Shown here one piece after another: positions 1-59,248 of a DNA stretch of 59,248 nucleotides. The position numbers and the translations under genes are program-made. Numbering within the stretch: the first letter of the stretch is position 1; each line of letters begins with the position of its first letter. Under the pieces are notes generated by a model. It was not told the origin of the DNA, ran no database searches, and was given only the letters and a program-made list of their open reading frames with translations. The stretch is from positions 1 through 59,248 of the forward strand of contig CAZMRP010000003.1 in the NCBI GenBank assembly GCA_964568275.1. Direction: 5' to 3'. This DNA is from an uncultured Myxococcales bacterium (lineage in GTDB: Bacteria > Myxococcota_A > Polyangia > DRWM01 > JAAZOP01).

Positions 1-78
1 GCCACAGCCGTCCCCTACATCTTGGGGCTACCTGAGTCAAGTGGATAGCCCCCTGCCCGCAACCCGCGCCTGCGGTCG

Positions 79-1272
79 GTGCGCCAGGCGCTCGAGGTCG
101 CCGACGCGCAGCTCCAGCAGGCCTGGGGCGCACTGCTGCCGCGGCTGTCCGCGCAGTTCCTCTACGCGCTGAACGACCAGGAGACGGTGGTCGACTTTGC
201 CAGCCTCCTGCCGCCGGAGCTGCCGATCGAGATGGACCCGCTGGTGCTCCGCCGGCAGCACGTGGTCCAGTCCCAGCTCCAGGTGGCAGCCCCGCTCGTC
301 AACCTGTCGATCCTCTCGGTGATCGACACGGCCGAACTGGGCTGCTCCATGGTCGAGATCGGCGAGGAGGAAGGGGTCCGGCAGCTCCAGCTCGGCGTGG
401 CGACGGCGTTCTACGGCTGTCTGATGGCGCGCGAGGTGATCGGCCTGCAGGAGGACGCGTTCGCCAAGGCCAAGGAGCGGCTTCGCGCGGCGCAGGTACG
501 GCTCGTCGCGGAGTCCGGGATCCAGATCGACGTGACGCGAGCGGAGCTGGAGGTCGAGACCGCGCGGGCGGCGCACGAGGCGGCGGTCCTTGCCTACGAG
601 AACGCCCGCGAGGCGCTCGCCGGGCTTCTCGTGATGGACGAGCTGCCGGTCCCGGTGCCGCCGGAGGAGGATCCGGCTGCGCCGACGCAGTCCGCCGACG
701 ACCTCGTCGCGGAGGCAATCGAGTCGCGACCGGACGTGCGTCTTGCCCGGGCGAACGTCGACATGGCCGAGCAGCAGCTCTGGACCGCCTGGACCGCGTT
801 CTTTCCGTCGCTGGCAGTCGTGTGGCAGCTCAACACGGAGATCACCGAGCCGGCCGACATGGGCGGCAGGCGCAACGCGTGGGCGCTCGTGTTCTCGCTG
901 TCGATCCCGATCTACGACCAGTCGCGGTACGGGCTGCTCGACCAGCGCCGGGCCGAGATCAAGCAGGCGGAGGTTGACCTGGACGCCGCCGAGCTGGCGG
1001 CGCGAACGGAGATCCGGACGGCGATGCGCGAGTACGAGAGCTCCCTCGCCGCGATCGACACGGCCTTGCGTCAGGCCGACCTTGCGTCCGAGGCGCTGCA
1101 ACTCGCGGAGGTCGGCATGGACGCAGGGGCGGCGACGAGCCTCGACGTGGACGAGGCGCAGCAACGCGCCAACGCGACGCTCGTGAACGTCGTCGTCTCC
1201 AAGTTCAGAGCCCGACTGGCGCTCGTGCGGCTCCTGTTCCTGGCGGGGCGGACAGCGGAGGCCGGCGGATGA
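79..1272 (+). CDS. TolC/OprM-family outer-membrane efflux protein, N-terminally interrupted (possible pseudogene)
   Basis: Two TolC-type repeats are visible (ARNPRLRSVRQALEVADAQLQQA... and ESRPDVRLARANVDMAEQQLW...). The frame is open from position 1 but carries an in-frame TAG at 46-48. The first start after it is GTG 79. No signal peptide is visible. Confidence 0.65.
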   Translation: MRQALEVADAQLQQAWGALLPRLSAQFLYALNDQETVVDFASLLPPELPIEMDPLVLRRQHVVQSQLQVAAPLVNLSILSVIDTAELGCSMVEIGEEEGVRQLQLGVATAFYGCLMAREVIGLQEDAFAKAKERLRAAQVRLVAESGIQIDVTRAELEVETARAAHEAAVLAYENAREALAGLLVMDELPVPVPPEEDPAAPTQSADDLVAEAIESRPDVRLARANVDMAEQQLWTAWTAFFPSLAVVWQLNTEITEPADMGGRRNAWALVFSLSIPIYDQSRYGLLDQRRAEIKQAEVDLDAAELAARTEIRTAMREYESSLAAIDTALRQADLASEALQLAEVGMDAGAATSLDVDEAQQRANATLVNVVVSKFRARLALVRLLFLAGRTAEAGG

Positions 1273-2011
1273 GACCGACCTGGACCGAAGCGGGAGTGCG
1301 ACCTGCGTCTGCCAGAGCGGTCGCGGGACTGCGCAGGGATGGTCCCGTCGTTTGCGGCCTGGCCCGGCGTCGCAATCGGCTGATTCGGCGCTGTGCGGCC
1401 ACCGGGGCGGCGCCCGGCGGTGGGTATTCCCTCCTACCTGCGCCGCCGGGCGGCCGCCCCTCCACTGCGTGCAGCTCCAGCCGGGACTTGCCAACCGGGG
1501 CCGCGCCCGGATGCGCCATGGCCGTCCGGGGTTCTGCTGTACGAGATCCCGGCAGCGCTGTCGGGAAACCGTGCACTCTGCCGGTGCGCCGATCGGGACC
1601 CGCGCATCCGACATCGCCCCTGGCCGATGCCGTGCGACCGCGTCGGGCAGACGGCCGGTTCGTCGCGCGATTCCGTGACGTTCGGTTGCGAAGGAGCACA
1701 GGGCCGTTCCGGACGCCTCGAGGTCGGCTGTCCCGGATCGCGAGGACTGCCGCAACGTCTCCGAACCCGGCCTGGATCTTGGATCACGGAGGAGAGCGCG
1801 CGAGGAGGGCGCGTCATGGTCCGTGTTGCGTTTCGATGTTGCCGCGGCCTTGCCTCCTCCGTGCGCCGAGGATCTGGAGTCTGTCGCCGGTTGCCGTCTC
1901 CGCCGAGCGGTGGGGCGGGCCGACGCGCGGCGACCGCCTGCTCGGAGACACGCGTTCGGACCCTGCTTCTGGCAACTCGCCGCCCGCAGGCGTGCCGTTG
2001 ACGGAGGCGCG

Positions 2012-2875
2012 ATGACTGCCGAGATGCGGATCTGGCTGGCGCTGCTTCCCGGCCTGGTCGTCATGGGGTTGTTCTTCGCGGGGTACGTCGCGTTCGCGAT
2101 CCGGTTCCGCGGCGGCGACCTGCCGCGGTACCCCGAGGTCGAGGAGCGTCCGGCATCCCGCTACCTCGGCCACTGGCTGCGCACGGGCATGATCTGGATG
2201 CTGCGGCCGATCGAGGACCTGCTGATCCGCTGTCGGATCACGCCGAACCGGATCACGGCGTCCTCGAGCCTGCTCGCCCTGCTGGGCGGCATCGCGCTCG
2301 GCCACGGCCGGTTCGCGCTGGGCGGCTGGCTGTACCTGTTCTCGGGGATCTTCGACATCTTCGACGGTCGCATTGCCCGCCGGACGGGCAGCGTCAGCCG
2401 CTTCGGGGGCGTGCTCGACTCGGTCTCGGACCGGTACGGCGAGTTCTTCGCGTTCGCCGGGCTCGCCTGGTTCTACCGCGGTACCCCCGTCGTCGGGCTG
2501 GTCGTCCTGGCGATCTTCGGCTCGCTGATGGTGAGCTACGTGGGTGCAAGGTCGGAGGCCGCGGGCGTCTCGCTTCCGTACCGGGGCTGGCGGCGCCCGG
2601 AGCGCGTGCTCTACCTCGGCCTGCCGGTCGCGCTGAGTCCGGTCGTCGCTGCGCTGTTCGAGACGCGACAACCGCCGATGCACTGGATTGCCGTCGTCGC
2701 CATCGGGATCATCGCGCTCGGCGCCAACGTCTCCGCGGTGCGCCGCTTCCGCGACGTCCGAAACGCGATGACCGGGCCGGCGTCGGGCGGGAGAACCTCG
2801 TCGAGCCCCATGCCGTCGGCCGGCGGACGGTCACCGGCCGCACAGGCGGTGCGACGGGGAGGGGAGGCCGCATGA
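2012..2875 (+). CDS. CDP-alcohol phosphatidyltransferase family membrane protein
   Basis: Exact family signature DIFDGRIARRTGSVSRFGGVLDSVSDR, i.e. D-x2-DG-x2-AR-x8-G-x3-D-x3-D. The protein is multi-TM and hydrophobic. ATG 2012 is chosen because the Arg-rich extension upstream does not look like coding sequence. Confidence 0.85.
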   Translation: MTAEMRIWLALLPGLVVMGLFFAGYVAFAIRFRGGDLPRYPEVEERPASRYLGHWLRTGMIWMLRPIEDLLIRCRITPNRITASSSLLALLGGIALGHGRFALGGWLYLFSGIFDIFDGRIARRTGSVSRFGGVLDSVSDRYGEFFAFAGLAWFYRGTPVVGLVVLAIFGSLMVSYVGARSEAAGVSLPYRGWRRPERVLYLGLPVALSPVVAALFETRQPPMHWIAVVAIGIIALGANVSAVRRFRDVRNAMTGPASGGRTSSSPMPSAGGRSPAAQAVRRGGEAA

Positions 2876-3351
2876 GTGCAGGGGCCGCGCACCGGGCGTC
2901 CCTCGTCGCCGGCCTGTTCGGGGTCGGCCGCTGGCCGCTGGCTCCGGGCACCTGGGCCAGCCTGGTCGCCGCCGTGCCGGCATGGCCGCTCGCGGTCCTC
3001 GGCGGCCGATGGATTGCCGCCGCGACCGCTGCGGGGGTTGTGGCCCTTGCGACCTGGGTGGCCCACCGCGTCTGCGTGGCGACGGGCGAGATGGACCCCT
3101 CGTGGGTCGTGATCGACGAGGTCGCCGGCGTGCTGGTGACCTTCGCCCTCTGTCCGCACACGGTGCCGGGCCTGCTGTCCGGTCTGGTGCTGTTCCGCGT
3201 CTTCGACATCGCCAAGCCGTTCCCGTGCGGGCTCGTGCACCGGCGGCTGCACCGGCCGCCCGGTGTCGGGGTCGTGGTGGACGACGTGCTGGCGGCGCTG
3301 TGGGCGGCGGGGACGAGCTGGGCGATCACCGCCCTGCTCGGATCGGCGTAG
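2872..3351 (+). CDS. pgpA: phosphatidylglycerophosphatase A
   Basis: PgpA-like blocks DPSWVVIDEVAG, FRVFDIAKPFP and VVVDDVLAALWA. A 4-nt ATGA overlap joins it to the upstream gene. Confidence 0.85.
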   Translation: MSAGAAHRASLVAGLFGVGRWPLAPGTWASLVAAVPAWPLAVLGGRWIAAATAAGVVALATWVAHRVCVATGEMDPSWVVIDEVAGVLVTFALCPHTVPGLLSGLVLFRVFDIAKPFPCGLVHRRLHRPPGVGVVVDDVLAALWAAGTSWAITALLGSA

Positions 3352-3359
3352 GAGTTGCG

Positions 3360-4475
3360 ATGGCCGGAACGAGCTACGCGACCCAGGATCTGCGGGTGGC
3401 CTACAGGTACGGACGGGCGATCGTGTCCCGGCGTCCCCCGATCATCTACGCCGAAGTCACGATGCGTTGCGACGCCCGCTGCGCCTACTGCCCGTACTGG
3501 AGGCTCCGACCCGCGGGCGAGCTGGACGACTGGCGCCCGGTGGCGCGGCACTTCCTGCCTGCGGTCATGGTGCTGACGGGCGGGGAGCCGCTGACGCGGG
3601 CCGACCTGGAGCGAATCGTCTCCGACCTCAAGACCGAGGGGGTGCCGTTCGTGTCGTTGTTGACCAACGGCCATCGGCTGACGCTGGAGCGGGCCGCCGA
3701 CCTGCGGCTGGCGGGGCTGGACGGCGTGTCGGTGTCGCTGAACCACCTGGGCGCGGCCCACGATCGGCAGCGGGGCATCCCCGGACTGTACGCACACCTG
3801 GAGCGCGTCGTGCCGCGGCTGCCGGCCTTCGGCTTCCGCCGCGTCGCCTGCAACGTCGTCATCACGGCGGCCAACCTGGCGGAGATCCCGGCGATTGCCG
3901 ACCAGGTCCGCCGGTGGGGTGCCGAACTGTCGGTAAGCTGCTACTCGCCCCGCAAGACCGGCGACACCGGGCCGCTGATCCCGCGACAGCGCCACGGCGA
4001 GCTGCAGCACGTGGTCGAGCGGCTGCTCTCCCTCAAGGACGAATGGCCGGGGCTCGTCTCCAGTCGCTGGTACCTCGAGCGCGTCCCGGATTTCTTCCGG
4101 ACGGGCCGGATCTCCGACTGTCCGGCGGGCCGGGCGTTCCTGCACATCACGCCCCAGGGACTGGTCAAGCCGTGTCCGGACCTGGACCCCGTCGCGCCAT
4201 TCCGGGAGTACGACCCGTCGAAGGCACCGACCGTTGCCTGCGACTGCTGTTGGTACGCCTGCCGGGGGGAATCCCAGGCCCCGATGACGCTGGCACGCGT
4301 TGTCGAGATGGCGCAGTGCGGTCGCGGCGCGCGCCTCGTTCCAGACGGGGCGAGCGAGGCGGGGGGGAAGCACGATGACTCCCGGCCCTGCGGCATCCCG
4401 GCCGCGGCGGCGGAAGCGACGCGCCGCGACTCGGCCCTGCCGCCACGCAAGGCGTGGCCGGCGGCGGAGCGGTAG
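3360..4475 (+). CDS. radical SAM enzyme with a C-terminal Cys-rich (SPASM/twitch-like) region
   Basis: CX3CX2C motif CDARCAYC near the N-terminus, GGEPL glycine-rich block, and C-terminal CPAG...ITPQGLVKPCPD...CDCCWYAC. Confidence 0.8.
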   Translation: MAGTSYATQDLRVAYRYGRAIVSRRPPIIYAEVTMRCDARCAYCPYWRLRPAGELDDWRPVARHFLPAVMVLTGGEPLTRADLERIVSDLKTEGVPFVSLLTNGHRLTLERAADLRLAGLDGVSVSLNHLGAAHDRQRGIPGLYAHLERVVPRLPAFGFRRVACNVVITAANLAEIPAIADQVRRWGAELSVSCYSPRKTGDTGPLIPRQRHGELQHVVERLLSLKDEWPGLVSSRWYLERVPDFFRTGRISDCPAGRAFLHITPQGLVKPCPDLDPVAPFREYDPSKAPTVACDCCWYACRGESQAPMTLARVVEMAQCGRGARLVPDGASEAGGKHDDSRPCGIPAAAAEATRRDSALPPRKAWPAAER

Positions 4476-4479
4476 GCCG

Positions 4480-5472
4480 ATGCAGGGGCGGTCGCGCCGG
4501 TTGCTGGGACTGCTCGCGGCCTTCGCGGCGCTCGGCATCGTCGCCTGGTTCTGGCGGTACGACCTGCGGGAGGCTGCAGCGGCGCTGCGGAACGTGGGCT
4601 GGCCCGCGCTGCTCGTGCTTCCCCTGTACCTCGGCTGGACGCTGGCCGCCGCGCGGGGCTGGCGGCTGTTGTTCGTCGGCGTGCCGACGGCCGAGGTCCC
4701 GTCCACGGGCCGCCTGTTCGCGGTGCGCTTGGCGACGCAGATCGTGGGGCTCGGGGTCCCTGTGGGGACGGTCGCCGCCGGGGCCGTCCGGGCCGTCCTC
4801 ACCACCGGTCCGCAGCGCATCGCCGTGGGCCTGTCCGCGGTGACCCTCGATTCGCTCGTGGATGCCGTGGCCGGCCTCGCGTTCTTCCTCGTCGGCTCCC
4901 TGGTGGTGCTGGACGGGAGCGGCACGCACGCCGGCTGGATCGTCTCCGGCGTCGTCGTGGCCGCCGGACTCGCCGCGTTGGCTTGGCACGCACACCGGCT
5001 GGCCGGGTTGGCTGCACGGAGGCTGCGCGGGCGTGGCGGGCGGTGGTTGGACGCGCTTTCGAGGTTGTCGGAGGCGGGCCCGGGGCTGCGCGGCACGATG
5101 GTGCGGTCCGGCGGCTGGAGACTGCTGGAGCGCCTGCTCATGTGCGGCGAGATCGCGGTCGCGTCGTGGGCGCTGGGAGTCCACCTGGCGCCCTGGGAAG
5201 CCGTGTTCGCGGCGGCGTGGATGATGGGCGTCGGGATGCTCTTCTTCTACGTCCCGGGGGAGGCGGGGGCCAACGAGGCCGGACTGCTCATCGCGTTCGG
5301 CGCGCTCGGCCTGCCGGCGTCGACGGCGCTGGCGATCGCCCTGCTCCGCCGGGCACGGCAGGTTATCGCCGCGGCGCTCGGCGCCCCGCTGCTCGCGGTG
5401 CTGTCCTCCACCGGCAGCCACCGAGGGGCGCGGATTCCGGCCGAGCGGGTTGGAGGGCGTCCGTGCGGATGA
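4480..5472 (+). CDS. flippase-like / lysylphosphatidylglycerol-synthase TM-region family (UPF0104) membrane protein
   Basis: A polytopic membrane protein of about 330 aa with the Arg/Trp-rich loops typical of UPF0104 or HpnL-like proteins. It starts 5 nt after the radical SAM stop. The family assignment is by overall pattern only. Confidence 0.6.
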   Translation: MQGRSRRLLGLLAAFAALGIVAWFWRYDLREAAAALRNVGWPALLVLPLYLGWTLAAARGWRLLFVGVPTAEVPSTGRLFAVRLATQIVGLGVPVGTVAAGAVRAVLTTGPQRIAVGLSAVTLDSLVDAVAGLAFFLVGSLVVLDGSGTHAGWIVSGVVVAAGLAALAWHAHRLAGLAARRLRGRGGRWLDALSRLSEAGPGLRGTMVRSGGWRLLERLLMCGEIAVASWALGVHLAPWEAVFAAAWMMGVGMLFFYVPGEAGANEAGLLIAFGALGLPASTALAIALLRRARQVIAAALGAPLLAVLSSTGSHRGARIPAERVGGRPCG

Positions 5473-6695
5473 CTGCCCGCTCGGCTCGCGTTCCGGCCGC
5501 GTCGTCTCCCGAGCGGATCGCGGCCCTGGTGGTCGTTCCGGCCGAAGGCTTCGGCGGAGCGGAGCGGCAGGCGGTAGCCGCGATCCGCCGCCTGCCCGAT
5601 TTCGGCGTCGACGTCGTGCCTCTCGTCGGCCCGGGCACCCGCATCGTCGACGCGCTCCAGGACGGCGAAGCCGGCTACTTCGTGCACTCCCCCGACTTCC
5701 CCCGGGCTCCCGAGCCCGACGGCAGTCCGGTCCGGCGCGCGGCCGAGTACCTCGCGTCGTTCGCTCGCGTCACGCACGCCGCGATGCGCCTCGCGGACAC
5801 GCGGCCGATCGACGTGGTCTACGCCGTCCGCAGCTTCGGCTGGCTCGTGGGTGGCGCCGTCGGACGGGCGCGGGACCTGCCGGTCGTCTGGCGTGCGGGA
5901 AGCCGTGCCGAGCGCCCGATCCAGCAGGTCGGCGGCTGGCTCGCCTCGAGAGCGCTGCATCCGGCGGTGACCGTCTTCAACTCCCTTGCCGTGCGCGACT
6001 CCCTGGGCGGCTGGCTCGGCGGACGGCAGGAGCTGCTGGCGAACGCCGTGGACACGGACCGCTTCCACCCGGAGGGCATCGCCCCCAGCTACCGTCGGGA
6101 GCTGGCGCTCGACGACACCGTGCCCGTCGTGGGGATTCCGGCCCGCCCCGCCCCCGAGAAGGGATTCGGCACTCTGCCGGCCCTGATCTGCCGCCTGCGG
6201 AACTCCTTCCCCCGCCTGCGGGTGCTCGTGGCCGGGGAGTACCCGTGGCGCGCGCGCTACGAGGCGGAGTGCGGGCGGCTCGGACTCGGACAGACGATCG
6301 TGTTCCTCGGTCACGTCCGGCGGATGGAGTCGTTCTACGCGAGTTGCGACGTCGTGCTGCTGCCATCGACCGCCGACGGGATCGAAGGGGCGCCGAACGC
6401 GCTGCTCGAGGCGATGTCCATGGAGCGGGCGGTCTGCGGCTCCCGCGTCGGGGGAATCCCGGAGTTGATCGAAGACGGGACGAACGGCCGGTTGATCGAG
6501 CCCGAGGATCCCGCCGCGGCCGATGTCCTCGTGGATCTCCTGTGGGCGTCCGACCTGCGCCGCCGGCTCGGCGTCGCGGCCCGCCGGTACGTGGTCGCCC
6601 ACCATGCGGAGGCGCTCGTCATCCGCCGGCTCGCCGAGATCCTGCGCGGCGAGGCGCGCAGAGGCACCGTCCCGACGCACAGCGGGACGGGCTGA
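5469..6695 (+). CDS. GT4-family (GT-B) glycosyltransferase
   Basis: C-terminal GT1/GT4 block LPSTADGIEGAPNALLEAMSMERAVCGSRVGGIPELIEDGTNG (E-x7-E). ATGA overlap with the upstream gene. Confidence 0.85.
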   Translation: MTARSARVPAASSPERIAALVVVPAEGFGGAERQAVAAIRRLPDFGVDVVPLVGPGTRIVDALQDGEAGYFVHSPDFPRAPEPDGSPVRRAAEYLASFARVTHAAMRLADTRPIDVVYAVRSFGWLVGGAVGRARDLPVVWRAGSRAERPIQQVGGWLASRALHPAVTVFNSLAVRDSLGGWLGGRQELLANAVDTDRFHPEGIAPSYRRELALDDTVPVVGIPARPAPEKGFGTLPALICRLRNSFPRLRVLVAGEYPWRARYEAECGRLGLGQTIVFLGHVRRMESFYASCDVVLLPSTADGIEGAPNALLEAMSMERAVCGSRVGGIPELIEDGTNGRLIEPEDPAAADVLVDLLWASDLRRRLGVAARRYVVAHHAEALVIRRLAEILRGEARRGTVPTHSGTG

Positions 6696-6705
6696 TGGTG
6701 GCCGG

Positions 6706-9336
6706 ATGGGCCTTGTCGAGCGGTACGTGCGATTCGCCTGGCGCCATCCCTGGCTGGTGCTGGCCTGCGCCGCCGTGGCGACGGTCGCCGGCGGCGTGCT
6801 GGCCATGCGGCTGCGGGTCTCCGCGGATCTGCGCGACCTGCTCCCGGAGGGCACGGCGAGCGTGCGGGCGATGGACGAGGCCCTGGCGCGCCTCGGCTCG
6901 ACGGACTCCCTGACGATCGCGGTCCAGTCCCCCGACCGGCTGGCCAACCGCCGGTTCCTCGAGACGGTCGCGGCACGGGTCGAGCGCTGGCCGGAGCGTC
7001 CGTTTCTCCTGTGGAAGCTGGACGTCCGCTACTTCCTCGATCGTCGCCTGTACTACGTGGACCTTCCGGATCTCGTGGCCGTCCGGGACAACCTGCAGCG
7101 CCGCCTGCGGTACGAGAAGGTCCACGCGAACCCGGCCTACATCGACCTCGACCCCGAGCCGGCGCCGGTCATCGTTCCCGAGGAAATGGAGGACCGCTAT
7201 CGGGACCGCTTCGGGTGGAAGGAGGACGAAGGCGCGGACGCGCCCGCGGCACGCCGCCAGGACGCCCTGGCGGGCGACGTCGTGTATATCGAAGGACCCG
7301 CGAGCGGGGACGAGGAGGATGCGACCGGCGGGGCGCCCGATCACGGCCCGCAGGTTCCGGACGCCGATGGGGGTCCGGCGGGGAGCGAAGGCGAGATCGT
7401 CAGCGCTCTGGTGATTCGCTTCCCGGAGTCCGCGGTGGATCTCGACTTCGCGCGCCGGGTGGCGGTGCGCGCCGAGTGCCTGGTCGGCGTCCGGAGCGGC
7501 GGGGACTGCAGCGGAGAGCATGCCGGAGTGTCGCTTGGAGACCGTGCGACGGTCGAGCCTCGCGCCTTCCATCCGGACTTGCGGGTCGATGTGGCTGGCG
7601 GGCTGCACCAGCGGATGCGGGAGTCGGAGGTCGCCTCGCGCGCCGCGGTCCGGTCGGCGCTGTCCTCGCTGCTACTCGTCGCGGTCATCGTGGCGGCGGC
7701 GTTCCGTCGGGTGCGGGCTATCCTGTTCGTGCTGGTCCCGCTGGTCGTCGGCGTCGTGCTGTCGCTCGGGTTCGCCAGCGTCGTGCTGGGCACCCTCAAC
7801 CTGATCGCCGCCTGCACGTTCGCCGTCCTGATCGGCCTGGGCGTCGACTTCGGGATCCACCTCGGCCGGCGGCACGACGAGGAGCGGCGGGCCGGCGCGT
7901 CCGCCCTGGACGCGGCGATCCGCGCGACCACGCTCACGGGCCGCGGCGTCGTGGGAGCCGGTCTGACAACGGCCGCCGCGTTCGTGGCGCTGCTCTTCGC
8001 GCACTTCCGGGGGTTCCGGGAGTTCGGTCTCCTGAGCAGCGTTTCGGTCCCGATCACGCTGGTGTCGGCCCTGGCCCTGTTCCCGGCGCTGTTGTCGGTC
8101 ACGAGGCGAAGGCGGGCACCGCTCCCAGGTCCGGCGCCCGCCGGCGAGCCGGTCGTCCCGCGCGTCACGGGCCCCGCAGGCCGGTGGGGTCTCGCGGTCC
8201 TGTTCGTCGTCCTCGTGGCGGGCGGCGCCGTGGCGCTGCCGCGGCTGGAGTTCGAATACGACTTCAACCGGCTGATGGCAAGGGCGGACGCCGGCTCCAT
8301 CCAGAGCAAGCGTGCGACGCGGGGCTACTCCGGGTCGCCCGGCGTCGCGCTCGCCCCTACCCCGGATGCCGCGCGCCGCGCTCGCGAGGCCATCGAAGCC
8401 GGCAGGCAGGACGATCCTGCCTTTCTGCGCGCCAGTTGGTCCCTCGATTCATTCGAGCCGCAGGACCAGGACGCGAAGCGGGAGGTCATGGCGAGCATCC
8501 TCCGGCTGCTCGACGAGCCGTCGTTCGGCTTCGTGGAGGACGACATGAGCGACGAGGAGTACGAGCGGCTGGGCGAGATCCGGGGCTGGCTCGCGGCCGG
8601 GCCCGTCGACGTCGACGACGCCGACTTCCCCGCGTGGGCCCGGCGGCTGTTCACGGAGAAGGACGGGCGCCACCTCGGCCGGATCGTCTACCTGATGCCG
8701 CGGATCTCGACCTCCGACGCCCGGGCAACCGGCGCCATGCAGCAGTGGGTCGGGAAGCTGGGACTGCCCGCGGGGACCGTCGTGGCGTCGTCCGGATTCG
8801 TCCTGGCCGACGTCGTCCGATCCGTCCTTGACGATGCCTGGCGGATCGTCGGGCTGGCCACGGTCGGCATCGTCCTCGCGATCCTGCTGCTGTGGCCATC
8901 CCCGCGGCTCGCTGCAGCCATCCTGGTGCCGCTGGCGGGCGGCTTCGTCGTCATGTTCGGGCTGCTGGCCGTGCTCGGGGTGAAGATCACGTTCTACTCG
9001 GTCGCCGCCTTCCCGGTGATCCTGGGAACCGGGGTCGACGGCGGGATCCACCTCCTCCACCGCTGGTTGCAGGATCCGTCGCGGTCGGTCCGGAACGCGG
9101 TGCGAGGCGCCGGGCCGTCGATCCTGCTCTCCGCTCTCACGACGGCCGTGGCGTTCGGCAGCCTCATGGCGACCGACCATCGCGGCCTCTTCTCGCTGGG
9201 GCTGGTGTCCGCGATCGGCCTGACGGCCGTCGTCGCGACGACCGTGCTGGGAACGTCCGGGCTCCTGTTGACCGGCCTCGTCCGCGCGCCCCTGAGGACC
9301 CGGAGCGCCACCGGTGGAGCTTCCGGCGATGAGTAG
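6706..9336 (+). CDS. MMPL/RND-superfamily exporter (HpnN-like two-module architecture)
   Basis: Two periplasmic-domain plus 5-6 TM bundles, each with MMPL-like GxGxDxGIHL motifs (GLGVDFGIHL and GTGVDGGIHLLH). Confidence 0.85.
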   Translation: MGLVERYVRFAWRHPWLVLACAAVATVAGGVLAMRLRVSADLRDLLPEGTASVRAMDEALARLGSTDSLTIAVQSPDRLANRRFLETVAARVERWPERPFLLWKLDVRYFLDRRLYYVDLPDLVAVRDNLQRRLRYEKVHANPAYIDLDPEPAPVIVPEEMEDRYRDRFGWKEDEGADAPAARRQDALAGDVVYIEGPASGDEEDATGGAPDHGPQVPDADGGPAGSEGEIVSALVIRFPESAVDLDFARRVAVRAECLVGVRSGGDCSGEHAGVSLGDRATVEPRAFHPDLRVDVAGGLHQRMRESEVASRAAVRSALSSLLLVAVIVAAAFRRVRAILFVLVPLVVGVVLSLGFASVVLGTLNLIAACTFAVLIGLGVDFGIHLGRRHDEERRAGASALDAAIRATTLTGRGVVGAGLTTAAAFVALLFAHFRGFREFGLLSSVSVPITLVSALALFPALLSVTRRRRAPLPGPAPAGEPVVPRVTGPAGRWGLAVLFVVLVAGGAVALPRLEFEYDFNRLMARADAGSIQSKRATRGYSGSPGVALAPTPDAARRAREAIEAGRQDDPAFLRASWSLDSFEPQDQDAKREVMASILRLLDEPSFGFVEDDMSDEEYERLGEIRGWLAAGPVDVDDADFPAWARRLFTEKDGRHLGRIVYLMPRISTSDARATGAMQQWVGKLGLPAGTVVASSGFVLADVVRSVLDDAWRIVGLATVGIVLAILLLWPSPRLAAAILVPLAGGFVVMFGLLAVLGVKITFYSVAAFPVILGTGVDGGIHLLHRWLQDPSRSVRNAVRGAGPSILLSALTTAVAFGSLMATDHRGLFSLGLVSAIGLTAVVATTVLGTSGLLLTGLVRAPLRTRSATGGASGDE

Positions 9337-10159
9337 GCCGATGTCGGAGGGCCGCGTCGAGACGAATGTGGCTGAGACGCCGTGGCTGGCGAGTTCCGTG
9401 CGGTGGGTCGGCGTCGGCGCGAACAGCGTGTTCTGGCCTGCCGTGTCCTTCGCGTGGGCCTTCGTCGAGAGGACGGGGCCGCGGCAGCACTCGCTCATGA
9501 TGTGGTGGAGTCGGGCCTGCCTTCGATCCGCAGGCGTCCGCGTGCATGCCCTCGGAATCGAGAACGTACTCCGGGACCGGCCCCAGATCTTCTTCTCGAG
9601 CCACGCCAGCATCGCCGACATCTGCATCCTGGCGTCCGTCCTTCCGGTCGAATACCGCTGGCTCGCCCGCAAGGAGGTCTTCCGGATCCCGATCATCGGC
9701 TGGTACCTCTCGGTGACCAGGCACGTGAAGATCGATCGCGGGGACCGTTCGACGGCGATCCGCCTGCTTGCGGACGCATCCGCACGCGTGCGGGCGGGAT
9801 CGAACCTCCTGGTGTTCCCGGAGGGAACGAGGAGCCCCGACGGCGGACTCCTGCCCTTCAAGAAGGGCGTCTTCCACCTGGCGATCGATTCGGGGGTCCC
9901 GATCGTCCCCGTCCGGATCCTCGGTTCCCACCGGATCATCCCGAAGGGCAGCGGGCGCCTGGGCTCGGGAGACGTGGATGTCGTGGTCGGCACCCCGATC
10001 CCGACCGATGGCCTGGACGAGGACGATCTGCCGGCGCTCATGGCGCGCGTCAGGACGGCCATGCGGCGGGCGGAGACCCCGGGACGGCGGTGCGCAGCCT
10101 GCCCGGACCCCGGGATGGGCCGCGGGCATGGCCCTGGAGGTGACCAGCCGTGGCAGTGA
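9329..10159 (+). CDS. plsC: 1-acyl-sn-glycerol-3-phosphate (lysophospholipid) acyltransferase
   Basis: HX4D motif SHASIAD plus FPEGTRSPDG and IVPVRI blocks. The start is ambiguous between GTG 9314, ATG 9329 and ATG 9341. Confidence 0.85.
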   Translation: MSRPMSEGRVETNVAETPWLASSVRWVGVGANSVFWPAVSFAWAFVERTGPRQHSLMMWWSRACLRSAGVRVHALGIENVLRDRPQIFFSSHASIADICILASVLPVEYRWLARKEVFRIPIIGWYLSVTRHVKIDRGDRSTAIRLLADASARVRAGSNLLVFPEGTRSPDGGLLPFKKGVFHLAIDSGVPIVPVRILGSHRIIPKGSGRLGSGDVDVVVGTPIPTDGLDEDDLPALMARVRTAMRRAETPGRRCAACPDPGMGRGHGPGGDQPWQ

Positions 10160-11208
10160 GCGTGCTGGTGACCGGGGCCGCGGGCTTCATCGGCTTCCAC
10201 GTCGCGAGACGCCTGCTCGCTCGTGGCGATTCCGTCGTCGGCGTCGACAACATGAACGGCTACTACGACGTCGCCCTCAAGAGGGCGCGGCTGCGCCGAC
10301 TTGAGGCGGCGGCGGGCTTCGACTTCCGCCTCGTCGACGTTGCGGACCGGCAAGCCGTCTCCGGCCTGTTCGACGACGCGAGGCCCGCGCGCGTGGTCCA
10401 CATGGCCGCGCAGGCCGGCGTGCGGTACTCGCTCCAGAATCCGCACGCGTACGTGGATTCGAACCTCGTCGGGTTCGTGAACGTACTGGAGGGGTGCAGG
10501 AGCGTGCTCGTCGAGCATCTCGTGTACGCGTCCTCCAGCTCGGTGTACGGGGCGAGTGCCGGGCCGGTGCACGCGACTTCGCGCGATACCGACCGGCCGG
10601 TCAGCCTCTATGCGGCGACCAAGGGCGCCAACGAGCTCATGGCGCACGCCTACAGCCACCTGTTCGGCATTCCCGCGACGGGACTGCGCCTGTTCACGGT
10701 CTACGGTCCCTGGGGGCGGCCGGACATGGCGCCGATCCTGTTCTGCCGGGCGATTCTCGAGGGACGGCCGATCGACGTCTACAACGAGGGTCGCATGTGG
10801 CGGGACTTCACCTACGTCGACGATGCCGTCGACGGCGTGATACGTGCGCTCGACCGTCCGCCCCGGCCGGGAGATGCCGCCTCGCCATGCGACGGATCGG
10901 CCCGAGGCAGCGGCCGCCCGCCTCACCGGCTGTACGACATCGGGAACCGGCAGGCCGTCGAGCTCGCACGCTTCATCGACGTTCTCGAGGAGTGCCTGGG
11001 GCGGCGGGCGATCCGGAACCGGCTTCCGATGCAGGCCGGCGATGTGGTTGCGACGCTTGCAGACATCACGAGGGCAGGGGAGGACCTGGGCTTCATCCCG
11101 ACGACGCCGGTCGAGGTCGGCGTTCGGCGCATGGTCGCGTGGTGCAGGCAGTACTACGGGGAGCCGCGCCCCCAGGAGCATGCGGAAAGGGGGGAGCATG
11201 GACTCTAG
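10150..11208 (+). CDS. NAD-dependent nucleotide-sugar epimerase (UDP-glucuronate 4-epimerase-like SDR)
   Basis: Rossmann motif TGAAGFIG, catalytic YAATK (YxxxK) and an extended-SDR C-terminus. The start is GTG 10150 or GTG 10159. Confidence 0.85.
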   Translation: MAVSVLVTGAAGFIGFHVARRLLARGDSVVGVDNMNGYYDVALKRARLRRLEAAAGFDFRLVDVADRQAVSGLFDDARPARVVHMAAQAGVRYSLQNPHAYVDSNLVGFVNVLEGCRSVLVEHLVYASSSSVYGASAGPVHATSRDTDRPVSLYAATKGANELMAHAYSHLFGIPATGLRLFTVYGPWGRPDMAPILFCRAILEGRPIDVYNEGRMWRDFTYVDDAVDGVIRALDRPPRPGDAASPCDGSARGSGRPPHRLYDIGNRQAVELARFIDVLEECLGRRAIRNRLPMQAGDVVATLADITRAGEDLGFIPTTPVEVGVRRMVAWCRQYYGEPRPQEHAERGEHGL

Positions 11209-13522
11209 TGCTGGCGCCAGGGCCCTGTCCTGCGCGCGACAGGCTGCCGTCTCCTCGAGCCCGTGCCGGGAGCCGTGCCGTTCTGTCATGGAGGGAATGC
11301 AGGAAGTCGGTCCCGCGTTCCTCGCCTCCGCTCTCGCCACGATCCTCGTCGTCGGAGTTTCTGCGGCCGCTGACTGCTTCTGCCTCCGTGCGATCGGGAT
11401 CGCCGCGGCTGTCGTCTTGGTGATCGTCGCGGCAGCGATTCAGTGGGACCCATCCGCGGCGCTGCGGGCCGGCCTCTTCCTCTCGGACGGATGGCGGTCG
11501 GCCCGCTGCCGGCGACCCGGTCGGTTCGTCCTGACGCACGTCTGCCTTCTCGCCGTTCTGGCGGCACTTCTGCCTGTGCGAGCCGAGGCGCAACAGGCCG
11601 GGACGGTGCCCCCCTCGATGGACGACCCTGCACCCGCGGACTCAGCCGGGTCGCCACTGGCGCAAACGGGCGAAGAGACCGAGGAAGCCCGAGGCACCTC
11701 CGCGAACCTGCGTGTCCCGGAGTCGACCACGGTCACGAGGGTCCAGGAGAGCGCGTTGTTCGACCGACCGCAGGTCGAGGTGCTCGACCTGCTGCCCGCG
11801 TCGGGCATCGGGACGGCGAGCGGTCCGGTCGGCCTTGCGGGCCCTGGGGCTGGGCCCTGGGTGCGCGCCCTTGCCGGGCCGGGGCGCCTTGTCCTGACGC
11901 TCGACGGCCTTCTCCTCGCCGATCCGGCGACCGGGGAGCCGATCTTCGAGGCGGTGCCGTTGGCGGCCGCGCAACGGGTCGATCTCGTTCGCGGACCGGC
12001 GTCCGGGCAGGGTGCCGAGTACGGGGCGGCCGGCGTCGTGGACGTGGCCACTGAGCCGGGTGGGCTGCATCGCGGAGCAGCCGGGACTCTCGGGGTCGGT
12101 TCGTCCGGGACCGTGTTCGCCACGGCTCGTCTCGCTGGCGACACGGCATGGCTCGAGGCAGCCGGGACCCTGGAGACGCGCGCCGTTGCCGAGCAATGGT
12201 GGGGGGACGGGTCCGACGGCGATCGATACCGGGGCTTCCTCCGACTGGATCTCGGGCGGGATCGGGATCTGTCCGCCACCGTGACGGCCGGCTTCGCCTC
12301 GTGGCGAGTGGCGCCGGGCGGGAGTCTCCTGCTCGGCGGGCCGGGGACCGACCCCGCACCGTCGGATTGGCTGTCCGGGGAGCGCGACACGTACCACGTC
12401 CACGCCACCGTTCGATGGCAGCCGGTCCGCGAGCTGGTCCTGGACGCCACCGGCGCCTGGCTGCACAGCTCTTCCGACGGCCCGACGCTGCTGGAGGGGT
12501 GGCCGGACCCTGGGGCACTACTGGACTTGCTCCCGGCTCACCAAGGCCAACGGTGGTTGGCCGGCAGTTCCGCGCGGTGGCAACTGGTCGAGGAGGCAAC
12601 CCTGAGTCTCGGCCTGCGCTACGTGCGGGACTCCGGCACGTGGGGCAGCTCCGAGGCTGGCAGCCTGCTGGACATCGGGGACGACGCGTCCGCCTGGTTG
12701 GCGACGCCGTATGCCAGCGCCGTCTTCGAGCCGGAGGGGGGCGGCGTGCGGGTGATCGGCGATCTCAAGGTGGACTGGCACTCCGCGACCGGAGCGGCGG
12801 TCTCCGGGGGTGTCGGTGTCGCCTTCATGCCGGCCTCCGGGACGACCCTTCGCCTGAGCACGTCGGACGGCGTTCGGCATCCGACGCTCCTGGAACTGAG
12901 TCTCCCGGGCGGCGATGCGCTCTCCGAGGAACGGCTGTTCCAGGTGGAAGCGGGCGTCGAGCAGTCCTTTGCCTCGCTCGGGTGGGGGCGCATCACGGCC
13001 TTCGCCAACCGCGTCTCGTCTCCCGTCGTACCCGGGACGCCGGAAGATCCCCTCGCCGGCTACCGGAACGGAGACGAGTACCACACGACCGGACTGGAGT
13101 TCGAAATCCGTCTCCGTCCTCTCGACTTGCTGGAGTTCCGCCTCGGCTACACCCATGCCTGGGGTGACGGCGTTGGGTCCGGGGCCCTCGTGCCGGCGGT
13201 CCCCGCCAACATCCTCGGCTTCGGAGTGCTGGCCGAGGTCCCGTTCGACGGCTGGTCGCTCGAAGGCCTGCTGGAACTCCAGGTGGTGGGATTCGAGCCG
13301 TCGTCCGGGCTGTCGCCCTCGAACGCGGAGCCCTCGCCGCCGTCGTATGCGACCGCCAATGTTGGGCTTCGCGCACGCCATGGACTACTGGCCCTGTTCC
13401 TGGACGTCCGGAACCTGTGGGACGCGGAGCTTCCCGCGGCGAGTGGCGCGACGCCGGGCGGGATCGAGGCGTTCCTGGGTGTCGCGGTCGAGACGGGAGA
13501 TCCGGAGTCATGGAACCGCTGA
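11198..13522 (+). CDS. TonB-dependent-receptor-like outer-membrane beta-barrel (plug plus barrel)
   Basis: Plug-like region (...VLDLLPASGIG...RVDLVRGPASGQGAEYGAAGVVDV) followed by alternating beta-strand sequence with YRNGDEYHTTGLEFE. The signal-like LLAVLAALLPVRAEAQ lies well inside the ORF, so the start is uncertain (ATG 11198 with a purine-rich RBS, or ATG 11288). Confidence 0.6.
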   Translation: MDSSAGARALSCARQAAVSSSPCREPCRSVMEGMQEVGPAFLASALATILVVGVSAAADCFCLRAIGIAAAVVLVIVAAAIQWDPSAALRAGLFLSDGWRSARCRRPGRFVLTHVCLLAVLAALLPVRAEAQQAGTVPPSMDDPAPADSAGSPLAQTGEETEEARGTSANLRVPESTTVTRVQESALFDRPQVEVLDLLPASGIGTASGPVGLAGPGAGPWVRALAGPGRLVLTLDGLLLADPATGEPIFEAVPLAAAQRVDLVRGPASGQGAEYGAAGVVDVATEPGGLHRGAAGTLGVGSSGTVFATARLAGDTAWLEAAGTLETRAVAEQWWGDGSDGDRYRGFLRLDLGRDRDLSATVTAGFASWRVAPGGSLLLGGPGTDPAPSDWLSGERDTYHVHATVRWQPVRELVLDATGAWLHSSSDGPTLLEGWPDPGALLDLLPAHQGQRWLAGSSARWQLVEEATLSLGLRYVRDSGTWGSSEAGSLLDIGDDASAWLATPYASAVFEPEGGGVRVIGDLKVDWHSATGAAVSGGVGVAFMPASGTTLRLSTSDGVRHPTLLELSLPGGDALSEERLFQVEAGVEQSFASLGWGRITAFANRVSSPVVPGTPEDPLAGYRNGDEYHTTGLEFEIRLRPLDLLEFRLGYTHAWGDGVGSGALVPAVPANILGFGVLAEVPFDGWSLEGLLELQVVGFEPSSGLSPSNAEPSPPSYATANVGLRARHGLLALFLDVRNLWDAELPAASGATPGGIEAFLGVAVETGDPESWNR

Positions 13523-13596
13523 CGCGTCCCGGTACGCGCGGATCGGTGGCGACTCGCGCCCGCGTCGGAGGTGTTGCCGGAAGCACGGAGGGCAGA

Positions 13597-14970
13597 ATGG
13601 TCGTTCCGGTCCGCGTCATCACGCATGTCCACACCCGCTACTCGACCGGAGTCGCGTCGGAGATGGATCCCGTGATCGGCGGGGCGATCCGCAGGATCAT
13701 GGGAGGTCGGGCGCTGCCCGACGCGTGGACCGAGTCCTTCACGCCCGTATCGGCGCTGCTGGAACTCGTGCGTCGTCCGGAGCGGGAACGACCCGTTGGG
13801 ATCGTCGTCGTCACCGACCACATGAACTCCCGCGCCCACGCGCTGCCCGAGGAACTGCTCTGGGCCGCGGCGTCGGAACCGCGGTTGGCCGTGGGCGCGG
13901 AGCTGGCCTGCGCGGAGCCGGACGGGGACGGCGTCCCGCGCCGCTCGCCGGAGGTGCTGGTCTACGGAGGACCGGACGCTGCTCCGGGGCCGCACGGGGC
14001 CTACCACGGGGTCTCGCAGGCGACGTTGGACGAGATGTACCGGCTGTGCCGCGCGGACGGGAGCGCAGAGCTGCAGACGAGCCGGGTGATGGGGTACTGC
14101 GAGGCGCACGGCATGGCGTACGCGCTGGCCCATCCATTCGACGGGCACGAGCTGTCGGTCGAGCGGATGGTGGACCTGGTGTCGCGGGCGAGGTTCGTCG
14201 AGGTGGTGAACGGCGGCTTCCCGCCGGAGGGCGCGAGGTTCCTCGGTGCGCTCGTGGAGTTGCAGAACGCCGTCGTGCGAGGCAGCGGTCTCTCCGCGCC
14301 CGCGGGTGAGTATTGGCCGTCCGCGGCGGAGTTCGTGCGGCGGACCCGGGTCGAGCGGCGCGGGCTCCTGCACCCCTGGGGCGGGTCGGATGCCCACGTG
14401 CAGGACTTCGACCGCGTGGTGGTCCGCTACCTGGCGGATCGCCCCGACCCTTCGGCCGGGGACCTGTTCCGGAGCATGGTCGAGCGACCCGTCGGGGAGC
14501 TGCTCGCCCGAGGCACCTTCCGGATCGAGGGCCGGCCCTCCACAGGGATGGAAGTGCTCGACGACGTCCTGCGCATCGTGGCGAAGAACCTGCTGCGGTA
14601 CGTGCCGGCGCTGGCCGGAAGTCCCCGTGTGGCAGTCGCGATGCTGCTGGAGACGGCGCGGATCACGCGGTCGGAGTTGGCCCGGCGTTCGGAGCGCCGG
14701 GCGGCGCTCCTGCGCGAGGTCGAGCGGCACTTCCCGGCCGAGGTACTCCTCTCCTGGCTGCAGCCCGGCGTGACGCGGTTGGCGACGGACAGCGCGGGGC
14801 TGGGGCACGGCATCTTGGCGACGACGGAAGCAGACCGGCCGCGCGTGGCAGAGGTGGTCACCCTGAGGCCCGGCCGATCGCGGGGAGGTGCCGGGCGGGC
14901 GGCAGGCCCCGCGTTCTGGCAGGCGGGGAGGCCGCGCGTGGACCGGAGGCCGCCGGCGGAACGTCCCTGA
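13597..14970 (+). CDS. PHP-domain metal-dependent phosphoesterase
   Basis: PHP motifs THVHTRYS, VVVTDHMN and GGSDAH. GGAGGG sits 5 nt upstream of ATG 13597; an alternative ATG is at 13510. Confidence 0.65.
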   Translation: MVVPVRVITHVHTRYSTGVASEMDPVIGGAIRRIMGGRALPDAWTESFTPVSALLELVRRPERERPVGIVVVTDHMNSRAHALPEELLWAAASEPRLAVGAELACAEPDGDGVPRRSPEVLVYGGPDAAPGPHGAYHGVSQATLDEMYRLCRADGSAELQTSRVMGYCEAHGMAYALAHPFDGHELSVERMVDLVSRARFVEVVNGGFPPEGARFLGALVELQNAVVRGSGLSAPAGEYWPSAAEFVRRTRVERRGLLHPWGGSDAHVQDFDRVVVRYLADRPDPSAGDLFRSMVERPVGELLARGTFRIEGRPSTGMEVLDDVLRIVAKNLLRYVPALAGSPRVAVAMLLETARITRSELARRSERRAALLREVERHFPAEVLLSWLQPGVTRLATDSAGLGHGILATTEADRPRVAEVVTLRPGRSRGGAGRAAGPAFWQAGRPRVDRRPPAERP

Positions 14971-14997
14971 CGGCGCCAGCGAGGCGGAGATCGGGCG

Positions 14998-17283
14998 ATG
15001 CTCGAGCACGGGTTGACGGAAACGACGCGCTGGATCCTGCGACACCGCATCGCGGTGCTCGTGGCGTGGCTTCTGCCCCTGCCCCTGCTGGTGTACGGGA
15101 CCGCACACGTCAACGAGCGGTTGAAGTCGACCGGCTCCTCCCAGGCCGGTGGCGACAGCTGGACGGTGAGCCGCCTGCTCGAGCAGGAGTTTCCGCGGCA
15201 GGCGCAGCCGTCGGTCCAGGTGACCTTCCACGACGATGGCCGGACGGCGGACGACCCGGGATTCGCCGCCACGGTCGCACGGGTCGGCGAGGCGCTGCGG
15301 CGCCTGAAGTGCGTCGACGATACGACGACCTGGCCGGCACTTCCGCTCCGGCGGCAGTTCGTGTCGCAGGACGGGCACACCCAGTTGATGGTGGCGCAGC
15401 TCGCGCTGGGCCCGGGGGACCGCGCCGGCGAGCGGCAGTGCGTGGTCGAGGCACGGCGGGTGCTGTGGGCCGTCCGGGCCGGATCGCCCACGCCCGACGC
15501 GGAGCTGTCGGTGACGGGCGGCTCGGCGGTCGACCTCGACGTCGGACAGCTCGTTCGGCGCGACAGCTTCCGTGCCGAACTCGTGGTCGCCCTGGCCTGT
15601 GCCGTGCTGCTGGCGTGGATGCTGGGCAGCGCCCTCGGTGCACTCCTGCCGCTCGTCACCGCCGGCGCGGCCGTGATGGCCTGCCTGACCGGAATATGGA
15701 CCGTGGCCGACGCGGCGCAGTTGTCGGTGCACGTCTCCGGCATGGCGACGATGACGGGGCTCGCGCTCGGCCTGGACTACGCCCTGCTGTACATGACCCG
15801 CTTCCGGCAGGAGCGCGAGGCGGGTCGGTCCGTTGCCGACGCGCTGTCTACGACCGCGGCCACGGCGGGGAGAGCGATCCTGGGCTCGGGCGCACTCGTC
15901 GCCACCGGCTTCGCCGGGCTGCTGATTCCCGACCTCGGTTTCGCCCGCTCGATGGGCCTGGCCGGCTTGCTGACGGTCGTGCTCGCGCTCGGTACGACGC
16001 TGACCCTGCTGCCGGCCCTGCTCTCGGTCGCCGCGCATGCGCTCGACTGGCCCCGCTGGGGCTGGCTTCGCAGGAGCCACGGGGCGAACGACCGGCTCTG
16101 GGAGCGATGGAGCGGCTTCGTTCTCAGGCGCCCCGCGCTCCCTGTGGCCGGCGGCATGCTCCTCATCTCGTTGTGCGCCCCGTGCGCGACGCAGTTGCAG
16201 GTGAGGAACCCGCGCCATGAGGTCGTTCCACCGGAGGCGGAGTCGCGACGCGGGCTGGGCCGCGTGATCGAGGTGACCGGGGAAGGGGCCCTGTACCCGA
16301 TTCGCGTCGTCGTTCGGGCCGAGGAAGGCCTCACCTTCCGCGACCCGGGGCAGCAGCGTGCATTCCTGGCTCTGCTCGAGCGGGTACGGTCGTGGCCCGA
16401 GGTGTCCGATGTGCAGAGCGCCGACCTGCTGATGAAGTACTCGGTGGAGATCCTCGGCGTGCGGCTCGGGTACGGCTTCGGCGAGGGATTCGCGGGGAGG
16501 TTCATCAGCCGCGACGCCGACTACGCGTCGTTCAACGTCCTGGCGAAGGGCGCCGATGACCCGGCGCTGGCCGCGCTCGTGGTACGCCTGCGTTCCGGAC
16601 TGCCGCGTCTGCTGGCCGAGACCGCTCCGGGACTGCGCGCGTGGGTCGGCGGTGGTCCGGCGCGCGACTGGGAGATCCGCACGGGACTCGCGGATGCCCT
16701 GCCCACGATGATCCCCGTCGTGGCAATGGCCGCCTTCATCCTGATGGCGCTGCTGTTCCGCTCGCTGGTCGTGCCGCTCAAGGCGCTGCTGCTCAACGCC
16801 GCCTCGCTGGCCACGACCTTCGGGATCCTGGTCCTCGTGTTCCAGCACGGCTGGGGCCTGGGCCTGCTGGGAGTCGCCGGCCCGCCCCCGGGCGCGCTGT
16901 GCTTCACGACGCCCGTCCTGCTGTTCTGCATCCTGTTCGGCGTGTCCATGGACTACGAGGTCTTCCTGGTGTCGCGCATCCAGGAGGCCTATCGTCGCAG
17001 GGCCGCCGGGAACGCCGGTCCGCTGGAGCGCGATCGGGCGCACCGGGAGGCGATCCACGAGGGCCTCTCGCGGACTGGGGCCGTCATCACCAGCGCGGCC
17101 CTCGTGGCCACCCTGACGTTCGCGGCGTTCGTCTCGGGATCGCTCCTGCCGATGAAGGAGATGGGATTCGCTCTCGCGCTCGCCGTGGCGCTCGACGCGA
17201 CGCTGGTGCGGATGATGCTCGTGCCGGCAGTGCTGCGCTTCCTCGGACGTCGGACGTGGTGGTGGCCGGGAGATGCTCCGTGA
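14998..17283 (+). CDS. MMPL-family RND transporter (second copy)
   Basis: Two TM bundles with MMPL blocks (GLALGLDYALLYMTRFRQE and GVSMDYEVFLVSRIQE) and large periplasmic loops. Confidence 0.85.
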   Translation: MLEHGLTETTRWILRHRIAVLVAWLLPLPLLVYGTAHVNERLKSTGSSQAGGDSWTVSRLLEQEFPRQAQPSVQVTFHDDGRTADDPGFAATVARVGEALRRLKCVDDTTTWPALPLRRQFVSQDGHTQLMVAQLALGPGDRAGERQCVVEARRVLWAVRAGSPTPDAELSVTGGSAVDLDVGQLVRRDSFRAELVVALACAVLLAWMLGSALGALLPLVTAGAAVMACLTGIWTVADAAQLSVHVSGMATMTGLALGLDYALLYMTRFRQEREAGRSVADALSTTAATAGRAILGSGALVATGFAGLLIPDLGFARSMGLAGLLTVVLALGTTLTLLPALLSVAAHALDWPRWGWLRRSHGANDRLWERWSGFVLRRPALPVAGGMLLISLCAPCATQLQVRNPRHEVVPPEAESRRGLGRVIEVTGEGALYPIRVVVRAEEGLTFRDPGQQRAFLALLERVRSWPEVSDVQSADLLMKYSVEILGVRLGYGFGEGFAGRFISRDADYASFNVLAKGADDPALAALVVRLRSGLPRLLAETAPGLRAWVGGGPARDWEIRTGLADALPTMIPVVAMAAFILMALLFRSLVVPLKALLLNAASLATTFGILVLVFQHGWGLGLLGVAGPPPGALCFTTPVLLFCILFGVSMDYEVFLVSRIQEAYRRRAAGNAGPLERDRAHREAIHEGLSRTGAVITSAALVATLTFAAFVSGSLLPMKEMGFALALAVALDATLVRMMLVPAVLRFLGRRTWWWPGDAP

Positions 17284-18051
17284 GGACGGGATGCACGAGC
17301 GCATCGGTCGGATCGACTGGCGCCGGCAGCGAGCGGTGCGCCGCGCGTGGGGTTCTCCCGTGCCGGACCGACCGACGATGGTCCCTGGGCGGCGGCGTGA
17401 CCCGCGTCTCCCCCTGCAACGGAGGAGAGACGTCGCTCTCGATCTGGCCGGTCTGCTACGATTCCGCGTGCGAACAGGCTCGGTCTCGGGACACCCGCTT
17501 CCTCGACCGGATGAAGACTCCGCCGGGCAAGCCAGCGGCGGGACCGCCGTACGGAATGTGGAGGACTGTGGAATGGGGCGTGCATCCACCGCTCGGGATC
17601 GGAAGTCGAGACTCGCGAGTCCGCCTCGAGGAGGGCGCAGTCCCCGGACCAAGAAGAGCGCGGTCGTCTTCAAGCTCAGCGAGCTGGAGGCGCTTCTCCT
17701 GCTCCGGTGTCCACTCCTCGAACCCGCATGGTACTGCTCCGAACCCGGACGGCGCGAACACCGGACCGGCGATTCCCGAACAACCGCACGACGGCGTGGT
17801 CGAGCGAGGATCGCTCCGGAGGCTCCCGGGGTCGACGACCGCGTGGTCCGCACGCGCAGGGAGCGAGGCACGGAATGATGCGGTCGGGTTGCCGTGCTGC
17901 AGGTGCTGCCAGCCGCGTCCGGCGACCCAGTCGCCTTCAACCGGCGGTCCCACGAGCACTCCCGCGAACGCGTCGTCGGAGCCGAACATCGGCACGCCCG
18001 ATCGGGCCTGGACCGTGGCCGTGACCGCGGTCTCGAAACAAGGAGGTCACC

Positions 18052-18405
18052 ATGGACGCGCTCTGGTACCTGTACGTGGTCGCGAACCACACCGTCGGCG
18101 AGATCTTCCTCGGCATCGCGAAGGACCGGGGACCGCCGGGGGATCCGGTGGGCCCGTACGCCAGCGTCCCGGACCGATGGGATGTTCCCCAGCGGGGCAC
18201 GACGAAGGCCGGCCAAGCGTGGGATCGCGGGTACCACCACCTGACGACCCTGTGCATCTTCTCGTTCGACTCGCAGGAGGAGGCGTCGGCGCGGGGCGAG
18301 GAACTCGAGCGCGACCCGACGGCGCTGGCCGACGACTGTGCGGCGGCAGGACTCCTGACCGGGCACGGCTACGTGGTGGTCCGAACGGGCGCGGTGCCGA
18401 CATGA
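18052..18405 (+). CDS. hypothetical protein (117 aa)
   Basis: Near-perfect RBS AAGGAGG 6 nt before the ATG, and protein-like composition, in an otherwise unassigned 1.3-kb stretch. Confidence 0.55.
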   Translation: MDALWYLYVVANHTVGEIFLGIAKDRGPPGDPVGPYASVPDRWDVPQRGTTKAGQAWDRGYHHLTTLCIFSFDSQEEASARGEELERDPTALADDCAAAGLLTGHGYVVVRTGAVPT

Positions 18406-18592
18406 CCGTCGCACGCGAAGAGGGAATCGGGTGATGGGGATCGTCCTGGGCTCGTCGTTCTGGAATGAGCGGACCCCTGGAGCCGTTGCCGGGGATGATG
18501 GCGACGGGGATGGTGGCGACGCCGAGACGACCGATGGTAGCCTGTGACTCCGTCTGGTCGGGCGGGTCGCGCACAAGAGAGAGGTCCACGCC

Positions 18593-19558
18593 ATGGGGAA
18601 GTCAGGGCAGTACGGGCAGGTGGCGCTGCTGAAGGTCGGCTGGGCTGAGGAGTACACGGGCGACGTGGTCCTCGGTCGTCACAAGTACATCAAGGCATAC
18701 GGCGACGCGCACGAGCGGTTCAACTTCCTGCGAGCGCCGGACGGCAGGCTGTACGGGTACGTTCATCCGGTCGGAGGCCAGCGCAGCGCACCCCGACCCG
18801 CCCAGCCGACGGGATGGCTCGTTCTGTTCGTTGCCCCGCTCGAGGGAGATGGGCCCTTGGTGCCGGTTGGCTGGTACGAGAACGCGTGCTTCGAGGACGA
18901 GTGGCGACCGCGGCCCGAGTACGATGAGCGCGAGCCGCTCCCCCTCGATACCGACGGAGATCCGTACACGTTCATCGTCCACGCGGACGACGGCTCCCGA
19001 GTGCCACGCGAGCGCCGAACACGGTACATCGTCCCGGGGCGCCCCCACTTCGGCCGCACGCCGATCCTCTATGTCCGTGGCGTCGCCGGGGACGGAGCGG
19101 CGTGGCGACGGCGGTACGCGGCGATTGCCGAGGCCGTGATCCGGGGCGAGACCTCATCCCGGCGACCGCCGTCGTTTTCGGGAACGGCTGGTTTCGCGGA
19201 CGCCGCGCATTCCCGGAAGGTCGAACGAGCTGCGGTCCGGGCCGTCCGACGGATCCTCAAGAGGCGAGGCTACGAGGTTGTCGATCGCCAACGCGACCGC
19301 TGCGGCTACGATCTGCTCGCCAGGCGTGGACGTGCTCCCGCGGAGCTGCACGTCGAGGTCAAGGGAACCAGTTCATCGGAGCCGCACTTCTTCATGACGC
19401 CCAACGAGAAGGCGTACATGGCGGACCCGAGATGGCGACTCGGAATGGTCACGAACGCCGTGGCGCGGCCCAGTTGCCGGTTGTTCACCCTTCGGCAGGC
19501 AGAGGCGGCGTTCGTCTTGAGCCCGCTCGTGTGGGAGGGGCGACAACGATCCCCGTAG
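18593..19558 (+). CDS. DUF3883-like (NO VEIN C-terminal / Mrr-type PD-(D/E)xK) domain protein with an unknown N-terminal domain
   Basis: C-terminal RGYEVVDRQRDRCGYDLLA...ELHVEVKGTSSSEPHFFMTPNEKAYM matches the GYD...EVKG...F.lT.NE pattern of DUF3883. GAGAGAGG RBS. Confidence 0.7.
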   Translation: MGKSGQYGQVALLKVGWAEEYTGDVVLGRHKYIKAYGDAHERFNFLRAPDGRLYGYVHPVGGQRSAPRPAQPTGWLVLFVAPLEGDGPLVPVGWYENACFEDEWRPRPEYDEREPLPLDTDGDPYTFIVHADDGSRVPRERRTRYIVPGRPHFGRTPILYVRGVAGDGAAWRRRYAAIAEAVIRGETSSRRPPSFSGTAGFADAAHSRKVERAAVRAVRRILKRRGYEVVDRQRDRCGYDLLARRGRAPAELHVEVKGTSSSEPHFFMTPNEKAYMADPRWRLGMVTNAVARPSCRLFTLRQAEAAFVLSPLVWEGRQRSP

Positions 19559-19602
19559 GGTGGACGTCGCGAGGCAGAGGACATCGGCGCGGAGGAGCCG
19601 TG

Positions 19603-19854
19603 ATGATGGAACCGTTGATGACCGTGTCCGAGATCGCGGCCCTCCTTCGTGTCGGACGTTCGACCGTGTACGCCCTGGCGACCGCTGGGAAGCTGCCGGC
19701 GCTGAAGGTCGGCGGCGTTCTGCGGTTCGATCCCGGCGAGGTCCGCGCATGGCTCACTGAACAGCACGTCGTGCCGCGTGAGGAGGTTGTCTCGCCCCGA
19801 GCGAGGAGGAAGATGATGTGCGAGCAGCGGCTCGCGACTGCTCCGACTGGTTGA
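19603..19854 (+). CDS. excisionase/AlpA-type helix-turn-helix DNA-binding protein
   Basis: MTVSEIAALLRVGRSTVYALATAGKLPALKVGGVLRFDPGEVRAWL. GGAGGAG RBS 5 nt upstream. Confidence 0.75.
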   Translation: MMEPLMTVSEIAALLRVGRSTVYALATAGKLPALKVGGVLRFDPGEVRAWLTEQHVVPREEVVSPRARRKMMCEQRLATAPTG

Positions 19855-20348
19855 GGATGCCGCATCGTTCCCGTCCTCTCCCGGAATGCCGGAGGCCCCG
19901 ACCAACGTGCACGGTATCAGCAAGGCGACGCGCCCAATCGAGCATCTGGTCGATCTCGACGAACTGGCGGCGATCGCGGAAGGGCGGGACGGGCGCTCGT
20001 GCAAGGCGGACCGGGGAACTGGGCGGAGATGTCCGGTGAAGCGGTTGCGGGCTGGGAGAAGGCCCGAGTAGAGTCCAAGCGACGACCGGGATCGGGTCCC
20101 CACGAAACGGCGTTGCCCCAACAGGGCGTGATTCCGTGCTGTTCGTGCATGTGGGGACCCGTGCCTCCGCGCTGGCGTTCGCGAAGGCCTGCGGGTGCGG
20201 GCCGGGTGCGGTCGGTTCGCGGCGCGGATGAAGCCGGACAACCTCCGGCGCGTCTGTGCGTGCGGGCGAGGCTGGGCTGGCAGATCGGCGCGGTGGTCGT
20301 CGTGGTGGAGAAGGCGTGGCGCGCCGCGCGGACTTCGGGAGGCATTGC

Positions 20349-21404
20349 TTGAGTCTGACGAAGCGCGTGATCGAGAGGATGGACCCGGTGGCGCGGGCCA
20401 GGATCGAGGCGGACTTGTTCGACCGGACGATGGGCGCCCTGGCCGAAGCGGACTACCGTGCCCGGGCGCTGGATCCTGTCGGCCCGGTGGCCTCGGTGCC
20501 GCGCGTTCGGCGCCTTCCGAAGAACGTCTGCTTCCTCGACATCGAGACGAGTTCGACGAGCTTCAAGTCCCCCGAGCGGTCCGTGATCGCGATCGTCGGC
20601 TTGATGTTCTATCGCCTTGCCGGGACCGGATACCGGTTCGTTCGACACGAGGTGTTCAGGAAGGACGATCTGCCTCGTCTCCGGCAGCGCCTGGTCTCCT
20701 TCCGCGGGGTGATCGTCGGCCACAACGTCTTCGGATTCGACTTCCGGGCTCTCCGCGCGCGGATCCCCCTCGACGGGATCATCGAGAAGTCCGCTGACAC
20801 GCTCGTCTGCCTCTACGAGTTGAACGGCCGCCAGTTGCATGGAACCGGCCTCGACGGCGTCTGCCGCGCCAACTTCAACGCGGGGAAGACGCTGCCGGGC
20901 AGGACGGTATCCGCGGCGTGGCGGGCTGGCCAGCACGCGAAGGTCGTCGCCTACAACAAGAACGACCTCCTTCTCACCAAGATGCTCTGGTGGCAGATCG
21001 TGAAGAGGCGCGTCGTGGAGATCCGCCGGCTCAACAGGTTCGGCGACGTGATCGCCAGCGTCGCGGGCCGCGTGACCGCGTCGACCCTGGGGCCGCTGCT
21101 ATGCAGCCCCAGCCTGTTCACGCTCGACGCCTGGACCGAGCGGCTCGCCGAGGAGGGTTCCATCCTGGTCAAGAACGGGCCGCTGACGATCTCTTCTCCC
21201 AGCGACGAGGACCTGGATCCCGCGGACCATGTTCCGATCCGCCGCTGCGAAGCGTGCGATTCCCCGCGGCTGCGTCGGCTTGAAGCGGACGACCTCGATC
21301 TGGACGACGCGACCGAAGGGCAGCTCGCCGAGTACCTTTCCGGGAACTGGGGCGGTGTTCTCTGCCTCGACTGCGGGAACGTGTCGTCGTGGGAGCAGCT
21401 GTAG
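20349..21404 (+). CDS. DEDD-family (RNase H-fold) 3'-5' exonuclease with a C-terminal CxxC...CxxC zinc ribbon
   Basis: Exo motifs FLDIETSS, GHNVFGFDFRAL and YNKNDLLLT. C-terminal CEACDS...CLDCGN. TTG 20349 is preceded by GGGAGG at 6 nt; an alternative ATG is at 20379. Confidence 0.75.
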   Translation: MSLTKRVIERMDPVARARIEADLFDRTMGALAEADYRARALDPVGPVASVPRVRRLPKNVCFLDIETSSTSFKSPERSVIAIVGLMFYRLAGTGYRFVRHEVFRKDDLPRLRQRLVSFRGVIVGHNVFGFDFRALRARIPLDGIIEKSADTLVCLYELNGRQLHGTGLDGVCRANFNAGKTLPGRTVSAAWRAGQHAKVVAYNKNDLLLTKMLWWQIVKRRVVEIRRLNRFGDVIASVAGRVTASTLGPLLCSPSLFTLDAWTERLAEEGSILVKNGPLTISSPSDEDLDPADHVPIRRCEACDSPRLRRLEADDLDLDDATEGQLAEYLSGNWGGVLCLDCGNVSSWEQL

Positions 21405-21447
21405 GTGGTCGCCTGCCTTACGCGTATCGCGGAGGGCCCTTCGGAGG

Positions 21448-22209
21448 TCACGGTGGCAGGAACATGTCTGGCTCCGGCTTCGCGGCCTTCAACGCCATCC
21501 AGGGTGACATCAACGACTTCTCGACCGTCGCTCGCTGCCAATCCAGGAGACGCATCAAGCGGCGCTTCTGCAGCGCGATCCACCGCTGAACGTTGCCCGT
21601 GCTCTCCGCGGCGATCTTCGCCCAGCGATCTTGGAAGAGCTCGCCGAGCACGTATTCGATGGCGCCCATGGGCGTGACGAACAGGCTCGGAAGCCGCGGA
21701 ACCGAGACGGACTTCGGGAATGGCGGCGCCTCCTGATCACCCAGCACCTGGACGTGGAAGTAGCAGCCGGGAGAATTGGCGTCGCCGAGTTCCATGCGCC
21801 ACATTCCAATCGAAGCTCCGTCGTCGGCGTCGAGGAAGCGGACCCGCGTGGATGCGATGCCGCTGAACTTGATCAAGCGCTTCTGTCGCTCCTTCGGTTT
21901 TCGGGCGCTTGGTCCTTCCGGCCGGACATCCCAGGTTCCGGAGACGGAGGCAGCCACACGTCTTGCCCCCCGCCGGCTTCCCGGCTCGTACTCGCCCTCG
22001 CTCACGACGGTCCGGATCTCCCGAAGCTCCCAGCGGAAAGCACGATGCGCCGCAGCATCCCACAGCCCTTCGAGATCCTCTCCCAACTGCCGCAGTACGT
22101 GGGAGAAGCGGGAGTCGATGAGCGGGCTTGAGATGTCCTGCAGTATCTGGATCTCCTCCACGAGATCGCGGAACGCGAACAGCAGCTGCCCGGCCGTTCC
22201 CGCAGGCAT
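21448..22209 (-). CDS. hypothetical protein (253 aa), last gene of the MTase/two-component operon
   Basis: The ORF has normal composition. Its ATG overlaps the TGA of the upstream receiver gene (TGATG). I recognise no motif. Confidence 0.7.
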   Translation of the reverse strand: MPAGTAGQLLFAFRDLVEEIQILQDISSPLIDSRFSHVLRQLGEDLEGLWDAAAHRAFRWELREIRTVVSEGEYEPGSRRGARRVAASVSGTWDVRPEGPSARKPKERQKRLIKFSGIASTRVRFLDADDGASIGMWRMELGDANSPGCYFHVQVLGDQEAPPFPKSVSVPRLPSLFVTPMGAIEYVLGELFQDRWAKIAAESTGNVQRWIALQKRRLMRLLDWQRATVEKSLMSPWMALKAAKPEPDMFLPP

Positions 22210-23351
22210 CAGTCGTCAACCTCCTCAACGTCCACGCGGCCCGCGTCCATCGGATCGACCAGCGCCGTCAGGAAGGAGTCGTCCTTCGCACGCGCGATTG
22301 ATGTCCATGCATGGTCCGCAAACGCTGGCCACTGGTCCGGCAGGAGGCGCACCGCTTCATCGGCGGAGAGGTACTCTCCGGTCGGCCTCAAGTCGGCCCC
22401 CAGGCAGACGACGGATGCCTCCGCGGGCAACGGCTCGAGCCGTACCGCTGTGCGCTTTCGAAGCGCCGCGTGGAGAGTCCCGACGTCGAGAGACTTGCCA
22501 CTCGTCAGGTTCCACACGTACTCCTCGAGGGCGGCTCTCCACCACCGGCCCCCCAGGAAGCCGGCCAGGAGCCCGTGGTACCCGAACGACTTCAGGTCGC
22601 TCGCGAGCGTTCCGTTTTCGCTCATGACCGCGAGCAACGTACCGGGCGTGAGGCGAAGACGAGCGGCCACCCATTCTTCGCTCAGCAAGAAGCACGGGTA
22701 CGGCAGAACCTGGTGGAGCAGCCACCGAACGAACAGCACGCCGTGAGCACCGCCGCTCAGATCGTGGACTGGCGGCTGGCATGCACGTACGTTCCGCCTG
22801 CCACGATCAAACCAGGACGCCTTCGCGTCGAGGCCGAGGAGCTTCAACGTTTCCGATTCTGCCGCCGCGGAATCGCCCTGCGGCCAGCAGCGGGGGAGGC
22901 TCCCGACGGCATCCGCGAGGACCACCATCTGCGTCCACTTGCCGGTGTCGCTCTTGGAAAACGCCCACTCCAGATCGTGGAGCCGAGCGACGACGTGTTC
23001 GCCGCTGCTGGCTGGAAGCCGCCCGCGAACCTGGTCGAGGTGGGCCGAGTACAACGCAAACGCGGTGAGACGGTCCTTGCCGGAGCGGTCTGCATGTTCC
23101 CGAAGCACCGCCGCCAGCGCGAGGCCCGACGCAGGTCGCATCGCGAGGCTCGCTTCGCCACGCTCGGCCCAATCATCGAGAACGTAGTCCACCAGGACAA
23201 GATCGGCCTCCTCGAGGTGACGCTGTTCGACCTCTCGCGGGTGGAGCACCTCGAAGCGCGCCCGGCCCTGCAAGCCGAGAGTCATCTCGCTGCGAAGCGA
23301 GTCGACATCGTCGTCGACGGCAAGGACTAGCGGCAGGTCGGAAGCAGCCAT
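22209..23351 (-). CDS. receiver (REC)-domain protein with an unknown C-terminal domain of about 250 aa
   Basis: N-terminus LPLVLAVDDDVDSL...ADLVLVDYVLDDW...AFALYSAH fits the CheY-like acidic pocket, phospho-Asp and Ser/Thr pattern. GAGGAAG RBS sits 7 nt before ATG 23351. The upstream Arg-rich extension was rejected. Confidence 0.7.
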   Translation of the reverse strand: MAASDLPLVLAVDDDVDSLRSEMTLGLQGRARFEVLHPREVEQRHLEEADLVLVDYVLDDWAERGEASLAMRPASGLALAAVLREHADRSGKDRLTAFALYSAHLDQVRGRLPASSGEHVVARLHDLEWAFSKSDTGKWTQMVVLADAVGSLPRCWPQGDSAAAESETLKLLGLDAKASWFDRGRRNVRACQPPVHDLSGGAHGVLFVRWLLHQVLPYPCFLLSEEWVAARLRLTPGTLLAVMSENGTLASDLKSFGYHGLLAGFLGGRWWRAALEEYVWNLTSGKSLDVGTLHAALRKRTAVRLEPLPAEASVVCLGADLRPTGEYLSADEAVRLLPDQWPAFADHAWTSIARAKDDSFLTALVDPMDAGRVDVEEVDD

Positions 23352-23364
23352 GTTGGACTTCCTC

Positions 23365-25677
23365 TCATCCCGGGAAGGTAATCTCGATGGCCGTTGCGTA
23401 CCGCCGGCTCGGCCTGACGAAACGGACCTCGGCCCCATACTCCCTGAGAACGGACCGCGTGATCGGAAGACCAAGGCCCATCCCTTGGCCGAGCGCTGGG
23501 TCGAGCTCCGTGGTTGTGGACTCGAAGGGACGGAACCAGCGTTCCGACTCGACGAGCTTGACGGCCACACCCGTGTTCTCAATTCGGACCCGCAGGTTCC
23601 CCTCCGGATCAGAGGACGTCGACGCACGGATTTCGCCATCCATTCCTGCAGCCTTGACGGCGTTGGTGAGCAGATTCGCGAGAACCGTAGTCACCTCCGC
23701 GGCGAACATGGGGGGCGTCCTCGCATCGGGGGAGATGTCGTTCACGATGCGGGTGCGCCGCCGCTCGGCTTGGTGCGACACAAGGCTCACGGCGGCATCG
23801 AAGCGGTCCGCCAAGCGTTGGCGGGATCGACGGCGCCTCGCGTCGGGCGTGACGACGTCGGTCAAGTACGATGCCTGCCTCTCGAGTCCTCGGCGAAGGT
23901 CGGACACGGCCGCCAGGAGTGCCCTGAGTCTCCGACGATGCGGCCGCGCAAGCGTGTCGTCTGCGGCGATCTCCCTCAAGGCCTCTTCGACCGTTCGCGA
24001 GGCGCCGAGCAGCGCGTTGATCTCGTGGACAAAGGCGGCCATCTGCGTGCCAACGGACGCGACGACCCGGAACAAGGACTGCTCCGAAATGAGGTCCTCT
24101 GCGGCTCCTCGAGCCTCGGTGAGCCGTCGCCCGGCCTCGTCGTGTGCCCTGCCCGCCGCCTCAATATCGCCGGACGCCACAAGCGAGCGCGCTTGATGGA
24201 GGAGAGCGGCCGCCTCGCCGATTCCTGCGCGGACATCCTGGCTTGGCGGGGCCTCAGCGCCTTCGCCCCCTTCCTCGTGTTGAGTGCGACCGCTGGTTGC
24301 TCTCTGCTGCTTGCGCTCCTGCCGGCGGAGGTAGGCAGCCGAGGCGCGAACGCGGGTGCACAGGTCGACGCCCGTCCGAACGAGCGACACCAGAACGTCG
24401 AAGCCGGCCTCGGGAACAAACCCCTCGCGATTGACCAGCGCTCGGAGCGAGGCAGCATTCTCCTGCGTCAAGAACACCGCACCCACGTAGTTGTTGTTTG
24501 GAAGCCGAATCAGTCCTTCATCCTCGTCCTGAGCGGTCGGGAGTTGGCCCGAGCTCTCCCATGCACGCAACATCTCAAGCTGGCGCTTGCGGCCTGTGTA
24601 GTCCAAGTCGATGGACAGCCAATCGTCCTTGGGCTCCCCATACGGAAGAACACGAAAACCCTCGAGGTACACGCGAATGCCACTCGAGCGGCTCGCCCAG
24701 ACCCGTTGGTCCTGCTTGCCCTGGAAGCGGCCCTCTCGGACCAGGATCCGAGCATCGAAGAACGGTCCACGCTTGGGCGATGGATGGTCCAGCGTCGTCC
24801 GAGAAGGGCGTGCTTTGGGGTTGTCGCGGAGGGCGCGCCTGGTGGGCGCGATAGAGTAGTGGACCTTCCCGTCGCGCAACGCGCGGACCTCGAGAACCCA
24901 GCTCGCCGTCTGCGCGACAAGCTGCCAGTACTCGTCGCCCGATGCGAATTCGCCTTCAAGCAGAACCGCGAACTCGTCGGTTCCGCCGGATGAGGAAGGC
25001 TCACGAATGAGCGGCGACTCGAACAGGAGAGGTTGCCTGACGACGCTTGGCGGAAGCCCCTGTTTCAGAAAAGAAGGGGCGTCAAACGACTGAACCTCAG
25101 CGAAGAACCGTGCGCGCTCCACAGGAGTCCACGACCGCCGCAGGCGCGAAAGCACGATGGTTGTGCCCGGACGCGCCTTCGGGGAAGCAGGAACCGGCTC
25201 GTCAACCACGATCGCATCCGCGGCGTCAAGGTCATCGAGCGTCGCGCAAGCCTCCACCTTGTCCCAGTCGATGACGGCCTCCAGAACATCTCGAGGGTCG
25301 CCTGCAGATGACGCCCACGGAATGCTCTTGATCTCCAGTCGGCGGGCGAGCTTGTGCGCCGCCAGCCGCCCGATGCCCTTGGCCCCCGTGTAGCGCCGCC
25401 CAAGGCGCGCCGAGCGCCTGTCGCGCTCCTCCTTGATGCGAGACGCTACTCGGAGGAACCCGTCATCGAACAGGCGGCGTGTCATTCCGGTGCCGTTGTC
25501 CGTGACGATGATGCGGCCGGCATCCGGGTCGTTGAGGCGCTCCCCGTAGACGGTGACGGTGGTAGCGTCGGCATCGTAGGAGTTCTTGACGAGTTCGACC
25601 AGCGCCGTCGAATCGCGCCCAACAAGTAGTTCGCCGAGCTCGCGGAAAAGGTGGGTGTCGACGGTGAACTTAGGCAC
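23365..25677 (-). CDS. fusion protein: N-terminal MORC/Hsp90-like GHKL ATPase plus C-terminal histidine-kinase core (H-box plus HATPase_c); no TM segments
   Basis: N-terminal Bergerat motifs ELVKNSYDADA, IIVTDNGTGMT and GAKGIGRLAAHK. C-terminal H-box AAFVHEINALLG, N-box LANLLTNAVKA and G-box GQGMGLGLPITRSV. GTG 25677 has GGAGG 5 nt upstream and overlaps the MTase stop by 8 nt. Confidence 0.8.
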   Translation of the reverse strand: MPKFTVDTHLFRELGELLVGRDSTALVELVKNSYDADATTVTVYGERLNDPDAGRIIVTDNGTGMTRRLFDDGFLRVASRIKEERDRRSARLGRRYTGAKGIGRLAAHKLARRLEIKSIPWASSAGDPRDVLEAVIDWDKVEACATLDDLDAADAIVVDEPVPASPKARPGTTIVLSRLRRSWTPVERARFFAEVQSFDAPSFLKQGLPPSVVRQPLLFESPLIREPSSSGGTDEFAVLLEGEFASGDEYWQLVAQTASWVLEVRALRDGKVHYSIAPTRRALRDNPKARPSRTTLDHPSPKRGPFFDARILVREGRFQGKQDQRVWASRSSGIRVYLEGFRVLPYGEPKDDWLSIDLDYTGRKRQLEMLRAWESSGQLPTAQDEDEGLIRLPNNNYVGAVFLTQENAASLRALVNREGFVPEAGFDVLVSLVRTGVDLCTRVRASAAYLRRQERKQQRATSGRTQHEEGGEGAEAPPSQDVRAGIGEAAALLHQARSLVASGDIEAAGRAHDEAGRRLTEARGAAEDLISEQSLFRVVASVGTQMAAFVHEINALLGASRTVEEALREIAADDTLARPHRRRLRALLAAVSDLRRGLERQASYLTDVVTPDARRRRSRQRLADRFDAAVSLVSHQAERRRTRIVNDISPDARTPPMFAAEVTTVLANLLTNAVKAAGMDGEIRASTSSDPEGNLRVRIENTGVAVKLVESERWFRPFESTTTELDPALGQGMGLGLPITRSVLREYGAEVRFVRPSRRYATAIEITFPG

Positions 25678-27394
25678 GCCTGCCTCCGTTCCGCTCAGGA
25701 AGACGCTGGGCTGCGAGGCCCCGGCGGGCGAGCTGAAGCCTGGCAACGTCTCGGCGCGAGGCCCCGAGGCCGAGACGAAGTACCATCTCGTCGGCGTACG
25801 AGCGGGCGGCGTCCTCCCTCCCTGCGCGGATCAGCGCAGAGCATTCGCGAAACACCGCGTCTGCAGAGTCGACTAGGGGTACGGGCATTCGCCGCAGTGC
25901 GCCCGGCTCCAGCTTCAGCACGCCGCCACCATATCGACGGCCGTTGACCTCGGCCCAGAGCGCCGAGAGGCTCGTGAGAACGCCAACCGATACAGCCTCC
26001 GGTTCGGCCGAAGGAACGCCGTTCCATGTGACCGCGTGAAGCGCGTTGCTGCAGCGAAGGCCAGCGTGGTTGAGGACGAGCAGAGGAGGCCCCAGGCGTG
26101 AACACGTGGCGAAGGCATCCGGGGCCGGGCCCAACTTGACGCGAAACCACGGCAGACGCCCGCGGCACTTGAAGCGTCGGTGGACACCCTCCTCGACACC
26201 CTGGGCAACCCACGCATCGACTGCCGGGTTCGTGGTCAACCACTGGGCAGGCCTGACGAGGACGGTCCGTCGGCCGAGTTCGGTCAACTGACTGTGGTCG
26301 TCGTGGGTGAAGTTGAGCCCGCTCAACCACTGGGTCCTTGCAACGACCGGGACCAGCGCGCGGGCGGGAATGCCCGCCCGACTTGCTTCCAGGCGGCTGC
26401 GGACGAAGAAGTGGTTTGCGCCCGTGACGAATCCGATCCGAATGGTCGCCAGTTGCCCGAGGGGAGCCACGCTGTCTGCGGACGAGAGGTCGTCAAGGAG
26501 GGCCAAGGCGGCGGAGTCAACAACGCGTGCGTTACTCGTCACCTTCGTGGCTGGGCGGGCGCCAGCTCTCCCGTGTAGCAAGCGGGCGAGCTCGCCCGCA
26601 CGACGAACCGCATGCACGCGCAGGATCCCTGGTCCGGTGCCATGTGCGGCCAGGACGACAACTGGCTCGTCCGTCTCGTTGAAGATGCGATCGCGGAGAT
26701 GGACCAGGAGGACGTCTGCAAACCGGCGCTGGAGGGCGTCACGGACGGGCCTCGCATAGTCGGCTTGAAGGAGAGCCTCGGGGAGAAGGAGTGCAAGCCG
26801 ACCGTCCGGGGCAAGGAACCGCAGTGCGTGGATGACGAAGTAGGCCCACGTGCTCGCGGTGGCCGGAAGGCGGATGCCAGACGCAGCCGCCGCAGAACGA
26901 GCCGCCGAACGCTCGCGTCCCCGCAGCCAATGGTGGCGGACGTAGGGGGGATTGCCGACGATCGCTCGAAAGGGGAGGCCGCGCAATTCGCCGGGTGACA
27001 CGTCCAAGAAGTCGGCCGTCAGGTGGTTTCTCTCCGGCAGGAGCCCGTTGGCGTGATCCACGCAGGCGGGATCGATATCGACCCCGTAGACGAGAGATCG
27101 GGGCCGGTTCGCACGCATCTCGCGTAGAACACCCACAGCGGCGCGGACGAACGAACAGCCGCCGTAGCTTGGGTCGAGCACGGTGCCGGGCCGCGAAGCC
27201 AAGGCCCACCGAGTGAGGACGGTCGCCAGATCATCGGGCGTGTAGAATGCGCCCCGGAGGCGCTGGTCAGCAACTGGACCGTCGCGATGCTGTGCGAGAT
27301 CACGGGCGCCCACCGCCGAGAGCTGGGCCGCGCGAGCGACGCCGACGCGGGGGTGCCGGACGCGTGCGCGTTCCAACGGCTGGATCGGCGGCAC
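25670..27394 (-). CDS. gamma-class N6-adenine DNA methyltransferase (Eco57I/TaqI-like, with a C-terminal target-recognition region)
   Basis: Motifs AFYTP, VLDPSYGGCSF (motif I) and IVGNPPYVRH (motif IV, NPPY). GTG 27394 is preceded by GAGGAGGG at 6 nt; the longest ORF starts at 27415. Confidence 0.85.
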   Translation of the reverse strand: MPPIQPLERARVRHPRVGVARAAQLSAVGARDLAQHRDGPVADQRLRGAFYTPDDLATVLTRWALASRPGTVLDPSYGGCSFVRAAVGVLREMRANRPRSLVYGVDIDPACVDHANGLLPERNHLTADFLDVSPGELRGLPFRAIVGNPPYVRHHWLRGRERSAARSAAAASGIRLPATASTWAYFVIHALRFLAPDGRLALLLPEALLQADYARPVRDALQRRFADVLLVHLRDRIFNETDEPVVVLAAHGTGPGILRVHAVRRAGELARLLHGRAGARPATKVTSNARVVDSAALALLDDLSSADSVAPLGQLATIRIGFVTGANHFFVRSRLEASRAGIPARALVPVVARTQWLSGLNFTHDDHSQLTELGRRTVLVRPAQWLTTNPAVDAWVAQGVEEGVHRRFKCRGRLPWFRVKLGPAPDAFATCSRLGPPLLVLNHAGLRCSNALHAVTWNGVPSAEPEAVSVGVLTSLSALWAEVNGRRYGGGVLKLEPGALRRMPVPLVDSADAVFRECSALIRAGREDAARSYADEMVLRLGLGASRRDVARLQLARRGLAAQRLPERNGGRRA

Positions 27395-27517
27395 TACCGA
27401 CCCTCCTCGCCACACCGAGCTTCGTTCCGGTGTTCGCAGGACTCGCGGGCCGCCCGGGGGACCCCTTCCGTCACGCTAGCTCGACGAGGAGGCATCCCAC
27501 CGAGCCGCGAGAAGAGG

Positions 27518-27760
27518 CTACCCACGACGTGCTCCGTGCCGCTTGGCTGGATGCGGTGTACGAGCCGGCCGGGTGCCTCTCCCATGCACTTCCAGCTTCC
27601 TCTCCTCGATCCAGCGGTCCAGATCGACCCGCTTGAATCGCCAATGACCTCGGATCCGGAACGCGGGCAACTCGCCGAGTTGAGCCATGGAGTAGACGGT
27701 CTTCTCCGCCAGCTTGAGCAGTCCTGCGACGTCCTTGATGGTGAGGACCTCGTCGGTCAT
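27518..27760 (-). CDS. excisionase/MerR-like HTH DNA-binding protein (likely operon regulator)
   Basis: LTIKDVAGLLKLAEKTVYSMAQLGELPAFRIRGHWRFKRVDLDRWI. GAGGGAG RBS 7 nt upstream. It is the first gene on the minus strand, divergent from hsdR. Confidence 0.8.
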   Translation of the reverse strand: MTDEVLTIKDVAGLLKLAEKTVYSMAQLGELPAFRIRGHWRFKRVDLDRWIEERKLEVHGRGTRPARTPHPAKRHGARRG

Positions 27761-28131
27761 TCACGGACTCCCTCGGCTAGCGGTCCACCCGAGTCGCCCC
27801 AGTTCCAACGCAGGGTATCCTATTCCAACTCCACGGCGTCAACAACTCCTGGTCCGGCATGCCGTACCGGGGCGCCGCGCGGGCGAGGCAGTCGGGCTTC
27901 TGCCATCCCAACGGGCGTCGCCCATCGGCCACGGCATGGATGCGGAGCTGGGTCCTGCCCGGGCCGGTGCGGTCCTCTCCATCGGGCTGCTCCGTGCTGT
28001 TGCGGGATGCCCTCGCGCTCCGTTACCATTCCGATCGCCAGCATGGACTCCGCGGCCAATCTCGATGTCGTGTCCACGTGTCGGCGGGTCCCACCGTCGG
28101 CGACGCACGATGTGGCGCTCCGAGGCTGCCG

Positions 28132-30498
28132 ATGAACGAAGCCGACACCTGCCGCAAGTACGTCGTCCCGAAGCTCCAGGCGGCCGGGTGGGACCAGGAG
28201 CCGCACGTCATCAACGAGCAGGCGACCTTCACGGACGGCCGGATCGTCGTGGCGGGACGGAAGGCGCGGCGGCGGGTTGGGAAGCGCGCCGACTACCTGC
28301 TCCGGTACCGCCCGGACATGCCGATCGCCGTGGTCGAGGCGAAGCCGGAGTACAAGACGCCGGGCGAGGGGCTCCAGCAGGCGAAGGAGTACGCCGAGAT
28401 CCTTGGGCTGAAGTTCGCGTACGCCACCAACGGCCACGGCATCATCGAGTTCGACTGCACTACCGGCGTCGAGCGCGAGATCGACAGCTTCCCGACGCCG
28501 GACGAGCTGTGGTCGCGCCTCTGCGGCGAACAGAAGCTCGTGCCGGAGCAGGCGGATCGACTGTTGACGTCCGGCTACGGCCTGGCCGGCAAGGCGCCCC
28601 GGTACTACCAGACGATCGCGATCAACCGGACGGTGCAGGCCGTCCTTCAGGGGAAGCGGCGCATCCTGCTCACGATGGCGACGGGCACCGGCAAGACGCT
28701 CGTCGCCTTCCAGATCTGCTGGAAGCTGTGGACCTCGCGCTGGAACCGCGACGGGGGACACCGGCGGCCGCGAATCCTGTACCTGTCCGATCGGAACATC
28801 CTGATCGACGACCCCAAGGACAAGACGTTCGCGCCGTTCGGTGATGCCCGCTGGAAGATCGAGGACGGCGTTGCCCAGCGCGGCCGCGAGATGTACTTCG
28901 CCATCTACCAGGCGATCGCACGCGACGAGCGCCGCCCCGGCCTCTACCGCGAGTACCCTCCCGACTTCTTCGATCTGATCATTGTGGACGAGTGCCACCG
29001 CGGGAGCGCCGCCGACACCAGCAACTGGCGCGAGATCCTCGAGTACTTCGAACCGGCGCTCCAGATCGGCATGACGGCGACGCCCCTCCGGAAGGAGAAC
29101 GCCGACACGTACCGCTACTTCGGCAAGCCGATCTACACCTACACGCTGCGGCAGGGCATCGAGGACGGGTTCCTCGCGCCCTACCGCGTCCACCGGATCA
29201 TTACGACCTGGGACGCCGCCGGCTGGCGCCCGAGCCAGGGCGACGTCGACCGCTACGGGCGCGAGATCCCGGACGAGGAGTACCAGACCCGCGACTTCGA
29301 GCGCACGGTCGCGCTCCGTGCCCGGACCGAGGCGGTGGCGAACCACCTCACCGGGTTCCTCAAGGCCACCGATCGCTACGCCAAGACGATCGTGTTCTGC
29401 GTGGACCAGGAACATGCCGACGAGATGCGCCGTGCGATCAACAACCGCAATGCCGACCTCGTGCGGAAGGCCCCCGACTACGTCTGCCGGGTGACCGCCG
29501 CCGAGGGCGACATCGGCCGCGGCCACCTCTCCAACTTCCAGGACGTCGAGAGGGCGACCCCCGTCGTCCTTACGACGTCGCAGATGCTGACCACGGGGGT
29601 CGATGCGCCGACCGTTCAGAACGTCGTCCTGGTGCGCGTCATCAACTCGATGACGGAGTTCAAGCAGATCATCGGCCGTGGTACCCGCGTCCGCGACGAC
29701 TACGGCAAGCTGTACTTCAATATCCTGGACTACACCGGCTCGGCGACGCGGATGTTCGCGGACCCGGAGTTCGACGGCGACCCGTCCATCGAGACCGAGC
29801 AGGAGATCGACGAGGCCGGGGCCCCGAAGGAGCCCGAGACGGTCGTCTACCCCGAGGCAGAGGAGGACGACCTGCCGCACATCTCCGCAGAGCCCCCGGA
29901 GGTCTACGGGTCGCCGGGGTCCGAGCGCCGGAAGTACTACTTCGACGGCGGGCAGGTCGCCATCGCCTCGCAACTCGTCTACGAACTCGACCCCGACGGG
30001 AAGCAGCTCCGGGTCATGCACTTCACCGACTACACCGCCGAGAAGGTCCGGACGCTGTTCCGGAACGCTGCTGCGCTCCGCGGGGAGTGGGCCGACCCGG
30101 TCCAACGGCGCGACATCATCGAGCGGCTCGCCGAGCGTGGCATCGACTTCGACGAGCTGGCGGACGCGGCGCAGCTTCCTGAGGCCGACCCGCTCGACCT
30201 GATGTGCCACCTCGCGTTCAACGCGCCCCTGCGCACGCGGCGGGAGCGGGCGCAGCGGCTGCGCCGGGAGGAGCGGGAGTTCTTCGAGCGCTTCGGCGCG
30301 GAGGCGCGCCAGATCCTGGACGAACTCCTGGACAAGTACACCGAGCACGGCACGGCGCAGTTCGTCCTGCCGGACGTTCTTGAGGTGCCGCCGATCAACG
30401 CGCATGGTACCGTCCTCGACATCGCCCGCCACTTCGGCGGCGAGGGCAACCTCGTCGAGGCGGTGAACCGGCTCCAGACGCTGCTCTACGCGGCGTGA
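28132..30498 (+). CDS. hsdR: type I restriction enzyme R subunit
   Basis: N-terminal NEADTCRKYVVPKLQAAGW, helicase motifs MATGTGKTLVAFQ (Walker A) and IIVDECHRGS (DEAD-box II), and later TSQMLTTGVDAP and QIIGRGTR motifs. Confidence 0.9.
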   Translation: MNEADTCRKYVVPKLQAAGWDQEPHVINEQATFTDGRIVVAGRKARRRVGKRADYLLRYRPDMPIAVVEAKPEYKTPGEGLQQAKEYAEILGLKFAYATNGHGIIEFDCTTGVEREIDSFPTPDELWSRLCGEQKLVPEQADRLLTSGYGLAGKAPRYYQTIAINRTVQAVLQGKRRILLTMATGTGKTLVAFQICWKLWTSRWNRDGGHRRPRILYLSDRNILIDDPKDKTFAPFGDARWKIEDGVAQRGREMYFAIYQAIARDERRPGLYREYPPDFFDLIIVDECHRGSAADTSNWREILEYFEPALQIGMTATPLRKENADTYRYFGKPIYTYTLRQGIEDGFLAPYRVHRIITTWDAAGWRPSQGDVDRYGREIPDEEYQTRDFERTVALRARTEAVANHLTGFLKATDRYAKTIVFCVDQEHADEMRRAINNRNADLVRKAPDYVCRVTAAEGDIGRGHLSNFQDVERATPVVLTTSQMLTTGVDAPTVQNVVLVRVINSMTEFKQIIGRGTRVRDDYGKLYFNILDYTGSATRMFADPEFDGDPSIETEQEIDEAGAPKEPETVVYPEAEEDDLPHISAEPPEVYGSPGSERRKYYFDGGQVAIASQLVYELDPDGKQLRVMHFTDYTAEKVRTLFRNAAALRGEWADPVQRRDIIERLAERGIDFDELADAAQLPEADPLDLMCHLAFNAPLRTRRERAQRLRREEREFFERFGAEARQILDELLDKYTEHGTAQFVLPDVLEVPPINAHGTVLDIARHFGGEGNLVEAVNRLQTLLYAA

Positions 30499-30509
30499 AC
30501 GGGTGAACG

Positions 30510-32099
30510 ATGGCAAGATCGAGGAAGCCGAGGGCCGACGCCCAGCCGCAGACCACGGCGCAGCAGCTCGGCAGCGTGATCAAGAGCGCCCGGGACATCA
30601 TGCGGAAGGACAAGGGGCTGTCGACGGACATCGATCGCCTTCCGCTCCTCACCTGGGTGATGTTCCTCAAGTTCCTCGACGACCTGGAGCAGATCGAGGA
30701 GTCGAAGGCGAAGATGCGCGGGGAGCGGTACCGGTCGGCGATCGAGCGGCCATACCGCTGGCGCGACTGGGCGGCGCAGCCGGACGGCATGACCGGGCCC
30801 GAGCTCCTCGCCTTCGTCAACCTGGAGAGGGCCACCCGGCCGGACGGTACGGAGGGTGCGGGCCTTCTCGCGTACCTCCGCGGGCTCCAGGGTGGCAACG
30901 GGAGCACGGTGAGCCGGCGCCGCCGAGTCATCGCCGCGGTGTTCAAGGACATCACCTGCCGGATGCTCTCGGGCTACCTGCTGCGCGACGTCGTCAACAA
31001 GGTGAACGGCATCCACTTCCTGGCGAAGGAGGAGCTGTTCACGCTGGGCCATCTCTACGAGACGATGCTGCGCGAGATGCGCGACGCTGCGGGCGAGAAC
31101 GGGGAGTTCTACACGCCGCGACCGGTCGTCCGGTTCATGGTGACCGTGACCGACCCGCGGCTCGGGGAGACGATACTCGACCCGGCGTGCGGGACCGGCG
31201 GTTTCCTCGTCGAGGCGTACCGACACCTCGAGCAGCAGTGCAAGACCGTCGGCGATCGGAAAACGCTCCAGGAGAGGAGCCTCCTTGGCGGCGAGGCGAA
31301 GCCGCTCCCGTACCTCCTCTGCCAGATGAACCTCCTGCTCCACGGCCTGGAGGCGCCGCAGATCGACCCCGAGAACAGCCTGCGGTTCAAGCTCTCCGAG
31401 ATGGGCGACGCCGATCGTGTCGACGTGATCCTGACGAACCCTCCCTTCGGCGGCGAGGAGGAGGCGGGCATCAAGGGCAACTTCCCGGAGGACATGCAGA
31501 CCGCGGAGACCGCGCTGCTGTTCCTTCAGCTCATCATGCGCCGGCTGCGGCGGCCCGGGCGCGGGTCCGAGCGCGGCGGGCGGGCGGCGGTCGTCGTTCC
31601 CAACGGCACGCTGTTCGGCGACAAGGTGTGCGCTCGGATCAAGGAACAGGTCCTCAAGGAGTTCAATCTGCACACCGTGGTCCGGCTGCCCAACGGCGTC
31701 TTCGCGCCGTACACGCCGATCCCGACCAACCTGTTGTTCTTCGATCGCTCGGGGCCGACGAAGGACATCTGGTTCTACGAGATCACGCCGCCCGAGGACC
31801 GGAAGAGCTACTCGAAGACCAAGCCGATGCAGTTCGAGGAGTTCGCCGACTGCATCGCGTGGTGGAGGAAGCGGAAGCCAAACGGCCGCGCCTGGAAGGT
31901 CCGGGCGGAGGACGTGCTGAAGTACGACGCTGATGGGCGGCTCGTTTCGGCAAACCTCGACCTCAAGAACCCCAGCGCGGCCGAGGCGCTCGAGCACCTG
32001 CCGCCCGAGCAGCTCGCCGACGAGATCCTCCAGAAGGAGCGGCGGATCATCGAGATCGTCGAGGAGATCAAGCGCCAGCTCGCCGAGGACGGGCCATGA
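30510..32099 (+). CDS. hsdM: type I R-M N6-adenine DNA methyltransferase subunit
   Basis: N-terminal HsdM domain (DIMRKDKGLSTDIDRLPLLTWVMFLKFLDD), motif I DPACGTGGFL and motif IV LTNPPFGG. Confidence 0.92.
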   Translation: MARSRKPRADAQPQTTAQQLGSVIKSARDIMRKDKGLSTDIDRLPLLTWVMFLKFLDDLEQIEESKAKMRGERYRSAIERPYRWRDWAAQPDGMTGPELLAFVNLERATRPDGTEGAGLLAYLRGLQGGNGSTVSRRRRVIAAVFKDITCRMLSGYLLRDVVNKVNGIHFLAKEELFTLGHLYETMLREMRDAAGENGEFYTPRPVVRFMVTVTDPRLGETILDPACGTGGFLVEAYRHLEQQCKTVGDRKTLQERSLLGGEAKPLPYLLCQMNLLLHGLEAPQIDPENSLRFKLSEMGDADRVDVILTNPPFGGEEEAGIKGNFPEDMQTAETALLFLQLIMRRLRRPGRGSERGGRAAVVVPNGTLFGDKVCARIKEQVLKEFNLHTVVRLPNGVFAPYTPIPTNLLFFDRSGPTKDIWFYEITPPEDRKSYSKTKPMQFEEFADCIAWWRKRKPNGRAWKVRAEDVLKYDADGRLVSANLDLKNPSAAEALEHLPPEQLADEILQKERRIIEIVEEIKRQLAEDGP

Positions 32100-33187
32100 A
32101 CTTCAACCAGCTCATTGACCGGCTGAAGAACGTCCACGAGCGGCTGGCGACCGAGGCGGTTCGTGCCGTCAACGCCGGGCTGACGGTGCGGAACTGGCTC
32201 ATCGGGATGCACCTGTACGAGTTCGAGCAGAATGGCAGCGACCGCGCGGCCTACGGCGAGCAGCTCGTGGAGCGGGTAGCCGAGCGGCTCGCCGCCGAGG
32301 GGCTCCCACGAACTGACGCCCGCGAGCTTCGCCGGTACCGGCAGTTCTACCTGACCTACCCCCAGATTCGGGAGGCACTGCCTCCCGAATCCTCCTCGCT
32401 CTTGCCGGCGCCAATTCGGGAGTCAGCGACTCCCGAATCTTCCCTGGCCGCCGAGCGGCTTCTTCGCGCCATTTCCTTCACTCATTTCGTAGAGTTGTTG
32501 AAGATCGAGGATCCGACCACACGGAGCTTCTACGAGATCGAGTGCATCCGAGGGCAGTGGTCCGCGCGGGAGCTGAAGCGGCAGATCTCGAGCCTCCTCT
32601 ACGAGCGGTCTGGGCTCTCGCTCGACAAGGCGAAGCTCACGGCCATCGCGCAGGCGGCGGCGGAGAGCGACACGCCGGCGCTCGCCATCCGCGACCCGTA
32701 CGTGTTCGAGTTCCTGGGCCTCAAGCCGTGCGAGGCCATGCGCGAGTCCGATCTCGAGGACGCGCTGCTCGACAAGATCGAGCAATTCCTGCTTGAGCTC
32801 GGGAAGGGGTTCTGCTTCGAGGCGCGCCAGAAGCGGTTGCTCATCGGCGACGAGCACTTCTTCGTCGACCTGGTCTTCTACCACCGCATCCTGAAGTGCC
32901 ACGTCCTGATCGAGTTGAAGGTGGACGGGTTCAAGCACGAGTACCTCGGCCAGCTCAACACGTACGTGAACTGGTACCGGGAGAACGAGATGAGCGCGGG
33001 CGACAACCCGCCCGTGGGGATCCTGCTCTGCACGGCGAAGAACCAGGCATTGGTGCGGTACGCGCTTGCCGGCATCGACAACCGCCTCTTCGTCTCGAAG
33101 TACCAGCTCGAGTTGCCGGATGAGGCGCAGATGCGGGCTTTCCTCGAGGCGCAGATGCGAGGCGGGCGCAGGGAGCCGCGGAAGTGA
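32096..33187 (+). CDS. YhcG/DUF1016-family PD-(D/E)xK nuclease embedded in the type I operon
   Basis: DPYVFEFLGL, GKGFCFEARQKRLLIGDEHFFVDLVFYHRILKCHVLIELKVDGF and SKYQLELPDE blocks. There are 4-nt overlaps with both hsdM and hsdS. Confidence 0.85.
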   Translation: MNFNQLIDRLKNVHERLATEAVRAVNAGLTVRNWLIGMHLYEFEQNGSDRAAYGEQLVERVAERLAAEGLPRTDARELRRYRQFYLTYPQIREALPPESSSLLPAPIRESATPESSLAAERLLRAISFTHFVELLKIEDPTTRSFYEIECIRGQWSARELKRQISSLLYERSGLSLDKAKLTAIAQAAAESDTPALAIRDPYVFEFLGLKPCEAMRESDLEDALLDKIEQFLLELGKGFCFEARQKRLLIGDEHFFVDLVFYHRILKCHVLIELKVDGFKHEYLGQLNTYVNWYRENEMSAGDNPPVGILLCTAKNQALVRYALAGIDNRLFVSKYQLELPDEAQMRAFLEAQMRGGRREPRK

Positions 33188-34380
33188 CTTCCAACTGGCC
33201 CCAGGTTCCGCTCGGCGATCTTCTCGATCCTGTCGTGCGGCCCGTGGACGTCCGCCCAGACGAGACCTACCGCGAGATCGGCATCCGCTCGCACGGCAGG
33301 GGCATCTTCCACAAGGAGCCCGTGAGCGGTCTGGAACTGGGCAACAAGCGCGTCTTCTGGATCGAGCCGGGCAACTTCGTGCTGAACATCGTCTTCGCGT
33401 GGGAGGGAGCCGTCGCGATCACCGGCCCGTCCGAACAGGGGATGATCGGTTCCCACCGTTTCCCTGCCTTCCGCGCGAGGGCGGACCGCCTCGATCCCAG
33501 ATTCCTCCTGTGGTTCTTCAAGACACCGCAGGGCTTGGACCTGTTGGGACGGGTTTCGCCTGGCGGAGCGGGACGGAACAGGACTCTCTCGAAGTCGGCC
33601 TTCCTCCAGCAGTCGGTCCCGGTTCCGTCATTGGACGAGCAACGCCGCATCGTCGAGAGATTGGAGCGGCTGGAATCGCAGGTCGCGGAGGCAGCGGACC
33701 TGTGCCGTCGAGCAGAGGCCGAGGCAGCGCAGCTTGTCGGTGCCGTGGTGGGTAGCGCATTCTCGGCCCTCCGGCGTGGCGACTGCTTCTGCGGCGGCTT
33801 GGGCGACGTCATTGCAGGGGCGTGCTACGGAACTTCCGAGAAGACGCACGACGAGCCAAGTGGCCTCCCGATTCTGAGGATGGGCAACATCCAGGAGGGC
33901 GTCCTCGACATCCGCGACGTGAAGTACCTACCATTCACAAGCGGCCACCGGGACAACCTTGTGCTCCAGAAGGGTGACATCCTGGTCAACCGGACCAACA
34001 GCCCCGAGCTCGTTGGCAAGAGCGCCGTGTTCGACCTGGACGGGGTGTGGGGCTTTGCGTCCTATCTCATCCGAATTCGATTGGACGCAAGCCGTGCGGA
34101 CTCGCGCTTGGTCACCTTCTACATCAACTCACCTGCCGGAAGGACCTACATGCTCGGGTCGAAGAAGCAGATGACGGGTCAAGCAAACGTCAGCATCGAG
34201 ACGCTGCGAGCACTGCCCGTCGTGCTGCCACCGATGCAGAAGCAGTTGGAGATGGCCGACCTCTTCGAGCGGATCAGGGTCAGCTCAAGGGATGCGACCG
34301 CGAACCATGCGCTCGTCGAGGCTCGGCTGCGTGCCCTCCAGGCCTCCGCCCTGGGGCGCGCTCTGGCAGGGGAGTTCTGA
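33184..34380 (+). CDS. hsdS: type I R-M specificity subunit
   Basis: Two target-recognition halves separated by the conserved coiled spacer PSLDEQRRIVERLERLESQVAEA. A second conserved helix lies at the C-terminus. Confidence 0.88.
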   Translation: MTSNWPQVPLGDLLDPVVRPVDVRPDETYREIGIRSHGRGIFHKEPVSGLELGNKRVFWIEPGNFVLNIVFAWEGAVAITGPSEQGMIGSHRFPAFRARADRLDPRFLLWFFKTPQGLDLLGRVSPGGAGRNRTLSKSAFLQQSVPVPSLDEQRRIVERLERLESQVAEAADLCRRAEAEAAQLVGAVVGSAFSALRRGDCFCGGLGDVIAGACYGTSEKTHDEPSGLPILRMGNIQEGVLDIRDVKYLPFTSGHRDNLVLQKGDILVNRTNSPELVGKSAVFDLDGVWGFASYLIRIRLDASRADSRLVTFYINSPAGRTYMLGSKKQMTGQANVSIETLRALPVVLPPMQKQLEMADLFERIRVSSRDATANHALVEARLRALQASALGRALAGEF

Positions 34381-34420
34381 ATGGGCCGTCGACAGAATGA
34401 AGAGGGGAACGCGGCCGTCC

Positions 34421-34457
34421 GCCCCGCCCCCGGCCGAAGCCGGGGACGAGGCGGGGC
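34421..34457 (+). terminator. GC-rich compound hairpin downstream of hsdS (terminator-like, no U-tract)
   Basis: Outer stem GCCCCGC (34421-27) pairs with GCGGGGC (34451-57). Inner stem CCCCGGC (34428-34) pairs with GCCGGGG (34439-45), with a CGAA tetraloop. It lies 40 nt after the hsdS stop. Confidence 0.45.
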
Positions 34458-34482
34458 AAAGGCCATGGATCAGGCGGACGGC

Positions 34483-34503
34483 GATAGCCAACGGATAGCC
34501 AAC
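34483..34503. repeat. tandem direct repeat GATAGCCAAC x2 (1-nt spacer)
   Basis: Read directly: GATAGCCAAC-G-GATAGCCAAC. Confidence 0.8.
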
Positions 34504-34508
34504 TTTTC

Positions 34509-34545
34509 GTGACGCTGGGTGACGCTGTGTGACGCTGTGTGACGC
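34509..34545. repeat. tandem 10-nt repeat GTGACGCTGN, about 3.7 copies
   Basis: Read directly: GTGACGCTGG GTGACGCTGT GTGACGCTGT GTGACGC, ending 7 nt before the tRNA-like element. Confidence 0.85.
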
Positions 34546-34552
34546 GAAGTCC

Positions 34553-34640
34553 GCGGGACTCCTCGAATTCGCCAATGGTTCCAAGGGGTCATGTTGCCTT
34601 GCCAAGGTGGACGTCGCGGGTTCAAATCCCGTCTCCCGCT
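34553..34640 (+). other. tRNA-like fragment (canonical T-arm and acceptor 3' strand; 5' two-thirds do not fold canonically); probable integrase att core
   Basis: GCGGG-TTCAAAT-CCCGT T-arm followed by CTCCCGC-T. The upstream GCGGGAC at 34553 gives 6 of 7 acceptor pairs, with U8 present. I could not draw a canonical D-arm or a 7-nt anticodon loop. The position next to a tyrosine integrase fits a tRNA-derived att site. Confidence 0.45.
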
Positions 34641-34990
34641 CTCCGGAAAGCTAAAAAGAATCGACTCGTTGGACGGTGTGGTTCCTCGACCACACGTCGC
34701 CGGATTCGAGTTTCAGACTCCATTTCGGACTCCACCACTCCCGAAACGGCCTCCGTGCCGATGGATCCGCGATCCCAACCTCGCCCCAATTGAGGTCTTC
34801 AGGGGTCGTCGCCGACGAGGTCGGAGCGACGGTGCTCGTCGTCCTGCTCGCGCTCGATCACGATCAACTGGATGAGGCGGAGCGGCGCTTGACCGTCCGC
34901 CAACCCGCCCGGTCCGAGCTCTCGTGCAGGACCGAGCGGGCGGCGGAAGGCGGGACAAGGTCGGCGTGCGGCGCCGACGAGGCCGCTGAG

Positions 34991-36172
34991 CTACTTCTTG
35001 ACCGGGTCGGCCTCGGGCACGACGAGGCGTGCGAGCCGGTTGACGGCGGCGAGCTTCTCCTCCTTGGTGACGTTCGAGTAGTGCTCGGTCATCTTGTCGG
35101 AGCTGTGCCCGATGGTGGCGTGCAACACGGCGCGGTCGACGTGCTCCTGCCGCAGCAGGTTGTTGTAGGTCCGCCGCATGCCGTGCGGCGTGAAGCGCAT
35201 CGCAATCTGCGCCGCCTTCAGGATCCGCACGAACGGCTTCTTCAGGTACGACGCGCGATGGCAGCGTCCCTTGCCGCTGGGGAACACCCAGGCGCCGCCC
35301 ATCACCGGCAGCTTCCGGTCCACGAGGCTCGTCCGGTGGGCCCGGAGCGCATCGAGGATGATCGGGTGCAGCGCGGCCGATCGCGTCTTCCCGGTCTTGG
35401 GCGTCGTGATGCGGTTCCGCCAGACGGACTGCCGGATGTGGATGAGCCCCTCGGCTTCCGAGATGTCCTTCCACCGCAACGCGGCGAGTTCGCCGAACCG
35501 CATGCCGGTGAAGAAGCCCAGGACGCAGATGGCGTACACCTCGGGCTTCTCGTTCGCCGCCGCGTCCAGGAAACGCCGCAGCTGCTCGGCCGTGAGGGAG
35601 TTCGGCTCGTCCTCCGTCACGCGCGTCGGCTCGCTCGCGAGCGCCTTCACGCCCGTGGTCGGATCGCGTTCGAGCTCGAGGTCACCGACGGCGTCGCGGA
35701 TCAGGGACTTGATGATCCGCAGCCACGCGTTCACGGTGGCGTGCGCGCGGACGCGGCAGCGCTTGTCGCGGCTTCGGGCTGCCCACGACAGCCAGGCTTT
35801 GATGTCGGTCCTCCCGATCTCGTCCACGTACTTGCTGCCCAGGACGGGCAGGATCGCGTGCTCAAGCGCGTCGAGGTACCTGGCCTGCGTGGACGGCTTC
35901 ATCCCCTGCAGCTTCTTCTGCTCGAGCCAGGACCGCGCGTAGTCCGTAAGGGTCTGCCGGGTCGGCGATGCCGGCGCTGCCGGTGTTCCGGAGTGCAGGA
36001 GTTCCTCGCGCAGACCCTCCAGCAAGCCGAGGGCGTCCCGGACGTTTGCCGCTTCGACGACCCGCCGGATCGCGCGCCGCTTGTCCGAAACGGGGTAGCG
36101 GGTCTGCACCCGCAGTTCGAATAGCCCGGGTCCGAGCTGCCGGATTCCCGGGACCTGGACCTTCCGAGGCAT
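34991..36172 (-). CDS. tyrosine-type site-specific recombinase (phage integrase family)
   Basis: Catalytic blocks FFTGMRFGELAAL (Arg I), FTPHGMRRTYNN (HxxR) and HSSDKMTEHYSNV (Tyr). N-terminal SAM-like or arm-binding region. Confidence 0.9.
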   Translation of the reverse strand: MPRKVQVPGIRQLGPGLFELRVQTRYPVSDKRRAIRRVVEAANVRDALGLLEGLREELLHSGTPAAPASPTRQTLTDYARSWLEQKKLQGMKPSTQARYLDALEHAILPVLGSKYVDEIGRTDIKAWLSWAARSRDKRCRVRAHATVNAWLRIIKSLIRDAVGDLELERDPTTGVKALASEPTRVTEDEPNSLTAEQLRRFLDAAANEKPEVYAICVLGFFTGMRFGELAALRWKDISEAEGLIHIRQSVWRNRITTPKTGKTRSAALHPIILDALRAHRTSLVDRKLPVMGGAWVFPSGKGRCHRASYLKKPFVRILKAAQIAMRFTPHGMRRTYNNLLRQEHVDRAVLHATIGHSSDKMTEHYSNVTKEEKLAAVNRLARLVVPEADPVKK

Positions 36173-36500
36173 GGTTCGACTTGACCTCCATCATCTGCTC
36201 GGCGGGCAGGGAAACCTGCGCCGCCTGGGTCTGAGCGGGGTCGCCCCCCGCGGCGTCGACGCCGACGCCCCGCAGGAGAAACTCGTCGAGATCGTCGCGA
36301 TGGAACATCAGCCGCCCGCCGCGCCGGCCCCGTGCGTGCAGATGGTCGCGAACGACGAGCATCCGGACGGCTGAAGCGGATCGGTAGCGGAGGTAGGCGG
36401 CGGCATCCTCGCAGGTGAGCCAGGGCGACGTCGTCGGGGTCGGTGCTGGCGCAGACGCCGCCAGCGCCGCCCTCCCACCCTGCCGGCCCGAAGGCGCCAC
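35862..36500 (-). CDS. excisionase-like HTH ORF whose frame stays open about 310 nt into the integrase gene
   Basis: HTH-like segment LTCEDAAAYLRYRSASAVRMLVVRDHLHARGRRGGRLMFHRDDLDEFL is encoded at about 36.2-36.4 kb. The C-terminal part overlaps int and is Arg-rich, so the true extent is uncertain. Confidence 0.4.
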   Translation of the reverse strand: MAPSGRQGGRAALAASAPAPTPTTSPWLTCEDAAAYLRYRSASAVRMLVVRDHLHARGRRGGRLMFHRDDLDEFLLRGVGVDAAGGDPAQTQAAQVSLPAEQMMEVKSNHASEGPGPGNPAARTRAIRTAGADPLPRFGQAARDPAGRRSGKRPGRPRLAGGSARGTPALRNTGSAGIADPADPYGLRAVLARAEEAAGDEAVHAGQVPRRA

Positions 36501-36506
36501 CGCTCG

Positions 36507-38114
36507 CTACGCCTCCCCCCGCGATCCGGGCGGGAGCAGTCCCCGGACCACTGCCCCATCACCACCGAAACCGGGCCGCCGGCCGTTGCCGCCGCTCCCG
36601 CGGCGCGGGACGCCCGGGACACCTGGGACACCTTGTTCGTCGGTGTTGTGCGTGTCGGCCAGGAAGGCCCGGATCGACACCAAGCGCTCGTGCCTCGGAT
36701 GCGCCCCGCGGAATCGATCCACCCGGATGCCGACTCTGGCCAAGACGGGCCCGAGGATGGAGAGGCGCATCCCGAGAGCATCCTCGGACAGCGGCCAGTC
36801 GCGACGGTCATGCGGGTCTGCATGAGCGGCCAGCACTCCCAGGAGTTGCAGGCACGTGCCGGCCCAGTCGCCCGCGGCGGCCAGCTTGCGGATCGCGTTG
36901 GCGACCGGGTCAGCCAGGACGGCGTCATCGGCGACCGACGCCATGTTCCTCCGGTACGCCTCCACGAAACGCCCCGGGGCGTGCCCGAGGGCGATGGCGA
37001 CCGCCTCGCCCCATTGCGCGAAATCGACCAGCCGGAACTCGTCCGGCACCGGCACCGAGGGCAGCACTTGGATCGCGCCAGCAACGAGATCCAGCAGGGC
37101 TCCCAGGATCCAGGGAGCCGCCTGCTCGAACGTCTCCAGAACCTCGCGCTCGAGTCGGCGCCGGCGGGGCCGGTCGAGTCTGAGCCGCAGGCACCGGTCG
37201 AGGAAGTCGACCGCCTTCGACGGAATCGGGACCGCCGTCATGATGACGGAGCGTTGCAGCCGCAGGAAGATCGAGTCCTCGTCGGTGCGCAACTTCCGCT
37301 TGGGGAACACGCCGCCGGTCGCCGCCTTGCAAAGCAGGTCCGTCTCCCGCTGGGTCAGGTGGGAGATGTTGTCCAACGGGACGATCGCGCTCTGGTCGAG
37401 AACCTGGGCGAGTTCGGCGCGGCGGCGCGGTGCCTCGATTGCCCCGAGGATCGAAGGGTCGAGCGTCCGACGAAGGACCACCGCCGCAGTGGTCTTCGCG
37501 CTGCCCGGCGGCCCCACCAGAAGCAAGATGGGGTGCACGGTGTCGGGGAACGCGCACCACGCCAGCCATGCCAGGGCAAGGAGCCGATCATCGTCGCCGG
37601 CGAGGTTGAGCAGGTCGAGCAGCAGGTCGACGCGGCCGCCCCGCACCGGCAAGGGCAGGGGCAGCTGGTGCTGCAGGTGGCGGAACCCGACGGGCGAGTG
37701 CGAGGTGACGCGCCAACCCGAGGCATCGACACGGATGACGTGACCGCCGCCGGTGTCGATCCAGAGCGCTTCGTTCGCGAGCGCGAACCGGTTGTACAGG
37801 ATGCGCCTCTCGCCGCGGACGGCCATCGCGCCGAGGAGGTCCAGCACGCGCCGCACGTCGGCAGGTCGGGGCGCGCGTCGATAGAGGTCATGGCCGAGGC
37901 CGACAAGGTGGTGCCGGAGGCGCTTGCTCTCGAGCGGCAGAGTCTCGAAGCCTTGCGGCGTCGGAACCCTGACTAGGCAGTTGCCGCGATCGTCGCAGAA
38001 CGCGTCTCCGCCCGCACTGAGGATCGCGTTGACGAGCAGCGTCGCCGCGTCCACATCCTCGGGAAGCGGAGGCGCGGCAGGCTGCGGCTCGGGCGGCGGC
38101 GCCTCGTCAGGCAT
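36507..38114 (-). CDS. SF3 (D5/P4-type) helicase-like ATPase
   Basis: Walker A LLVGPPGSAKTT and Walker B-like AIVPLDNISH, followed by DLLCKAATGGVFPKRKLRTDEDSIFLRLQRSVIMTAV, typical of P4/D5 C-terminal helicases. GAGGAG RBS 7 nt before ATG 38114. Confidence 0.72.
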   Translation of the reverse strand: MPDEAPPPEPQPAAPPLPEDVDAATLLVNAILSAGGDAFCDDRGNCLVRVPTPQGFETLPLESKRLRHHLVGLGHDLYRRAPRPADVRRVLDLLGAMAVRGERRILYNRFALANEALWIDTGGGHVIRVDASGWRVTSHSPVGFRHLQHQLPLPLPVRGGRVDLLLDLLNLAGDDDRLLALAWLAWCAFPDTVHPILLLVGPPGSAKTTAAVVLRRTLDPSILGAIEAPRRRAELAQVLDQSAIVPLDNISHLTQRETDLLCKAATGGVFPKRKLRTDEDSIFLRLQRSVIMTAVPIPSKAVDFLDRCLRLRLDRPRRRRLEREVLETFEQAAPWILGALLDLVAGAIQVLPSVPVPDEFRLVDFAQWGEAVAIALGHAPGRFVEAYRRNMASVADDAVLADPVANAIRKLAAAGDWAGTCLQLLGVLAAHADPHDRRDWPLSEDALGMRLSILGPVLARVGIRVDRFRGAHPRHERLVSIRAFLADTHNTDEQGVPGVPGVPRRGSGGNGRRPGFGGDGAVVRGLLPPGSRGEA

Positions 38115-38628
38115 CGTCCGGCTCCTCGGGAGGAGAACTCCGCCCCGCCGGCCGGCCAGCGCCCAGCAGGAGCGGCGACGAGCGCCGCCCGGGCATCGCG
38201 CGCAAGGGCGGGTCCGCCGGAAGTTCCGGCACGGACCGAGGCCCACCACCAAGCACAGGTCGGAGCCGGGCCGAAACCAGGTCAGGCAGAGCGTGGCCGA
38301 GCTGTTCCCGCGCCTGCTGGACGCATCGACCGTCCCAACCCCGAGAGCCATCCTCCCAGCCCGACGACAACGGCGCCGCGATGGGGGACGGGCCTGCACC
38401 GGGTTCTCCTTCGACCTGACGCTGCAGGTCGCTGTCGCCGTACCCGTCGCGATCCTCTCCCTGCCGTCGAGGGTAGATGGGCTCGGGACCCAGGCTGCCG
38501 CGCTCGACCGGGCGGATGGCGAGAGGTCCGGCCGGCCGATCGTCGTGGTAGGCGGCGGGCAGCGGGTCGGCCGCCGGCAGGTCGCGCTTCTGGACCTCGG
38601 TCTTGGTCTGCTTGTTGTTGCCCGCCAT
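38107..38628 (-). CDS. hypothetical protein (173 aa)
   Basis: AGGAGG RBS. Its ATG overlaps the TGA of the ParB-like gene (TGATG), and its 3' end overlaps the helicase start by 8 nt. The composition is low-complexity. Confidence 0.5.
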   Translation of the reverse strand: MAGNNKQTKTEVQKRDLPAADPLPAAYHDDRPAGPLAIRPVERGSLGPEPIYPRRQGEDRDGYGDSDLQRQVEGEPGAGPSPIAAPLSSGWEDGSRGWDGRCVQQAREQLGHALPDLVSARLRPVLGGGPRSVPELPADPPLRAMPGRRSSPLLLGAGRPAGRSSPPEEPDDA

Positions 38629-40058
38629 CACCGCCTCCTGCCGGAGGCCGGCTTCTTCTGCGGTCCCGGTTTGGTCGTCGCCGGCACGAGCGCGGCGCCG
38701 ACCTTCTCCAGGATCTCGGCCGCCTTCACCAACCGGTCGCGCAGGCGCGTGCGCTCCGGCAGTCCCACCTTGGCGACGACCTCAGCCTGGCAACGCCACA
38801 CCACGTTGAGCGGCCCGTTGAAGGCGTCGAGAGCGGCCACCAGCTCGCGGACGACCGCCCTGGGCGACGAGACCGGCGGGGTGGGCGGGGACGGCGATGC
38901 CGTGTGCGCCTGACCCTGGGCCTCCCGAACGGCCTGACGCGTTTGGTCCCGGGTCTTCCCCTTGACCTTCGCCAGCACCGCCTCCTGCTTGTCCTTCGGC
39001 AGCTTCGCCAGTTCGTCGACCTGGGCCGGCGACACCTCCGAGCACTCGTACGCCGCGGCCACATTCGGGCTGGCCTTCTCCGAGCGGGCAAGGCTGCGCT
39101 GGACGTTTCGCTTGCTCTCGCCGGTGGCCCTCGCGGTCTCCGAGACGAACGAGTCAACCTGCGACGCCGCGTCGCAGGTTCCCTTCCTCTTCGCCGCCGA
39201 CTTCTTGCCGGCGGCGCTCAGGACGCCGGTACCCACGGCCTCCGGGTGCCGCTGCTCCCAGAGCGTCTTTCGGCGGCGAATGAGCTCGTCCCGTTCCGCT
39301 GGCAACGGGTCGACCCGCCGCAGGTTCTCGTCGATCCGGACCATTTCCGCGAGCCAGTCGTACTCGGGCCCCTCCGGGATGACGGTCGCGGTGATCTCCT
39401 TGAGGCCGGCACGCCGGTCCGCCTCGACGCGTCCCGCCCCAGCGATGACCGCGTAGCGCTTGCCGCGCTGCCGGAGAACCGGCGGGTGGATCGGGATCGT
39501 GTCCTTCCTGCTGGCGGCGAGGTCCACGAGTTGCTGTTCCGTGTGGCGGACAGCGGCGGGTTCGATCGCGTCCATGCCGACCGTCCGGACCTCGACGGCC
39601 GGCGCACCCGCCTTCGGCTGCTTGGGACTCGGGCCAGTACGGCTCGCAGGAGAGGACTGGTCGGTGGCACTGGGGCCACCTCGGACTGTCACCATGGAAC
39701 CGCCCGGCAACGACATCGTGCGCGCGTCGTTCGAGACGGTGTCAGCGGCGACCTTGCAGGCATTCGGCGTCGGCGGCTGCGCCACGCCGCCGACGATTCG
39801 ACTGTCGGTCGTGCAGCCCATGGCCTCGCGGAAACGGCGAGTCGAGTCCTCGACTGCCTGTCGAGATTCGTCCTGTCGAACGCTCTCGGTGTCCGGCGGC
39901 CTGCAAGTGGCCGGCAGCTCTGCGGTCGGCGCGTCCTCCGGACGTGCACGGCCCGCTCCACCGGCTCGCGCGCCCGGTTCAACAGTCGGGGTCGTGCCCA
40001 GGTTGAGAACCGGTGGATCGGGCAGCCCGTGCTTCTTCGTATCCGTCTCGTGCCCCAT
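38628..40058 (-). CDS. ParB/Sulfiredoxin-like nuclease-domain protein with a long disordered N-terminus
   Basis: ParB N-terminal box IPIHPPVLRQRGKRYAVIAGAGRVEADRRAGLKEITATVI. GGAGGAGG RBS. Confidence 0.75.
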   Translation of the reverse strand: MGHETDTKKHGLPDPPVLNLGTTPTVEPGARAGGAGRARPEDAPTAELPATCRPPDTESVRQDESRQAVEDSTRRFREAMGCTTDSRIVGGVAQPPTPNACKVAADTVSNDARTMSLPGGSMVTVRGGPSATDQSSPASRTGPSPKQPKAGAPAVEVRTVGMDAIEPAAVRHTEQQLVDLAASRKDTIPIHPPVLRQRGKRYAVIAGAGRVEADRRAGLKEITATVIPEGPEYDWLAEMVRIDENLRRVDPLPAERDELIRRRKTLWEQRHPEAVGTGVLSAAGKKSAAKRKGTCDAASQVDSFVSETARATGESKRNVQRSLARSEKASPNVAAAYECSEVSPAQVDELAKLPKDKQEAVLAKVKGKTRDQTRQAVREAQGQAHTASPSPPTPPVSSPRAVVRELVAALDAFNGPLNVVWRCQAEVVAKVGLPERTRLRDRLVKAAEILEKVGAALVPATTKPGPQKKPASGRRR

Positions 40059-40109
40059 CTCGACCTCCTCCGGCCTGGGCGTTTCCCAGGCTGTTGGGGT
40101 CGAGCTTCG

Positions 40110-40146
40110 GGCCGAGTGATCTATTTTTCACGGAAGTAACTCGGCC
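40110..40146. promoter_or_regulatory. 8-bp inverted repeat GGCCGAGT/ACTCGGCC around a 21-nt AT-rich core, upstream of the ParB-like gene
   Basis: Read directly. This is the only AT-rich patch in the 119-nt gap between the 423-aa ORF and the ParB-like gene. Confidence 0.35.
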
Positions 40147-40177
40147 GATAGCGGGGAGTCAGCGGACGAAGCGGCGG

Positions 40178-41449
40178 CTACTTGGACGGGCGGGCGTAGA
40201 CGTCGAACCAGTCGAGCAGTCGGAACAGCCCCGTTCTGCGCAGGGCGTCCGGGGGCTCGACGAGGTCAAGCTCGTGCCGCAGGATCGAGAACCTGCGCTG
40301 CGCCGCCTGGACGACATCCGCGTGCAGGCGGGATCGCCCGCCTCGTGCACTCGGCGCTTGCGGAAGTCCAGCCGCGGCCTTCGAGGATGGCGCACCGGCG
40401 AAGCCGGTCGTACTCGATTGCGTCTGCTGGCCGTACTCCTGCTGGTACGCCGCGGGTCGGAGCGCCCGCGCCAGCTTCACCACGAACACCGCCCGGGTCT
40501 TCGGCGGCCGGCACAGAGGGTCGCGGTAGCAGTCGTGGAACACCTGGAGGACGAGGAAGTTGTCGTCGACCTCGGGTGGACGATGTGCCGGGTTCGCGTC
40601 GAACGGCAACGGCGTACGGCCTCGGAGCCTGTCTTCAATCTCCGCCATTCTCTCGGGCGATGGCGTCGGCGGCACGGCGACGGGGACGCCCGCTGCGACC
40701 CGCCTCTTCGCCCGGCGGAGCGCACCTCGCCACCGCCGGCCGTCGAGGGCTGCCTCGGCGTGCCTCCGCGTCGCGTCGGGCGGGACCACGGGGTTGCCGT
40801 GCAGCCACGGGAACTGGTTGAGCACGTGGTCGGCATACTTCGGGCTCCGCCAGAGGAGGACCGCGTTGACGTTGCCGCAGACCCGAACGATCCGATTGAA
40901 CGACTGCTCCCCTAGAAGTGCCGCCAGCCGAACCGGAGCCTGGAGTCGCGGATCGCGGTTGCCAGGGCCGGGCCGCCCGCCGCCCGGAAGGCCCAGCCGG
41001 CGGAGCGATGCCTGGAAGAAGCCCGGCGCCAGATACCGGAGCGCAAGCGAGCGCGCCGTGATCCTGCGCGTGATGCTGGAGGTCCCGGTGGCGCGCGCAA
41101 TCCCGAACAGCAGGGAGACCGCCTCGTCGCAGTTCCACCGGCAGATGTAGCGACGCACGTCGGAATCCTGAAGCAGCTTCCTCTCGGCCTTCGCCGTCTT
41201 CTTCTCGAGGTGTCGCCAGAGGTGGGGGCCGTAGACCGAGAGGACGTCTTCGAACCGCCCGCAGATCTCGGGCGGACCCGCCCGCGCCGCCCGCAGGATC
41301 CGGCTCCAGCACTGATTCGACCCACCGCACGTCCACGAGACCTGGGCAGGCCACGCAGCCGGCCCCGGCTGGACTTGACCTGCGGGGGGCTGTCCGCGTG
41401 CTGGCGTTGGAGGCGCGGTGCCGCGTCGATGGTGCAACGGCCTGCTCAC
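40178..41449 (-). CDS. hypothetical protein (up to 423 aa; start uncertain)
   Basis: Long ORF co-directional with its neighbours and partly protein-like (ICGRFEDVLSVYGPHLWRHLEKKTAKAERKLL...). No RBS at GTG 41449. I recognise no motif. Confidence 0.45.
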   Translation of the reverse strand: MSRPLHHRRGTAPPTPARGQPPAGQVQPGPAAWPAQVSWTCGGSNQCWSRILRAARAGPPEICGRFEDVLSVYGPHLWRHLEKKTAKAERKLLQDSDVRRYICRWNCDEAVSLLFGIARATGTSSITRRITARSLALRYLAPGFFQASLRRLGLPGGGRPGPGNRDPRLQAPVRLAALLGEQSFNRIVRVCGNVNAVLLWRSPKYADHVLNQFPWLHGNPVVPPDATRRHAEAALDGRRWRGALRRAKRRVAAGVPVAVPPTPSPERMAEIEDRLRGRTPLPFDANPAHRPPEVDDNFLVLQVFHDCYRDPLCRPPKTRAVFVVKLARALRPAAYQQEYGQQTQSSTTGFAGAPSSKAAAGLPQAPSARGGRSRLHADVVQAAQRRFSILRHELDLVEPPDALRRTGLFRLLDWFDVYARPSK

Positions 41450-41501
41450 GATGCAGATTGTACGGCCGGGATCCGTCCGGTGGGAAGCGCCCCATCTCGC
41501 G

Positions 41502-41822
41502 CTACCGCCGCAGGAGTCGATCCCACGGCATCACGTAGTGCCCCGCATCGAGCAACCTGAGGACCGCGAGCAGATACTCGTCGCGCACGTCGGACGACAT
41601 CACGTGGAGGTACCGGTCGAGCATCCGCTCGATCTCGTCGACCGCCACCATCCGCAGGTCGTGGGAGACTTCGACCGCGCGGACGGCGGCGCCGATGTTC
41701 GCCCGGGTCCTTGCGCCGTCCACCAGGATCTGTGTGCAGGCCGGGAGCGCGTCGGCGAGAGCGAAACCAAGCGCGGACGCTACGCCGGCGGGAGCTGTCA
41801 GGTCGGACCTGGACCCAGGCAT
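41502..41822 (-). CDS. hypothetical protein (106 aa)
   Basis: Co-directional ORF with balanced composition, 7 nt after the upstream stop. Confidence 0.5.
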   Translation of the reverse strand: MPGSRSDLTAPAGVASALGFALADALPACTQILVDGARTRANIGAAVRAVEVSHDLRMVAVDEIERMLDRYLHVMSSDVRDEYLLAVLRLLDAGHYVMPWDRLLRR

Positions 41823-41829
41823 GGCCGCG

Positions 41830-42063
41830 TCACGTCGTCAGCCGGCGGCGGTAGGCGTCTCGCGCCTCCGGCCCCATCATCCCAGCGTAGCGGTCGTACA
41901 CTGTCCACAACCTGGAGTCCGCCTCCCGTCGCAGCCCGGCGACGCGCTGCTGCGCCCGGGCCACGGCACGATCCGTCGCGTCGGCGTCGGCCATCGTGAT
42001 CGCCGACATGCTCAGGCCGGTGCCCAGGCCGAGCAGGAATCGCCCCAGCGCTTCGAACAGCAT
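41830..42063 (-). CDS. hypothetical small protein (77 aa)
   Basis: Co-directional ORF. The upstream gene's TGA is followed by 1 nt and then the ATG. Confidence 0.45.
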   Translation of the reverse strand: MLFEALGRFLLGLGTGLSMSAITMADADATDRAVARAQQRVAGLRREADSRLWTVYDRYAGMMGPEARDAYRRRLTT

Positions 42064-42064
42064 C

Positions 42065-42478
42065 TCAACCTCTCCTCCCGTCCGCCTGTCGTGCGCCGCA
42101 ACGCACCGACTCGACGAACGCCTTGCGCATCTCGTTTCCCGCCGCGCCGAGCACGGTGCCGCACGACGCGAGGAACTCGTGGAAGAACTCCTCCCGTTCC
42201 TCGATGGTCATCGTCTCGGCGATCTGCCGAAACCTCCGTTCGATCTCTCGCCCATCATCAAGCGCGGAGCCGAACGCTCGCCGCACTTCGGCGATGCGGC
42301 GCTCGAGCAGCATGTTCCGCCGCCACGGCACGTTCGCCTCGGCGTGCCGTGCGACGAGCGCGACCAGGATGCGGGCGGCCATCTTGCGCCTGCGGTTGGC
42401 CGCGGCGAGCCCGACGGGCGCCAGCGCCTCCATTGGCGCAGCCGCTGACCCGCCGGCCGAGCGTCTCTCGACTTCCAT
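42065..42478 (-). CDS. hypothetical protein (137 aa)
   Basis: The C-terminal 137 codons of a longer ORF are protein-like (TIEEREEFFHEFLASCGTVLGAAGNEMRKAF). The upstream part overlaps radC and was rejected. Confidence 0.55.
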   Translation of the reverse strand: MEVERRSAGGSAAAPMEALAPVGLAAANRRRKMAARILVALVARHAEANVPWRRNMLLERRIAEVRRAFGSALDDGREIERRFRQIAETMTIEEREEFFHEFLASCGTVLGAAGNEMRKAFVESVRCGARQADGRRG

Positions 42479-42498
42479 CCGGTCCAGGGCGAGCCGCG

Positions 42499-42933
42499 TC
42501 ACGGAAGCGCCCCGGCGTCGCGGAACGAGTAGTAGCCGTCCTTGCCGACGACCAAGTGGTCGAGCACGGGGATGCCGAGGAGCTGGCCGGCGCGGGCGAG
42601 GCGATCCGTCAGGTCCCTGTCCTCGATGCTCGGGTCGACGCATCCGCTCGGATGGGAATGCAGGAGAATCGCCGCGGCCGCCCGGTCGCGGATGAGCGGC
42701 GCGAAGACCTCGCGCGGATGGATGATGCAGGACGAGAGCGACCCGACGGCCACCAGGTGGCGACGCAGGATCCGGTTCCGGGCGTCCAGCGCGACGACGC
42801 AGAAGCGTTCCTGGCGGCTGCGGGCGAGCGCGGCGCCCATCAGGGCGAACGCCTCGGCCGAACAGCGAAGCGATGGCGGCGACGGTTCGGCCGGCAGGGC
42901 CTCCCCGCACCGCGGACAGTTGGTCACGATCAT
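42499..42933 (-). CDS. radC: RadC-like JAB/JAMM domain protein with an N-terminal CxxC
   Basis: JAMM motif AILLHSHPSGCVDPSIEDRDLTDRL and LGIPVLDHLVVG. Confidence 0.85.
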   Translation of the reverse strand: MIVTNCPRCGEALPAEPSPPSLRCSAEAFALMGAALARSRQERFCVVALDARNRILRRHLVAVGSLSSCIIHPREVFAPLIRDRAAAAILLHSHPSGCVDPSIEDRDLTDRLARAGQLLGIPVLDHLVVGKDGYYSFRDAGALP

Positions 42934-43009
42934 GTTTCCTCTCGAGGCGGGGCCCAGGCCGGTCGGAAGGACGCGACCCGGGCCCGACGCAGATGGAGAG
43001 AGTCGGCGG

Positions 43010-43552
43010 CTACGGCAGCAGCGAGCAGCCGGCGAGAATGACGCCGCTCCCGCCGCCCTCGAGCGTCCCCTCCTGGAAGCGGCTGATCGTCTTGCCCAAC
43101 TGCTCGTACACGAACTCGCCGATCTGGATGCGACCGACGAACGCTGGGTACGCCTGCAGACGGGCGATCACCGGGTCGCCGATGCGTCCGTACTCGGCGT
43201 CCGCCGCGGTCGTCATCTCCAGGGGTCCGAACTGGCTGATGCCGGCCACCTCGTACCACGAGCCGTTGCGGCGAAGGAGGGTCCGCACCGCGAAGCGCGT
43301 GTCGCCCGCGATCATTACGGCGCCGGTGGTGCAGACGGCGTCCGGCTTCTCGCAGGCCGGGCAGGTCGGGCACGCCGGGCACGGCAGCGGTTCCTCGCAC
43401 GCAGGGCACGAGATGGCCAGGCAGTCGGCACAGGGCGGGCACTCGGTCACGGGCGCGTCTGCGGGCATCGTCACGTCCTCGGCGGCCGGCGGTGCCTTCG
43501 ACGGCGAACACGCGAACAGGACCACGGCCAGCAGGATGAAGATCATCCTCAC
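43010..43552 (-). CDS. Cys-rich lipoprotein
   Basis: Signal peptide plus lipobox MRMIFILLAVVLFAC, then CPPCADCLAISCPACEEPLPCPACPTCPACEKPDAVC. AAAGGAGA RBS 7 nt before GTG 43552. Confidence 0.7.
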   Translation of the reverse strand: MRMIFILLAVVLFACSPSKAPPAAEDVTMPADAPVTECPPCADCLAISCPACEEPLPCPACPTCPACEKPDAVCTTGAVMIAGDTRFAVRTLLRRNGSWYEVAGISQFGPLEMTTAADAEYGRIGDPVIARLQAYPAFVGRIQIGEFVYEQLGKTISRFQEGTLEGGGSGVILAGCSLLP

Positions 43553-43611
43553 GTCGATGTCTCCTTTCTCGGGCCATCCCCTCGGCGGGGCGCCCATGCA
43601 GCTCTCCAGGC

Positions 43612-44985
43612 TCAGGCCGGCAGGGCTGCGAGCGACTCGGTGGGCGGGCTCGACGCGGAGCTCGCCGCCTCCACGGTGGCGGCGTCGGGATCCTCGACCG
43701 TGCCGTGTTCGACGTCGGAGCCGCTCGCCGTGGCTTCCTCCACCGGGTCGTGTCCACGAATGGGCATGACGAGCATCCCGCGCGGACGGAGCTTCGTCCC
43801 GTCGGACACGACCTCGATGAACCGGACGGCGTCGAGCGGCGCGGAGTGCTGGAAGAGGCGCACCTCGTCGGTACGCACGGCGGCCAAGCAGCCCAGCACG
43901 TACCTGCCGCTCAGGTGGAGGTAGCCGGACGGGGAGTGGGCGACCTTCGCCGGGATCTCCCGCTGGGCCATGCCGCCGCCGTGGTCGGTGTACGCCACGA
44001 TGTGTAGCGCCCCCGTCGCGGGGTCCGCCTTGAACATGCACGCTGCGCCCTTCTCGTTGCTGACGCTGCTCACCGCCTTCGCTGCCGCGGCCAACTCATC
44101 GCGGTCGCAGGTCACCGACAGGTCGGGCTCGGCGGTCTCGCGCGGCAGGAAGCCCGCCCAGTGCGGCAGCGACGTCTCCGGTTCGGTGACGGCGACCTCG
44201 ACCCGCCGGTCGGCCGCCTCGAACACCAGACGGGCGAGCCACCTCTCCGGCGGCTTCTTCCCGTCCGTCTCGGCCGGTTGCGGGATGGCGGTCCGCACGA
44301 GCCGGACCGCGTCGAAGTCGGTGGCCAGCGCCTTGGTCGCGGGCTTCCAGTCGTCGCCGTGGATCTGGAACACGAACTTCGAGTCCGTGCAGCCGTGGGC
44401 GTCCCCGTCCACGAACAGCCGATGGCCGTCGGTGGCGACGACGGCGGGGACGGCGAGCCCGCCTTCCGCCTCGGCGAGGCACACGAACGGTCCCTTGGCG
44501 ATGGACCGGTATTCGCCGGGGTTCGCGAACACCATCGCCTCGGCGATCCGCTCGGCCAAGTCCCTGCTGTCCACGACGGCAAGCACGTCGCCGGCGGTCG
44601 GGCCCGTCTCCTCGATCATCGGCTCGCACGCCGGGATGGAGATCCGCTGGCCGCTGCCGGCGACCACGAGAGCGCGTTCGGCCCGTTCGATCTGAATGGC
44701 CGCGTGCCCGTACTTCTTGCCGCCGGCCATGGGGCGCAGGGCCTTGGCCAGCCGGGACGTTCCATCGGCGTCCAGCACGGCGACCCACGTCGCCCCCGGC
44801 TCGCACGGGATGCGGAACTCGACCTTCGCCTTTTCGGTCCTGGTCGTCGTGGCCAGAACCAGGGCGTCGGGCAGCCGGGCGATGCGCGTCCGACCCGGGT
44901 GGTGGCGCAGCGGGTCCTTCTCCAGGCACCAGGTGCAGGCGGCGATGGCGGCGGCGAACGGTTTGCAGGGGATGGTCGTCGTCAA
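43612..44985 (-). CDS. DNA polymerase III beta sliding-clamp homologue with an acidic C-terminal tail
   Basis: Clamp-type blocks VVATDGHRLF and GMLVMPIR, with a three-domain length. AGGAGG sits 6 nt before TTG 44985. Confidence 0.72.
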   Translation of the reverse strand: MTTTIPCKPFAAAIAACTWCLEKDPLRHHPGRTRIARLPDALVLATTTRTEKAKVEFRIPCEPGATWVAVLDADGTSRLAKALRPMAGGKKYGHAAIQIERAERALVVAGSGQRISIPACEPMIEETGPTAGDVLAVVDSRDLAERIAEAMVFANPGEYRSIAKGPFVCLAEAEGGLAVPAVVATDGHRLFVDGDAHGCTDSKFVFQIHGDDWKPATKALATDFDAVRLVRTAIPQPAETDGKKPPERWLARLVFEAADRRVEVAVTEPETSLPHWAGFLPRETAEPDLSVTCDRDELAAAAKAVSSVSNEKGAACMFKADPATGALHIVAYTDHGGGMAQREIPAKVAHSPSGYLHLSGRYVLGCLAAVRTDEVRLFQHSAPLDAVRFIEVVSDGTKLRPRGMLVMPIRGHDPVEEATASGSDVEHGTVEDPDAATVEAASSASSPPTESLAALPA

Positions 44986-44998
44986 CGTGGACCTCCTG

Positions 44999-45196
44999 CT
45001 ACATGAGGCCGAGCGAGGCGTAGACATCGGCGCGAAGTCCGCGATCCCGCTCGACCTGCTCCGCACGCCAGCAGTCGCACATCGTGCGCGGGTCGGGCAG
45101 GACGGGCGCCCCGAAGTCGAAGTCGAGGTCGCTCGTGCGGCCGATGATCGGGCAGGGCTTCACCTTCGGCTCGTTGGCCGAATGCTCGTTCTTCAT
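44999..45196 (-). CDS. hypothetical small protein (65 aa)
   Basis: AAGGAGGAGGAG RBS directly upstream of the ATG. The upstream Arg-rich part of the ORF was rejected. Confidence 0.6.
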   Translation of the reverse strand: MKNEHSANEPKVKPCPIIGRTSDLDFDFGAPVLPDPRTMCDCWRAEQVERDRGLRADVYASLGLM

Positions 45197-45222
45197 CTTC
45201 TCCTCCTCCTTGGCGTGGATGG

Positions 45223-45423
45223 TCAGGAACGGCCCTCGCCCAGAACTCGCCGCCGGGCATCGCGCTCGGCGGGGAAGGCGAGGTCGTCGGCCAGGACCAG
45301 ACAGGTGGTCCCGGTGCGCGGGATCTCGACCACGACGAACGGCCGCTCGGCGCCGACAACGATGCCGGGCTCGGCACAGAGCGAGCCGCACGTCACCTCG
45401 ACGGGCGTGCCCGCCTGGATCAT
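45223..45423 (-). CDS. hypothetical small protein (66 aa)
   Basis: AGGAGG RBS 5 nt before ATG 45423. Beta-rich composition. Confidence 0.6.
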   Translation of the reverse strand: MIQAGTPVEVTCGSLCAEPGIVVGAERPFVVVEIPRTGTTCLVLADDLAFPAERDARRRVLGEGRS

Positions 45424-45451
45424 CTCCACCTCCTGTTCTTGGGTTTGGCGT

Positions 45452-46423
45452 CTACGCCGTCGGCGCTTGCGGCGGCAGCCCGAGGCGTTCGCGGACTTCG
45501 CCTTCCAGAAGGCGCCGCAGTTTGTCCGAGTCGCGCAGCGCGACGGCGAGCTTCTTGTGATCTCTGGCGATGGCCACCGGCAGGTCGGCCGACCCGTCCA
45601 GCAAGCCGTGCGCGATGATCTGGTCGGCCAGCTCGGCCAGACGGTCGATGCCGGTCGCGTGGCGGATCACGAACTCCGCCTCCGCGAACGGGCGGGCGAC
45701 CTTGTTCTTGACGACGCGGACGCGGGTGAGATGCCCCACGACACGCTCACCGTCCCGTTCGTCCTGGACCTTGCGAACGTCCAGCCGGACGGACGAGTAG
45801 AACTTGAGCGCGTTGGCGCACGGCACGCTCGCCCCGCCCTCGACCTCGGTCACGAACAGCAGGCAGGTGCCGGTGCGGTGGGCGACCGCGGTCAGCTTGC
45901 GTAGCGCCTGGCTCATGAGGCGCGCCTGGATGCCCGAGCACTCTTTGCCGGCTTCGCCCTCGATCTGGGCCCGGGGCGTGAGGGCGTTGACGGAGTCCAC
46001 GACGATGAGATCCACGCCGCCCGAGCGGCAGAGGATCTCGACGATCTCGAGCGCCTGCTCGCCGGTGTCCGGCTGCGAGAGATAGAGCTTGTCCACCTGG
46101 ACCCCGAGGGCGGCGGCGTACCGGATGTCCAGCGTGTGGTCGGCGTCCACGAACGCGGCGATGCCGCCGGCAGCCTGGGCCGAGGCGACGGCGTGGAGGG
46201 CCAGCGTCGTCTTCCCCGCGCCCCTCGATGCGAACAGCTCGACGACCCTGCCCCGAGGGTAGCCACCGACGCCAACGGCGGCGTCGAGGCCGAGGGAACC
46301 GGTGGAAACGGCCGCGACGGGCTCGCCGGGGCTGCCGTCGCCGAGCGACAGGATGCTCCCGACTCCGAACTGGCGATGGATGGCGCGGACGGCGGTCTCC
46401 ACCGCCGCGATCTTCTCGTGCAT
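45452..46423 (-). CDS. RecA-family recombinase paralogue (divergent P-loop, shortened L2 region)
   Basis: Colinear with bacterial RecA by eye (STGSLGLDAAVGVGGYPRGRVVE..., LSQPDTGEQALEI, DLIVVDSVNAL, GIQARLMSQALRKL, ALKFYSSVRLDVR, RVRVVKNKVARPF). AGGAGG sits 5 nt before ATG 46423. Confidence 0.85.
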   Translation of the reverse strand: MHEKIAAVETAVRAIHRQFGVGSILSLGDGSPGEPVAAVSTGSLGLDAAVGVGGYPRGRVVELFASRGAGKTTLALHAVASAQAAGGIAAFVDADHTLDIRYAAALGVQVDKLYLSQPDTGEQALEIVEILCRSGGVDLIVVDSVNALTPRAQIEGEAGKECSGIQARLMSQALRKLTAVAHRTGTCLLFVTEVEGGASVPCANALKFYSSVRLDVRKVQDERDGERVVGHLTRVRVVKNKVARPFAEAEFVIRHATGIDRLAELADQIIAHGLLDGSADLPVAIARDHKKLAVALRDSDKLRRLLEGEVRERLGLPPQAPTA

Positions 46424-46432
46424 CGGCACCTC

Positions 46433-46768
46433 CTACGTGTGCACGGTCCAGCCGACGGTCGGCTGGAGGCAGACGGCCAGGGTCGGCGCGCTCCCGCTGC
46501 CGCCGCCGTCGTGGGGGCCGTGGAAGATGAGCGCGCCGCTGAACCAGTCTTCGTACGCTCCGCCCCTTGCGCGCACAGCCATCAGGAAGCCGAAGCTGTG
46601 CGGCGCGAAGTCGTGGTAGAGCCGACAGCAGGTCTTTCCGCGGTCACCGTCCTCGGCGTACTCGTCCAGGAACAGCAGTTGCTTCTCCAGGTTGTCGCGC
46701 AGGCCCACGCCGTCGGCGAAGGTCCTCGCGGCCGCGAGTCGATCCTCGACGCCGCTGGTGTCGAGCAT
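46433..46768 (-). CDS. hypothetical protein (111 aa)
   Basis: Protein-like C-terminal part of a longer ORF (LLFLDEYAEDGDRGKTCCRLYHDFAPHSFGFLMAV...). Its stop overlaps the recA-like RBS. Confidence 0.55.
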   Translation of the reverse strand: MLDTSGVEDRLAAARTFADGVGLRDNLEKQLLFLDEYAEDGDRGKTCCRLYHDFAPHSFGFLMAVRARGGAYEDWFSGALIFHGPHDGGGSGSAPTLAVCLQPTVGWTVHT

Positions 46769-46794
46769 GTCCAATTCCTCGGCGTGGCGGTCGG

Positions 46795-47220
46795 TCAGCG
46801 CCCGGCCTGCGCGGACTCGGTGACGCCCTTCAGGAACAGGCGCAGCGTCTCGAACAGGCGTCGCACCTGCTCCTCGTCCTTGCACAGCACCTCGAACCGG
46901 GCGCCGAGGTCGAGGTCGAGTTCCTTCTCGATGCCGTGCTCGCCGCTCTCGTACGCCTCGCCCGAGACCTCGAAGGTCACCCGGATCCCCGGTTCCTCGC
47001 GGATGCGGGCCGGCTTCTCGAAGTCTGCGCCGCAGTCCGAGCACTCGAACTCCCCTTCGTCCGAGAGGTCGAGAGAGTCGCGGTCCACCTCGTCCTCGCC
47101 GTCGAACGCCCAGCTCCCGTTGAGCTCCCGGAAACGGCCGCTGCGGGTCGCGTCCATCGTGACGTGCTGGATGACCTCGGTCGACGCACAGTCGGGGCAT
47201 CCCCACTTCGGCTTCTCCAT
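46795..47220 (-). CDS. hypothetical zinc-ribbon protein (141 aa)
   Basis: AGGAGGAAGAAG RBS. CPDC...CSDC pairs and an acidic middle. Confidence 0.65.
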   Translation of the reverse strand: MEKPKWGCPDCASTEVIQHVTMDATRSGRFRELNGSWAFDGEDEVDRDSLDLSDEGEFECSDCGADFEKPARIREEPGIRVTFEVSGEAYESGEHGIEKELDLDLGARFEVLCKDEEQVRRLFETLRLFLKGVTESAQAGR

Positions 47221-47246
47221 CTTCTTCCTCCTGGTCTTGGGGTGGG

Positions 47247-47459
47247 TCAGGCGCGGTCCCAGGTGTCGGTCTGCGGCGTTGCGTTCGGGCGCCGGACTGC
47301 GATGTCCACCTGGTAGATGTCGTCGAGGCCGACGGGGTCCCGCGGACCATCGGCCAGCGACCAGTCGATGCTCGACGCGGGAACCTCGATCCTCATGATG
47401 CCGTAGTCGTCGGTGCCGGCGCCCCGGATGCGGAGCGTGACGACGATCGCCGCCTCCAT
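47247..47459 (-). CDS. hypothetical small protein (70 aa)
   Basis: TGATG stop/start overlap with the upstream gene. Confidence 0.45.
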   Translation of the reverse strand: MEAAIVVTLRIRGAGTDDYGIMRIEVPASSIDWSLADGPRDPVGLDDIYQVDIAVRRPNATPQTDTWDRA

Positions 47460-48106
47460 CACGGCTCCTCCGGCGGCCCTTCGAGCAGGCAGTCCATGCC
47501 GAGCACGTCGGTCGCGAAGTCGGCCACGTCATCGAGCATGTTCTCGAGTCCGTCGAGCGCGTCGGCGGCCGACTTCCAGTCCAGGCCGCCGGAGTCGACG
47601 AGCGTGCCGTCGCGGATGGCCCGCACGATCGCGAGCAGCCAGCGCCGCTGCTCGCGGAACAGGCCCGGGTCCATCCCCTTGAGGATCTCGTCGGCCGACT
47701 TCCATCGGCGGCCGCGGGGAAGCCCGTCGGCGATCGCCGTCCTCGCCGCGGCGAGCACGTCGTTGAGCTCGTGCACCTGGTGCATCTGGTCGGCGTCGGG
47801 AACGCCGTCCTCGCCGACCTCGACGACCGGCAGACCGCCGCCGGGGAGGCAATCGACGTGGACGAGGCGGCGGCCGTCGCAGGCGTACCGCCCGTCGCAG
47901 TACTCGTACCCTCCGCCGTGCGAGGCGTGGAACGGGATCCCCTTCGCCGCCAAGTCCCGCATCTCGGAATCGCCGGCGTAGTTCATCTCGGCGGCCTCCA
48001 TGTGGAGGCCATCGTGCCGGGTCTCCACGACGTGGAACCCGATCTCCTCGAGGACACCCTGGTGCTCGGGACGGCAGCAGAGCGTCATCCCGCAGCGATC
48101 ACCCAC
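47459..48106 (-). CDS. hypothetical protein (215 aa)
   Basis: Protein-like, acidic, Cys/His-rich N-half. It overlaps the upstream gene by 8 nt. Confidence 0.6.
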   Translation of the reverse strand: MGDRCGMTLCCRPEHQGVLEEIGFHVVETRHDGLHMEAAEMNYAGDSEMRDLAAKGIPFHASHGGGYEYCDGRYACDGRRLVHVDCLPGGGLPVVEVGEDGVPDADQMHQVHELNDVLAAARTAIADGLPRGRRWKSADEILKGMDPGLFREQRRWLLAIVRAIRDGTLVDSGGLDWKSAADALDGLENMLDDVADFATDVLGMDCLLEGPPEEP

Positions 48107-48560
48107 GGGTCATCTCCTCCCGCGGCTTGCCGATTGGATCGCGGCGCGCGTGGCGGGCGACCTTGACCGTCATGCGGTCGGGCGCCATCTCGATCACCAT
48201 CTCGTCCATCGTCTCGTCGAAGACCGCGGCGCGGAAGCCCTCTTCGAGCGGGAGGGGCTCGACGAAGTCGTCGCCGCCCACCAGGGCCCGGGACTCCTCC
48301 CACCACGCCGCGTCCCTGTGCGGGTCGCAGCCGGCGGCGTACGCGACCCGGGCCTGGCGGCTCTTTCCGCTCCCGACCATGTCCATCGGGAGCCCGTTGC
48401 TCATGACGTAGACGCCTTGGTCGTGGACCAGGTGGAGGGCCGGGCCCGGCTCCCGCTTCTCCTCCTCCTCCTCCACGAACGTCCTTCGGTACTTCGTGCA
48501 TCCCAGCGCGTGGCGCGCCAGGGGCCGGATCTCGTCCAGCCGGAACCGGAGCGTTCCCAC
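48099..48560 (-). CDS. hypothetical protein (153 aa)
   Basis: Balanced composition (LHLVHDQGVYVMSNGLPMD...), co-directional and coupled to the next gene. Confidence 0.6.
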   Translation of the reverse strand: MGTLRFRLDEIRPLARHALGCTKYRRTFVEEEEEKREPGPALHLVHDQGVYVMSNGLPMDMVGSGKSRQARVAYAAGCDPHRDAAWWEESRALVGGDDFVEPLPLEEGFRAAVFDETMDEMVIEMAPDRMTVKVARHARRDPIGKPREEMTRG

Positions 48561-48579
48561 CCTTCACATCTCCTTTCGT

Positions 48580-48864
48580 CTATGCCTGCAGGTCGTCGAG
48601 GGCGCGAACGGTCGTCGGCCGGCCGTCGGGGTCGGCGATGCGCCCGGCCTCGTCATCGGTGATGAGCACCGCGTGCGGCATGACGACGAGCATGCCGTCG
48701 TCGTCGGAGAAGACGCTGCAGACGGCCGCGCGCTCCCGGCCGTCGAGCATCGAGCGGACGAGGCAGAGGCGGCCTTCGTCCTGCGCCGCCTGGACCTCCT
48801 CGAACGCGCGCCTCTCCTCCTCGGTGAGCGCGCTTCCCTTCGTCTCCAAGGTCACCTCCTGCAT
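48580..48864 (-). CDS. hypothetical protein (94 aa)
   Basis: The protein-like tail of a longer ORF starts at ATG 48864, 13 nt inside the upstream gene. Confidence 0.5.
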   Translation of the reverse strand: MQEVTLETKGSALTEEERRAFEEVQAAQDEGRLCLVRSMLDGRERAAVCSVFSDDDGMLVVMPHAVLITDDEAGRIADPDGRPTTVRALDDLQA

Positions 48865-49448
48865 TTGCTGCACACGGCGTCGCCGGGCACGAGGTCTTCC
48901 CGGCCGCCGCAGCGGATGCAGCGACGAATCCCCGAGCGCGACCAGCCACACGACTCGCAGACGACATCGTCCGGAATGTCCGTCGCGTCGGCCAGCCCCT
49001 CCCCGCACTCGGGGCAGGAGTCGTCGTCGGGCGGCTCGACCTCGTCGATCTCCAGCGTGAGCTGCGTCCGGTACGTCTTCCGCGTCTCCGGGTCGCAGAA
49101 GAACTGCTCGCCCCAGGTGAACCCGTCCTGGTCGTACGCGGCCAGGAACCGGTCGACGAAGTCGGAGTAGAGGTCGTCGCGGTCGCCCCAGCGATGGAGG
49201 CGGTCGGCTACGTCCTTCGGCACGGTCGTCCCGGTTTCCGGCGGCTGCGCGCCGCCGAGATGCTGCTGGACGAGGGTCACGACGGCGGCCTCGGACTTCA
49301 CTTTCACGGCGTAGAAGCCGTCGGGCATGGGTGTCAGGTCGAACCACGCCGACGCGGCGACCAGCTTCGCGGCCAGCCGGGAAGCGGACTCCACCCCCTC
49401 GACGAGCGCCAGATGCGTTGTCGGTCCCTCGGGCCGCTTCCCGGTCAT
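48852..49448 (-). CDS. hypothetical protein with a C-terminal double zinc ribbon (198 aa)
   Basis: GGAGG RBS before ATG 49448. C-terminal CPECG...CESCG...CIRCG...CSKC. Confidence 0.6.
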   Translation of the reverse strand: MTGKRPEGPTTHLALVEGVESASRLAAKLVAASAWFDLTPMPDGFYAVKVKSEAAVVTLVQQHLGGAQPPETGTTVPKDVADRLHRWGDRDDLYSDFVDRFLAAYDQDGFTWGEQFFCDPETRKTYRTQLTLEIDEVEPPDDDSCPECGEGLADATDIPDDVVCESCGWSRSGIRRCIRCGGREDLVPGDAVCSKCRR

Positions 49449-49615
49449 CGCGACCTCCGGCAGATGTACCGGATGTACTCGCCGGCGAGACCGTGCTCCT
49501 CGATGAAGTCGAGCGTCACGCGCAGGATCGTCGTCTCCGACAGGAGCCGCTCGACCGACAGGCGGTCCACGGCCTGCCGGATGTCCCTCTGCGGTTTGGG
49601 TTTGGCGTGCTTCAT
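49445..49615 (-). CDS. small ORF (56 aa), absent from the supplied ORF track
   Basis: Hand translation gives MKHAKPKPQRDIRQAVDRLSVERLLSETTILRVTLDFIEEHGLAGEYIRYICRRSR. It has ATGA overlaps with both neighbours. Confidence 0.45.
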   Translation of the reverse strand: MKHAKPKPQRDIRQAVDRLSVERLLSETTILRVTLDFIEEHGLAGEYIRYICRRSR

Positions 49616-50094
49616 CCGCCCAAGTCCTTCCCTGCCCGAAGGCGGTACTGCTCAAGAACATCCGCCGGGAGGTCGCGCACCAACTGGTCGAGGTCGAACA
49701 CGCCCGAGGGCGGCGTGAACTCGACTTCGGGCACGATGTGATCGGCGTCCTCGCCGTTGTCGTACATGCCCATGACGTCCTCGTCGGCATCGGCGGGGAG
49801 GAAGACGAGCTCGACGTCGTCGAGGCTCGTCCAGGTCTCTCCGTCGTTCAGGACGACCATCGACGGCAGGCCGCGCATGGTCTCCCCCACCGTGGTGGAG
49901 AGGTTCAGGCGCTCGCAGAGATCGTCGATCTCCCCGGGCGCCATCGGCTCGTGGCTCCCGGCGTCCGTGGCGACCTCGTCCAAGTCGGCGGAGTGCCGGC
50001 CGACGGTCTGCAGGAGGCGCAGGCCGGCCAGGACGTGCGCCATCTCGCGGGCGGAGACGCAGACCAGGGCGCTGCGTTTCGCCTTCTCGTCCAT
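49612..50094 (-). CDS. hypothetical acidic protein (160 aa)
   Basis: ATG 50094 lies just downstream of the comM-like stop. The protein is highly acidic and protein-like. Confidence 0.55.
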   Translation of the reverse strand: MDEKAKRSALVCVSAREMAHVLAGLRLLQTVGRHSADLDEVATDAGSHEPMAPGEIDDLCERLNLSTTVGETMRGLPSMVVLNDGETWTSLDDVELVFLPADADEDVMGMYDNGEDADHIVPEVEFTPPSGVFDLDQLVRDLPADVLEQYRLRAGKDLGG

Positions 50095-50101
50095 TCCCAC
50101 G

Positions 50102-51649
50102 TCAATCCTCCTCCCCGTCGGGCGGCATCGGGGAACACGAACCATCCGGGTCGGTCAGGCCCAGCGCCTCGGTGATGTGGCGCTTCTCCACGCCGTCGGC
50201 GCCATCAAGGTCGGCGATGGTGATCGCCACGCGGAGAGCGCGCTGGACCACGGCGCGTCCGATTCCGCCCCGGTCGGCGGCCACCTCCAGTGCCCGCCGC
50301 GCCGGCGAGTCGGGGGGGACGATCCGGACGATGTCGGCTTCGGCGAGGCCGGCATTGGCCTGGGCGAAGAGCCCGAGGCGCTTCGCCCGTTCCGCCTGCC
50401 GGCTGCGTGCCACGGCAATGCGCGCCTTGGCGGCCGCGATCGTCGTCGTCGGGGCCAGGTCCTGGCCCACGGGCGCGGGGCGAACCCGCACCTGGATGTC
50501 GAACACGTCGCCGAGCGGGAACCGCAAGCGACTCCGGTACCGCTCGACCGCGGTCGGCCTGCAGCGGCAGGTGCGGAGGGCGCTCCCCTGGAGCCCGCAG
50601 GGACAGGGGTTCGCGGCGGCGACGAGTTGGAACCGGGCCGGCAGCCGGACGGTGCCGTCCGAGCGGCAGATGGACGCCTCGCCGGTCTTGACGGCGTGGC
50701 GGACGATCTCGAGCGCTCCGGTGTTGAACTCCGGCAGTTCGTCCAGGAAGAGGACTCCGTGGTGGGCGAGGCTCGCCTCGCCGGGCCGCGTGGGGTTTCC
50801 GCCGCCGAGCAGGCCGGCGAAGCTTACGGTGTGGTGCGGCGCCCGGAACTCGCGCCGCCTCGGGTCGTAGCGGTCGGGGTCCAGCAGGCCGGCGGCGGAC
50901 CAGATGGTCGCCGTCTCCCGCGCCTCATCGAGCGCCGGCGGCGGCAGGAGGAGCGACAGCCGGCTGGCCAAGAGCGTCTTGCCGGACCCTGGTGCCCCGA
51001 CCAGCAGGAGATGGTGGCCGCCGGCGGCTGCGACTTCGAGCGCCCGCCGCGCCTCGGGCGATCCCGGAATGATGTCGTCGTCCCGCATTGGGCCGGTGCC
51101 GGTGCCGGTCGGGGCCACGGTCGCCGTGAGCCGCTGCTGCCCGAGCAGATGCAGCAGCACGTCGCCCAGGGTCGGGGCGCCGAGGACCTCGATCCCCTCC
51201 ACCCAGGGCACGACCTCCCGGGCATTCCGGGTCGGCACGATGATGCTCGTCGCGCCGGCCGCTTTCGCCGCCAGCGCCGCGGGGAGCGCGCCCCGGATGG
51301 GCAGGACCGAGCCCGCCAGCGTCAACTCCCCTGCGAACCACGTCGCGTCCGTGACCTCCGGCGGCAGGTTGCCCGTGGAGACGAGGAGGCTGATGGCGAC
51401 GGGGAGGTCCAGCGCGGCCGAGCGCACCGGCGGGTCGCCGGGAACGGCGCCCATCATGATGCAGTGCGGCGGGAGGTCGAAGCCGCAGCGGCGCAGGGCG
51501 GACTGGACGCGAACCAGGCACTCCCTGGCGGCCCGCTGCACCCAGCCCGTCCACCGGGGGGCCGCCCAGCGCCGGTCGTACTCGATCTCGATCACGGTAT
51601 CGTTGGCGACGACGCCGTCCAGGACGGCGCCGTGGATTCGTGCGAGCAA
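50102..51649 (-). CDS. comM: YifB/ComM-family Mg-chelatase-like AAA+ ATPase
   Basis: N-terminal Lon-protease-like fold region, Walker A LLLVGAPGSGKT, Walker B VLFLDELPEF and the Cys cluster AAANPCPCG...CRC. AAAGGAGAG sits 4 nt before TTG 51649. Confidence 0.85.
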   Translation of the reverse strand: MLARIHGAVLDGVVANDTVIEIEYDRRWAAPRWTGWVQRAARECLVRVQSALRRCGFDLPPHCIMMGAVPGDPPVRSAALDLPVAISLLVSTGNLPPEVTDATWFAGELTLAGSVLPIRGALPAALAAKAAGATSIIVPTRNAREVVPWVEGIEVLGAPTLGDVLLHLLGQQRLTATVAPTGTGTGPMRDDDIIPGSPEARRALEVAAAGGHHLLLVGAPGSGKTLLASRLSLLLPPPALDEARETATIWSAAGLLDPDRYDPRRREFRAPHHTVSFAGLLGGGNPTRPGEASLAHHGVLFLDELPEFNTGALEIVRHAVKTGEASICRSDGTVRLPARFQLVAAANPCPCGLQGSALRTCRCRPTAVERYRSRLRFPLGDVFDIQVRVRPAPVGQDLAPTTTIAAAKARIAVARSRQAERAKRLGLFAQANAGLAEADIVRIVPPDSPARRALEVAADRGGIGRAVVQRALRVAITIADLDGADGVEKRHITEALGLTDPDGSCSPMPPDGEED

Positions 51650-51757
51650 GTCGCTCTCCTTTCTGGAAGAGGGTGGCCGGGGGGCGGGCAAGGTGCTGAC
51701 CGGATTCGGTGCTTTGCCCCTGTGGGGTTCCCGTCCCCCGGCCGTCCCCGCGGGGAA

Positions 51758-52126
51758 CTACGCGTCGATCAGCAGCTCGAACGACCCGTCGTCCGGGTCC
51801 ACGAACTCGCGCCACGACTCGACGCAGGCGTGGAGGTTGCGGAAGAACACGAGCGCGTTCTCCTCGGGCCGAATGGCCTCGCTCCGCAACTCCTCGACCT
51901 CGGCGATGGCGAACGACATGAGCCGCTCGTCCATCTCCGCGAACCGGTCGAGGACCCCGGCGGCGTCCGCCCACCGGACGCGGTACTGGTCGCGGCTCGC
52001 CTCGTCGGCGTACTCCATGGCGATCTCGGGCTCGGCCTGCGAGACGGCGGCCAGGAGGTCGATGGCGGTCGTGGCGGTCACGAACACCCCAGCCGCCGGA
52101 CCCCAGCGCCGGGCCTCGGGGCGCAT
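51758..52126 (-). CDS. hypothetical protein (122 aa)
   Basis: Protein-like C-terminal part of a 606-aa shadow ORF, starting 14 nt after the upstream stop. Confidence 0.55.
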   Translation of the reverse strand: MRPEARRWGPAAGVFVTATTAIDLLAAVSQAEPEIAMEYADEASRDQYRVRWADAAGVLDRFAEMDERLMSFAIAEVEELRSEAIRPEENALVFFRNLHACVESWREFVDPDDGSFELLIDA

Positions 52127-52140
52127 GTTCCGCGACACGC

Positions 52141-53076
52141 TCAGTCCTCCAGGACGATGCGACGAGCCGGCCGGTCGACCACCATCGTGTCCAGGACGGA
52201 CTGGACCTGGGCCATCCCGTCGCGGACCTTGGTCCGGATGGCGTCGCTGGCCCGAAGGGCGTTGGCGTCCACGCCGTCGAGGGTCTTGCGGCAGCGCTCG
52301 ACGAGCTGGGCGAGCTGGGTGTCGTCGGTGACGTTCCGCGGGTCGAAGAGGTCCAGGTAGTCGGTCATGTTCTCGACCAGGGTGTCGCGAAAGACCTTGG
52401 GCTTCGCGTCGCCGTTCCCCTGCAGGCGTTCGACCATGTGGTCCACGACATCGGCGAGGCCGGCGCGCAGCGCCTGCCGCACCTCCTCGGACGCCTCGCG
52501 CCACTGCGCCTCGGCCTTCGCCTTCTCGCGCTCGAAGAGGTCCTTGCGGATCCCCTCCAGCTTCGCGGGGACGCCGAATGCGAGGTACCGCACGTCCACG
52601 TAGAACGCCGCGCGGACCCGCTCGTCGCTCGGATAGTCGCTCGCATCGAAGAGGCCGTTGAGCCGCTTCTTGGCATCCTCGACCGACTTGTCGTAGACGG
52701 CCAGGAACGCGTCGGCGAGAAACCGGCGCTTCTCCTGGTACTCGACGATCTTGCCGTCCACCTGCTCCACGAGGTCGATCGGGATGAGGTACGTCCCGCG
52801 CCTGAACGGCGACGGGAGGGCCCTCTTCGCGAGCCACGCCCGCATTTCGCCGTCGAGCGTCTTGATGGCGTCGAGTTCGTCGGACTCCAGGATCGCCTTG
52901 CTGACATGGAGCAGGTCCTTGTCCGCGTCGACCTGGATGTTGGAGGACGACACCTTGCGGCGCGTCCCGAGGCACCCGACGGCGAGCGAGAGGCACACGG
53001 CGCGGTCGAGCAGGCCGTGGCCGTTTCCGTTCATCGGCAGCGGCACCTGTCCGGTGCCGGCAGCGGCTTCCGTCAT
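52141..53076 (-). CDS. hypothetical protein (311 aa; reminiscent of conserved ICE/plasmid DUF proteins, family not verified)
   Basis: AAGGAGAAG RBS. Lys/Glu-rich helical protein with normal composition. Confidence 0.65.
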   Translation of the reverse strand: MTEAAAGTGQVPLPMNGNGHGLLDRAVCLSLAVGCLGTRRKVSSSNIQVDADKDLLHVSKAILESDELDAIKTLDGEMRAWLAKRALPSPFRRGTYLIPIDLVEQVDGKIVEYQEKRRFLADAFLAVYDKSVEDAKKRLNGLFDASDYPSDERVRAAFYVDVRYLAFGVPAKLEGIRKDLFEREKAKAEAQWREASEEVRQALRAGLADVVDHMVERLQGNGDAKPKVFRDTLVENMTDYLDLFDPRNVTDDTQLAQLVERCRKTLDGVDANALRASDAIRTKVRDGMAQVQSVLDTMVVDRPARRIVLED

Positions 53077-53103
53077 GTCGGTCTTCTCCTTCTTGGTCTG
53101 GGG

Positions 53104-53670
53104 TCAGGTTAGGGTCGCGTTGTTGATGCCGGTCATGACGGCCTTGCCCCGGTCGAGCACGACCTCCATCCCGGGCACCGCTTCCAGGTCGGTCAGCGTG
53201 TAGCGGTCGGTGAGCAGGTGGATCGTCTGGTTCGTGGATCCGAGCAGGGCATACCCGAGGTGCTGGCGTTTCCGGTAGGGACCGGCGACCACGACGTCGG
53301 CGAGGCGGGCCACGTTCATGAGCCGCGGCTTCCCGGGGAGGTAGTTCCACTCGTAGCCGGTGAAGAGCACGACGGACAGGTCGGTCGCCTTCCGGACCTT
53401 CCGGAGGAGCGCTTCCACCGCATCCGGTTGTTGGAGGGGTTCCCCGCCGGAAACGGTGATTCCCTCGATGTCGGAGGTGGATCGCACCCAGGCGACGACA
53501 TCCCCGACGGGCATGTCCGTGCCGCCCTGCGAGTCCTGGGCGTCGGGGTTGCAGCATCCGTCGCAGTGGAGGCTGCAACCCTGGGCCCAGATGACGGCGC
53601 GGCGCCCCGGGCCGTTGGCGTAGCTGCGTTCGAGGAGGGCGTGGACGCGCAGGGTCAGTGGCGGGCGCAT
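53104..53670 (-). CDS. NrdG/PflA-like small radical SAM activating enzyme (orphan)
   Basis: N-terminal GPGRRAVIWAQGCSLHCDGCCNP (CX3CX2C directly after a Gly-rich segment) and GITVSGGEPL, at about 188 aa. These are typical of anaerobic RNR or glycyl-radical activases. Confidence 0.72.
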   Translation of the reverse strand: MRPPLTLRVHALLERSYANGPGRRAVIWAQGCSLHCDGCCNPDAQDSQGGTDMPVGDVVAWVRSTSDIEGITVSGGEPLQQPDAVEALLRKVRKATDLSVVLFTGYEWNYLPGKPRLMNVARLADVVVAGPYRKRQHLGYALLGSTNQTIHLLTDRYTLTDLEAVPGMEVVLDRGKAVMTGINNATLT

Positions 53671-53849
53671 CGCTTCGCCTGGAGCGGGACCTCGTACGCC
53701 TCCCGGGTCGCCGTGCGCTTGGTCACCTTGCCCAACGCCTTCTCGACCTCGTCGGTGAGGTCGGTGCAGGTCTTGCCCTTGGCGCCCTGGACGTGGAGCG
53801 TCACCTGCCCGTCCTCGCCGACGACCACCTCGATCTCGACGGGCTTCAT
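53655..53849 (-). CDS. DUF2997-like small protein (64 aa)
   Basis: IEVVVGEDGQVTLHVQGAKGKTCTDLTDEVEKALGKV matches my recollection of the DUF2997 pattern. ATGA overlap with the DUF1257-like gene. Confidence 0.6.
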   Translation of the reverse strand: MKPVEIEVVVGEDGQVTLHVQGAKGKTCTDLTDEVEKALGKVTKRTATREAYEVPLQAKRCARH

Positions 53850-54253
53850 GCGGACCTCCGCAGGACGACGTGCAGCTTCCCGTCCCGGGCCTCTTCCCGC
53901 ACGACCCGGAACCCCTTCTTGGCGAGCTTGGCCACGGCGACATGGCGGCCGTAGCGCTGAAGGAGGCGGTTGCGCCAGTCCTGGCCGTAGCCGTTCTGCT
54001 GGTCGTACTCGGAGATGACGGCCTCGAAGGCGCCGCTCGCCGTCTTCCGGAACCCGATGTCGTTGGACAGCGGACCGACGTGGTCGCGGCGGACGATCAC
54101 CTCCGCCTTCTCCGGGCGCACGTCGGCCTCGTAGCCGTAGAGGTGCTGCGGCTGGTTGTGGACCTCGACCTTGTCGAGGCCGAGGTCGGCGAGCGCGGCG
54201 ACCAGGGCGTCGCGGTCGCGGATCTCGAGCGCGATGCTCGTGTAGTGGGACAT
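53846..54253 (-). CDS. DUF1257 (Ycf35-like) protein (135 aa)
   Basis: MSHYTSIALEIRDRDALVAALADLGL... matches the MSH[FY][ST].I...I.D...L..AL.DLG start of the family as I recall it. It starts 2 nt after the AAA+ stop. Confidence 0.68.
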   Translation of the reverse strand: MSHYTSIALEIRDRDALVAALADLGLDKVEVHNQPQHLYGYEADVRPEKAEVIVRRDHVGPLSNDIGFRKTASGAFEAVISEYDQQNGYGQDWRNRLLQRYGRHVAVAKLAKKGFRVVREEARDGKLHVVLRRSA

Positions 54254-54255
54254 GG

Positions 54256-55746
54256 TCAGTTGCCTTCCGGGTTGATGGCGCGGCCGAGCTCCGACGCCGG
54301 TGCCGGCGACGCGGTCGGGTTCACGTAGACACCCCCGCGGCTGGCATCGAGGAACCGGTGATGGGCGAGCCGGCGGAGGGCGGCGACCTGTTCGGCGCTC
54401 GACACGGCGACCGGCACGATGAAGCGGGACGCGTCCTTCAGCGAGCAGTCGAGGCGCCAAGCGATGGTGCAGCACGTGCGGATCTCGGCGCCCGTCCAGC
54501 TCGAGTCGTTTGGGTGGTCCTGTCCGTCGAGCCCGTACTTCGTTTCGTAGATGCGCCAGATGGCGGCCCGCTCGTCCTCCGACGGAAGATCGAACGTCCA
54601 GATCCCGTAGCAGAAGCGGCGTCGCAGCTCGGGCGGGATGCGGTCGAGGCCGTTCGCGGTCGCGATCCACAGCTCGTGCCCGCCGGCGATGGCCGTGACG
54701 ACGCGGAGCGCGCTCCGGATCTTCGTCTCGGACTCGGACACCAGCGAGCCCTTGGCCGCGCCCAGGTCGAGCTGGACGCACGGGATTCCGCCGGTACGCG
54801 CCGTGGCCCGGGCGAACATGCTCTTGGCGCTGCCGGGCGGACCGACGCAGATCATGCCCGTCGAGCCGCCGGCCTGCATGTGCTGGAGCAGGACGCCGAG
54901 CTGGTCCTGCGCGACGCCCGACAGGTCGCCCGAGGCGCCGGCGAGCTGCTTCTCGATCTCGTCCACCCAGATGACCGCCGCCGGGCGGTCCCGCCCCGCC
55001 AGCAGACGCCTCCCGAACTCCTTCACGGCGGCCAACCCGCCGATGGAGTCGTAGTCGTCGACGGATTCGTCGATGGCCAAGCCGGCGGTCTGCCGGATGA
55101 ACGACGTCTTGCGCGCCCAGAGCCGGCCCAGGTCCAGGCCGCTCTTGCGCAGGCTGAGCGCGACGGCCTGCTCTGCGGCAAACTGGGAGAGGCCCCGGAC
55201 GGCGGCGACGGCGCGGCCGAGCGTCTCGGCGTCGAGGTCGGGCAGCTTCCCCGCATGCACCTGGGCCTGGACGATCTCCCCGAGCGCCTCGCCTTCGGGC
55301 AGCGGTTCCTCGATGGTCAGCACGTCGTGTGCCAGTTCTGGCGGCAGCGAGAACGAAGCGCCCAGGAGGACGAGCATGCGGCCGTCCTGCTTGAACCGGT
55401 CGCGGAGGTTGACGACTCCCTGGATGACCGCCTCGGACGAGGGTCCGGAAAGGCAACGGTCGCCCTGGAACACCAGGATGACGGCATCATTCGGCAGGCG
55501 GACCGCGCGCTCCAGGATGTCGGCGGGCCCGGTGATGGAAGCCGCGTCGCCGCCGACCGCCGCCTCCGACGCGGCCTGACCCGCCTCGTTGAGGGGGTAG
55601 GCGCCCCGGATGAGATCCCAGCCGACGACGCCGGTTCCGAGGTTCTGCGCGATGGTGTCGCCGGTAGCGACGGCGTCGGCGGTGGACAGCGCCACGATGG
55701 GAACACCCACCCGCCTGGCCGCCTGGATCTGATCGATGATCTTCAT
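54256..55746 (-). CDS. AAA+ ATPase (Ycf46/classic-AAA-like) with an unusual motif order
   Basis: P-loop MICVGPPGSAKS, GSLVSESETKIRSAL, sensor-1-like LWIATANG and RIPPELRRRF. The Walker-B-like AVIWVDEIEK lies upstream of the P-loop. Confidence 0.8.
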   Translation of the reverse strand: MKIIDQIQAARRVGVPIVALSTADAVATGDTIAQNLGTGVVGWDLIRGAYPLNEAGQAASEAAVGGDAASITGPADILERAVRLPNDAVILVFQGDRCLSGPSSEAVIQGVVNLRDRFKQDGRMLVLLGASFSLPPELAHDVLTIEEPLPEGEALGEIVQAQVHAGKLPDLDAETLGRAVAAVRGLSQFAAEQAVALSLRKSGLDLGRLWARKTSFIRQTAGLAIDESVDDYDSIGGLAAVKEFGRRLLAGRDRPAAVIWVDEIEKQLAGASGDLSGVAQDQLGVLLQHMQAGGSTGMICVGPPGSAKSMFARATARTGGIPCVQLDLGAAKGSLVSESETKIRSALRVVTAIAGGHELWIATANGLDRIPPELRRRFCYGIWTFDLPSEDERAAIWRIYETKYGLDGQDHPNDSSWTGAEIRTCCTIAWRLDCSLKDASRFIVPVAVSSAEQVAALRRLAHHRFLDASRGGVYVNPTASPAPASELGRAINPEGN

Positions 55747-55772
55747 GTCGATGTCCTCGGTGCCGGGGAGGG

Positions 55773-56528
55773 TCAGAACGGCCGGTTCTCGTCGGCCTGC
55801 CCGTTGCCGTTGCCGTTCTCGAACTGGGCGCCGACGTCGAGCCGGGCGAACCGCTCGGACCATACCCGGTACTTGCCGGCGGGGCTGACCGGCTGCACGG
55901 CGGCCACGATGGGCAGGAAGTAGTTGCCCTTGGCGGAGGTCTCGCGCCGGAGCTTCAGCACGCACTCCAGGTCGTGGAGCGCCACGCGCCGCTGCCAGGC
56001 GAGGGTGCGGATGATCTTGATCGTGCGGATGGCCGCCCCGTGGAAGCCCATCGCGAAGGGCGTCTCGGTCGAGAGGTCCAAGGCGATCATGAGGAACGTG
56101 TCCCTGCACTCGGGCCGTCCCTGCCGCGGCCACTCCGCCTTCGGGCAGACCGGGCGAAGGCGACGGCCCGCCACGATGCAGCAGGCCTCGCTCACCGTCT
56201 TCTCGATGAGCGAAGACGGGTAGAGGCCGTCGTCGGACCGGCAGACCGGATCGCTCCCGATCTCCGCGCCCCACAGCACCCGGCCGCGCTGGATGCGCAG
56301 CGGCGCCAGCCGAAGCTCGCTCCGCTCGGAGCCGTCGAGGTTCGAGCGGAACGTGCCCGGTGTCCCTTCCTTGCTCGTCGGCTGGACCACCGCGTAGCGC
56401 GGCACCAGCACGTCGTCCTCGTACACCGGCCCGCTGTCGTCGGGTCGGATGATCGCAGCGTCGGCGCCCTCGTTGCTCTCGGTCCGGGGGTGGACCATCA
56501 CGGTCCCATCCTGCACGCTCGTTTCCAT
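55773..56528 (-). CDS. hypothetical protein (251 aa), partner of the Cas4-like nuclease
   Basis: Co-directional ORF with balanced composition and conserved-looking Cys pairs (PVCRSDDG..., CCIVAG...PVCPKAEW...PEC). Confidence 0.6.
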   Translation of the reverse strand: METSVQDGTVMVHPRTESNEGADAAIIRPDDSGPVYEDDVLVPRYAVVQPTSKEGTPGTFRSNLDGSERSELRLAPLRIQRGRVLWGAEIGSDPVCRSDDGLYPSSLIEKTVSEACCIVAGRRLRPVCPKAEWPRQGRPECRDTFLMIALDLSTETPFAMGFHGAAIRTIKIIRTLAWQRRVALHDLECVLKLRRETSAKGNYFLPIVAAVQPVSPAGKYRVWSERFARLDVGAQFENGNGNGQADENRPF

Positions 56529-56550
56529 CGTCTTCTCCTTCTCCGACGGG

Positions 56551-57630
56551 CTATGCCTCGTCGATCAGCTCTTCGTGCGCGACGTCCTTCGTCATGAACC
56601 CCGTTGCGTCGCCGTGCCAGCAGAGCGGCCGGTACCGACACACGCCGTACGCGCCTCGGCACGCCGGGCCGCGCTTGCTCACGTAGCCGTACTTCTCGGC
56701 GCGGCGGATTCCGTCCGCGACGCGCCACAGGTTCACCATCGCCTCGCGCCGCAACTCATCGTTCACGGGCAGCACCACGCGCCTGAAGGACTTCTCCGGC
56801 TCCTTGCGGTACTCGTCCAGCGCCCGCGTCTCGAACGCCTCGGGGGTCTCGTCCTTCCTCGGCCGGATGCGTGGCTTCGCGACGATGTCCAGCACCGCGC
56901 CCAGGCACGGGCCGTGGCCACCGTCGAGATGCTCCTCGACCAGCGCCTGGTAGATTGCGGGCTGGGCCGAGAACCGCATCGCCTCAACGAACGCGTCGAG
57001 GTCCTCGCTCGTCGTCTTGATCTCAGCCACGCAGTAGCCGTCGGCACCGTTGCCGCGGCGGCGGGCGATAGCGTCGATCCTCCCGGCGAGCATGAACGTC
57101 CGGGACGGTCGGCCGGTCAGCGGGTTGCGGAGCGGCGCATTCAGCGCCAACTCGGTTTCGATGACCTCCAGGTCGCGGTCGAGGAACGTCAGCACCTCGG
57201 GGTGGGCATCGGCCAGGGGCGCGGAATCGTGCTGTTCCAGCCAAGCGCGGAGCATGGCGTGGGCCTTCGCTGCGTCCCAGGCCATGCTCTCGGCCAGCGC
57301 CGCCTTCCCGGTCTCGTCGAGCGACAGCCGGGCCCGGGCGGCGAACGATTCCATCTTCCCGGCCGCGACGACCCACGCCTCGGCCAGGGAGCGACCGTGG
57401 TGCAGAGCCTCGATCCCGGCGTGGACGCCGGAGCCGATGGCCAACGCCGGGGGATACGCGGTCGGGACGATGAGGTCTTCGTAGCAGAACTTGTACTCGA
57501 CCTGGCACGTCGACCACGCCTGCATGCTCGAGTGGGTCAGCAGGCGCGGAGTGCGTTCGGGAAGCGGGCAGGGCATCGGTGCGGTCGTCGCCGCGGCCGA
57601 CGGCGTGGTCTCGACGGCGCAGGTCTCCAT
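56551..57630 (-). CDS. PD-(D/E)xK nuclease, RecB/Cas4-like with a C-terminal Cys cluster
   Basis: GRIDAI...YCVAEIKTT (D...ExK), QPAIYQALVEE (QxxxY) and C-terminal CRGAYGVCRYRPLCW. AAGGAG RBS 6 nt before ATG 57630. Confidence 0.75.
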   Translation of the reverse strand: METCAVETTPSAAATTAPMPCPLPERTPRLLTHSSMQAWSTCQVEYKFCYEDLIVPTAYPPALAIGSGVHAGIEALHHGRSLAEAWVVAAGKMESFAARARLSLDETGKAALAESMAWDAAKAHAMLRAWLEQHDSAPLADAHPEVLTFLDRDLEVIETELALNAPLRNPLTGRPSRTFMLAGRIDAIARRRGNGADGYCVAEIKTTSEDLDAFVEAMRFSAQPAIYQALVEEHLDGGHGPCLGAVLDIVAKPRIRPRKDETPEAFETRALDEYRKEPEKSFRRVVLPVNDELRREAMVNLWRVADGIRRAEKYGYVSKRGPACRGAYGVCRYRPLCWHGDATGFMTKDVAHEELIDEA

Positions 57631-57680
57631 CGTCTGCTCCTTCCTGCCGCCAGAAAGGGGCGGCCGGACGCTGTACTGCT

Positions 57681-58427
57681 TCAGTTCGTCGCCGGGGATG
57701 CCGTCTGCGGCGCTAGCGTCGCCGGGGGCGGCTGGGTGCGGTGTGCGGGGCGGGCGTGACGACGGGCGGGATGGGCGGCGGCCGAGGTCGTTCGCGCCTG
57801 CTGGAGCGTCTGCTGGACGGTTTCGGACGGGAAACGGATGCGCCTCCGCCACGCCAGCGAGCGGCTGGCGCGCTCCGACCACGTCCGGATGAGGGCGCCG
57901 TCATCGGCCATGCGCACGTCCCAGATGCCGGCGATGGCGACGCGCCCGTCGTCGCGAACGGCATGGAGCGCAACGTGGACGTCGTCCTGGTCCACGAAGA
58001 TGGCCAGCGCCTCCCGGGCAACGAGCCGGTCGCGCCACCGGCGCAGCGGGCGGCTGTCCAGCCCCCGCCACGCCAGGGCCCACCCCGCCCCGCGCTTGTC
58101 GCGCACCGCCATCTGCACGTCGGTGCGGACACGGTGCTCGCGGGCCCAGGCGAGGAACTGCATCACGGCGGGCGAGCCCTCGTCCCCGACGACGCGGGCG
58201 AGGAACATGCCCTCGACGGAACCCGAGCCCGTGCAGGTCTGGCAGGTCGAGACACACCGCAAGGTGCGCCGGCGGAACGTGCGCACGCCGCTGCCCGAAC
58301 ACGTCGGACAGCAGCCCGTCGCCGCCGCTTCGCCGGTCCTCGCCGGGCGAACGAACGATTCGATCCCATCGACCTCGGGCGGCACGAGCCCCGCGCAGAG
58401 CGGGCCCGCGCAGATCACGAGCTGCAT
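57681..58427 (-). CDS. hypothetical protein with a DnaJ-type CxxCxGxG zinc-finger pair
   Basis: CPTCSGSG...CQTCTGSG near the N-terminus. AAGGAG sits 6 nt before ATG 58427. Confidence 0.55.
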   Translation of the reverse strand: MQLVICAGPLCAGLVPPEVDGIESFVRPARTGEAAATGCCPTCSGSGVRTFRRRTLRCVSTCQTCTGSGSVEGMFLARVVGDEGSPAVMQFLAWAREHRVRTDVQMAVRDKRGAGWALAWRGLDSRPLRRWRDRLVAREALAIFVDQDDVHVALHAVRDDGRVAIAGIWDVRMADDGALIRTWSERASRSLAWRRRIRFPSETVQQTLQQARTTSAAAHPARRHARPAHRTQPPPATLAPQTASPATN

Positions 58428-58615
58428 GGTCAACTCCTTGTTCGTGAAGCGCCGCCGGGATCGACGGCGTTGAGAATGCTCCAGGGTTCTCTGGTGCTCA
58501 GGTGCCGACTTCGGTGGGGCCCTTCCTGGTGGAATGCCGGGGACCGATGGTGCCCGCGCCGGCCGCGTCCGGCCACGCGGCCCGCCCGCGCAGACCAGTG
58601 GGGCTTCTGCCGATG

Positions 58616-58858
58616 CTAGTCCGGGACCGGGGCGTCAGGGCGGCGGGGCGTGCTGATCCCCGTCCCGGGGCGCGTCAGGAAGGCATCAACCTCGACCGGG
58701 TCGAACCGAAGGACCCCGCCCACCCGGATGCAGGGAAGCCAACCCCGGCGCACCCAACCATACACGCTTGAGCGGCTGACGCGGAGCCAGCGGCAGAGGT
58801 CGCCCGCCGTCAGGAGTGGGCCGGGACACGACACGGGGCACGAGCTTCCGTTCGACAT
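58616..58858 (-). CDS. excisionase/AlpA-type HTH DNA-binding protein
   Basis: LTAGDLCRWLRVSRSSVYGWVRRGWLPCIRVGGVLRFDPVEVDAFL. GGAGG RBS 6 nt before ATG 58858. Confidence 0.75.
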   Translation of the reverse strand: MSNGSSCPVSCPGPLLTAGDLCRWLRVSRSSVYGWVRRGWLPCIRVGGVLRFDPVEVDAFLTRPGTGISTPRRPDAPVPD

Positions 58859-58877
58859 CAACCACCTCCGGCCGGAT

Positions 58878-58900
58878 TATGGTACAGATGGCGTACCATA
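58878..58900. promoter_or_regulatory. perfect 8-bp inverted repeat TATGGTAC-N7-GTACCATA (operator-like)
   Basis: Read directly. It is AT-rich relative to its surroundings and lies 20 nt upstream of the HTH gene start on the minus strand. Confidence 0.45.
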
Positions 58901-59104
58901 TCAACCAAGCGCCGCTCGCTCGAACTCGACGACCTGACGCATGAGCCTCGCCAAGTCCACCCGGATGGCGATGATGGCGTTCGCCTCGGGATCGTCGACG
59001 CCGGCGGCTCCTCGGAATCCGCCGTCCGGCAGCAGTTCAAAGACTTGCTGCCGCGACCGTTGACTCCCTCGGCTGACCCTCGGAAGGGCACGATGGGGGG
59101 ACAC
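58901..59104 (-). CDS. possible small ORF (67 aa, GTG start)
   Basis: The C-terminal half is protein-like (PEANAIIAIRVDLARLMRQVVEFERAAL). No clear RBS. Confidence 0.3.
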   Translation of the reverse strand: MSPHRALPRVSRGSQRSRQQVFELLPDGGFRGAAGVDDPEANAIIAIRVDLARLMRQVVEFERAALG

Positions 59105-59248
59105 AGCCGCGAACCTGTCGTCCCAGACGTGGAGATAGCATGGCAGCTGCCCTGTCTGGATTCCCGCGCAGCCCTCCTACGGGCAGGCCTCTAGGAAGGC
59201 GCACAGCACCCTCATCATCCGCACCAGCCTAGCGTAGGGCCAGCCGAG

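Follow-up and report, generated by a model that had tools for sequence, protein, structure and literature searches.

Does the five-gene operon at positions 21448-27760 of the window, the 59,248-nt stretch of uncultured Myxococcales DNA analysed here, encode a defence system, and is it a kind of system that has not been described? Gene calls and domain searches agree with the first-pass annotation that the five genes are co-directional, lie on the minus strand and encode a helix-turn-helix (HTH) protein, an N6-adenine methyltransferase (MTase), a fusion of a GHKL ATPase with a histidine kinase (HK), a receiver protein and a 253-aa protein, referred to here as X. The features are:

27761..27858, no strand: 98-bp intergenic region between the divergent HTH gene and hsdR, presumed promoter/operator
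27760..27518, minus strand: HTH gene, 80 aa, ATG start
27415..25670, minus strand: MTase gene, 581 aa, GTG start and TAA stop
25677..23365, minus strand: GHKL-HK fusion gene, 770 aa, GTG start and TGA stop
23351..22209, minus strand: receiver protein gene, 380 aa
22209..21448, minus strand: X gene, 253 aa

The GTG start of the MTase is a longest-ORF call; alignments with homologues begin only at about residue 41-52. MTase, kinase, response regulator and X are four translationally coupled genes, as earlier proposed and now re-read from the sequence: an 8-nt overlap (GTGCCTAA) joins the MTase stop to the kinase start, a 13-nt spacer (GAGGAAGTCCAAC) separates the kinase TGA from the receiver ATG, and the receiver and X genes are joined at TGATG. 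The identical 8-nt overlap recurs in the distant homologous loci L001, L002, L085 and L086, and is therefore not due to chance.

The HTH protein is a small excisionase/MerR-like, MAD1-like regulator (Pfam HTH_17, 3.4e-17; PADLOC mad1, 3.6e-10), scoring 75.9 bits against the NCBIfam model antiphage_MADS1, whose cut-off is 80. Its gene is accessory to the system and varies between loci: an XRE HTH stands in its place in L086, while L001, L002 and L085 carry the methylase gene without an HTH directly upstream. The protein may act as an exchangeable, control-protein-like regulator. The adjoining 98-bp region contains GTTGGAA twice, 20 nt apart, and a search of it for a sigma-70 consensus found none, as expected in a genome of 70% G+C.

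Pfam matches to N6_Mtase (6.6e-13), M_Eco57I_C (4.1e-11) and Eco57I (7.1e-08), a full-length match to PADLOC MTase_II PDLC03267 (2.2e-85) and the gamma-class order of motif I (residue 81) and NPPY (residue 155) predict that the MTase is a gamma-class N6-adenine DNA methyltransferase with its own Eco57I-type target-recognition domain. The kinase is a soluble sensor kinase in which an N-terminal MutL/MORC-like GHKL ATPase occupies the sensor position. It comprises this ATPase (Pfam HATPase_c_3, residues 24-118), a conserved middle domain (about residues 120-470), a coiled linker, a DHp H-box with His551 and a CA domain (HATPase_c, residues 662-769), and in PDB profile searches positions 19-86 matched MutL/MORC2 and positions 550-753 (DHp and CA) matched solved histidine kinases. 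The phospho-His H551 is present in 77/77 homologues, and E28, N32, D60, G62, G64, G98-G103, H551, N672, G703 and G732-G736 are kept in at least 76 of the 77. The earlier statement that the operon has no restriction endonuclease motif stands in that no nuclease family was matched, but the N-terminus of the kinase is similar to the GHKL portion found at the N-terminus of restriction enzymes of the BbrUII/HgiDII family.

The receiver protein is an atypical response regulator. Although it had no Pfam match even at E up to 10, its AlphaFold model (pLDDT 88.7) matched receiver domains in Foldseek with probability 1.0 and a target-normalised TM-score of up to 0.69, the receiver domain spanning about residues 1-135 with Asp13, Asp14, Asp55 and Lys133. 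A conserved C-terminal domain of roughly 230 residues follows, marked by a Y-x-G...RWW motif; among 69 homologues D55, G260 and W271 are invariant and D14 is kept in 68. The residues predicted to serve ATP binding in both GHKL modules, His autophosphorylation and Asp phospho-acceptance are all conserved. X, a putative effector, is confidently modelled (pLDDT 91.3), with no fold match in the PDB (best E 0.1) or BFVD (best E 0.12) and no family match in Pfam, NCBIfam or PADLOC; the only residues invariant throughout its superfamily are H152, P171 and R172. A nuclease or other effector fold was sought in the kinase middle domain, the receiver C-domain and X, and none was recognised; for the latter two, no characterisation was found in the literature searched.

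The homologue survey that the first-pass annotation had proposed as a check was carried out on the kinase. The receiver gene lies directly 3' of the kinase gene in 73/84 retrieved loci, and X, detected with an iterative profile, directly follows the receiver gene in 61/84; the receiver family is missing from 11/84 and X from 23/84, several of these loci being incomplete. Across many phyla the conserved core consists of three genes, those for the kinase, the receiver and, in third place, X. A DNA methyltransferase usually stands directly beside this core, often of the Eco57I type (24/71 upstream and 33/74 downstream positions immediately beside the kinase core; about 57 neighbour matches, versus 3 for C5 enzymes), and its type is exchanged and its position shifted between homologous modules. 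Kinase homologues form more than 2,000 clusters, the best 120 of which are 56-73% identical over the full length, and at least 589 matches were confirmed among species-representative genomes, those listed spanning Actinomycetota, Acidobacteriota, Bacteroidota, Planctomycetota, Chloroflexota, Campylobacter and others. Such a patchy distribution over many phyla at 56-73% identity points to horizontal transfer.

The operon lies back-to-back with a type I restriction-modification (R-M) system in a low-G+C stretch with an integrase. The annotated R-M neighbour was confirmed as hsdR, hsdM and hsdS, with a YhcG/DUF1016 gene inserted between the latter two, as was the nearby DUF3883 nuclease-like gene (NOV_C/DUF3883, 1.6e-10), whereas the nearby DEDD exonuclease is retained as a candidate on sub-threshold matches only (E 0.002-0.007). 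In a descriptive tally with no background control, the flanks of homologous loci held Hma, Gabija, type I R-M, DRT, BrxL, GmrSD and integrase genes.

On balance we lean, with moderate confidence, towards reading the operon as a defence module that is linked to methylation, gated by a phosphorelay and broadly of one class with Ambrosia, the validated phage-defence system AbrR-AbrA-AbrB-AbrC-AbrD of Pseudomonas aeruginosa (bioRxiv 10.1101/2025.09.30.679545). The first-pass proposal of a methyltransferase-linked two-component defence candidate is consistent with synteny, intact catalytic residues, the island and a validated relative, but its claim of novelty is not upheld. On this reading, the MTase would mark host DNA, and in the kinase the paraMORC head together with the middle domain would dimerise on ATP upon encountering foreign or unmodified DNA or another infection cue. 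This ATP-driven dimerisation would lead to autophosphorylation of His551 and transfer to receiver Asp55, and the phosphorylated receiver could then switch on X through its unique C-terminal domain. The TGATG coupling may ensure that X is made stoichiometrically with the receiver, and X, for which a hydrolase or nuclease activity centred on His152 and Arg172 is probable, would fill the slot held in Ambrosia by the HNH nuclease AbrD.

A possible, though less probable, alternative limits the kinase/receiver pair to sensing infection and inducing operon transcription, with the receiver C-domain as a DNA-binding output; the MTase and X would then work as an R-M-like enzyme pair of an unconventional type, without being activated directly at the protein level. 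The Ambrosia authors favour transcriptional control: reporters placed in place of abrA or abrD were induced on infection, and the AbrC D60A substitution abolishes defence (10.1101/2025.09.30.679545). The receiver C-domain has a helix-rich segment at about residues 204-245 in the model secondary structure, its profile found no PDB match beyond a best, non-significant GntR-type HTH (E 0.47), and control of R-M systems was the role speculated for related gene pairs (PMC8011034). Nevertheless, apart from the shared receiver fold, no relationship of this receiver protein to AbrC was detected, and the C-domain of the window protein has no match among known families of DNA-binding output domains. Kinase, receiver and X moreover constitute a single translationally coupled unit, so that, barring autoregulation of the entire operon, the effector gene could not stay silent when the sensor is expressed.

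It is improbable that the operon has a non-defence role, either as a cytoplasmic two-component system with an orphan methyltransferase for epigenetic or stress regulation or as a selfish addiction module in mobile islands. Pectobacterium homologues were first noticed because they are up-regulated under stress in planta, PMC8011034 left the function open, and L001, L002 and L085 sit among ordinary metabolic genes; set against this are the patchy distribution, which points to horizontal transfer, the exchange and repositioning of methyltransferases between modules, islands holding integrases and other defence genes, and the requirement of the homologous kinase AbrB for Ambrosia phage defence. 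It is very improbable that the operon is a conventional type II R-M system dependent on ATP, with the GHKL protein as a BbrUII/HgiDII-like restriction endonuclease and its HK-like C-terminus as only a second ATPase. The NCBIfam family match (1.2e-21), the PADLOC REase_II matches to the N-terminus (PDLC03419, PDLC03485) and DefenseFinder's type II REase label for AbrB (Table S1, 10.1101/2025.09.30.679545) speak for it, but the NCBIfam match is confined to the kinase N-terminus (76.9 bits where the cut-off is 550; profile positions 2-175 of 659), a search of the middle domain revealed no nuclease motif, the remainder is a complete H-box and CA core with an invariant His, and a receiver with an invariant phospho-acceptor Asp adjoins the kinase (73/84 loci).

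Among known systems, the kinship with MADS, Pgl/BREX type 2 and Detocs suggested earlier fails as membership, only the MAD1-like HTH coming near a cut-off; PglW/PglZ, Hpt and PNP components were sought with Pfam, NCBIfam and PADLOC and none was found. Detocs consists of the kinase DtcA, the Hpt buffer DtcB and the receiver-PNP effector DtcC and is not known to have a methyltransferase or a paraMORC sensor head. It shares with the operon a two-component phosphorelay serving defence signalling, whereas the operon encodes neither an Hpt protein nor a PNP effector and gave no PADLOC match of Detocs type. MADS (mad1-8, 10.1101/2023.03.30.534895) likewise places a MAD1-like small HTH before an N6-adenine methyltransferase gene, but the operon lacks MAD3-5 as well as MAD6-8, which the published model requires, and the window MTase scores 17.8 bits against the MAD2 cut-off of 720. 

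ParaMORC ATPases were described in R-M systems by Iyer et al. 2008 (PMC2292703), and a paraMORC GHKL heads the nuclease of the validated Shedu protein VcSduA (paraMORC3), where it is proposed to control that nuclease (PMC12137116). Here, too, in mobile R-M/defence contexts, a MutL/MORC-like GHKL at the N-terminus and a middle domain behind it precede a C-terminal output, but the output is a histidine-kinase core signalling to a separate receiver rather than a fused nuclease. The middle domain would be expected to adopt an S5-like transducer fold. Similar in architecture are the HEF_HK/Response_reg_2 'TCS-like' pairs near R-M systems reported from comparative genomics by Bellieny-Rabelo et al. 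2021 (PMC8011034), in which soluble 'HK-like' HATPase_c_3 + DHp + HATPase_c genes, of proposed descent from paraMORC ATPases, adjoin 'RR-like' genes for receiver-like proteins without another known domain, in overlapping taxa (e.g. Chryseobacterium, Flavobacterium, Mesorhizobium and Conexibacter relatives). C5 cytosine MTases, HNH_2 and Vsr dominated their neighbourhoods, whereas Eco57I-type N6A MTases do so here; even with E allowed up to 10, PF19191 and PF19192 matched neither the window proteins nor five distant homologues; and X is undescribed there, corresponding at most to one unnamed orthologous group.

These pairs, together with the same gene order in Ambrosia in 2025, contradict the first-pass claim that the gene order and domain composition were undescribed. 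Ambrosia runs HTH, N6A MTase, HK/HATPase, REC and nuclease, and its defence needs all five genes and the receiver Asp; AbrA methylation gave phage no protection (10.1101/2025.09.30.679545). Order and logic are shared (HTH, type II N6-adenine MTase, soluble HATPase_c_3/HATPase_c kinase, receiver, small terminal protein), and kinase residues 4-420 align with the first 399 residues of AbrB at 27% identity (E 4e-27), the homology running through the GHKL and middle domains. The regulator, in contrast, is HTH_17 here and HipB-like XRE in Ambrosia; the MTase belongs to another subfamily, with no BLAST match to AbrA at 1e-3; the 380-aa receiver with its unique 230-aa C-domain has no detectable similarity to the 209-aa AbrC, nor X to the HNH nuclease AbrD; and Ambrosia was reported only in Gammaproteobacteria (10.1101/2025.09.30.679545), whereas the window family spans many phyla. 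Since no homology to AbrC and AbrD was detected for the receiver and X, the Ambrosia results transfer through the kinase only. Collectively, the operon is a widespread candidate cousin of the Ambrosia phage-defence system, and not a wholly new kind.

An ORF listing and a reading of minus-strand positions 27900 to 21300 confirmed all five co-directional genes that the first-pass annotation had described at 21448-27760:

27760..27518, minus strand: HTH gene (80 aa)
27415..25670, minus strand: methyltransferase (MTase) gene (581 aa, GTG...TAA)
25677..23365, minus strand: GHKL-histidine kinase fusion gene (770 aa)
23351..22209, minus strand: receiver protein gene (380 aa)
22209..21448, minus strand: gene for orphan protein X (253 aa)

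The MTase length of 581 aa assumes the longest-ORF GTG start, and homologues align from about residue 41-52 onward. The reading frames are supported by the G+C content of the operon by codon position (third 0.74-0.80 vs second 0.47-0.54). The three coupled junctions agreed exactly with their earlier description by sequence reading, namely an 8-nt MTase/kinase overlap (GTGCCTAA), a 13-nt kinase/receiver spacer (TGA-GAGGAAGTCCAAC-ATG) and a TGATG receiver/X junction. The same 8-nt MTase/kinase overlap recurred in four homologues of the operon carried by unrelated organisms (L001, L002, L085 and L086), which indicates that this coupling is a conserved feature and not chance. The HTH protein belongs to HTH_17 (excisionase/MerR-like, Pfam) and scored 75.9 bits against the NCBIfam MAD1 model, slightly below the cut-off of 80. 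In the MTase, an N6-adenine enzyme of the gamma class, motif I is at residue 81 and NPPY at residue 155; the C-terminus forms an Eco57I-type target-recognition domain (Pfam), and the PADLOC type II MTase model spans the whole protein (2.2e-85). Two minus-strand copies of GTTGGAA lie 20 nt apart (27829-27823 and 27809-27803) in the 98-bp divergent intergenic region that separates hsdR from the HTH gene. This pair, spotted by eye and unscored against chance, may serve the HTH_17 protein as an operator or act as a control region common to the operon and hsdR. A promoter and terminator scan, which is uninformative in high-G+C sequence, returned no sites.

The kinase carries a HATPase_c_3 domain at residues 24-118, and a profile of 25 homologues searched against the PDB matched MutL and MORC2 in the N-terminal region and solved sensor kinases at positions 550-753, where a complete DHp+CA core forms the C-terminus. 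The canonical two-component features are present, with an H-box His plus N, G1, F and G2 boxes. Across the superfamily, the GHKL motifs are kept in at least 76 of 77 sequences and His551 in all 77, the H551-E552 pair is invariant or nearly so, and N668, N672, G703 and G732-G736 are also conserved. Between the two ATPase regions, the middle domain (residues 120-470) is strongly conserved, with the motifs GIRVY.EGFRVLPYG...DDW and NREGF; its profile (A9) matched nothing in the PDB or Pfam, and PDB profile and Pfam searches detected no nuclease family or fold there. We rejected the assignment of the kinase as a BbrUII/HgiDII-type type II restriction enzyme, since the similarity is confined to the N-terminal GHKL region (NCBIfam NF050001, 76.9 bits vs a cut-off of 550, profile positions 2-175 of 659 only).

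The receiver protein had no Pfam, NCBIfam or PADLOC match, and its assignment as a receiver in the first-pass annotation was borne out by structure: the AlphaFold model (pLDDT 88.7, pTM 0.87) matched dozens of receiver domains, including BeF3-activated ones, with a Foldseek probability of 1.0. Asp13, Asp14, Asp55, Thr96 and Lys133 occupy receiver-signature positions, with Asp55 conserved in 69/69 and Asp14 in 68/69 family members, and D13 and K133 conserved too. Judged from sequence, the residues predicted to serve ATP binding and His-Asp phosphotransfer are all intact in kinase and receiver. The C-terminal domain of about 230 residues gave nothing significant in PDB profile searches, and a motif within it, Y258-x-G260...R-W-W271, is conserved across the superfamily. 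The AlphaFold model of X is also confident (pLDDT 91.3); Foldseek found no structural neighbour in the PDB (best E 0.1, TM below 0.2) or among the predicted viral structures of BFVD, and searches of Pfam, NCBIfam, PADLOC and PDB profiles found no sequence relative with known function. The only superfamily invariants of X are His152, Pro171 and Arg172, set in a looser pattern W-[HR]-x-[DE]...HPxYHxQxGG...PR...PPMD. In the model, His152 lies within one strand and Arg172 on the next, followed by a helix, an arrangement that prompts a possible ββα-Me (His-Me finger) nuclease as a lead only, without support from a fold match; none of the five operon proteins had an HNH match in Pfam.

The kinase family is large and highly conserved, with more than 2,000 clusters of homologues, the best 120 of which are 56-73% identical over their full length (named sources among these include Gemmatimonadetes, Poribacteria and Latescibacteria), and when species were scanned with a single genome each, the kinase was confirmed in at least 589 species-representative genomes from many phyla. 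The survey of homologues proposed earlier supported co-occurrence of the partners. With profiles built from the window receiver and X families and iterated over all ORFs of 84 loci, the receiver was found directly 3' of the kinase in 73 and X directly after the receiver in 61, several of the misses being truncated contigs. The E-values of these iterations refer to a small home-made ORF set and are not database-wide, and the matches are trusted because they were found at the expected syntenic position. The kinase-receiver-X order holds both in close relatives (40-73% identity) and in a distant clade (22-29%) that includes Bacteroidota, Campylobacter and Mesorhizobium, among others. An MTase is nearly always present at homologous loci, and its side, orientation and subfamily vary: in a Pfam census, an Eco57I-type N6A MTase was the adjacent gene in 24/71 upstream and 33/74 downstream positions, besides three C5 MTases and one N6_N4 MTase. 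Such variability is typical of the modification part of an R-M-like system built from modules. Among 118 flanking ORFs, PADLOC recognized Hma, Gabija, type I specificity subunits, DRT and TmtA, each with at most two members, a qualitative census made without a background comparison and from which no enrichment statistic is claimed.

Several homologous loci depart from or extend this arrangement. In L086 (6823-13062), the stop of an XRE-type HTH gene overlaps the MTase start, and the order HTH-MTase-kinase-receiver-X is exactly that of Ambrosia, a phage-defence system of P. aeruginosa (AbrR-AbrA-AbrB-AbrC-AbrD); a 925-aa N6_N4 MTase and a UvrD-family helicase located just upstream may make up a further defence system. 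In Tannerella forsythia (L076, distant clade), a PAPS-reductase-domain gene (8827-9948), itself preceded by a 692-aa ORF, lies directly upstream of the kinase; the kinase core may have partners among non-methyl DNA modification modules as well. At eight loci (L041, L060, L064, L069, L073, L075, L079 and L081) the ORF after the kinase measures 392-458 aa and is unrecognized by the receiver profile, and L082 likewise has no receiver-profile match downstream of the kinase, with no ORF picked there. In L069 a 225-aa ORF comes after the kinase-adjacent ORF, and neither has a Pfam match. The 392-458-aa ORFs may represent a third partner set for the kinase family, beside receiver-X and AbrC-AbrD.

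The window has a G+C content of about 70%, with a drop to 0.67 from 0.72 in the stretch that runs from about 17.6 to 36.5 kb (0.670 vs 0.719 and 0.705 in the flanks). This stretch is bracketed by a 15-nt exact direct repeat, GCAGTCCCCGGACCA, whose only copies in the window lie at 17637-17651 and 36536-36550 (0.07 expected by chance) and are plausibly the att sites of an 18.9-kb integrated genomic island; a tRNA scan found no tRNA gene as integration site. The putative island holds the five-gene operon, a type I R-M system, a NOV_C/DUF3883 gene (in agreement with the first-pass annotation) and the following genes:

20256-21404, plus strand: DEDD-like gene, sub-threshold matches only
32096-33187, plus strand: YhcG/DUF1016 PD-(D/E)xK nuclease gene (PADLOC candidate PDC-S02, 5e-129)
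34991-36172, minus strand: tyrosine integrase gene, just inside the right GCAGTCCCCGGACCA copy

The R-M system, previously called complete, does contain hsdR, hsdM and hsdS, and it has in addition the YhcG/DUF1016 gene wedged between hsdM and hsdS with a 4-nt overlap at each end. The gene earlier called a DEDD exonuclease is present, its stop 43 nt from that of X in convergent orientation, and its family matches are weak (DNA_pol_B_exo2 E 0.0023, RNase_H_2 E 0.0042, PADLOC DEDDh E 0.0073). Third-position G+C is 0.74-0.80 in the operon genes (21448-27760) vs 0.90-0.93 in hsdR, hsdM, the DUF1016 gene and the integrase (27859-36172), which suggests that the operon was acquired separately and more recently, from a donor of lower G+C. 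Two further high-GC3 ORFs had no Pfam match, one of 630 aa (36507-38399, minus strand) that spans the right GCAGTCCCCGGACCA copy and one of 517 aa (13417-14970, plus strand). Collectively, the MTase, the paraMORC-histidine kinase, the atypical response regulator and X form a conserved, horizontally mobile four-gene module.

In the mechanism we propose, the MTase would mark self DNA, the paraMORC head would sense DNA or infection and thereby trigger kinase autophosphorylation, the phosphate would be transferred onto receiver Asp55, and the effect would be delivered jointly by the unique receiver C-domain and X, whose translation is coupled to that of the receiver. A post-translational receiver-X effector is the reading our analysis favours, because X fills the slot taken in Ambrosia by the HNH nuclease, because X and the receiver are translated together, and because no DNA-binding output domain resembles the C-domain of the receiver. 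Nearly as likely is a model of transcriptional control, as proposed for Ambrosia, against which the same property of the C-domain weighs. A non-defence regulatory role for the operon is less likely. The searched literature yielded no experiments on the kinase-receiver-X family. The conserved synteny, the island context, the intact phosphotransfer residues and the homology to AbrB partly support the first-pass reading of a methyltransferase-linked two-component defence candidate; the word "undescribed" has to be withdrawn. A plain type II R-M system is likewise less likely. PADLOC v2.0.0 recognized only the MTase, the MAD1-like HTH and, under a mislabel as "type II REase", the kinase N-terminus, with receiver and X unmatched; seeing only parts, it would miss or misfile the system.

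Beyond the favoured receiver-X effector, it is conceivable, and in our judgement rather doubtful, that kinase-receiver-X plus MTase constitutes a distinct defence system, far more widely distributed than Ambrosia, in which a DNA-clamping paraMORC head would directly read methylation or foreignness and signal by His-Asp phosphotransfer to a new kind of regulator that activates X post-translationally (His152/Arg172 site). If so, restriction would be gated by a phosphorelay rather than by a nuclease recognizing its own target, with DNA restriction under the control of a cascade otherwise typical of environmental sensing and DNA itself sensed by a MORC-like ATPase, a form of gating unlike that of type I-IV R-M, BREX or DISARM. 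The receiver C-domain and X, being without recognizable solved relatives, may conceal new effector chemistry.

Among known systems, the likening of the operon to MADS, Pgl/BREX type 2 and Detocs did not survive, the membership tests for these three being negative. Detocs has an Hpt buffer and a PNP effector as components. No component of Detocs or Pgl/BREX type 2 matched the five proteins (Pfam, PADLOC), among which there was no Hpt, PNP, PglW Ser/Thr kinase, PglZ phosphatase or PglX. MADS was rejected as well, since no MAD3-8 match was found (PADLOC, NCBIfam) and the sole match was the MAD1-like HTH, under its cut-off; in the MADS model, MAD6-8 are mandatory and MAD1, MAD2 and MAD5 accessory owing to their likeness to R-M parts and common regulators (10.1101/2023.03.30.534895). 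paraMORC GHKL ATPases were placed in R-M systems by Iyer et al. 2008 (PMC2292703), and a paraMORC3/Shedu protein with a GHKL domain at its head has been validated as a defence nuclease (PMC12137116). MORC and paraMORC proteins combine GHKL with an S5-fold transducer; the window GHKL matches MutL/MORC2, and the middle-domain profile had no match in the PDB or Pfam.

Closer are the HK-like/RR-like pairs found in R-M neighbourhoods, for which an origin from paraMORC ATPases has been proposed (Bellieny-Rabelo et al. 2021, PMC8011034). Among these, soluble HATPase_c_3 + HEF_HK + HATPase_c "HK-like" genes are linked to "RR-like" genes in 91.6% of cases and C5 methylases predominate in the neighbourhoods. 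The window kinase and receiver are the same kind of gene pair, sharing the domains, the His-Glu pair, the receiver fold and an adjacent MTase and type I R-M system. The corresponding Pfam models, PF19191 (HEF_HK) and PF19192 (Response_reg_2), gave no match at E up to 10 in the window proteins or in the L063, L069, L076, L080 and L083 homologues, negatives to be read with the proviso that the Pfam copy searched may not contain these two models; PF19191 was also absent from the precomputed Pfam lists of the best 120 kinase homologues.

The closest validated relative is Ambrosia, which comprises an XRE regulator, a type II N6A MTase, an HK/HSP90-like ATPase, a REC protein and an HNH nuclease, requires all five genes and the receiver Asp, and is induced upon infection, its methylation not protecting phage (10.1101/2025.09.30.679545). 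With the protein sequences of Table S1 of that preprint, AbrB residues 1-399 aligned with window kinase residues 4-420 (27% identity, E 4e-27), a likeness judged by BLASTP (the published HMM thresholds being 500 bits for AbrB, 100 for AbrA, 150 for AbrC and 200 for AbrD) that runs through the GHKL and middle domains; the same 399 residues are about 30% identical to distant-clade kinases. This makes the window kinase a homologue of the sensor in a validated defence system. The receiver and X differ from their Ambrosia counterparts. AbrC (209 aa) shares only the generic receiver fold with the window receiver (hhalign probability 0.2 against receiver-family profile A1; no BLASTP match at 1e-3), and AbrD, an HNH endonuclease, has no similarity to the X family (hhalign probability 0.4 against profile A2). 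The window MTase, of N6_Mtase class, had no BLASTP match to the AbrA fragment, and the window regulator is HTH_17 where AbrR is an XRE regulator, an XRE HTH being carried by the close homologue L086. The novelty claimed in the first-pass annotation narrows to the receiver output domain and X, which have no known relatives, the class being already known from Ambrosia and the HK-like/RR-like pairs. Rather than being categorically new, the operon is a widespread variant within the methylase-linked paraMORC-kinase/receiver class, of which Ambrosia is the only validated member.

What the first reader, a model, noticed from the sequence alone, without database searches (positions are those of the whole stretch)
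23365..25677. One polypeptide carries two GHKL-type ATPase modules: a MORC/Hsp90-like head and a histidine-kinase core
SEEN: N-terminal ELVKNSYDADA, IIVTDNGTGMT and GAKGIGRLAAHK form a Bergerat fold of the MORC/HATPase_c_3 type. A helical, charged linker of about 250 aa follows. The C-terminus carries the H-box FVHEINALLG, the N-box LLTNAVKA and GQGMGLGLPITR. There are no TM helices and no PAS or GAF motif that I can see. KNOWN: MORC-like GHKL ATPases are DNA clamps or compactors and occur in several conflict systems, while HK cores autophosphorylate. INFERENCE: the MORC-like head could act as a nucleic-acid or ATP-state sensor driving the kinase, which would be an unusual input domain for a two-component kinase.
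Basis: partly seen in the sequence, partly recalled or inferred. Interest (0 to 1): 0.7.

Follow-up and report, generated by a model that had tools for sequence, protein, structure and literature searches.

The report
Double-ATPase sensor kinase of a defence operon
The gene really does encode a soluble histidine kinase whose input end is a second, MORC/MutL-type ATPase, but this design is already described and widespread as the sensor of two-component modules attached to DNA-methylase (restriction-modification-like, anti-phage) operons, so this is a divergent new example rather than a new kind of protein.

Summary
Window 23365-25677 (-) encodes a 770-aa cytoplasmic protein with an N-terminal HATPase_c_3 GHKL module, a conserved ~275-aa middle domain, a ~75-aa variable helical linker, and a DHp (H551) plus HATPase_c kinase core. 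The catalytic residues of both ATPase modules and the His are invariant or nearly so (at least 82 of 83) in 83 relatives.

It sits in a five-gene operon: HTH, an Eco57I-like N6-adenine methylase, the kinase, a receiver-domain protein and a 253-aa unknown protein. The operon lies on an integrase-bearing island. The kinase/receiver/third-protein/methylase cassette recurs in many phyla.

The architecture is not new. Bellieny-Rabelo et al. 2021 described HATPase_c_3+HEF_HK+HATPase_c kinases with Response_reg_2 partners next to R-M genes, derived from paraMORCs. A 2025 preprint validated "Ambrosia" (HTH, N6A methylase, HK/Hsp90-like ATPase, REC-wHTH, HNH) as an anti-phage system.

[quoted passage not shown] Its last gene is not a recognisable HNH; its confident predicted fold has no PDB match, and it has an invariant His.

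Verdict: a new variant of a known kind. What the GHKL head senses is still unknown. Interest is moderate to low.

The parts
27518..27760 (-). First gene of the operon: an 80-aa HTH_17 (excisionase/MAD1-like) DNA-binding protein, the likely controller/regulator.
   Evidence: Pfam HTH_17, E 3e-17. NCBIfam MAD1, 75.9 bits against a cut-off of 80. PADLOC mad1, E 4e-10.
25670..27415 (-). N6-adenine DNA methyltransferase, M.Eco57I-like (581 aa), with the NPPY motif. Its stop overlaps the kinase start by 8 nt.
   Evidence: Pfam N6_Mtase, Eco57I and M_Eco57I_C. PADLOC MTase_II, E 2e-85. GNPPY is visible in the translation. The same gene is adjacent in homologous loci.
25153..25677 (-). Kinase residues 1-175: N-terminal GHKL (HATPase_c_3, MutL/MORC class) ATPase module. 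Motifs: I E28-N32-D35-D37; II D60xGxG64; III G98-K100-G101-G103; IV G171-T172.
   Evidence: Pfam E 7e-17. NCBIfam BbrUII/HgiDII restriction-enzyme N-terminus, E 1e-21. PDB profile hits to MutL and MORC2. The motifs are invariant or nearly so (>=80 of 83) in 83 diverse relatives.
24328..25152 (-). Kinase residues 176-450: conserved middle domain of unknown fold (W183, GFRVLPYG 340-347, D352-W353, G399, R417 in VNREGF). Possibly the S5/transducer-clamp part of a paraMORC module.
   Evidence: Conservation. Homologous at 28-30% identity over residues 4-433 to kinases of the C5-methylase/Vsr lineage. No Pfam or PDB sequence match.
24103..24327 (-). Kinase residues 451-525: variable, partly charged helical linker.
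   Evidence: Column identity 0.45-0.51 against 0.6-0.98 elsewhere. Length-variable in the alignment.
23758..24102 (-). Kinase residues 526-640: DHp dimerisation/phosphotransfer helices, with the H-box FVH551E552INALLG (His codon at 24025-24027).
   Evidence: Aligns with the ZraS AHEIRNPL H-box and with HK853 DHp. NCBIfam AtoS/EspC alignments span DHp+CA. H551 is conserved 83/83 and E552 77/83.
23365..23757 (-). Kinase residues 641-770 plus stop: CA (HATPase_c) domain. N-box N668/N672; G1 N701-T-G703 (Asn instead of Asp, as in Thermotoga ThkA); F-box W714-F715; G2 G732xG734xG736.
   Evidence: Pfam E 1e-19. PDB alignments to ZraS and ThkA. Residues invariant or nearly so in 83 relatives (N668 82/83, F715 79/83, the rest 83/83).
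22209..23351 (-). Response-regulator-like protein (380 aa). It has a divergent REC domain (res 1-135: D13 D14, D55, T96, K133) and a conserved ~240-aa C-terminal domain (Y258, G260, R269-W270-W271) with a helix-turn-helix-like stretch at 225-244.
   Evidence: AF2 pLDDT 88, pTM 0.85. Foldseek hits to receiver domains with TMt 0.6-0.7. Invariant residues. No Pfam hit for the window protein. PF19192 is seen only at E>=0.13 in 3/37 relatives, and DUF4423 only weakly.
21448..22209 (-). Last gene: a 253-aa protein of unknown function, always standalone. H152 (in CYFHVQ) is invariant, and P171-R172 nearly so. Candidate effector or accessory partner.
   Evidence: 345 close homologs, none with a Pfam domain. 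535 cluster representatives among 1.84 billion proteins, the listed best 150 mostly about 220-290 aa (a few shorter). AF2 pLDDT 88, with no PDB or BFVD fold match. No HNH or other Pfam family in 139 members.

Best explanation
The 770-aa protein is the cytoplasmic sensor kinase of a methylase-linked two-component defence cassette. It is of the kind described bioinformatically as paraMORC-derived 'HEF_HK/Response_reg_2' systems and validated experimentally in one form as 'Ambrosia'.

Shown by sequence:
- an ATP-hydrolysis-competent MutL/MORC-class GHKL head plus a conserved middle domain sits where sensor domains normally sit;
- it is joined through a variable helical linker to a canonical DHp (H551) and CA domain;
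- the next gene encodes a receiver domain with the full DD-D-T-K signature.

Inferred:
- nucleotide-dependent dimerisation or clamping of the head, on a signal linked to foreign DNA or infection, switches on trans-autophosphorylation of H551;
- the phosphoryl group passes to D55 of the downstream protein;
- the C-terminal (probably DNA-binding) domain of that protein, together with the 253-aa invariant-His protein and the N6A methylase, delivers the output. That output would be either induced expression of the RM-like genes, as in the Ambrosia model, or a direct effector action.

The HTH_17 protein would act as a controller of operon expression.
For: - Domain calls and motif conservation for both ATPase modules and H551.
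- REC fold and signature residues of the downstream protein.
- Tight operon with overlapping or abutting genes.
- The cassette kinase -> REC protein -> third protein, with an Eco57I-like methylase either just upstream or just downstream, recurs from 73% down to ~22% kinase identity. Of 60 loci with enough flank, 53 have the REC protein, 47 the third protein, 49 the methylase and 42 all three.
- Location on an integrase-bearing island of lower GC3, next to a type I R-M system.
- Published precedent for architecture and context: PMC8011034 and PMC2292703.
- Experimental precedent that a five-gene HTH/N6A-MTase/HK-Hsp90-like ATPase/REC-wHTH/nuclease operon defends against phage, needs the receiver Asp and is induced by infection: bioRxiv 10.1101/2025.09.30.679545.
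- Experimental precedent that a GHKL head with a clamp-like middle domain controls a fused effector in defence: VcSduA, PMC12137116.
Against: - No experiment exists on this family.
- No Ambrosia sequences were available, so homology to AbrB-AbrD is inferred from architecture only.
- The fifth gene is not a recognisable HNH nuclease, and no nuclease is identifiable anywhere in the cassette.
- The fold of the middle domain (S5/clamp?) could not be tested (structure jobs exhausted).
- The DNA-binding nature of the REC protein's C-terminal domain rests on weak hits.
- The window proteins do not reach Pfam's HEF_HK or Response_reg_2 thresholds.
- The G1 box has Asn instead of Asp. This also occurs in the solved Thermotoga HK chain 3a0t (ThkA, identified from memory).
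Confidence: 0.6

Rival explanations
1. Classical restriction logic. The kinase/REC/third-protein trio is itself the 'restriction' arm. The GHKL head plus middle domain reads unmethylated target sites, the methylase marks self, and phosphorelay licenses a cryptic nuclease or toxic activity in the REC protein's C-terminal domain or in the 253-aa protein.
For: - The head is most similar to the N-terminus of BbrUII/HgiDII-family restriction enzymes and to PADLOC REase_II models.
- The methylase is the constant companion, whatever its position.
- A sister lineage uses C5 methylase plus Vsr instead, as expected if methylation is the self-mark.
- paraMORCs are proposed R-M motors (PMC2292703).
Against: - No nuclease signature appears in any of the three proteins.
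- In Ambrosia, phage grown on the methylase alone stayed sensitive, so methylation did not protect.
Confidence: 0.2
2. A regulatory rather than defensive module: a two-component system that only tunes expression of the neighbouring methylase or R-M genes (epigenetic or addiction control), in response to intracellular nucleotide levels sensed by the head.
For: - PMC8011034 proposes NTP sensing and control of R-M systems.
- The REC protein has an HTH-like stretch and weak DUF4423/MarR-like hits.
- An HTH controller gene heads the operon.
Against: - The strictly conserved third protein with an invariant His is not explained.
- The cassette travels on islands and plasmids among defence genes: pAgo, type I R-M, Abi, TA.
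- Ambrosia gives direct phage protection.
Confidence: 0.12
3. One of the two ATPase modules is a dead scaffold, so the protein is either an ordinary HK with an inert N-terminal domain or a paraMORC with a pseudo-kinase tail.
For: The G1 box has Asn instead of the usual Asp. HEF_HK proteins lacking one or other HATPase domain exist (PMC8011034).
Against: - E28, N32, D60xGxG, the GxxGxG lid, H551, N672, G703 and the G2 glycines are conserved in 82-83 of 83 relatives, down to ~22% identity.
- The Asn-type G1 box also occurs in the solved ThkA kinase domain.
Confidence: 0.05

Closest known systems
HATPase_c_3 + HEF_HK (PF19191) + HATPase_c kinases with Response_reg_2 (PF19192) partners (Bellieny-Rabelo, Pretorius & Moleleki 2021, Genome Biol Evol; PMC8011034)
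   Same: - The same three-part kinase architecture ('group 1', 174/222 proteins).
- Soluble, with the GHKL head in the sensor position.
- A ~360-430-aa divergent REC protein immediately downstream.
- R-M/methylase neighbourhood and proposed paraMORC origin.
- The head plus middle domain of the window protein aligns at 28-30% identity with kinases in C5-methylase/Vsr contexts of the kind that paper describes (none of which itself reached HEF_HK or Response_reg_2 at E<=0.01).
   Different: - The window kinase and 35 close relatives give no PF19191 hit even at E<=10. Only a 25%-identity relative reaches E 0.008.
- The REC partner gives at best E 0.13 for PF19192.
- The companion methylase is an Eco57I-like N6-adenine enzyme rather than C5 methylase plus Vsr.
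- The conserved third protein was not characterised in that paper.
Ambrosia anti-phage system, AbrR-AbrA-AbrB-AbrC-AbrD (bioRxiv 10.1101/2025.09.30.679545)
   Same: Five genes with the same composition, in the order the preprint lists them: HTH regulator, type II-like N6-adenine methylase, sensor HK/Hsp90-like ATPase, REC protein, then a fifth gene. In Ambrosia the receiver Asp is essential and expression is induced by infection.
   Different: - The regulator here is HTH_17, not HipB-like XRE.
- The fifth gene is not a detectable HNH.
- Ambrosia is reported in Gammaproteobacteria, whereas this family is in a window of ~70% G+C whose closest homologs come from metagenome-assembled Acidobacteriota, Gemmatimonadota, Poribacteria and others.
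- No Ambrosia sequence was available, so homology was not tested.
paraMORC/MORC GHKL+S5 ATPases of R-M systems (Iyer, Abhiman & Aravind 2008; PMC2292703), including the validated paraMORC3-type Shedu VcSduA (PMC12137116)
   Same: An N-terminal HATPase_c_3-type GHKL with intact motifs I-IV, followed by a conserved middle region and a C-terminal output module. Both have methylase/R-M gene neighbourhoods. In VcSduA the head's catalytic Glu is required for defence.
   Different: The output module is a histidine-kinase transmitter instead of a nuclease or TIR domain. The S5 fold of the middle region was not verified here.
MADS, methylation-associated defence system (bioRxiv 10.1101/2023.03.30.534895)
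   Same: The operon opens with a MAD1-like HTH_17 protein followed by an N6A methylase with weak MAD2 similarity.
   Different: MADS is an 8-gene, ~22-kb operon defined by MAD6-8. None of the window's other proteins hits a MADS model.

Membership tests
GHKL (Bergerat-fold) ATPases, N-terminal module | Motif I ExxxNxxDA, motif II DxGxG, motif III GxxGxG lid, motif IV Thr. | tested here: met
   E28/N32/D35/D37, D60-G62-G64, G98-K100-G101-G103 and G171-T172 are all present. They are conserved in >=80/83 relatives. Pfam HATPase_c_3, E 7e-17.
MORC/paraMORC (GHKL+S5) ATPases | An S5-fold transducer domain directly after the GHKL domain. | tested here: inconclusive
   A conserved 275-aa domain follows the head.
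MORC/paraMORC (GHKL+S5) ATPases | Gene neighbourhood with DNA methylases or R-M components. | tested here: met
   The methylase is adjacent in the window and in 49 of 60 evaluable loci.
Class I histidine kinase transmitter | DHp helix carrying a phospho-accepting His in an H-box. | tested here: met
   H551-E552 aligns with the His of the ZraS AHEIRNPL H-box motif. H551 is conserved 83/83.
Class I histidine kinase transmitter | CA domain with N, G1, F and G2 boxes. | tested here: met
   N668/N672, N701-x-G703 (Asn for Asp, as in ThkA 3a0t), F715, G732/G734/G736. Pfam HATPase_c, E 1e-19.
Class I histidine kinase transmitter | Autophosphorylation and phosphotransfer to a cognate receiver Asp. | not testable with these tools
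   Circumstantial only: the adjacent REC protein has D13/D14/D55/T96/K133.
Pfam HEF_HK (PF19191) | Match to the family model above the gathering score (24.1 bits). | tested here: not met
   No hit at E<=10 in the window protein or in 35 relatives. A 25%-identity relative scores 17.1 bits, E 0.008.
Pfam Response_reg_2 (PF19192), for the downstream protein | Match to the family model above the gathering score (27 bits). | tested here: not met
   The window protein gives no hit. 3 of 37 relatives score about 12-13 bits, E>=0.13, over the phospho-Asp region.
Ambrosia defence system | HTH regulator + N6A methylase + HK/Hsp90-like ATPase + REC protein in one cluster. | tested here: met
   for the window, compared with the preprint's description. 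Sequence homology to AbrR/A/B/C was not testable because no sequences were at hand.
Ambrosia defence system | Fifth gene is a type IV HNH endonuclease (AbrD). | tested here: not met
   No HNH or any consistent Pfam family in 139 members of the third-protein family. No His-Me finger or other PDB fold match for a confident model.
Ambrosia defence system | REC protein carries a winged-HTH output. | tested here: inconclusive
   Helix-turn-helix-like secondary structure at 225-244. Weak DUF4423 and MarR_2 hits in relatives. Foldseek of the whole model was dominated by the REC domain.
MADS | Presence of MAD6, MAD7 and MAD8 (mandatory in the authors' model). | tested here: not met
   Only MAD1-like (75.9 bits against 80) and weak MAD2 hits. 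No MADS hit for the kinase, the REC protein or the third protein.

The most novel reading that the evidence does not exclude
The kinase/REC/third-protein trio may be a self-contained core that is independent of methylation chemistry. It is found with N6A (Eco57I-like) methylases in this lineage. In weakly similar form it also occurs with C5 methylase plus Vsr in the sister lineage.

In this reading the 253-aa protein is a new kind of effector, methyl-mark reader or phosphorelay partner, not an HNH nuclease. It has an invariant His152, nearly invariant Pro171-Arg172 and a confident fold with no PDB or BFVD match. The paraMORC-like head would be the direct sensor of foreign DNA state.
Probability: 0.3. 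Interest if true: 0.6.

Novelty: new variant of a known kind. Interest (0 to 1): 0.4.

Why it matters

This window adds a divergent lineage with a high-G+C example (~70% G+C). The lineage escapes the existing Pfam models (HEF_HK, Response_reg_2) and the PADLOC v2.0.0 models. It shows that the kinase, the receiver protein and a small invariant-His protein form a conserved core whose methylase partner and position vary.

Three questions are open and now testable with defined point mutants:
- What does a MutL/MORC-type ATPase sense when it drives a histidine kinase?
- What does the third protein do?
- Is methylation a self-mark or part of the weapon, as Ambrosia suggests?

The practical value is better annotation ('sensor histidine kinase' and 'hypothetical protein' hide a probable defence system) and better HMMs for defence-system finders.

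Tried and rejected
1. **MADS membership.** Only the HTH (near cut-off) and a weak MAD2 hit were found, with no MAD3-8. Rejected.
2. **Any PADLOC system.** The only hits were REase_II models, for the head alone, plus MTase_II. Nothing was found for the REC protein or the third protein.
3. **Pfam HEF_HK/Response_reg_2 membership.** Below threshold.
4. **Third protein as an HNH or other nuclease.**
   - PDB profile search: only a chance-level hit, 2k4v, E 0.66.
   - Foldseek against PDB and BFVD: nothing below E 0.04.
   - Pfam on 139 members: nothing consistent.
   - Representative search: a closed family of 535 clusters, with no fusions among the best 150.
5. **Middle domain of the kinase.** A profile of 27 diverse sequences found nothing in PDB or Pfam, so S5/transducer identity is unproven.
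6. **hhalign of the family profiles against single distant sequences.** This gave low probabilities, although the alignment to the Hymenobacter REC protein covered 266 columns, including the DD, D and RWW motifs. Offline HMM searches against the C5/Vsr-lineage partners gave only positionally consistent weak hits, E 0.001-6. Homology of the whole trio across lineages is therefore suggestive, not shown.
7. **Regulatory DNA.**
   - No sigma-70-like promoter or intrinsic terminator in 21300-27950.
   - Only short, imperfect palindromes between the HTH gene and the methylase. Not informative.
   - No tRNA in the window to mark the island's attachment site.
8. **Ambrosia protein sequences.** These could not be obtained from the preprint text.
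Full report
**1. The observation**

It is preceded by GGAGG at a 7-nt spacing. It reproduces the MAKF/MPKF N-terminus of the homologs. It overlaps the stop of the upstream methylase by 8 nt, exactly as in homologous loci. The product is 770 aa.

Pfam finds HATPase_c_3 at residues 24-118 (E 7e-17) and HATPase_c at 662-769 (E 1e-19), with no PAS, GAF or other sensor domain. The highest 19-residue hydropathy is 1.14, so there is no membrane helix.

**2. Anatomy of the kinase**

*The head.* It has the full Bergerat signature:
- motif I: E28-N32-D35-D37;
- motif II: D60-G62-G64;
- motif III: G98-K100-G101-G103;
- motif IV: G171-T172.

It is closest to the N-terminus of BbrUII/HgiDII-family restriction enzymes (NCBIfam, E 1e-21). 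Among solved structures it is closest to MutL and MORC2.

*The C-terminal third.* It aligns over DHp+CA with AtoS, ZraS and HK853. H551 of FVHEINALLG falls on the His of the AHEIRNPL H-box motif of ZraS, the canonical phospho-acceptor position. The N, F and G2 boxes are canonical. The G1 box reads N-T-G, the same Asn variant as in the solved Thermotoga HK chain 3a0t (ThkA).

*Conservation.* In an alignment of 83 relatives reaching down to ~22% identity, all these catalytic positions and H551 are conserved in 82-83 sequences. Both ATPase modules and the phospho-His are therefore under selection.

Residues ~120-450 are a conserved globular region (GFRVLPYG, DDWL, VNREGF with R417 invariant). Only ~451-525 is variable. 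Profiles of this middle region find nothing in PDB or Pfam. Its expected S5/transducer nature is therefore unverified. The resemblance of VNREGF/R417 to the Hsp90 middle-domain catalytic Arg loop is my recollection and only a lead.

**3. The operon**

Five tightly packed minus-strand genes run from 27760 to 21448:

| Coordinates | Product | Evidence |
|---|---|---|
| 27518-27760 | HTH_17/MAD1-like protein | |
| 25670-27415 | M.Eco57I-like N6-adenine methylase with NPPY | |
| 23365-25677 | the kinase | section 2 |
| 22209-23351 | 380-aa REC-like protein | below |
| 21448-22209 | 253-aa unknown protein | below |

*The 380-aa protein.* It has no Pfam hit, but its AF2 model (pLDDT 88) has an N-terminal receiver fold (Foldseek TMt 0.6-0.7 to many REC domains). 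It carries the DD/D55/T96/K133 signature. Its ~240-aa C-terminal domain is conserved (Y258, G260, R269-W-W271). That domain contains a helix-turn-helix-like stretch, with only weak DUF4423/MarR-like hits in relatives.

*The 253-aa protein.*
- It folds confidently (pLDDT 88), but nothing in PDB or BFVD resembles it.
- His152 is invariant in 139 members and Pro171-Arg172 nearly so.
- The family is small and the listed members are all short, single-stretch proteins of about 170-290 aa: 535 clusters among 1.84 billion representatives.

*Setting.* The operon has lower third-position GC (0.74-0.79) than the flanks (~0.9). It lies in an island of ~18.5-36.2 kb that also holds a type I R-M system, a NOV_C protein and a tyrosine integrase.

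**4. Conservation elsewhere**

More than 120 full-length homologs at 56-73% identity exist across phyla. They are named only 'sensor histidine kinase'.

A scan of species-representative genomes matched 599 stretches, of which 589 were confirmed. The 80 best were kept, nearly all matching the full length, from Actinomycetota to Bacteroidota, Campylobacter, CPR and an archaeon.

Iterated HMMs built here were scored on 60 loci with enough flank:

| Component found | Loci (of 60) |
|---|---|
| REC protein, directly downstream | 53 |
| Third protein | 47 |
| Eco57I-like methylase | 49 |
| All three | 42 |

The methylase sits either just upstream of the kinase or just downstream of the third gene. 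Plasmid copies show the same cassette, sometimes with a GIY-YIG nuclease or a pAgo nearby.

A sister lineage has the same dual-GHKL kinase, a ~400-aa REC-like protein and a ~220-aa third protein next to C5 methylase plus Vsr. Its partners match my profiles only weakly, but at consistent positions.

**5. What is already known**

- Iyer et al. 2008 defined paraMORCs as GHKL+S5 ATPases of R-M systems with varied C-terminal effectors.
- Bellieny-Rabelo et al. 2021 described exactly this kinase architecture: HATPase_c_3 + a DHp they named HEF_HK + HATPase_c, in 174 of 222 proteins. [quoted passage not shown] They described an adjacent divergent receiver (Response_reg_2) and over-representation of R-M genes, and proposed a paraMORC origin.
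- A 2025 preprint validated 'Ambrosia' in Pseudomonas. It comprises an HTH regulator, an N6A methylase, an HK/Hsp90-like ATPase, a REC-wHTH protein and a type IV HNH nuclease. All five are required, the receiver Asp is essential, and expression is induced by infection. Methylation did not protect phage.
- VcSduA shows experimentally that a GHKL head with a clamp-like middle domain can gate a fused defence effector.

**6. Mechanism**

The best-supported reading (confidence ~0.6) is as follows. The paraMORC-type head and middle domain are the input. They couple nucleotide-driven dimerisation on an infection- or DNA-related cue to autophosphorylation of H551 and transfer to D55 of the next protein. 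Output then goes through that protein's C-terminal domain, the third protein and the methylase.

What is shown: the domain architecture, catalytic-residue conservation, the cognate REC protein, operon coupling, cassette conservation and the mobile/defence context. What is inferred: the nature of the signal, the direction of control and the output.

Rivals:
- a classical self/non-self R-M logic with a cryptic nuclease (0.2);
- a purely regulatory NTP-sensing two-component system (0.12);
- one dead ATPase module (0.05, contradicted).

**7. Membership**

| Family | Result |
|---|---|
| GHKL head and class I HK core | met |
| paraMORC | context met; S5 fold untested |
| Ambrosia | four components met by architecture; the defining HNH gene not met |
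| MADS | not met |

The locus works like these systems but should not be filed as a member of PF19191, Ambrosia or MADS.

**8. Verdict**

It is a new variant of a known kind: a divergent lineage with a different terminal gene. Interest is about 0.4.

The residual interest lies in three places:
- the unsolved question of what a MutL/MORC-type ATPase senses when it drives a kinase;
- the third protein, with its invariant His and unmatched fold;
- the fact that current Pfam and PADLOC models miss this widespread lineage.

Noticed in passing
window ~18500-36200: Probable integrated mobile/defence island. Third-position GC is lower than in the flanks. It has a tyrosine integrase at 34991-36172 (-) and an excisionase-like HTH_17 segment at the C-terminal end of ORF 19102-19854 (+). 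It carries two R-M-like systems. No tRNA gene in the window marks the attachment site.
   Followed up: partly
window 27859-34380 (+): A type I R-M operon, hsdR (27859-30498), hsdM (30510-32099) and hsdS (33184-34380), has a YhcG/DUF1016 PD-(D/E)xK nuclease gene (32096-33187) inserted between hsdM and hsdS. It is transcribed divergently from the kinase operon.
   Followed up: partly
window 21448-22209 (-): The 253-aa last gene of the operon has a confident predicted fold (helical hairpin, five long antiparallel strands, C-terminal helices) with no PDB or BFVD match. Its most conserved motif (PFPKSxPIPRLPS, with P171-R172 nearly invariant) lies in a low-confidence loop, which suggests a docking peptide. 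H152 is invariant in 139 members.
   Followed up: yes
window 18593-19558 (+) and 20256-21404 (+): A NOV_C/DUF3883-domain protein (weak PADLOC HmaA/TmtA C-terminal hits) and a 382-aa RNase H-like/DEDDh-like protein lie in the same island. The latter converges on the end of the kinase operon. Neither is conserved next to the cassette in other loci.
   Followed up: partly
window 23575-23583 (kinase residues 699-701) and homologs: The G1 box of the kinase CA domain is N-T-G, not D-x-G. The same Asn is present in the solved Thermotoga kinase ThkA (3a0t). The glycine is invariant in 83 relatives.
   Followed up: partly
L013-L018, L044, L050, L057-L063 and others, compared with window, L001-L004, L036, L038: The Eco57I-like methylase gene changes place between lineages. 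It is immediately upstream of the kinase in some, and immediately downstream of the third gene in others (sometimes on the opposite strand). The kinase -> REC -> third-gene order is fixed.
   Followed up: yes
L086 10528-11190, L069 10482-11192, L080 10134-10805, L078 10397-11050, L074 10388-11065: In the sister lineage with C5 methylase plus Vsr, a ~220-aa gene follows the REC-like gene. At least one example (L086) carries a 'YWHVQL' motif resembling the window protein's 'CYFHVQV'. The profile hits are weak (E about 1-2) but fall on the same region.
   Followed up: partly
L009 (Hymenobacter plasmid NZ_CP014303.1) 213-5850 and L005 (Rhizobium pTH2c) 11118-12047: The cassette sits beside other defence-type genes: a Piwi-domain (pAgo) protein with a 1119-aa DNA methyltransferase in Hymenobacter, and a GIY-YIG nuclease directly after the third gene in Rhizobium sp. 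TH2.
   Followed up: no
window 58616-58861 (-): A third HTH_17-like small ORF in the window, similar to the operon's first gene (phmmer hit).
   Followed up: no

Follow-up and report, generated by a model that had tools for sequence, protein, structure and literature searches.

The conserved proteins Ycf46 and Ycf35 are the closest described relatives of the module reported here. Their genes, ycf46 and ycf35, are both among those lost from freshwater red-algal plastids (PMC5940233), and cyanobacteria carry a conserved DUF2997-ycf35-fed7 cluster, the Fed7 product of which binds a DnaJ-like protein (PMC4284462). Published links of Ycf46/Ycf35 extend to CO2 use, to KaiC and to a stress checkpoint (bioRxiv 10.1101/2025.07.21.665879). 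The conservation of both genes in cyanobacteria and algal plastids has stood for decades without a mechanism, and the bacterial operons described here offer a testable hypothesis. A second point of comparison is provided by the benzylsuccinate-synthase (Bss) operons, which encode the activase BssD, the MoxR-type AAA+ chaperone BssE, two tiny Fe-S subunits and a large glycyl-radical subunit. No functional literature was found on the module itself.

The window (the whole stretch of DNA that was analysed, 59,248 nucleotides from an uncultured Myxococcales bacterium) carries the fullest form of this module, with a permuted AAA+ ATPase, a DUF1257 protein, a DUF2997 protein, a radical SAM enzyme, a DUF3150 protein and a 126-aa protein:

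54256..55746, minus strand: AAA+ ATPase gene (ATG at 55746, TGA at 54256; 496 aa)
53846..54253, minus strand: DUF1257 gene (ATG at 54253, TGA at 53846; 135 aa)
53655..53849, minus strand: DUF2997 gene (ATG at 53849, TGA at 53655; 64 aa)
53104..53670, minus strand: radical SAM gene (ATG at 53670, TGA at 53104; 188 aa)
52141..53076, minus strand: DUF3150 gene, fifth gene of the operon (311 aa)
51758..52138, minus strand: gene of the 126-aa protein, sixth gene of the operon (GTG start; product without a Pfam match)

The locus shares with the Ycf46/Ycf35 system the DUF1257 (Ycf35) protein, the adjacency of DUF2997 and a [4Fe-4S] protein as third or fourth partner. It differs from the cyanobacterial and plastid versions in that the AAA+ protein is permuted, the [4Fe-4S] protein is a radical SAM enzyme and not a ferredoxin, a DUF3150 gene joins the set, and a mobile element carries the locus. 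The Ycf46 likeness of the window AAA+ protein rests on the UniRef names of its canonical relatives, the related non-permuted proteins of Streptomyces and Planktothrix being labelled 'AAA domain-containing protein ycf46'.

Reading of the reverse complement exactly reproduced the junctions given in the initial annotation for the first four genes: a 2-nt gap between the AAA+ and DUF1257 genes, an ATGA overlap between DUF1257 and DUF2997, and a 16-nt overlap between DUF2997 and the radical SAM gene. A purine-rich, Shine-Dalgarno-like stretch lies 5' of all four starts and is weak at that of the radical SAM gene. The same annotation had confined the module to these four genes, which proved too narrow; at least five or six belong to it here, as the DUF3150 gene and the gene of the 126-aa protein continue the operon. 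Between the radical SAM and DUF3150 genes lie 27 nt, with AAGGAG as the ribosome-binding site of the latter, and the gene of the 126-aa protein begins at a GTG 2 nt past the DUF3150 stop. All six genes are predicted to be translationally coupled. Five other contigs showed an identical gene order with identical 4-nt and 16-nt overlaps, their radical SAM proteins being 64-72% identical to that of the window. Because order and overlaps recur in these five diverged contigs, and the gene set recurs across many phyla, the arrangement goes beyond chance, and the co-occurrence elsewhere that the four-gene proposal presupposed was borne out by the neighbourhood census. The DUF3150 protein matched Pfam PF11348 at 2.7e-7 and 30.6 bits (cut-off 24.9; profile positions 1-191 of 257) and scored 505 bits with a custom family HMM; no relative of it was found in the PDB or in PHROGs. 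A homologue of the 126-aa protein, of equal length, occupies the same position in three related loci (L003, L173 and L174).

The operon is flanked by further genes on the same strand:

50102..51691, minus strand: ComM/YifB-type Mg-chelatase-like AAA+ protein (Pfam Mg_chelatase 1.5e-70; TIGR00368 5e-101, under its cut-off)
55773..56528, minus strand: 251-aa protein, adjoining the AAA+ ATPase gene upstream across a 26-nt gap
56551..57882, minus strand: PD-(D/E)XK (RecB/Cas4-like) exonuclease (phrog_1218 'exonuclease' 2e-14; start codon uncertain)

The ComM position is likewise occupied in L003, L173 and L174; the gene is syntenic within this element family and stands outside the module elsewhere. 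The 251-aa protein had no Pfam, NCBIfam, PHROG or PADLOC match, and it is conserved within the element family, homologues occupying the corresponding place in L003 and L174. The exonuclease homologues in L173 and L174 match Pfam PDDEXK_1. Together with a tyrosine integrase, a ParB-like protein and RecA, ComM and the PD-(D/E)XK nuclease are the element markers of the window, and chromosomal lipid and outer-membrane genes lie to the left of the element. The module thus belongs to a mobile element integrated into a Myxococcota-like genome, in agreement with the mobile location proposed earlier.

The AAA+ protein was characterized by profile searches and by an AlphaFold2 model (pLDDT 90.9, pTM 0.82). 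Pfam AAA (PF00004) matched it at 1.7e-10 over profile positions 1-53 of 131 only, and the sequence matches in the PDB (Cdc48, VCP and AFG2) were confined to residues 293-354. The best Foldseek matches of the model were the two-ring ATPases p97, Cdc48, Rix7 and NVL (E about 1e-12 to 1e-13; alignments some 540-600 columns long). The nucleotide-binding motifs were located as follows:

54949..54975, minus strand: Walker B VIWVDEIEK (residues 258-266, 44 residues ahead of Walker A)
54820..54843, minus strand: Walker A GPPGSAKS (residues 302-309)
54652-54672, minus strand: sensor-1 LWIATAN (residues 359-365)

The motifs follow one another as Walker B (258), Walker A (302) and sensor 1 (359), which departs from the canonical order with Walker A first, Walker B second and sensor 1 last. 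The permuted order was found in 109 of the 120 closest homologues and the canonical order in none of them; in canonical relatives the segment homologous to the Walker B region is placed after helix alpha-2. Walker A, Walker B, sensor 1 and the arginine fingers are intact (GPPGSAKS, VDEIEK, ATAN and RRRF), and the invariant residues among 41 aligned sequences include K308, S309, E263, N365, R376 and R377. The N-terminal ring domain is without a Walker A motif. By its sequence and modelled fold, the protein is Ycf46-like and Cdc48/p97-like, with a predicted degenerate N-terminal D1-like half and a predicted active C-terminal permuted AAA+ domain. The whole-protein fold match to the Cdc48/p97/VCP unfoldases covers both halves, and the window protein is also a member of the classical AAA clade, having the second region of homology and the arginine fingers. 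Just as these unfoldases work with small adaptors, the AAA+ type of the window always occurs with small partner proteins. In contrast to them, its N-terminal ring has no Walker A, Walker B precedes Walker A, and the partners DUF1257 and DUF2997 are unrelated to known adaptors. In a consensus reading the pore-loop position is occupied by Leu and not by an aromatic residue, and substrate threading is therefore not assured.

Both small proteins were identified over their full profiles, in agreement with the initial annotation: DUF1257 matched Pfam PF06868 at 1.9e-16 and 60.6 bits (cut-off 22.2; positions 1-103) and DUF2997 matched PF11211 at 2.1e-15 and 56.7 bits (cut-off 24.1; positions 1-47). 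In the surveyed loci the two genes recur as neighbours, frequently beside an AAA ATPase gene, as the initial annotation had stated. The invariant residues of DUF1257 include an N-terminal Ser2-His3 and a D65-x-G67-F68 motif. Its AlphaFold2 model (pLDDT 95, pTM 0.88) gave no match at E<0.001 in a fold search of the PDB and one viral match in BFVD (TM 0.68). DUF2997 contains a conserved loop, D-G...V-x-G-x-x-G-x-x-C, of which G22 to C28 are encoded at 53766-53786 on the minus strand. The conserved residues of both proteins were identical with or without a radical SAM gene nearby. The pair therefore has a function that is independent of the radical SAM enzyme, and no modification site is singled out.

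These residues also bear on an Fe-S or redox role, in which DUF1257/DUF2997 would be dedicated to a [4Fe-4S] client as its carrier, repair factor or redox relay, and the AAA+ and HSP70 proteins would act like HscA/HscB in cluster transfer. The clients would be the radical SAM enzyme here and Fed7 in cyanobacteria. Two different [4Fe-4S] proteins do fill one genomic niche beside DUF2997/DUF1257, the Cys of DUF2997 is near-invariant and Ser2-His3 and Asp65 of DUF1257 are invariant; HSP70-like and GrpE-like partners and the DnaJ-like protein bound by Fed7 point the same way. However, the DUF1257/DUF2997 pair has a single conserved Cys, about 80 of 82 phage modules are without a recognisable Fe-S protein, and the module proteins gave no Pfam match to an Fe-S scaffold family, which makes this role rather improbable.

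The radical SAM protein matched Pfam Fer4_12 at 7e-27 and Radical_SAM at 1.4e-8. Its CX3CX2C cluster motif (C32, C36 and C39; 53554-53577, minus strand) and the GGEP motif (G75-G76-E77-P78) are invariant in 26 family members. Also invariant in the family is the NGPGxR loop (N19-G20-P21-G22-x-R24), which aligns to DGPGIR of pyruvate formate-lyase activating enzyme (PFL-AE), where the GPGxR loop is the substrate- or peptide-binding loop. The family profile also aligned to the PFL-activating enzyme in the PDB (2.5e-18, residues 7-149), with both the GPGxR loop and CX3CX2C inside the alignment. NrdG TIGR02491 was the best NCBIfam match (2e-26), and the Pfam and NCBIfam matches together uphold the NrdG-like assignment made earlier. 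The protein thus resembles the PflA/NrdG activases in being small and in carrying the CX3CX2C motif, an N-terminal GPGxR loop and the SAM motif GGE. It differs from them by sub-cut-off scores, by the lack of a nearby glycyl-radical enzyme, by the presence of its family in aerobes and by its conserved neighbour, a 60-70-aa protein.

These differences bear on whether the enzyme is an ordinary NrdG that activates an anaerobic ribonucleotide reductase whose gene lies elsewhere. JGI and PHROG names do read 'anaerobic ribonucleoside-triphosphate reductase activating protein', and NrdG tops the NCBIfam matches, but the protein falls under every NrdG equivalog cut-off (TIGR02491, 92.8 bits against 126.1; NrdG2, 47.8 against 131.15; a further NrdG equivalog, 46.9 against 152). 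The PflA equivalog behaved likewise (3e-18, 65.9 bits against 231.75). No recurrent glycyl-radical signature (R-V-x-G-[FYW]) lay within 5 kb of the gene at any radical SAM locus, and none was found in the island part of the window. The family is present in Streptomyces, Actinomadura and Dactylosporangium, which are obligate aerobes, and it is tightly linked to DUF2997. An ordinary NrdG is accordingly very hard to credit.

A QueE-like, viperin-like or other small-molecule enzyme serving nucleotide or DNA modification in the DNA metabolism of the element, with the neighbouring genes as unrelated passengers, is highly improbable. Weak QueE matches were obtained (TIGR04349 7e-7, phrog_2076 5e-7) and DNA enzymes lie around it (the PD-(D/E)XK nuclease, ComM and RecA), but the activase matches are far stronger and include the peptide-binding loop. 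No other 7-deazaguanine family was found among the genes scanned with Pfam, NCBIfam and PHROGs, a scan that left out some smaller ORFs, and the conserved neighbour over 46 loci is DUF2997 and not a DNA enzyme.

Like the Bss operons, the operon of the window unites an AAA+ chaperone and a glycyl-radical-type activase with two tiny proteins. The window AAA+ protein is of the Cdc48 type, however, and the multi-Cys cluster sites found in the small Bss subunits are missing from DUF1257/DUF2997. No gene or signature of a large glycyl-radical catalytic subunit of the X-succinate-synthase type was found in the window or in related loci.

The radical SAM family comprises 1,061 clusters at 50% identity (E<=1e-30). 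DUF2997, DUF1257 or the AAA+ protein adjoins its gene in 50 of 80 species genomes from more than 10 phyla, and a partner was present in 35 of the 50 loci that have 3 kb or more of flanking sequence on each side. A DUF2997 gene lies immediately upstream in 42 of 46 loci, wherever the other genes lie. The enzyme is no occasional addition to the module; it forms a distinct family with DUF2997 as its most conserved neighbour. None of the partners was found within 8 kb in 30 of the 80 loci, and in 12 Kofleriaceae/Myxococcales loci the gene is paired with two TldD/PmbA-like genes in place of module partners. The invariant core of the module is a Ycf46-like/Cdc48-like AAA+ protein with DUF1257 (Ycf35), usually with DUF2997, and this core is ancient and widespread. 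The radical SAM gene is commoner in chromosomal versions and occurs in 2 of 82 phage loci with a permuted AAA+ gene. At chromosomal loci the extra partners are an HSP70-like protein, a GrpE-like protein and a HEAT-WD40 scaffold only.

The initial annotation had also raised a defence or counter-defence role, in which the AAA+ and radical SAM proteins would sense or attack an invader, or an invader's copy would dismantle host immunity. Phages, plasmids and integrated islands do carry the module, the window has a type I restriction-modification system close to it, and AbiEii lies 2 kb from it in one Streptomyces locus; the AAA+/HSP70/beta-propeller sets of multicellular bacteria moreover resemble the conflict systems of PMC7159879, although the module is not among the systems described there. 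Direct support was lacking, with no meaningful match to PADLOC-DB v2 for any of 10 proteins: the AAA+ protein matched only IetA (E 0.0035), and ComM gave generic AAA matches only. No nuclease, protease, TIR or other effector was fused or linked, the partners added elsewhere being the HSP70-like, GrpE-like and HEAT-WD40 proteins. Housekeeping genes surround many of the chromosomal loci, the phage copies neighbour replication and recombination genes (DnaB, DnaG, ERF, YqaJ and helicase), and the core is a stable Ycf46/Ycf35 gene set of cyanobacteria and plastids. A role in conflict is thus unlikely, and the module is probably not an immunity system.

As a tentative explanation, which we prefer while holding it with some reserve, the locus would encode an ATP-driven protein-remodelling module in which a [4Fe-4S] radical enzyme acts on the DUF1257/DUF2997 pair, by modifying or gating it. 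DUF1257 and DUF2997 would form a small complex and a dedicated partner of the AAA+ ring, as adaptor or client. The radical SAM enzyme, which keeps the cluster, SAM and GPGxR motifs of an activase but appears to have no glycyl-radical enzyme to act on, would abstract a hydrogen atom from a protein of its own module. The likeliest target would be DUF2997, the product of the gene almost always found directly upstream, at its invariant G-x-x-G-x-x-C loop; a radical-derived modification may result, or else a redox-dependent 'armed' state. The AAA+ protein would spend ATP to load, unfold or release the DUF1257/DUF2997 complex or a bound target protein; in chromosomal versions the HSP70-like, GrpE-like and HEAT-WD40 proteins would serve the same job, and in cyanobacteria the [4Fe-4S] ferredoxin Fed7 takes the genomic place of the radical SAM enzyme. 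This agrees with the protein-modifying part of the modifying machine proposed earlier. The element probably uses the module for an early, replication-region function that remodels a host or element protein complex. The 80 of 82 phage modules without a radical SAM gene count against this explanation, as do the 30 of 80 radical SAM loci without partners, the TldD/PmbA pairing, the Leu at the pore-loop position and the identity of the conserved DUF1257 and DUF2997 residues with or without the radical SAM gene.

A bolder version, which we consider doubtful, makes DUF2997/DUF1257 radical-bearing or radical-modified mini-proteins, with the activase installing the modification and the Cdc48-like AAA+ protein (HSP70 in chromosomal versions) handling the pair. 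If true, a previously unrecognised radical-plus-chaperone machine would be common to phages, plasmids and many bacterial phyla, and the same machine, with Fed7 replacing the radical SAM enzyme, would operate in cyanobacteria and plastids and give ycf35/ycf46 a mechanism. The substrate of this broad activase-like family without a glycyl-radical enzyme would define a new radical chemistry on proteins. Tractable carriers include Streptomyces, the Paenarthrobacter plasmid pC and phage Tunturi_3.

The phage clade may also be the first example of an AAA+ family in which Walker B has moved to a place in front of Walker A, and it offers a natural experiment on the limits of rewiring the AAA+ core. DUF3150 was present in 81 of the 82 loci bearing a permuted AAA+ gene, and a DUF1257-like protein accompanies the permuted AAA+ protein in nearly all phage loci. 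The trio of AAA+, DUF1257-like and DUF3150 proteins, the last absent from the PHROGs families, constitutes a common, unannotated phage early-region function. Permuted relatives were abundant in uncultured phages, with 139 in IMG/VR.

The four-gene block of the initial annotation, with a 2-nt gap, an ATGA overlap and a 16-nt overlap at its junctions, was re-read from the reverse complement of positions 53050-55850 of the window (G+C ~70%) and matched exactly. The block did not end at 53104, as had been described, and ran on into a DUF3150 gene and a 126-aa gene; the finding is thus real but larger than first reported. The genes are arranged as follows:

upstream of the AAA+ gene: a 251-aa gene without assigned function and an exonuclease gene of the PD-(D/E)XK type
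55746 (ATG) to 54256 (TGA), minus strand: AAA+ gene, 496 aa
54253 to 53846, minus strand: DUF1257 gene, 135 aa, 2-nt gap after the AAA+ gene
53849 to 53655, minus strand: DUF2997 gene, 64 aa, ATGA overlap with the DUF1257 gene
53670 to 53104, minus strand: radical SAM gene, 188 aa, 16-nt overlap with the DUF2997 gene
52141-53076, minus strand: DUF3150 gene, 27 nt past the radical SAM gene, with an AAGGAG ribosome-binding site
from 52138 (GTG start), minus strand: 126-aa gene, beginning 2 nt beyond the DUF3150 stop
next after the 126-aa gene, minus strand: ComM/YifB gene

The AAA+, DUF1257, DUF2997, radical SAM and DUF3150 products all exceeded the Pfam gathering cut-offs, which upheld the initial DUF1257 and DUF2997 assignments.

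An integrated mobile element carries the module. Chromosomal lipid, outer-membrane and TonB-receptor genes were located in the leftmost 17 kb of the window, and a tyrosine integrase was encoded at 34991-36172 on the minus strand. From 36.5 kb onward the rest of the window was a single long minus-strand gene array, including ParB-like, RecA, DUF4120, DUF3085, ComM and the module, and the closest protein relatives were from Myxococcota ('Deltaproteobacteria') MAGs. This island, its gene order and its 4-nt and 16-nt overlaps unchanged, was also present on five other contigs, one of 305 kb from a MAG and four from metagenome or read-run assemblies. This recurrence, together with the integrase, ParB-like and RecA genes, bears out the mobile-element carriage that had been proposed. 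As order and overlaps were kept while the radical SAM identity between the window and these five contigs was only 64-72%, the coupling of the genes is conserved and non-accidental. Megablast of the island sequence gave zero matches in collections of phages and plasmids, and the window contained no tRNA gene.

The 188-aa radical SAM enzyme belongs to a distinct family whose members are stand-alone proteins of ~185-300 aa (1,061 clusters at 50% identity, E ≤ 1e-30). Three distant members were traced to their contigs: an Anaerolineae MAG had DUF1257-DUF2997-radical SAM flanked by housekeeping genes, a Streptomyces genome had the order WD40, 190-aa protein, HSP70, DUF2997, radical SAM, AAA, DUF1257, and a Myxococcota MAG carried the island of the window. 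With each GTDB species represented by a single genome, at least 593 relatives were detected; 80 loci were kept, and their annotation used HMMs seeded with the window proteins and refined by iteration. Within 8 kb of the enzyme gene, 50 of the 80 loci had one or more of DUF2997, DUF1257 and AAA+, and 36 had all three, so the genes do co-occur elsewhere, as had been assumed. Where at least 3 kb was available on both sides, partners were present in 35/50 loci. The loci belonged to Chloroflexota, Planctomycetota, Verrucomicrobiota, Acidobacteriota, Actinomycetota and Myxococcota, and further to Desulfobacterota, Armatimonadota, Nitrospirota and Obscuribacterales. The best-conserved adjacency was DUF2997 directly upstream of radical SAM (42/46 loci), with the positions of AAA+ and DUF1257 varying around this pair. 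The enzyme had been regarded as an addition to the set; these frequencies make it a regular partner instead.

In 12 partner-less loci of Kofleriaceae/Myxococcales (L023, L033, L049, L060, L062, L068-L070, L074, L077, L084 and L086) the enzyme gene directly followed two tandem TldD/PmbA-like metallopeptidase genes. In a rough neighbour-joining tree most of these enzymes shared one clade, which lay within the rest of the family. Their context differs from that of DUF2997/DUF1257, yet is also related to protein or peptide processing. In the same tree the enzymes of DUF3150-type modules fell into at least two separate clades, suggesting that exchange has occurred between mobile and chromosomal versions.

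CX3CX2C and GGEP are conserved in the family, as is the NGPGxR loop, which is invariant. The family profile matched pyruvate formate-lyase activating enzyme (PFL-AE) over residues 7-149 (2.5e-18), with NGPGxR aligned to DGPGIR, the loop that in PFL-AE touches the substrate glycine loop. A search in six frames of every radical SAM locus for a PROSITE-like glycyl-radical signature resulted in only scattered, non-recurrent matches within 5 kb, and the island portion of the window had no such signature. Family members were found in Streptomyces, Actinomadura and Dactylosporangium; as these are obligate aerobes, a stable glycyl radical is unlikely. Based on the PFL-AE-like loop, the lack of a recurrent glycyl-radical signature and the aerobic hosts, we conclude that the enzyme is of the activase type and probably acts on a protein, though not on a canonical glycyl-radical enzyme. 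An activase without a glycyl-radical enzyme is unusual. The nearest NCBIfam models were NrdG (2e-26) and PflA (3e-18), and every equivalog cut-off was missed; that the enzyme is an ordinary NrdG is, in our judgement, extremely improbable.

Pfam and PDB sequence matches of the AAA+ protein were limited to residues ~293-354 (Walker A through helix alpha-2) because the order of its motifs is permuted, as alignment with relatives showed. The segment VIWVDEIEK...SGV...LLQHMQ, comprising the Walker B strand and helix, is situated 44 residues ahead of the Walker A motif GPPGSAKS, and sensor 1 (LWIATAN) follows 57 residues past Walker A:

54949-54975, minus strand: Walker B
54820-54843, minus strand: Walker A

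The canonical order (Walker A, Walker B at +54, sensor 1 at +94) was observed in the chromosomal relatives, in Rhizobium phage L338C and in three plasmid versions. Among the 120 closest database homologues, mostly from uncultured phages, 109 were permuted and none was canonical in motif order; in the remaining 11 the spacing between Walker A and sensor 1 was identical to that of the permuted protein. The catalytic residues were all invariant. In the AlphaFold2 model (pLDDT 90.9, pTM 0.82) the transposed strand-helix unit (E257-261, H264-293) directly preceded the Walker A strand (E296-301). The top Foldseek matches were the two-ring unfoldases p97/VCP, Cdc48, Rix7 and NVL (E ~1e-12 to 1e-13). 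Since these alignments spanned ~540-600 columns, both halves of the protein were covered, and the N-terminal 230 residues are thus a degenerate D1-like tier lacking Walker A. The permuted AAA+ is unusual; no account of such a permutation was found in the literature searched, an absence that is no proof of novelty.

In IMG/VR the permuted AAA+ had 139 relatives, from which 80 loci were kept, and it also occurred in element-like settings in Nitrospira calida and Longimicrobium terrae. DUF3150 was present in 81 of the resulting 82 loci and the canonical DUF1257-DUF2997 pair in ~44. In 32 of the remaining loci the AAA+ gene was directly followed by a gene for a ~110-aa protein, which is a divergent DUF1257 (hhalign probability 96.5%, E 8e-10); a reading of these 32 phage loci as DUF1257-less, with AAA+ and DUF3150 only, was rejected on account of this homologue. 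Radical SAM was found in only two of the 82 loci, one of which (L127) had exactly the order of the window. Among the phage modules without the enzyme, 34 loci (L153 11104-11430, for instance) had a conserved ~108-aa protein with no Pfam match after DUF2997, roughly in the slot that radical SAM takes in the window. The phage modules were surrounded by DnaG, DnaB, YqaJ, ERF, PD-(D/E)XK and SNF2 helicase genes, a replication/recombination region. That the radical SAM protein is a nucleotide- or DNA-modifying enzyme is, in our view, improbable. The sole cultured phage of the permuted type was Tunturiibacter phage Tunturi_3 (L001). Its gp96 (L001 11696-12655), labeled 'HNH endonuclease', is a DUF3150 homologue (473 bits with the DUF3150 family HMM; 34% identical to its window counterpart across 95% of the length), and the label is probably wrong.

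Plasmid versions carried a non-permuted AAA+. Paenarthrobacter ureafaciens pC encoded AAA, DUF1257-like, DUF2997, a 294-aa protein and radical SAM; the Ca. Manganitrophus plasmid (CP114554) encoded AAA, DUF1257, DUF2997 and DUF3150; Planktothrix plasmids encoded AAA with DUF2997 and DUF1257. In CP114554 (L171 6375-7922) the DUF1257 and DUF3150 genes each appeared to be split into two ORFs, which indicates frameshifts, due to either assembly errors or decay.

Clustering of the neighboring ORFs of the radical SAM loci revealed two more recurrent partners on chromosomes: a WD40 protein of ~690 aa with HEAT repeats in its N-terminal third (42 loci) and a truncated HSP70-like protein of ~535 aa (25 loci). 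The 190-aa Streptomyces protein had a weak likeness to GrpE across its full length. No nuclease, protease or other effector domains were found among the neighbors of the chromosomal loci. With chaperone-type partners and no effector domain, the chromosomal form looks like a dedicated chaperone-type machine.

The DUF1257 model (pLDDT 95, pTM 0.88) had an alpha/beta fold without a Foldseek match in the PDB at E < 0.001, and its single viral match in BFVD is probably a phage homologue. The best non-homologous matches, the N-terminal region of Bcs1 in the PDB and a Bcs1-like viral protein in BFVD, were not significant (E 0.07-0.09, TM ~0.27); Bcs1-type AAA proteins translocate a folded Fe-S protein. 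PDB sequence searches with DUF1257, DUF2997 and a DUF3150 profile gave chance-level matches only, and PHROGs contained no DUF3150 family. Ser2, His3, Leu21, Asp65, Gly67, Phe68 and Gly74 were invariant in DUF1257, and DUF2997 had the conserved motif D-G...V-x-G-x-x-G-x-x-C. When DUF2997 and DUF1257 were compared for residues conserved only beside radical SAM, as candidate modification sites, none stood out. Conservation was equal whether or not the enzyme gene was close by, so the DUF1257/DUF2997 pair has a core role independent of the enzyme.

DUF1257 is the Ycf35 family, and the canonical AAA+ relatives in Streptomyces and Planktothrix are named 'Uncharacterized AAA domain-containing protein ycf46' in UniRef and 'SpoVK/Ycf46/Vps4 family' by JGI. 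DUF2997-ycf35-fed7 is a conserved cyanobacterial cluster; its fed7 gene encodes a [4Fe-4S] ferredoxin with a DnaJ-like protein as binding partner (PMC4284462). A 127-genome survey counts ycf35 as well as ycf46 among those genes that the plastid genomes of freshwater red algae have lost (PMC5940233). The three-gene ycf46 operon of Synechococcus elongatus is induced as a (p)ppGpp-dependent checkpoint in severe stress, and Ycf46 was reported to interact with KaiC (bioRxiv 10.1101/2025.07.21.665879). None of these three studies contains a mechanism, and the literature on DUF1257, DUF2997, DUF3150, Ycf35, Ycf46 and permuted AAA+ yielded no functional study of a bacterial or phage module.

These data show a conserved multi-gene system with a core of Ycf46-like AAA+ and DUF1257, DUF2997 as the usual third member and, as a frequent fourth, a [4Fe-4S] protein, either radical SAM or, in cyanobacteria, Fed7. 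On chromosomes the lineage-specific additions are the HSP70-like, GrpE-like and HEAT-WD40 proteins; on mobile elements the addition is DUF3150. Every component is from a known superfamily; the whole corresponds to no characterized system, to no PADLOC model and to nothing in the literature searched. For its function we propose a mechanism: the AAA+ would remodel proteins with DUF1257/DUF2997 as adaptor or client, and the radical SAM enzyme would take hydrogen from a module protein, resulting in a modification or an armed state. We advance this mechanism as a whole tentatively. Gene adjacency makes the Gly/Cys loop of DUF2997 the likeliest target; DUF2997 as the specific target is nevertheless doubtful. 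Handling of Fe-S clusters or redox would accommodate the recurring [4Fe-4S] member; we consider this reading quite unlikely. A role in defense or counter-defense could coexist with remodeling, the two not being mutually exclusive, but PADLOC gave no meaningful match and such a role is unlikely.

Besides the tyrosine integrase, the element encodes a ParB-N-like protein, its own full-length RecA and a protein of 457 aa; the homologue of the latter in L003, a contig with a related island, weakly matched a beta-clamp (DNA_pol3_beta_3). A type I restriction-modification system with a G+C of 0.65-0.68, below that of its flanks, contains a nuclease gene between hsdM and hsdS. The chromosomal lipid/glycolipid cluster comprises CDP-alcohol phosphatidyltransferase, LPG-synthase-TM-like, glycosyltransferase, MMPL transporter, acyltransferase and epimerase genes, and also encodes a second radical SAM protein, unrelated to the module enzyme. 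The positions are:

38628-39575, 43612-44985 and 45452-46429, minus strand: taken together, the genes of the ParB-N-like protein, RecA and the 457-aa protein
28132-34380 (28.1-34.4 kb), plus strand: type I restriction-modification system
28132-30498, plus strand: HsdR
30510-32099, plus strand: HsdM
32096-33187, plus strand: YhcG/DUF1016 PD-(D/E)XK nuclease
about 33235-34380, plus strand: HsdS
2024-11208, plus strand: lipid/glycolipid cluster
3360-4475: second radical SAM gene
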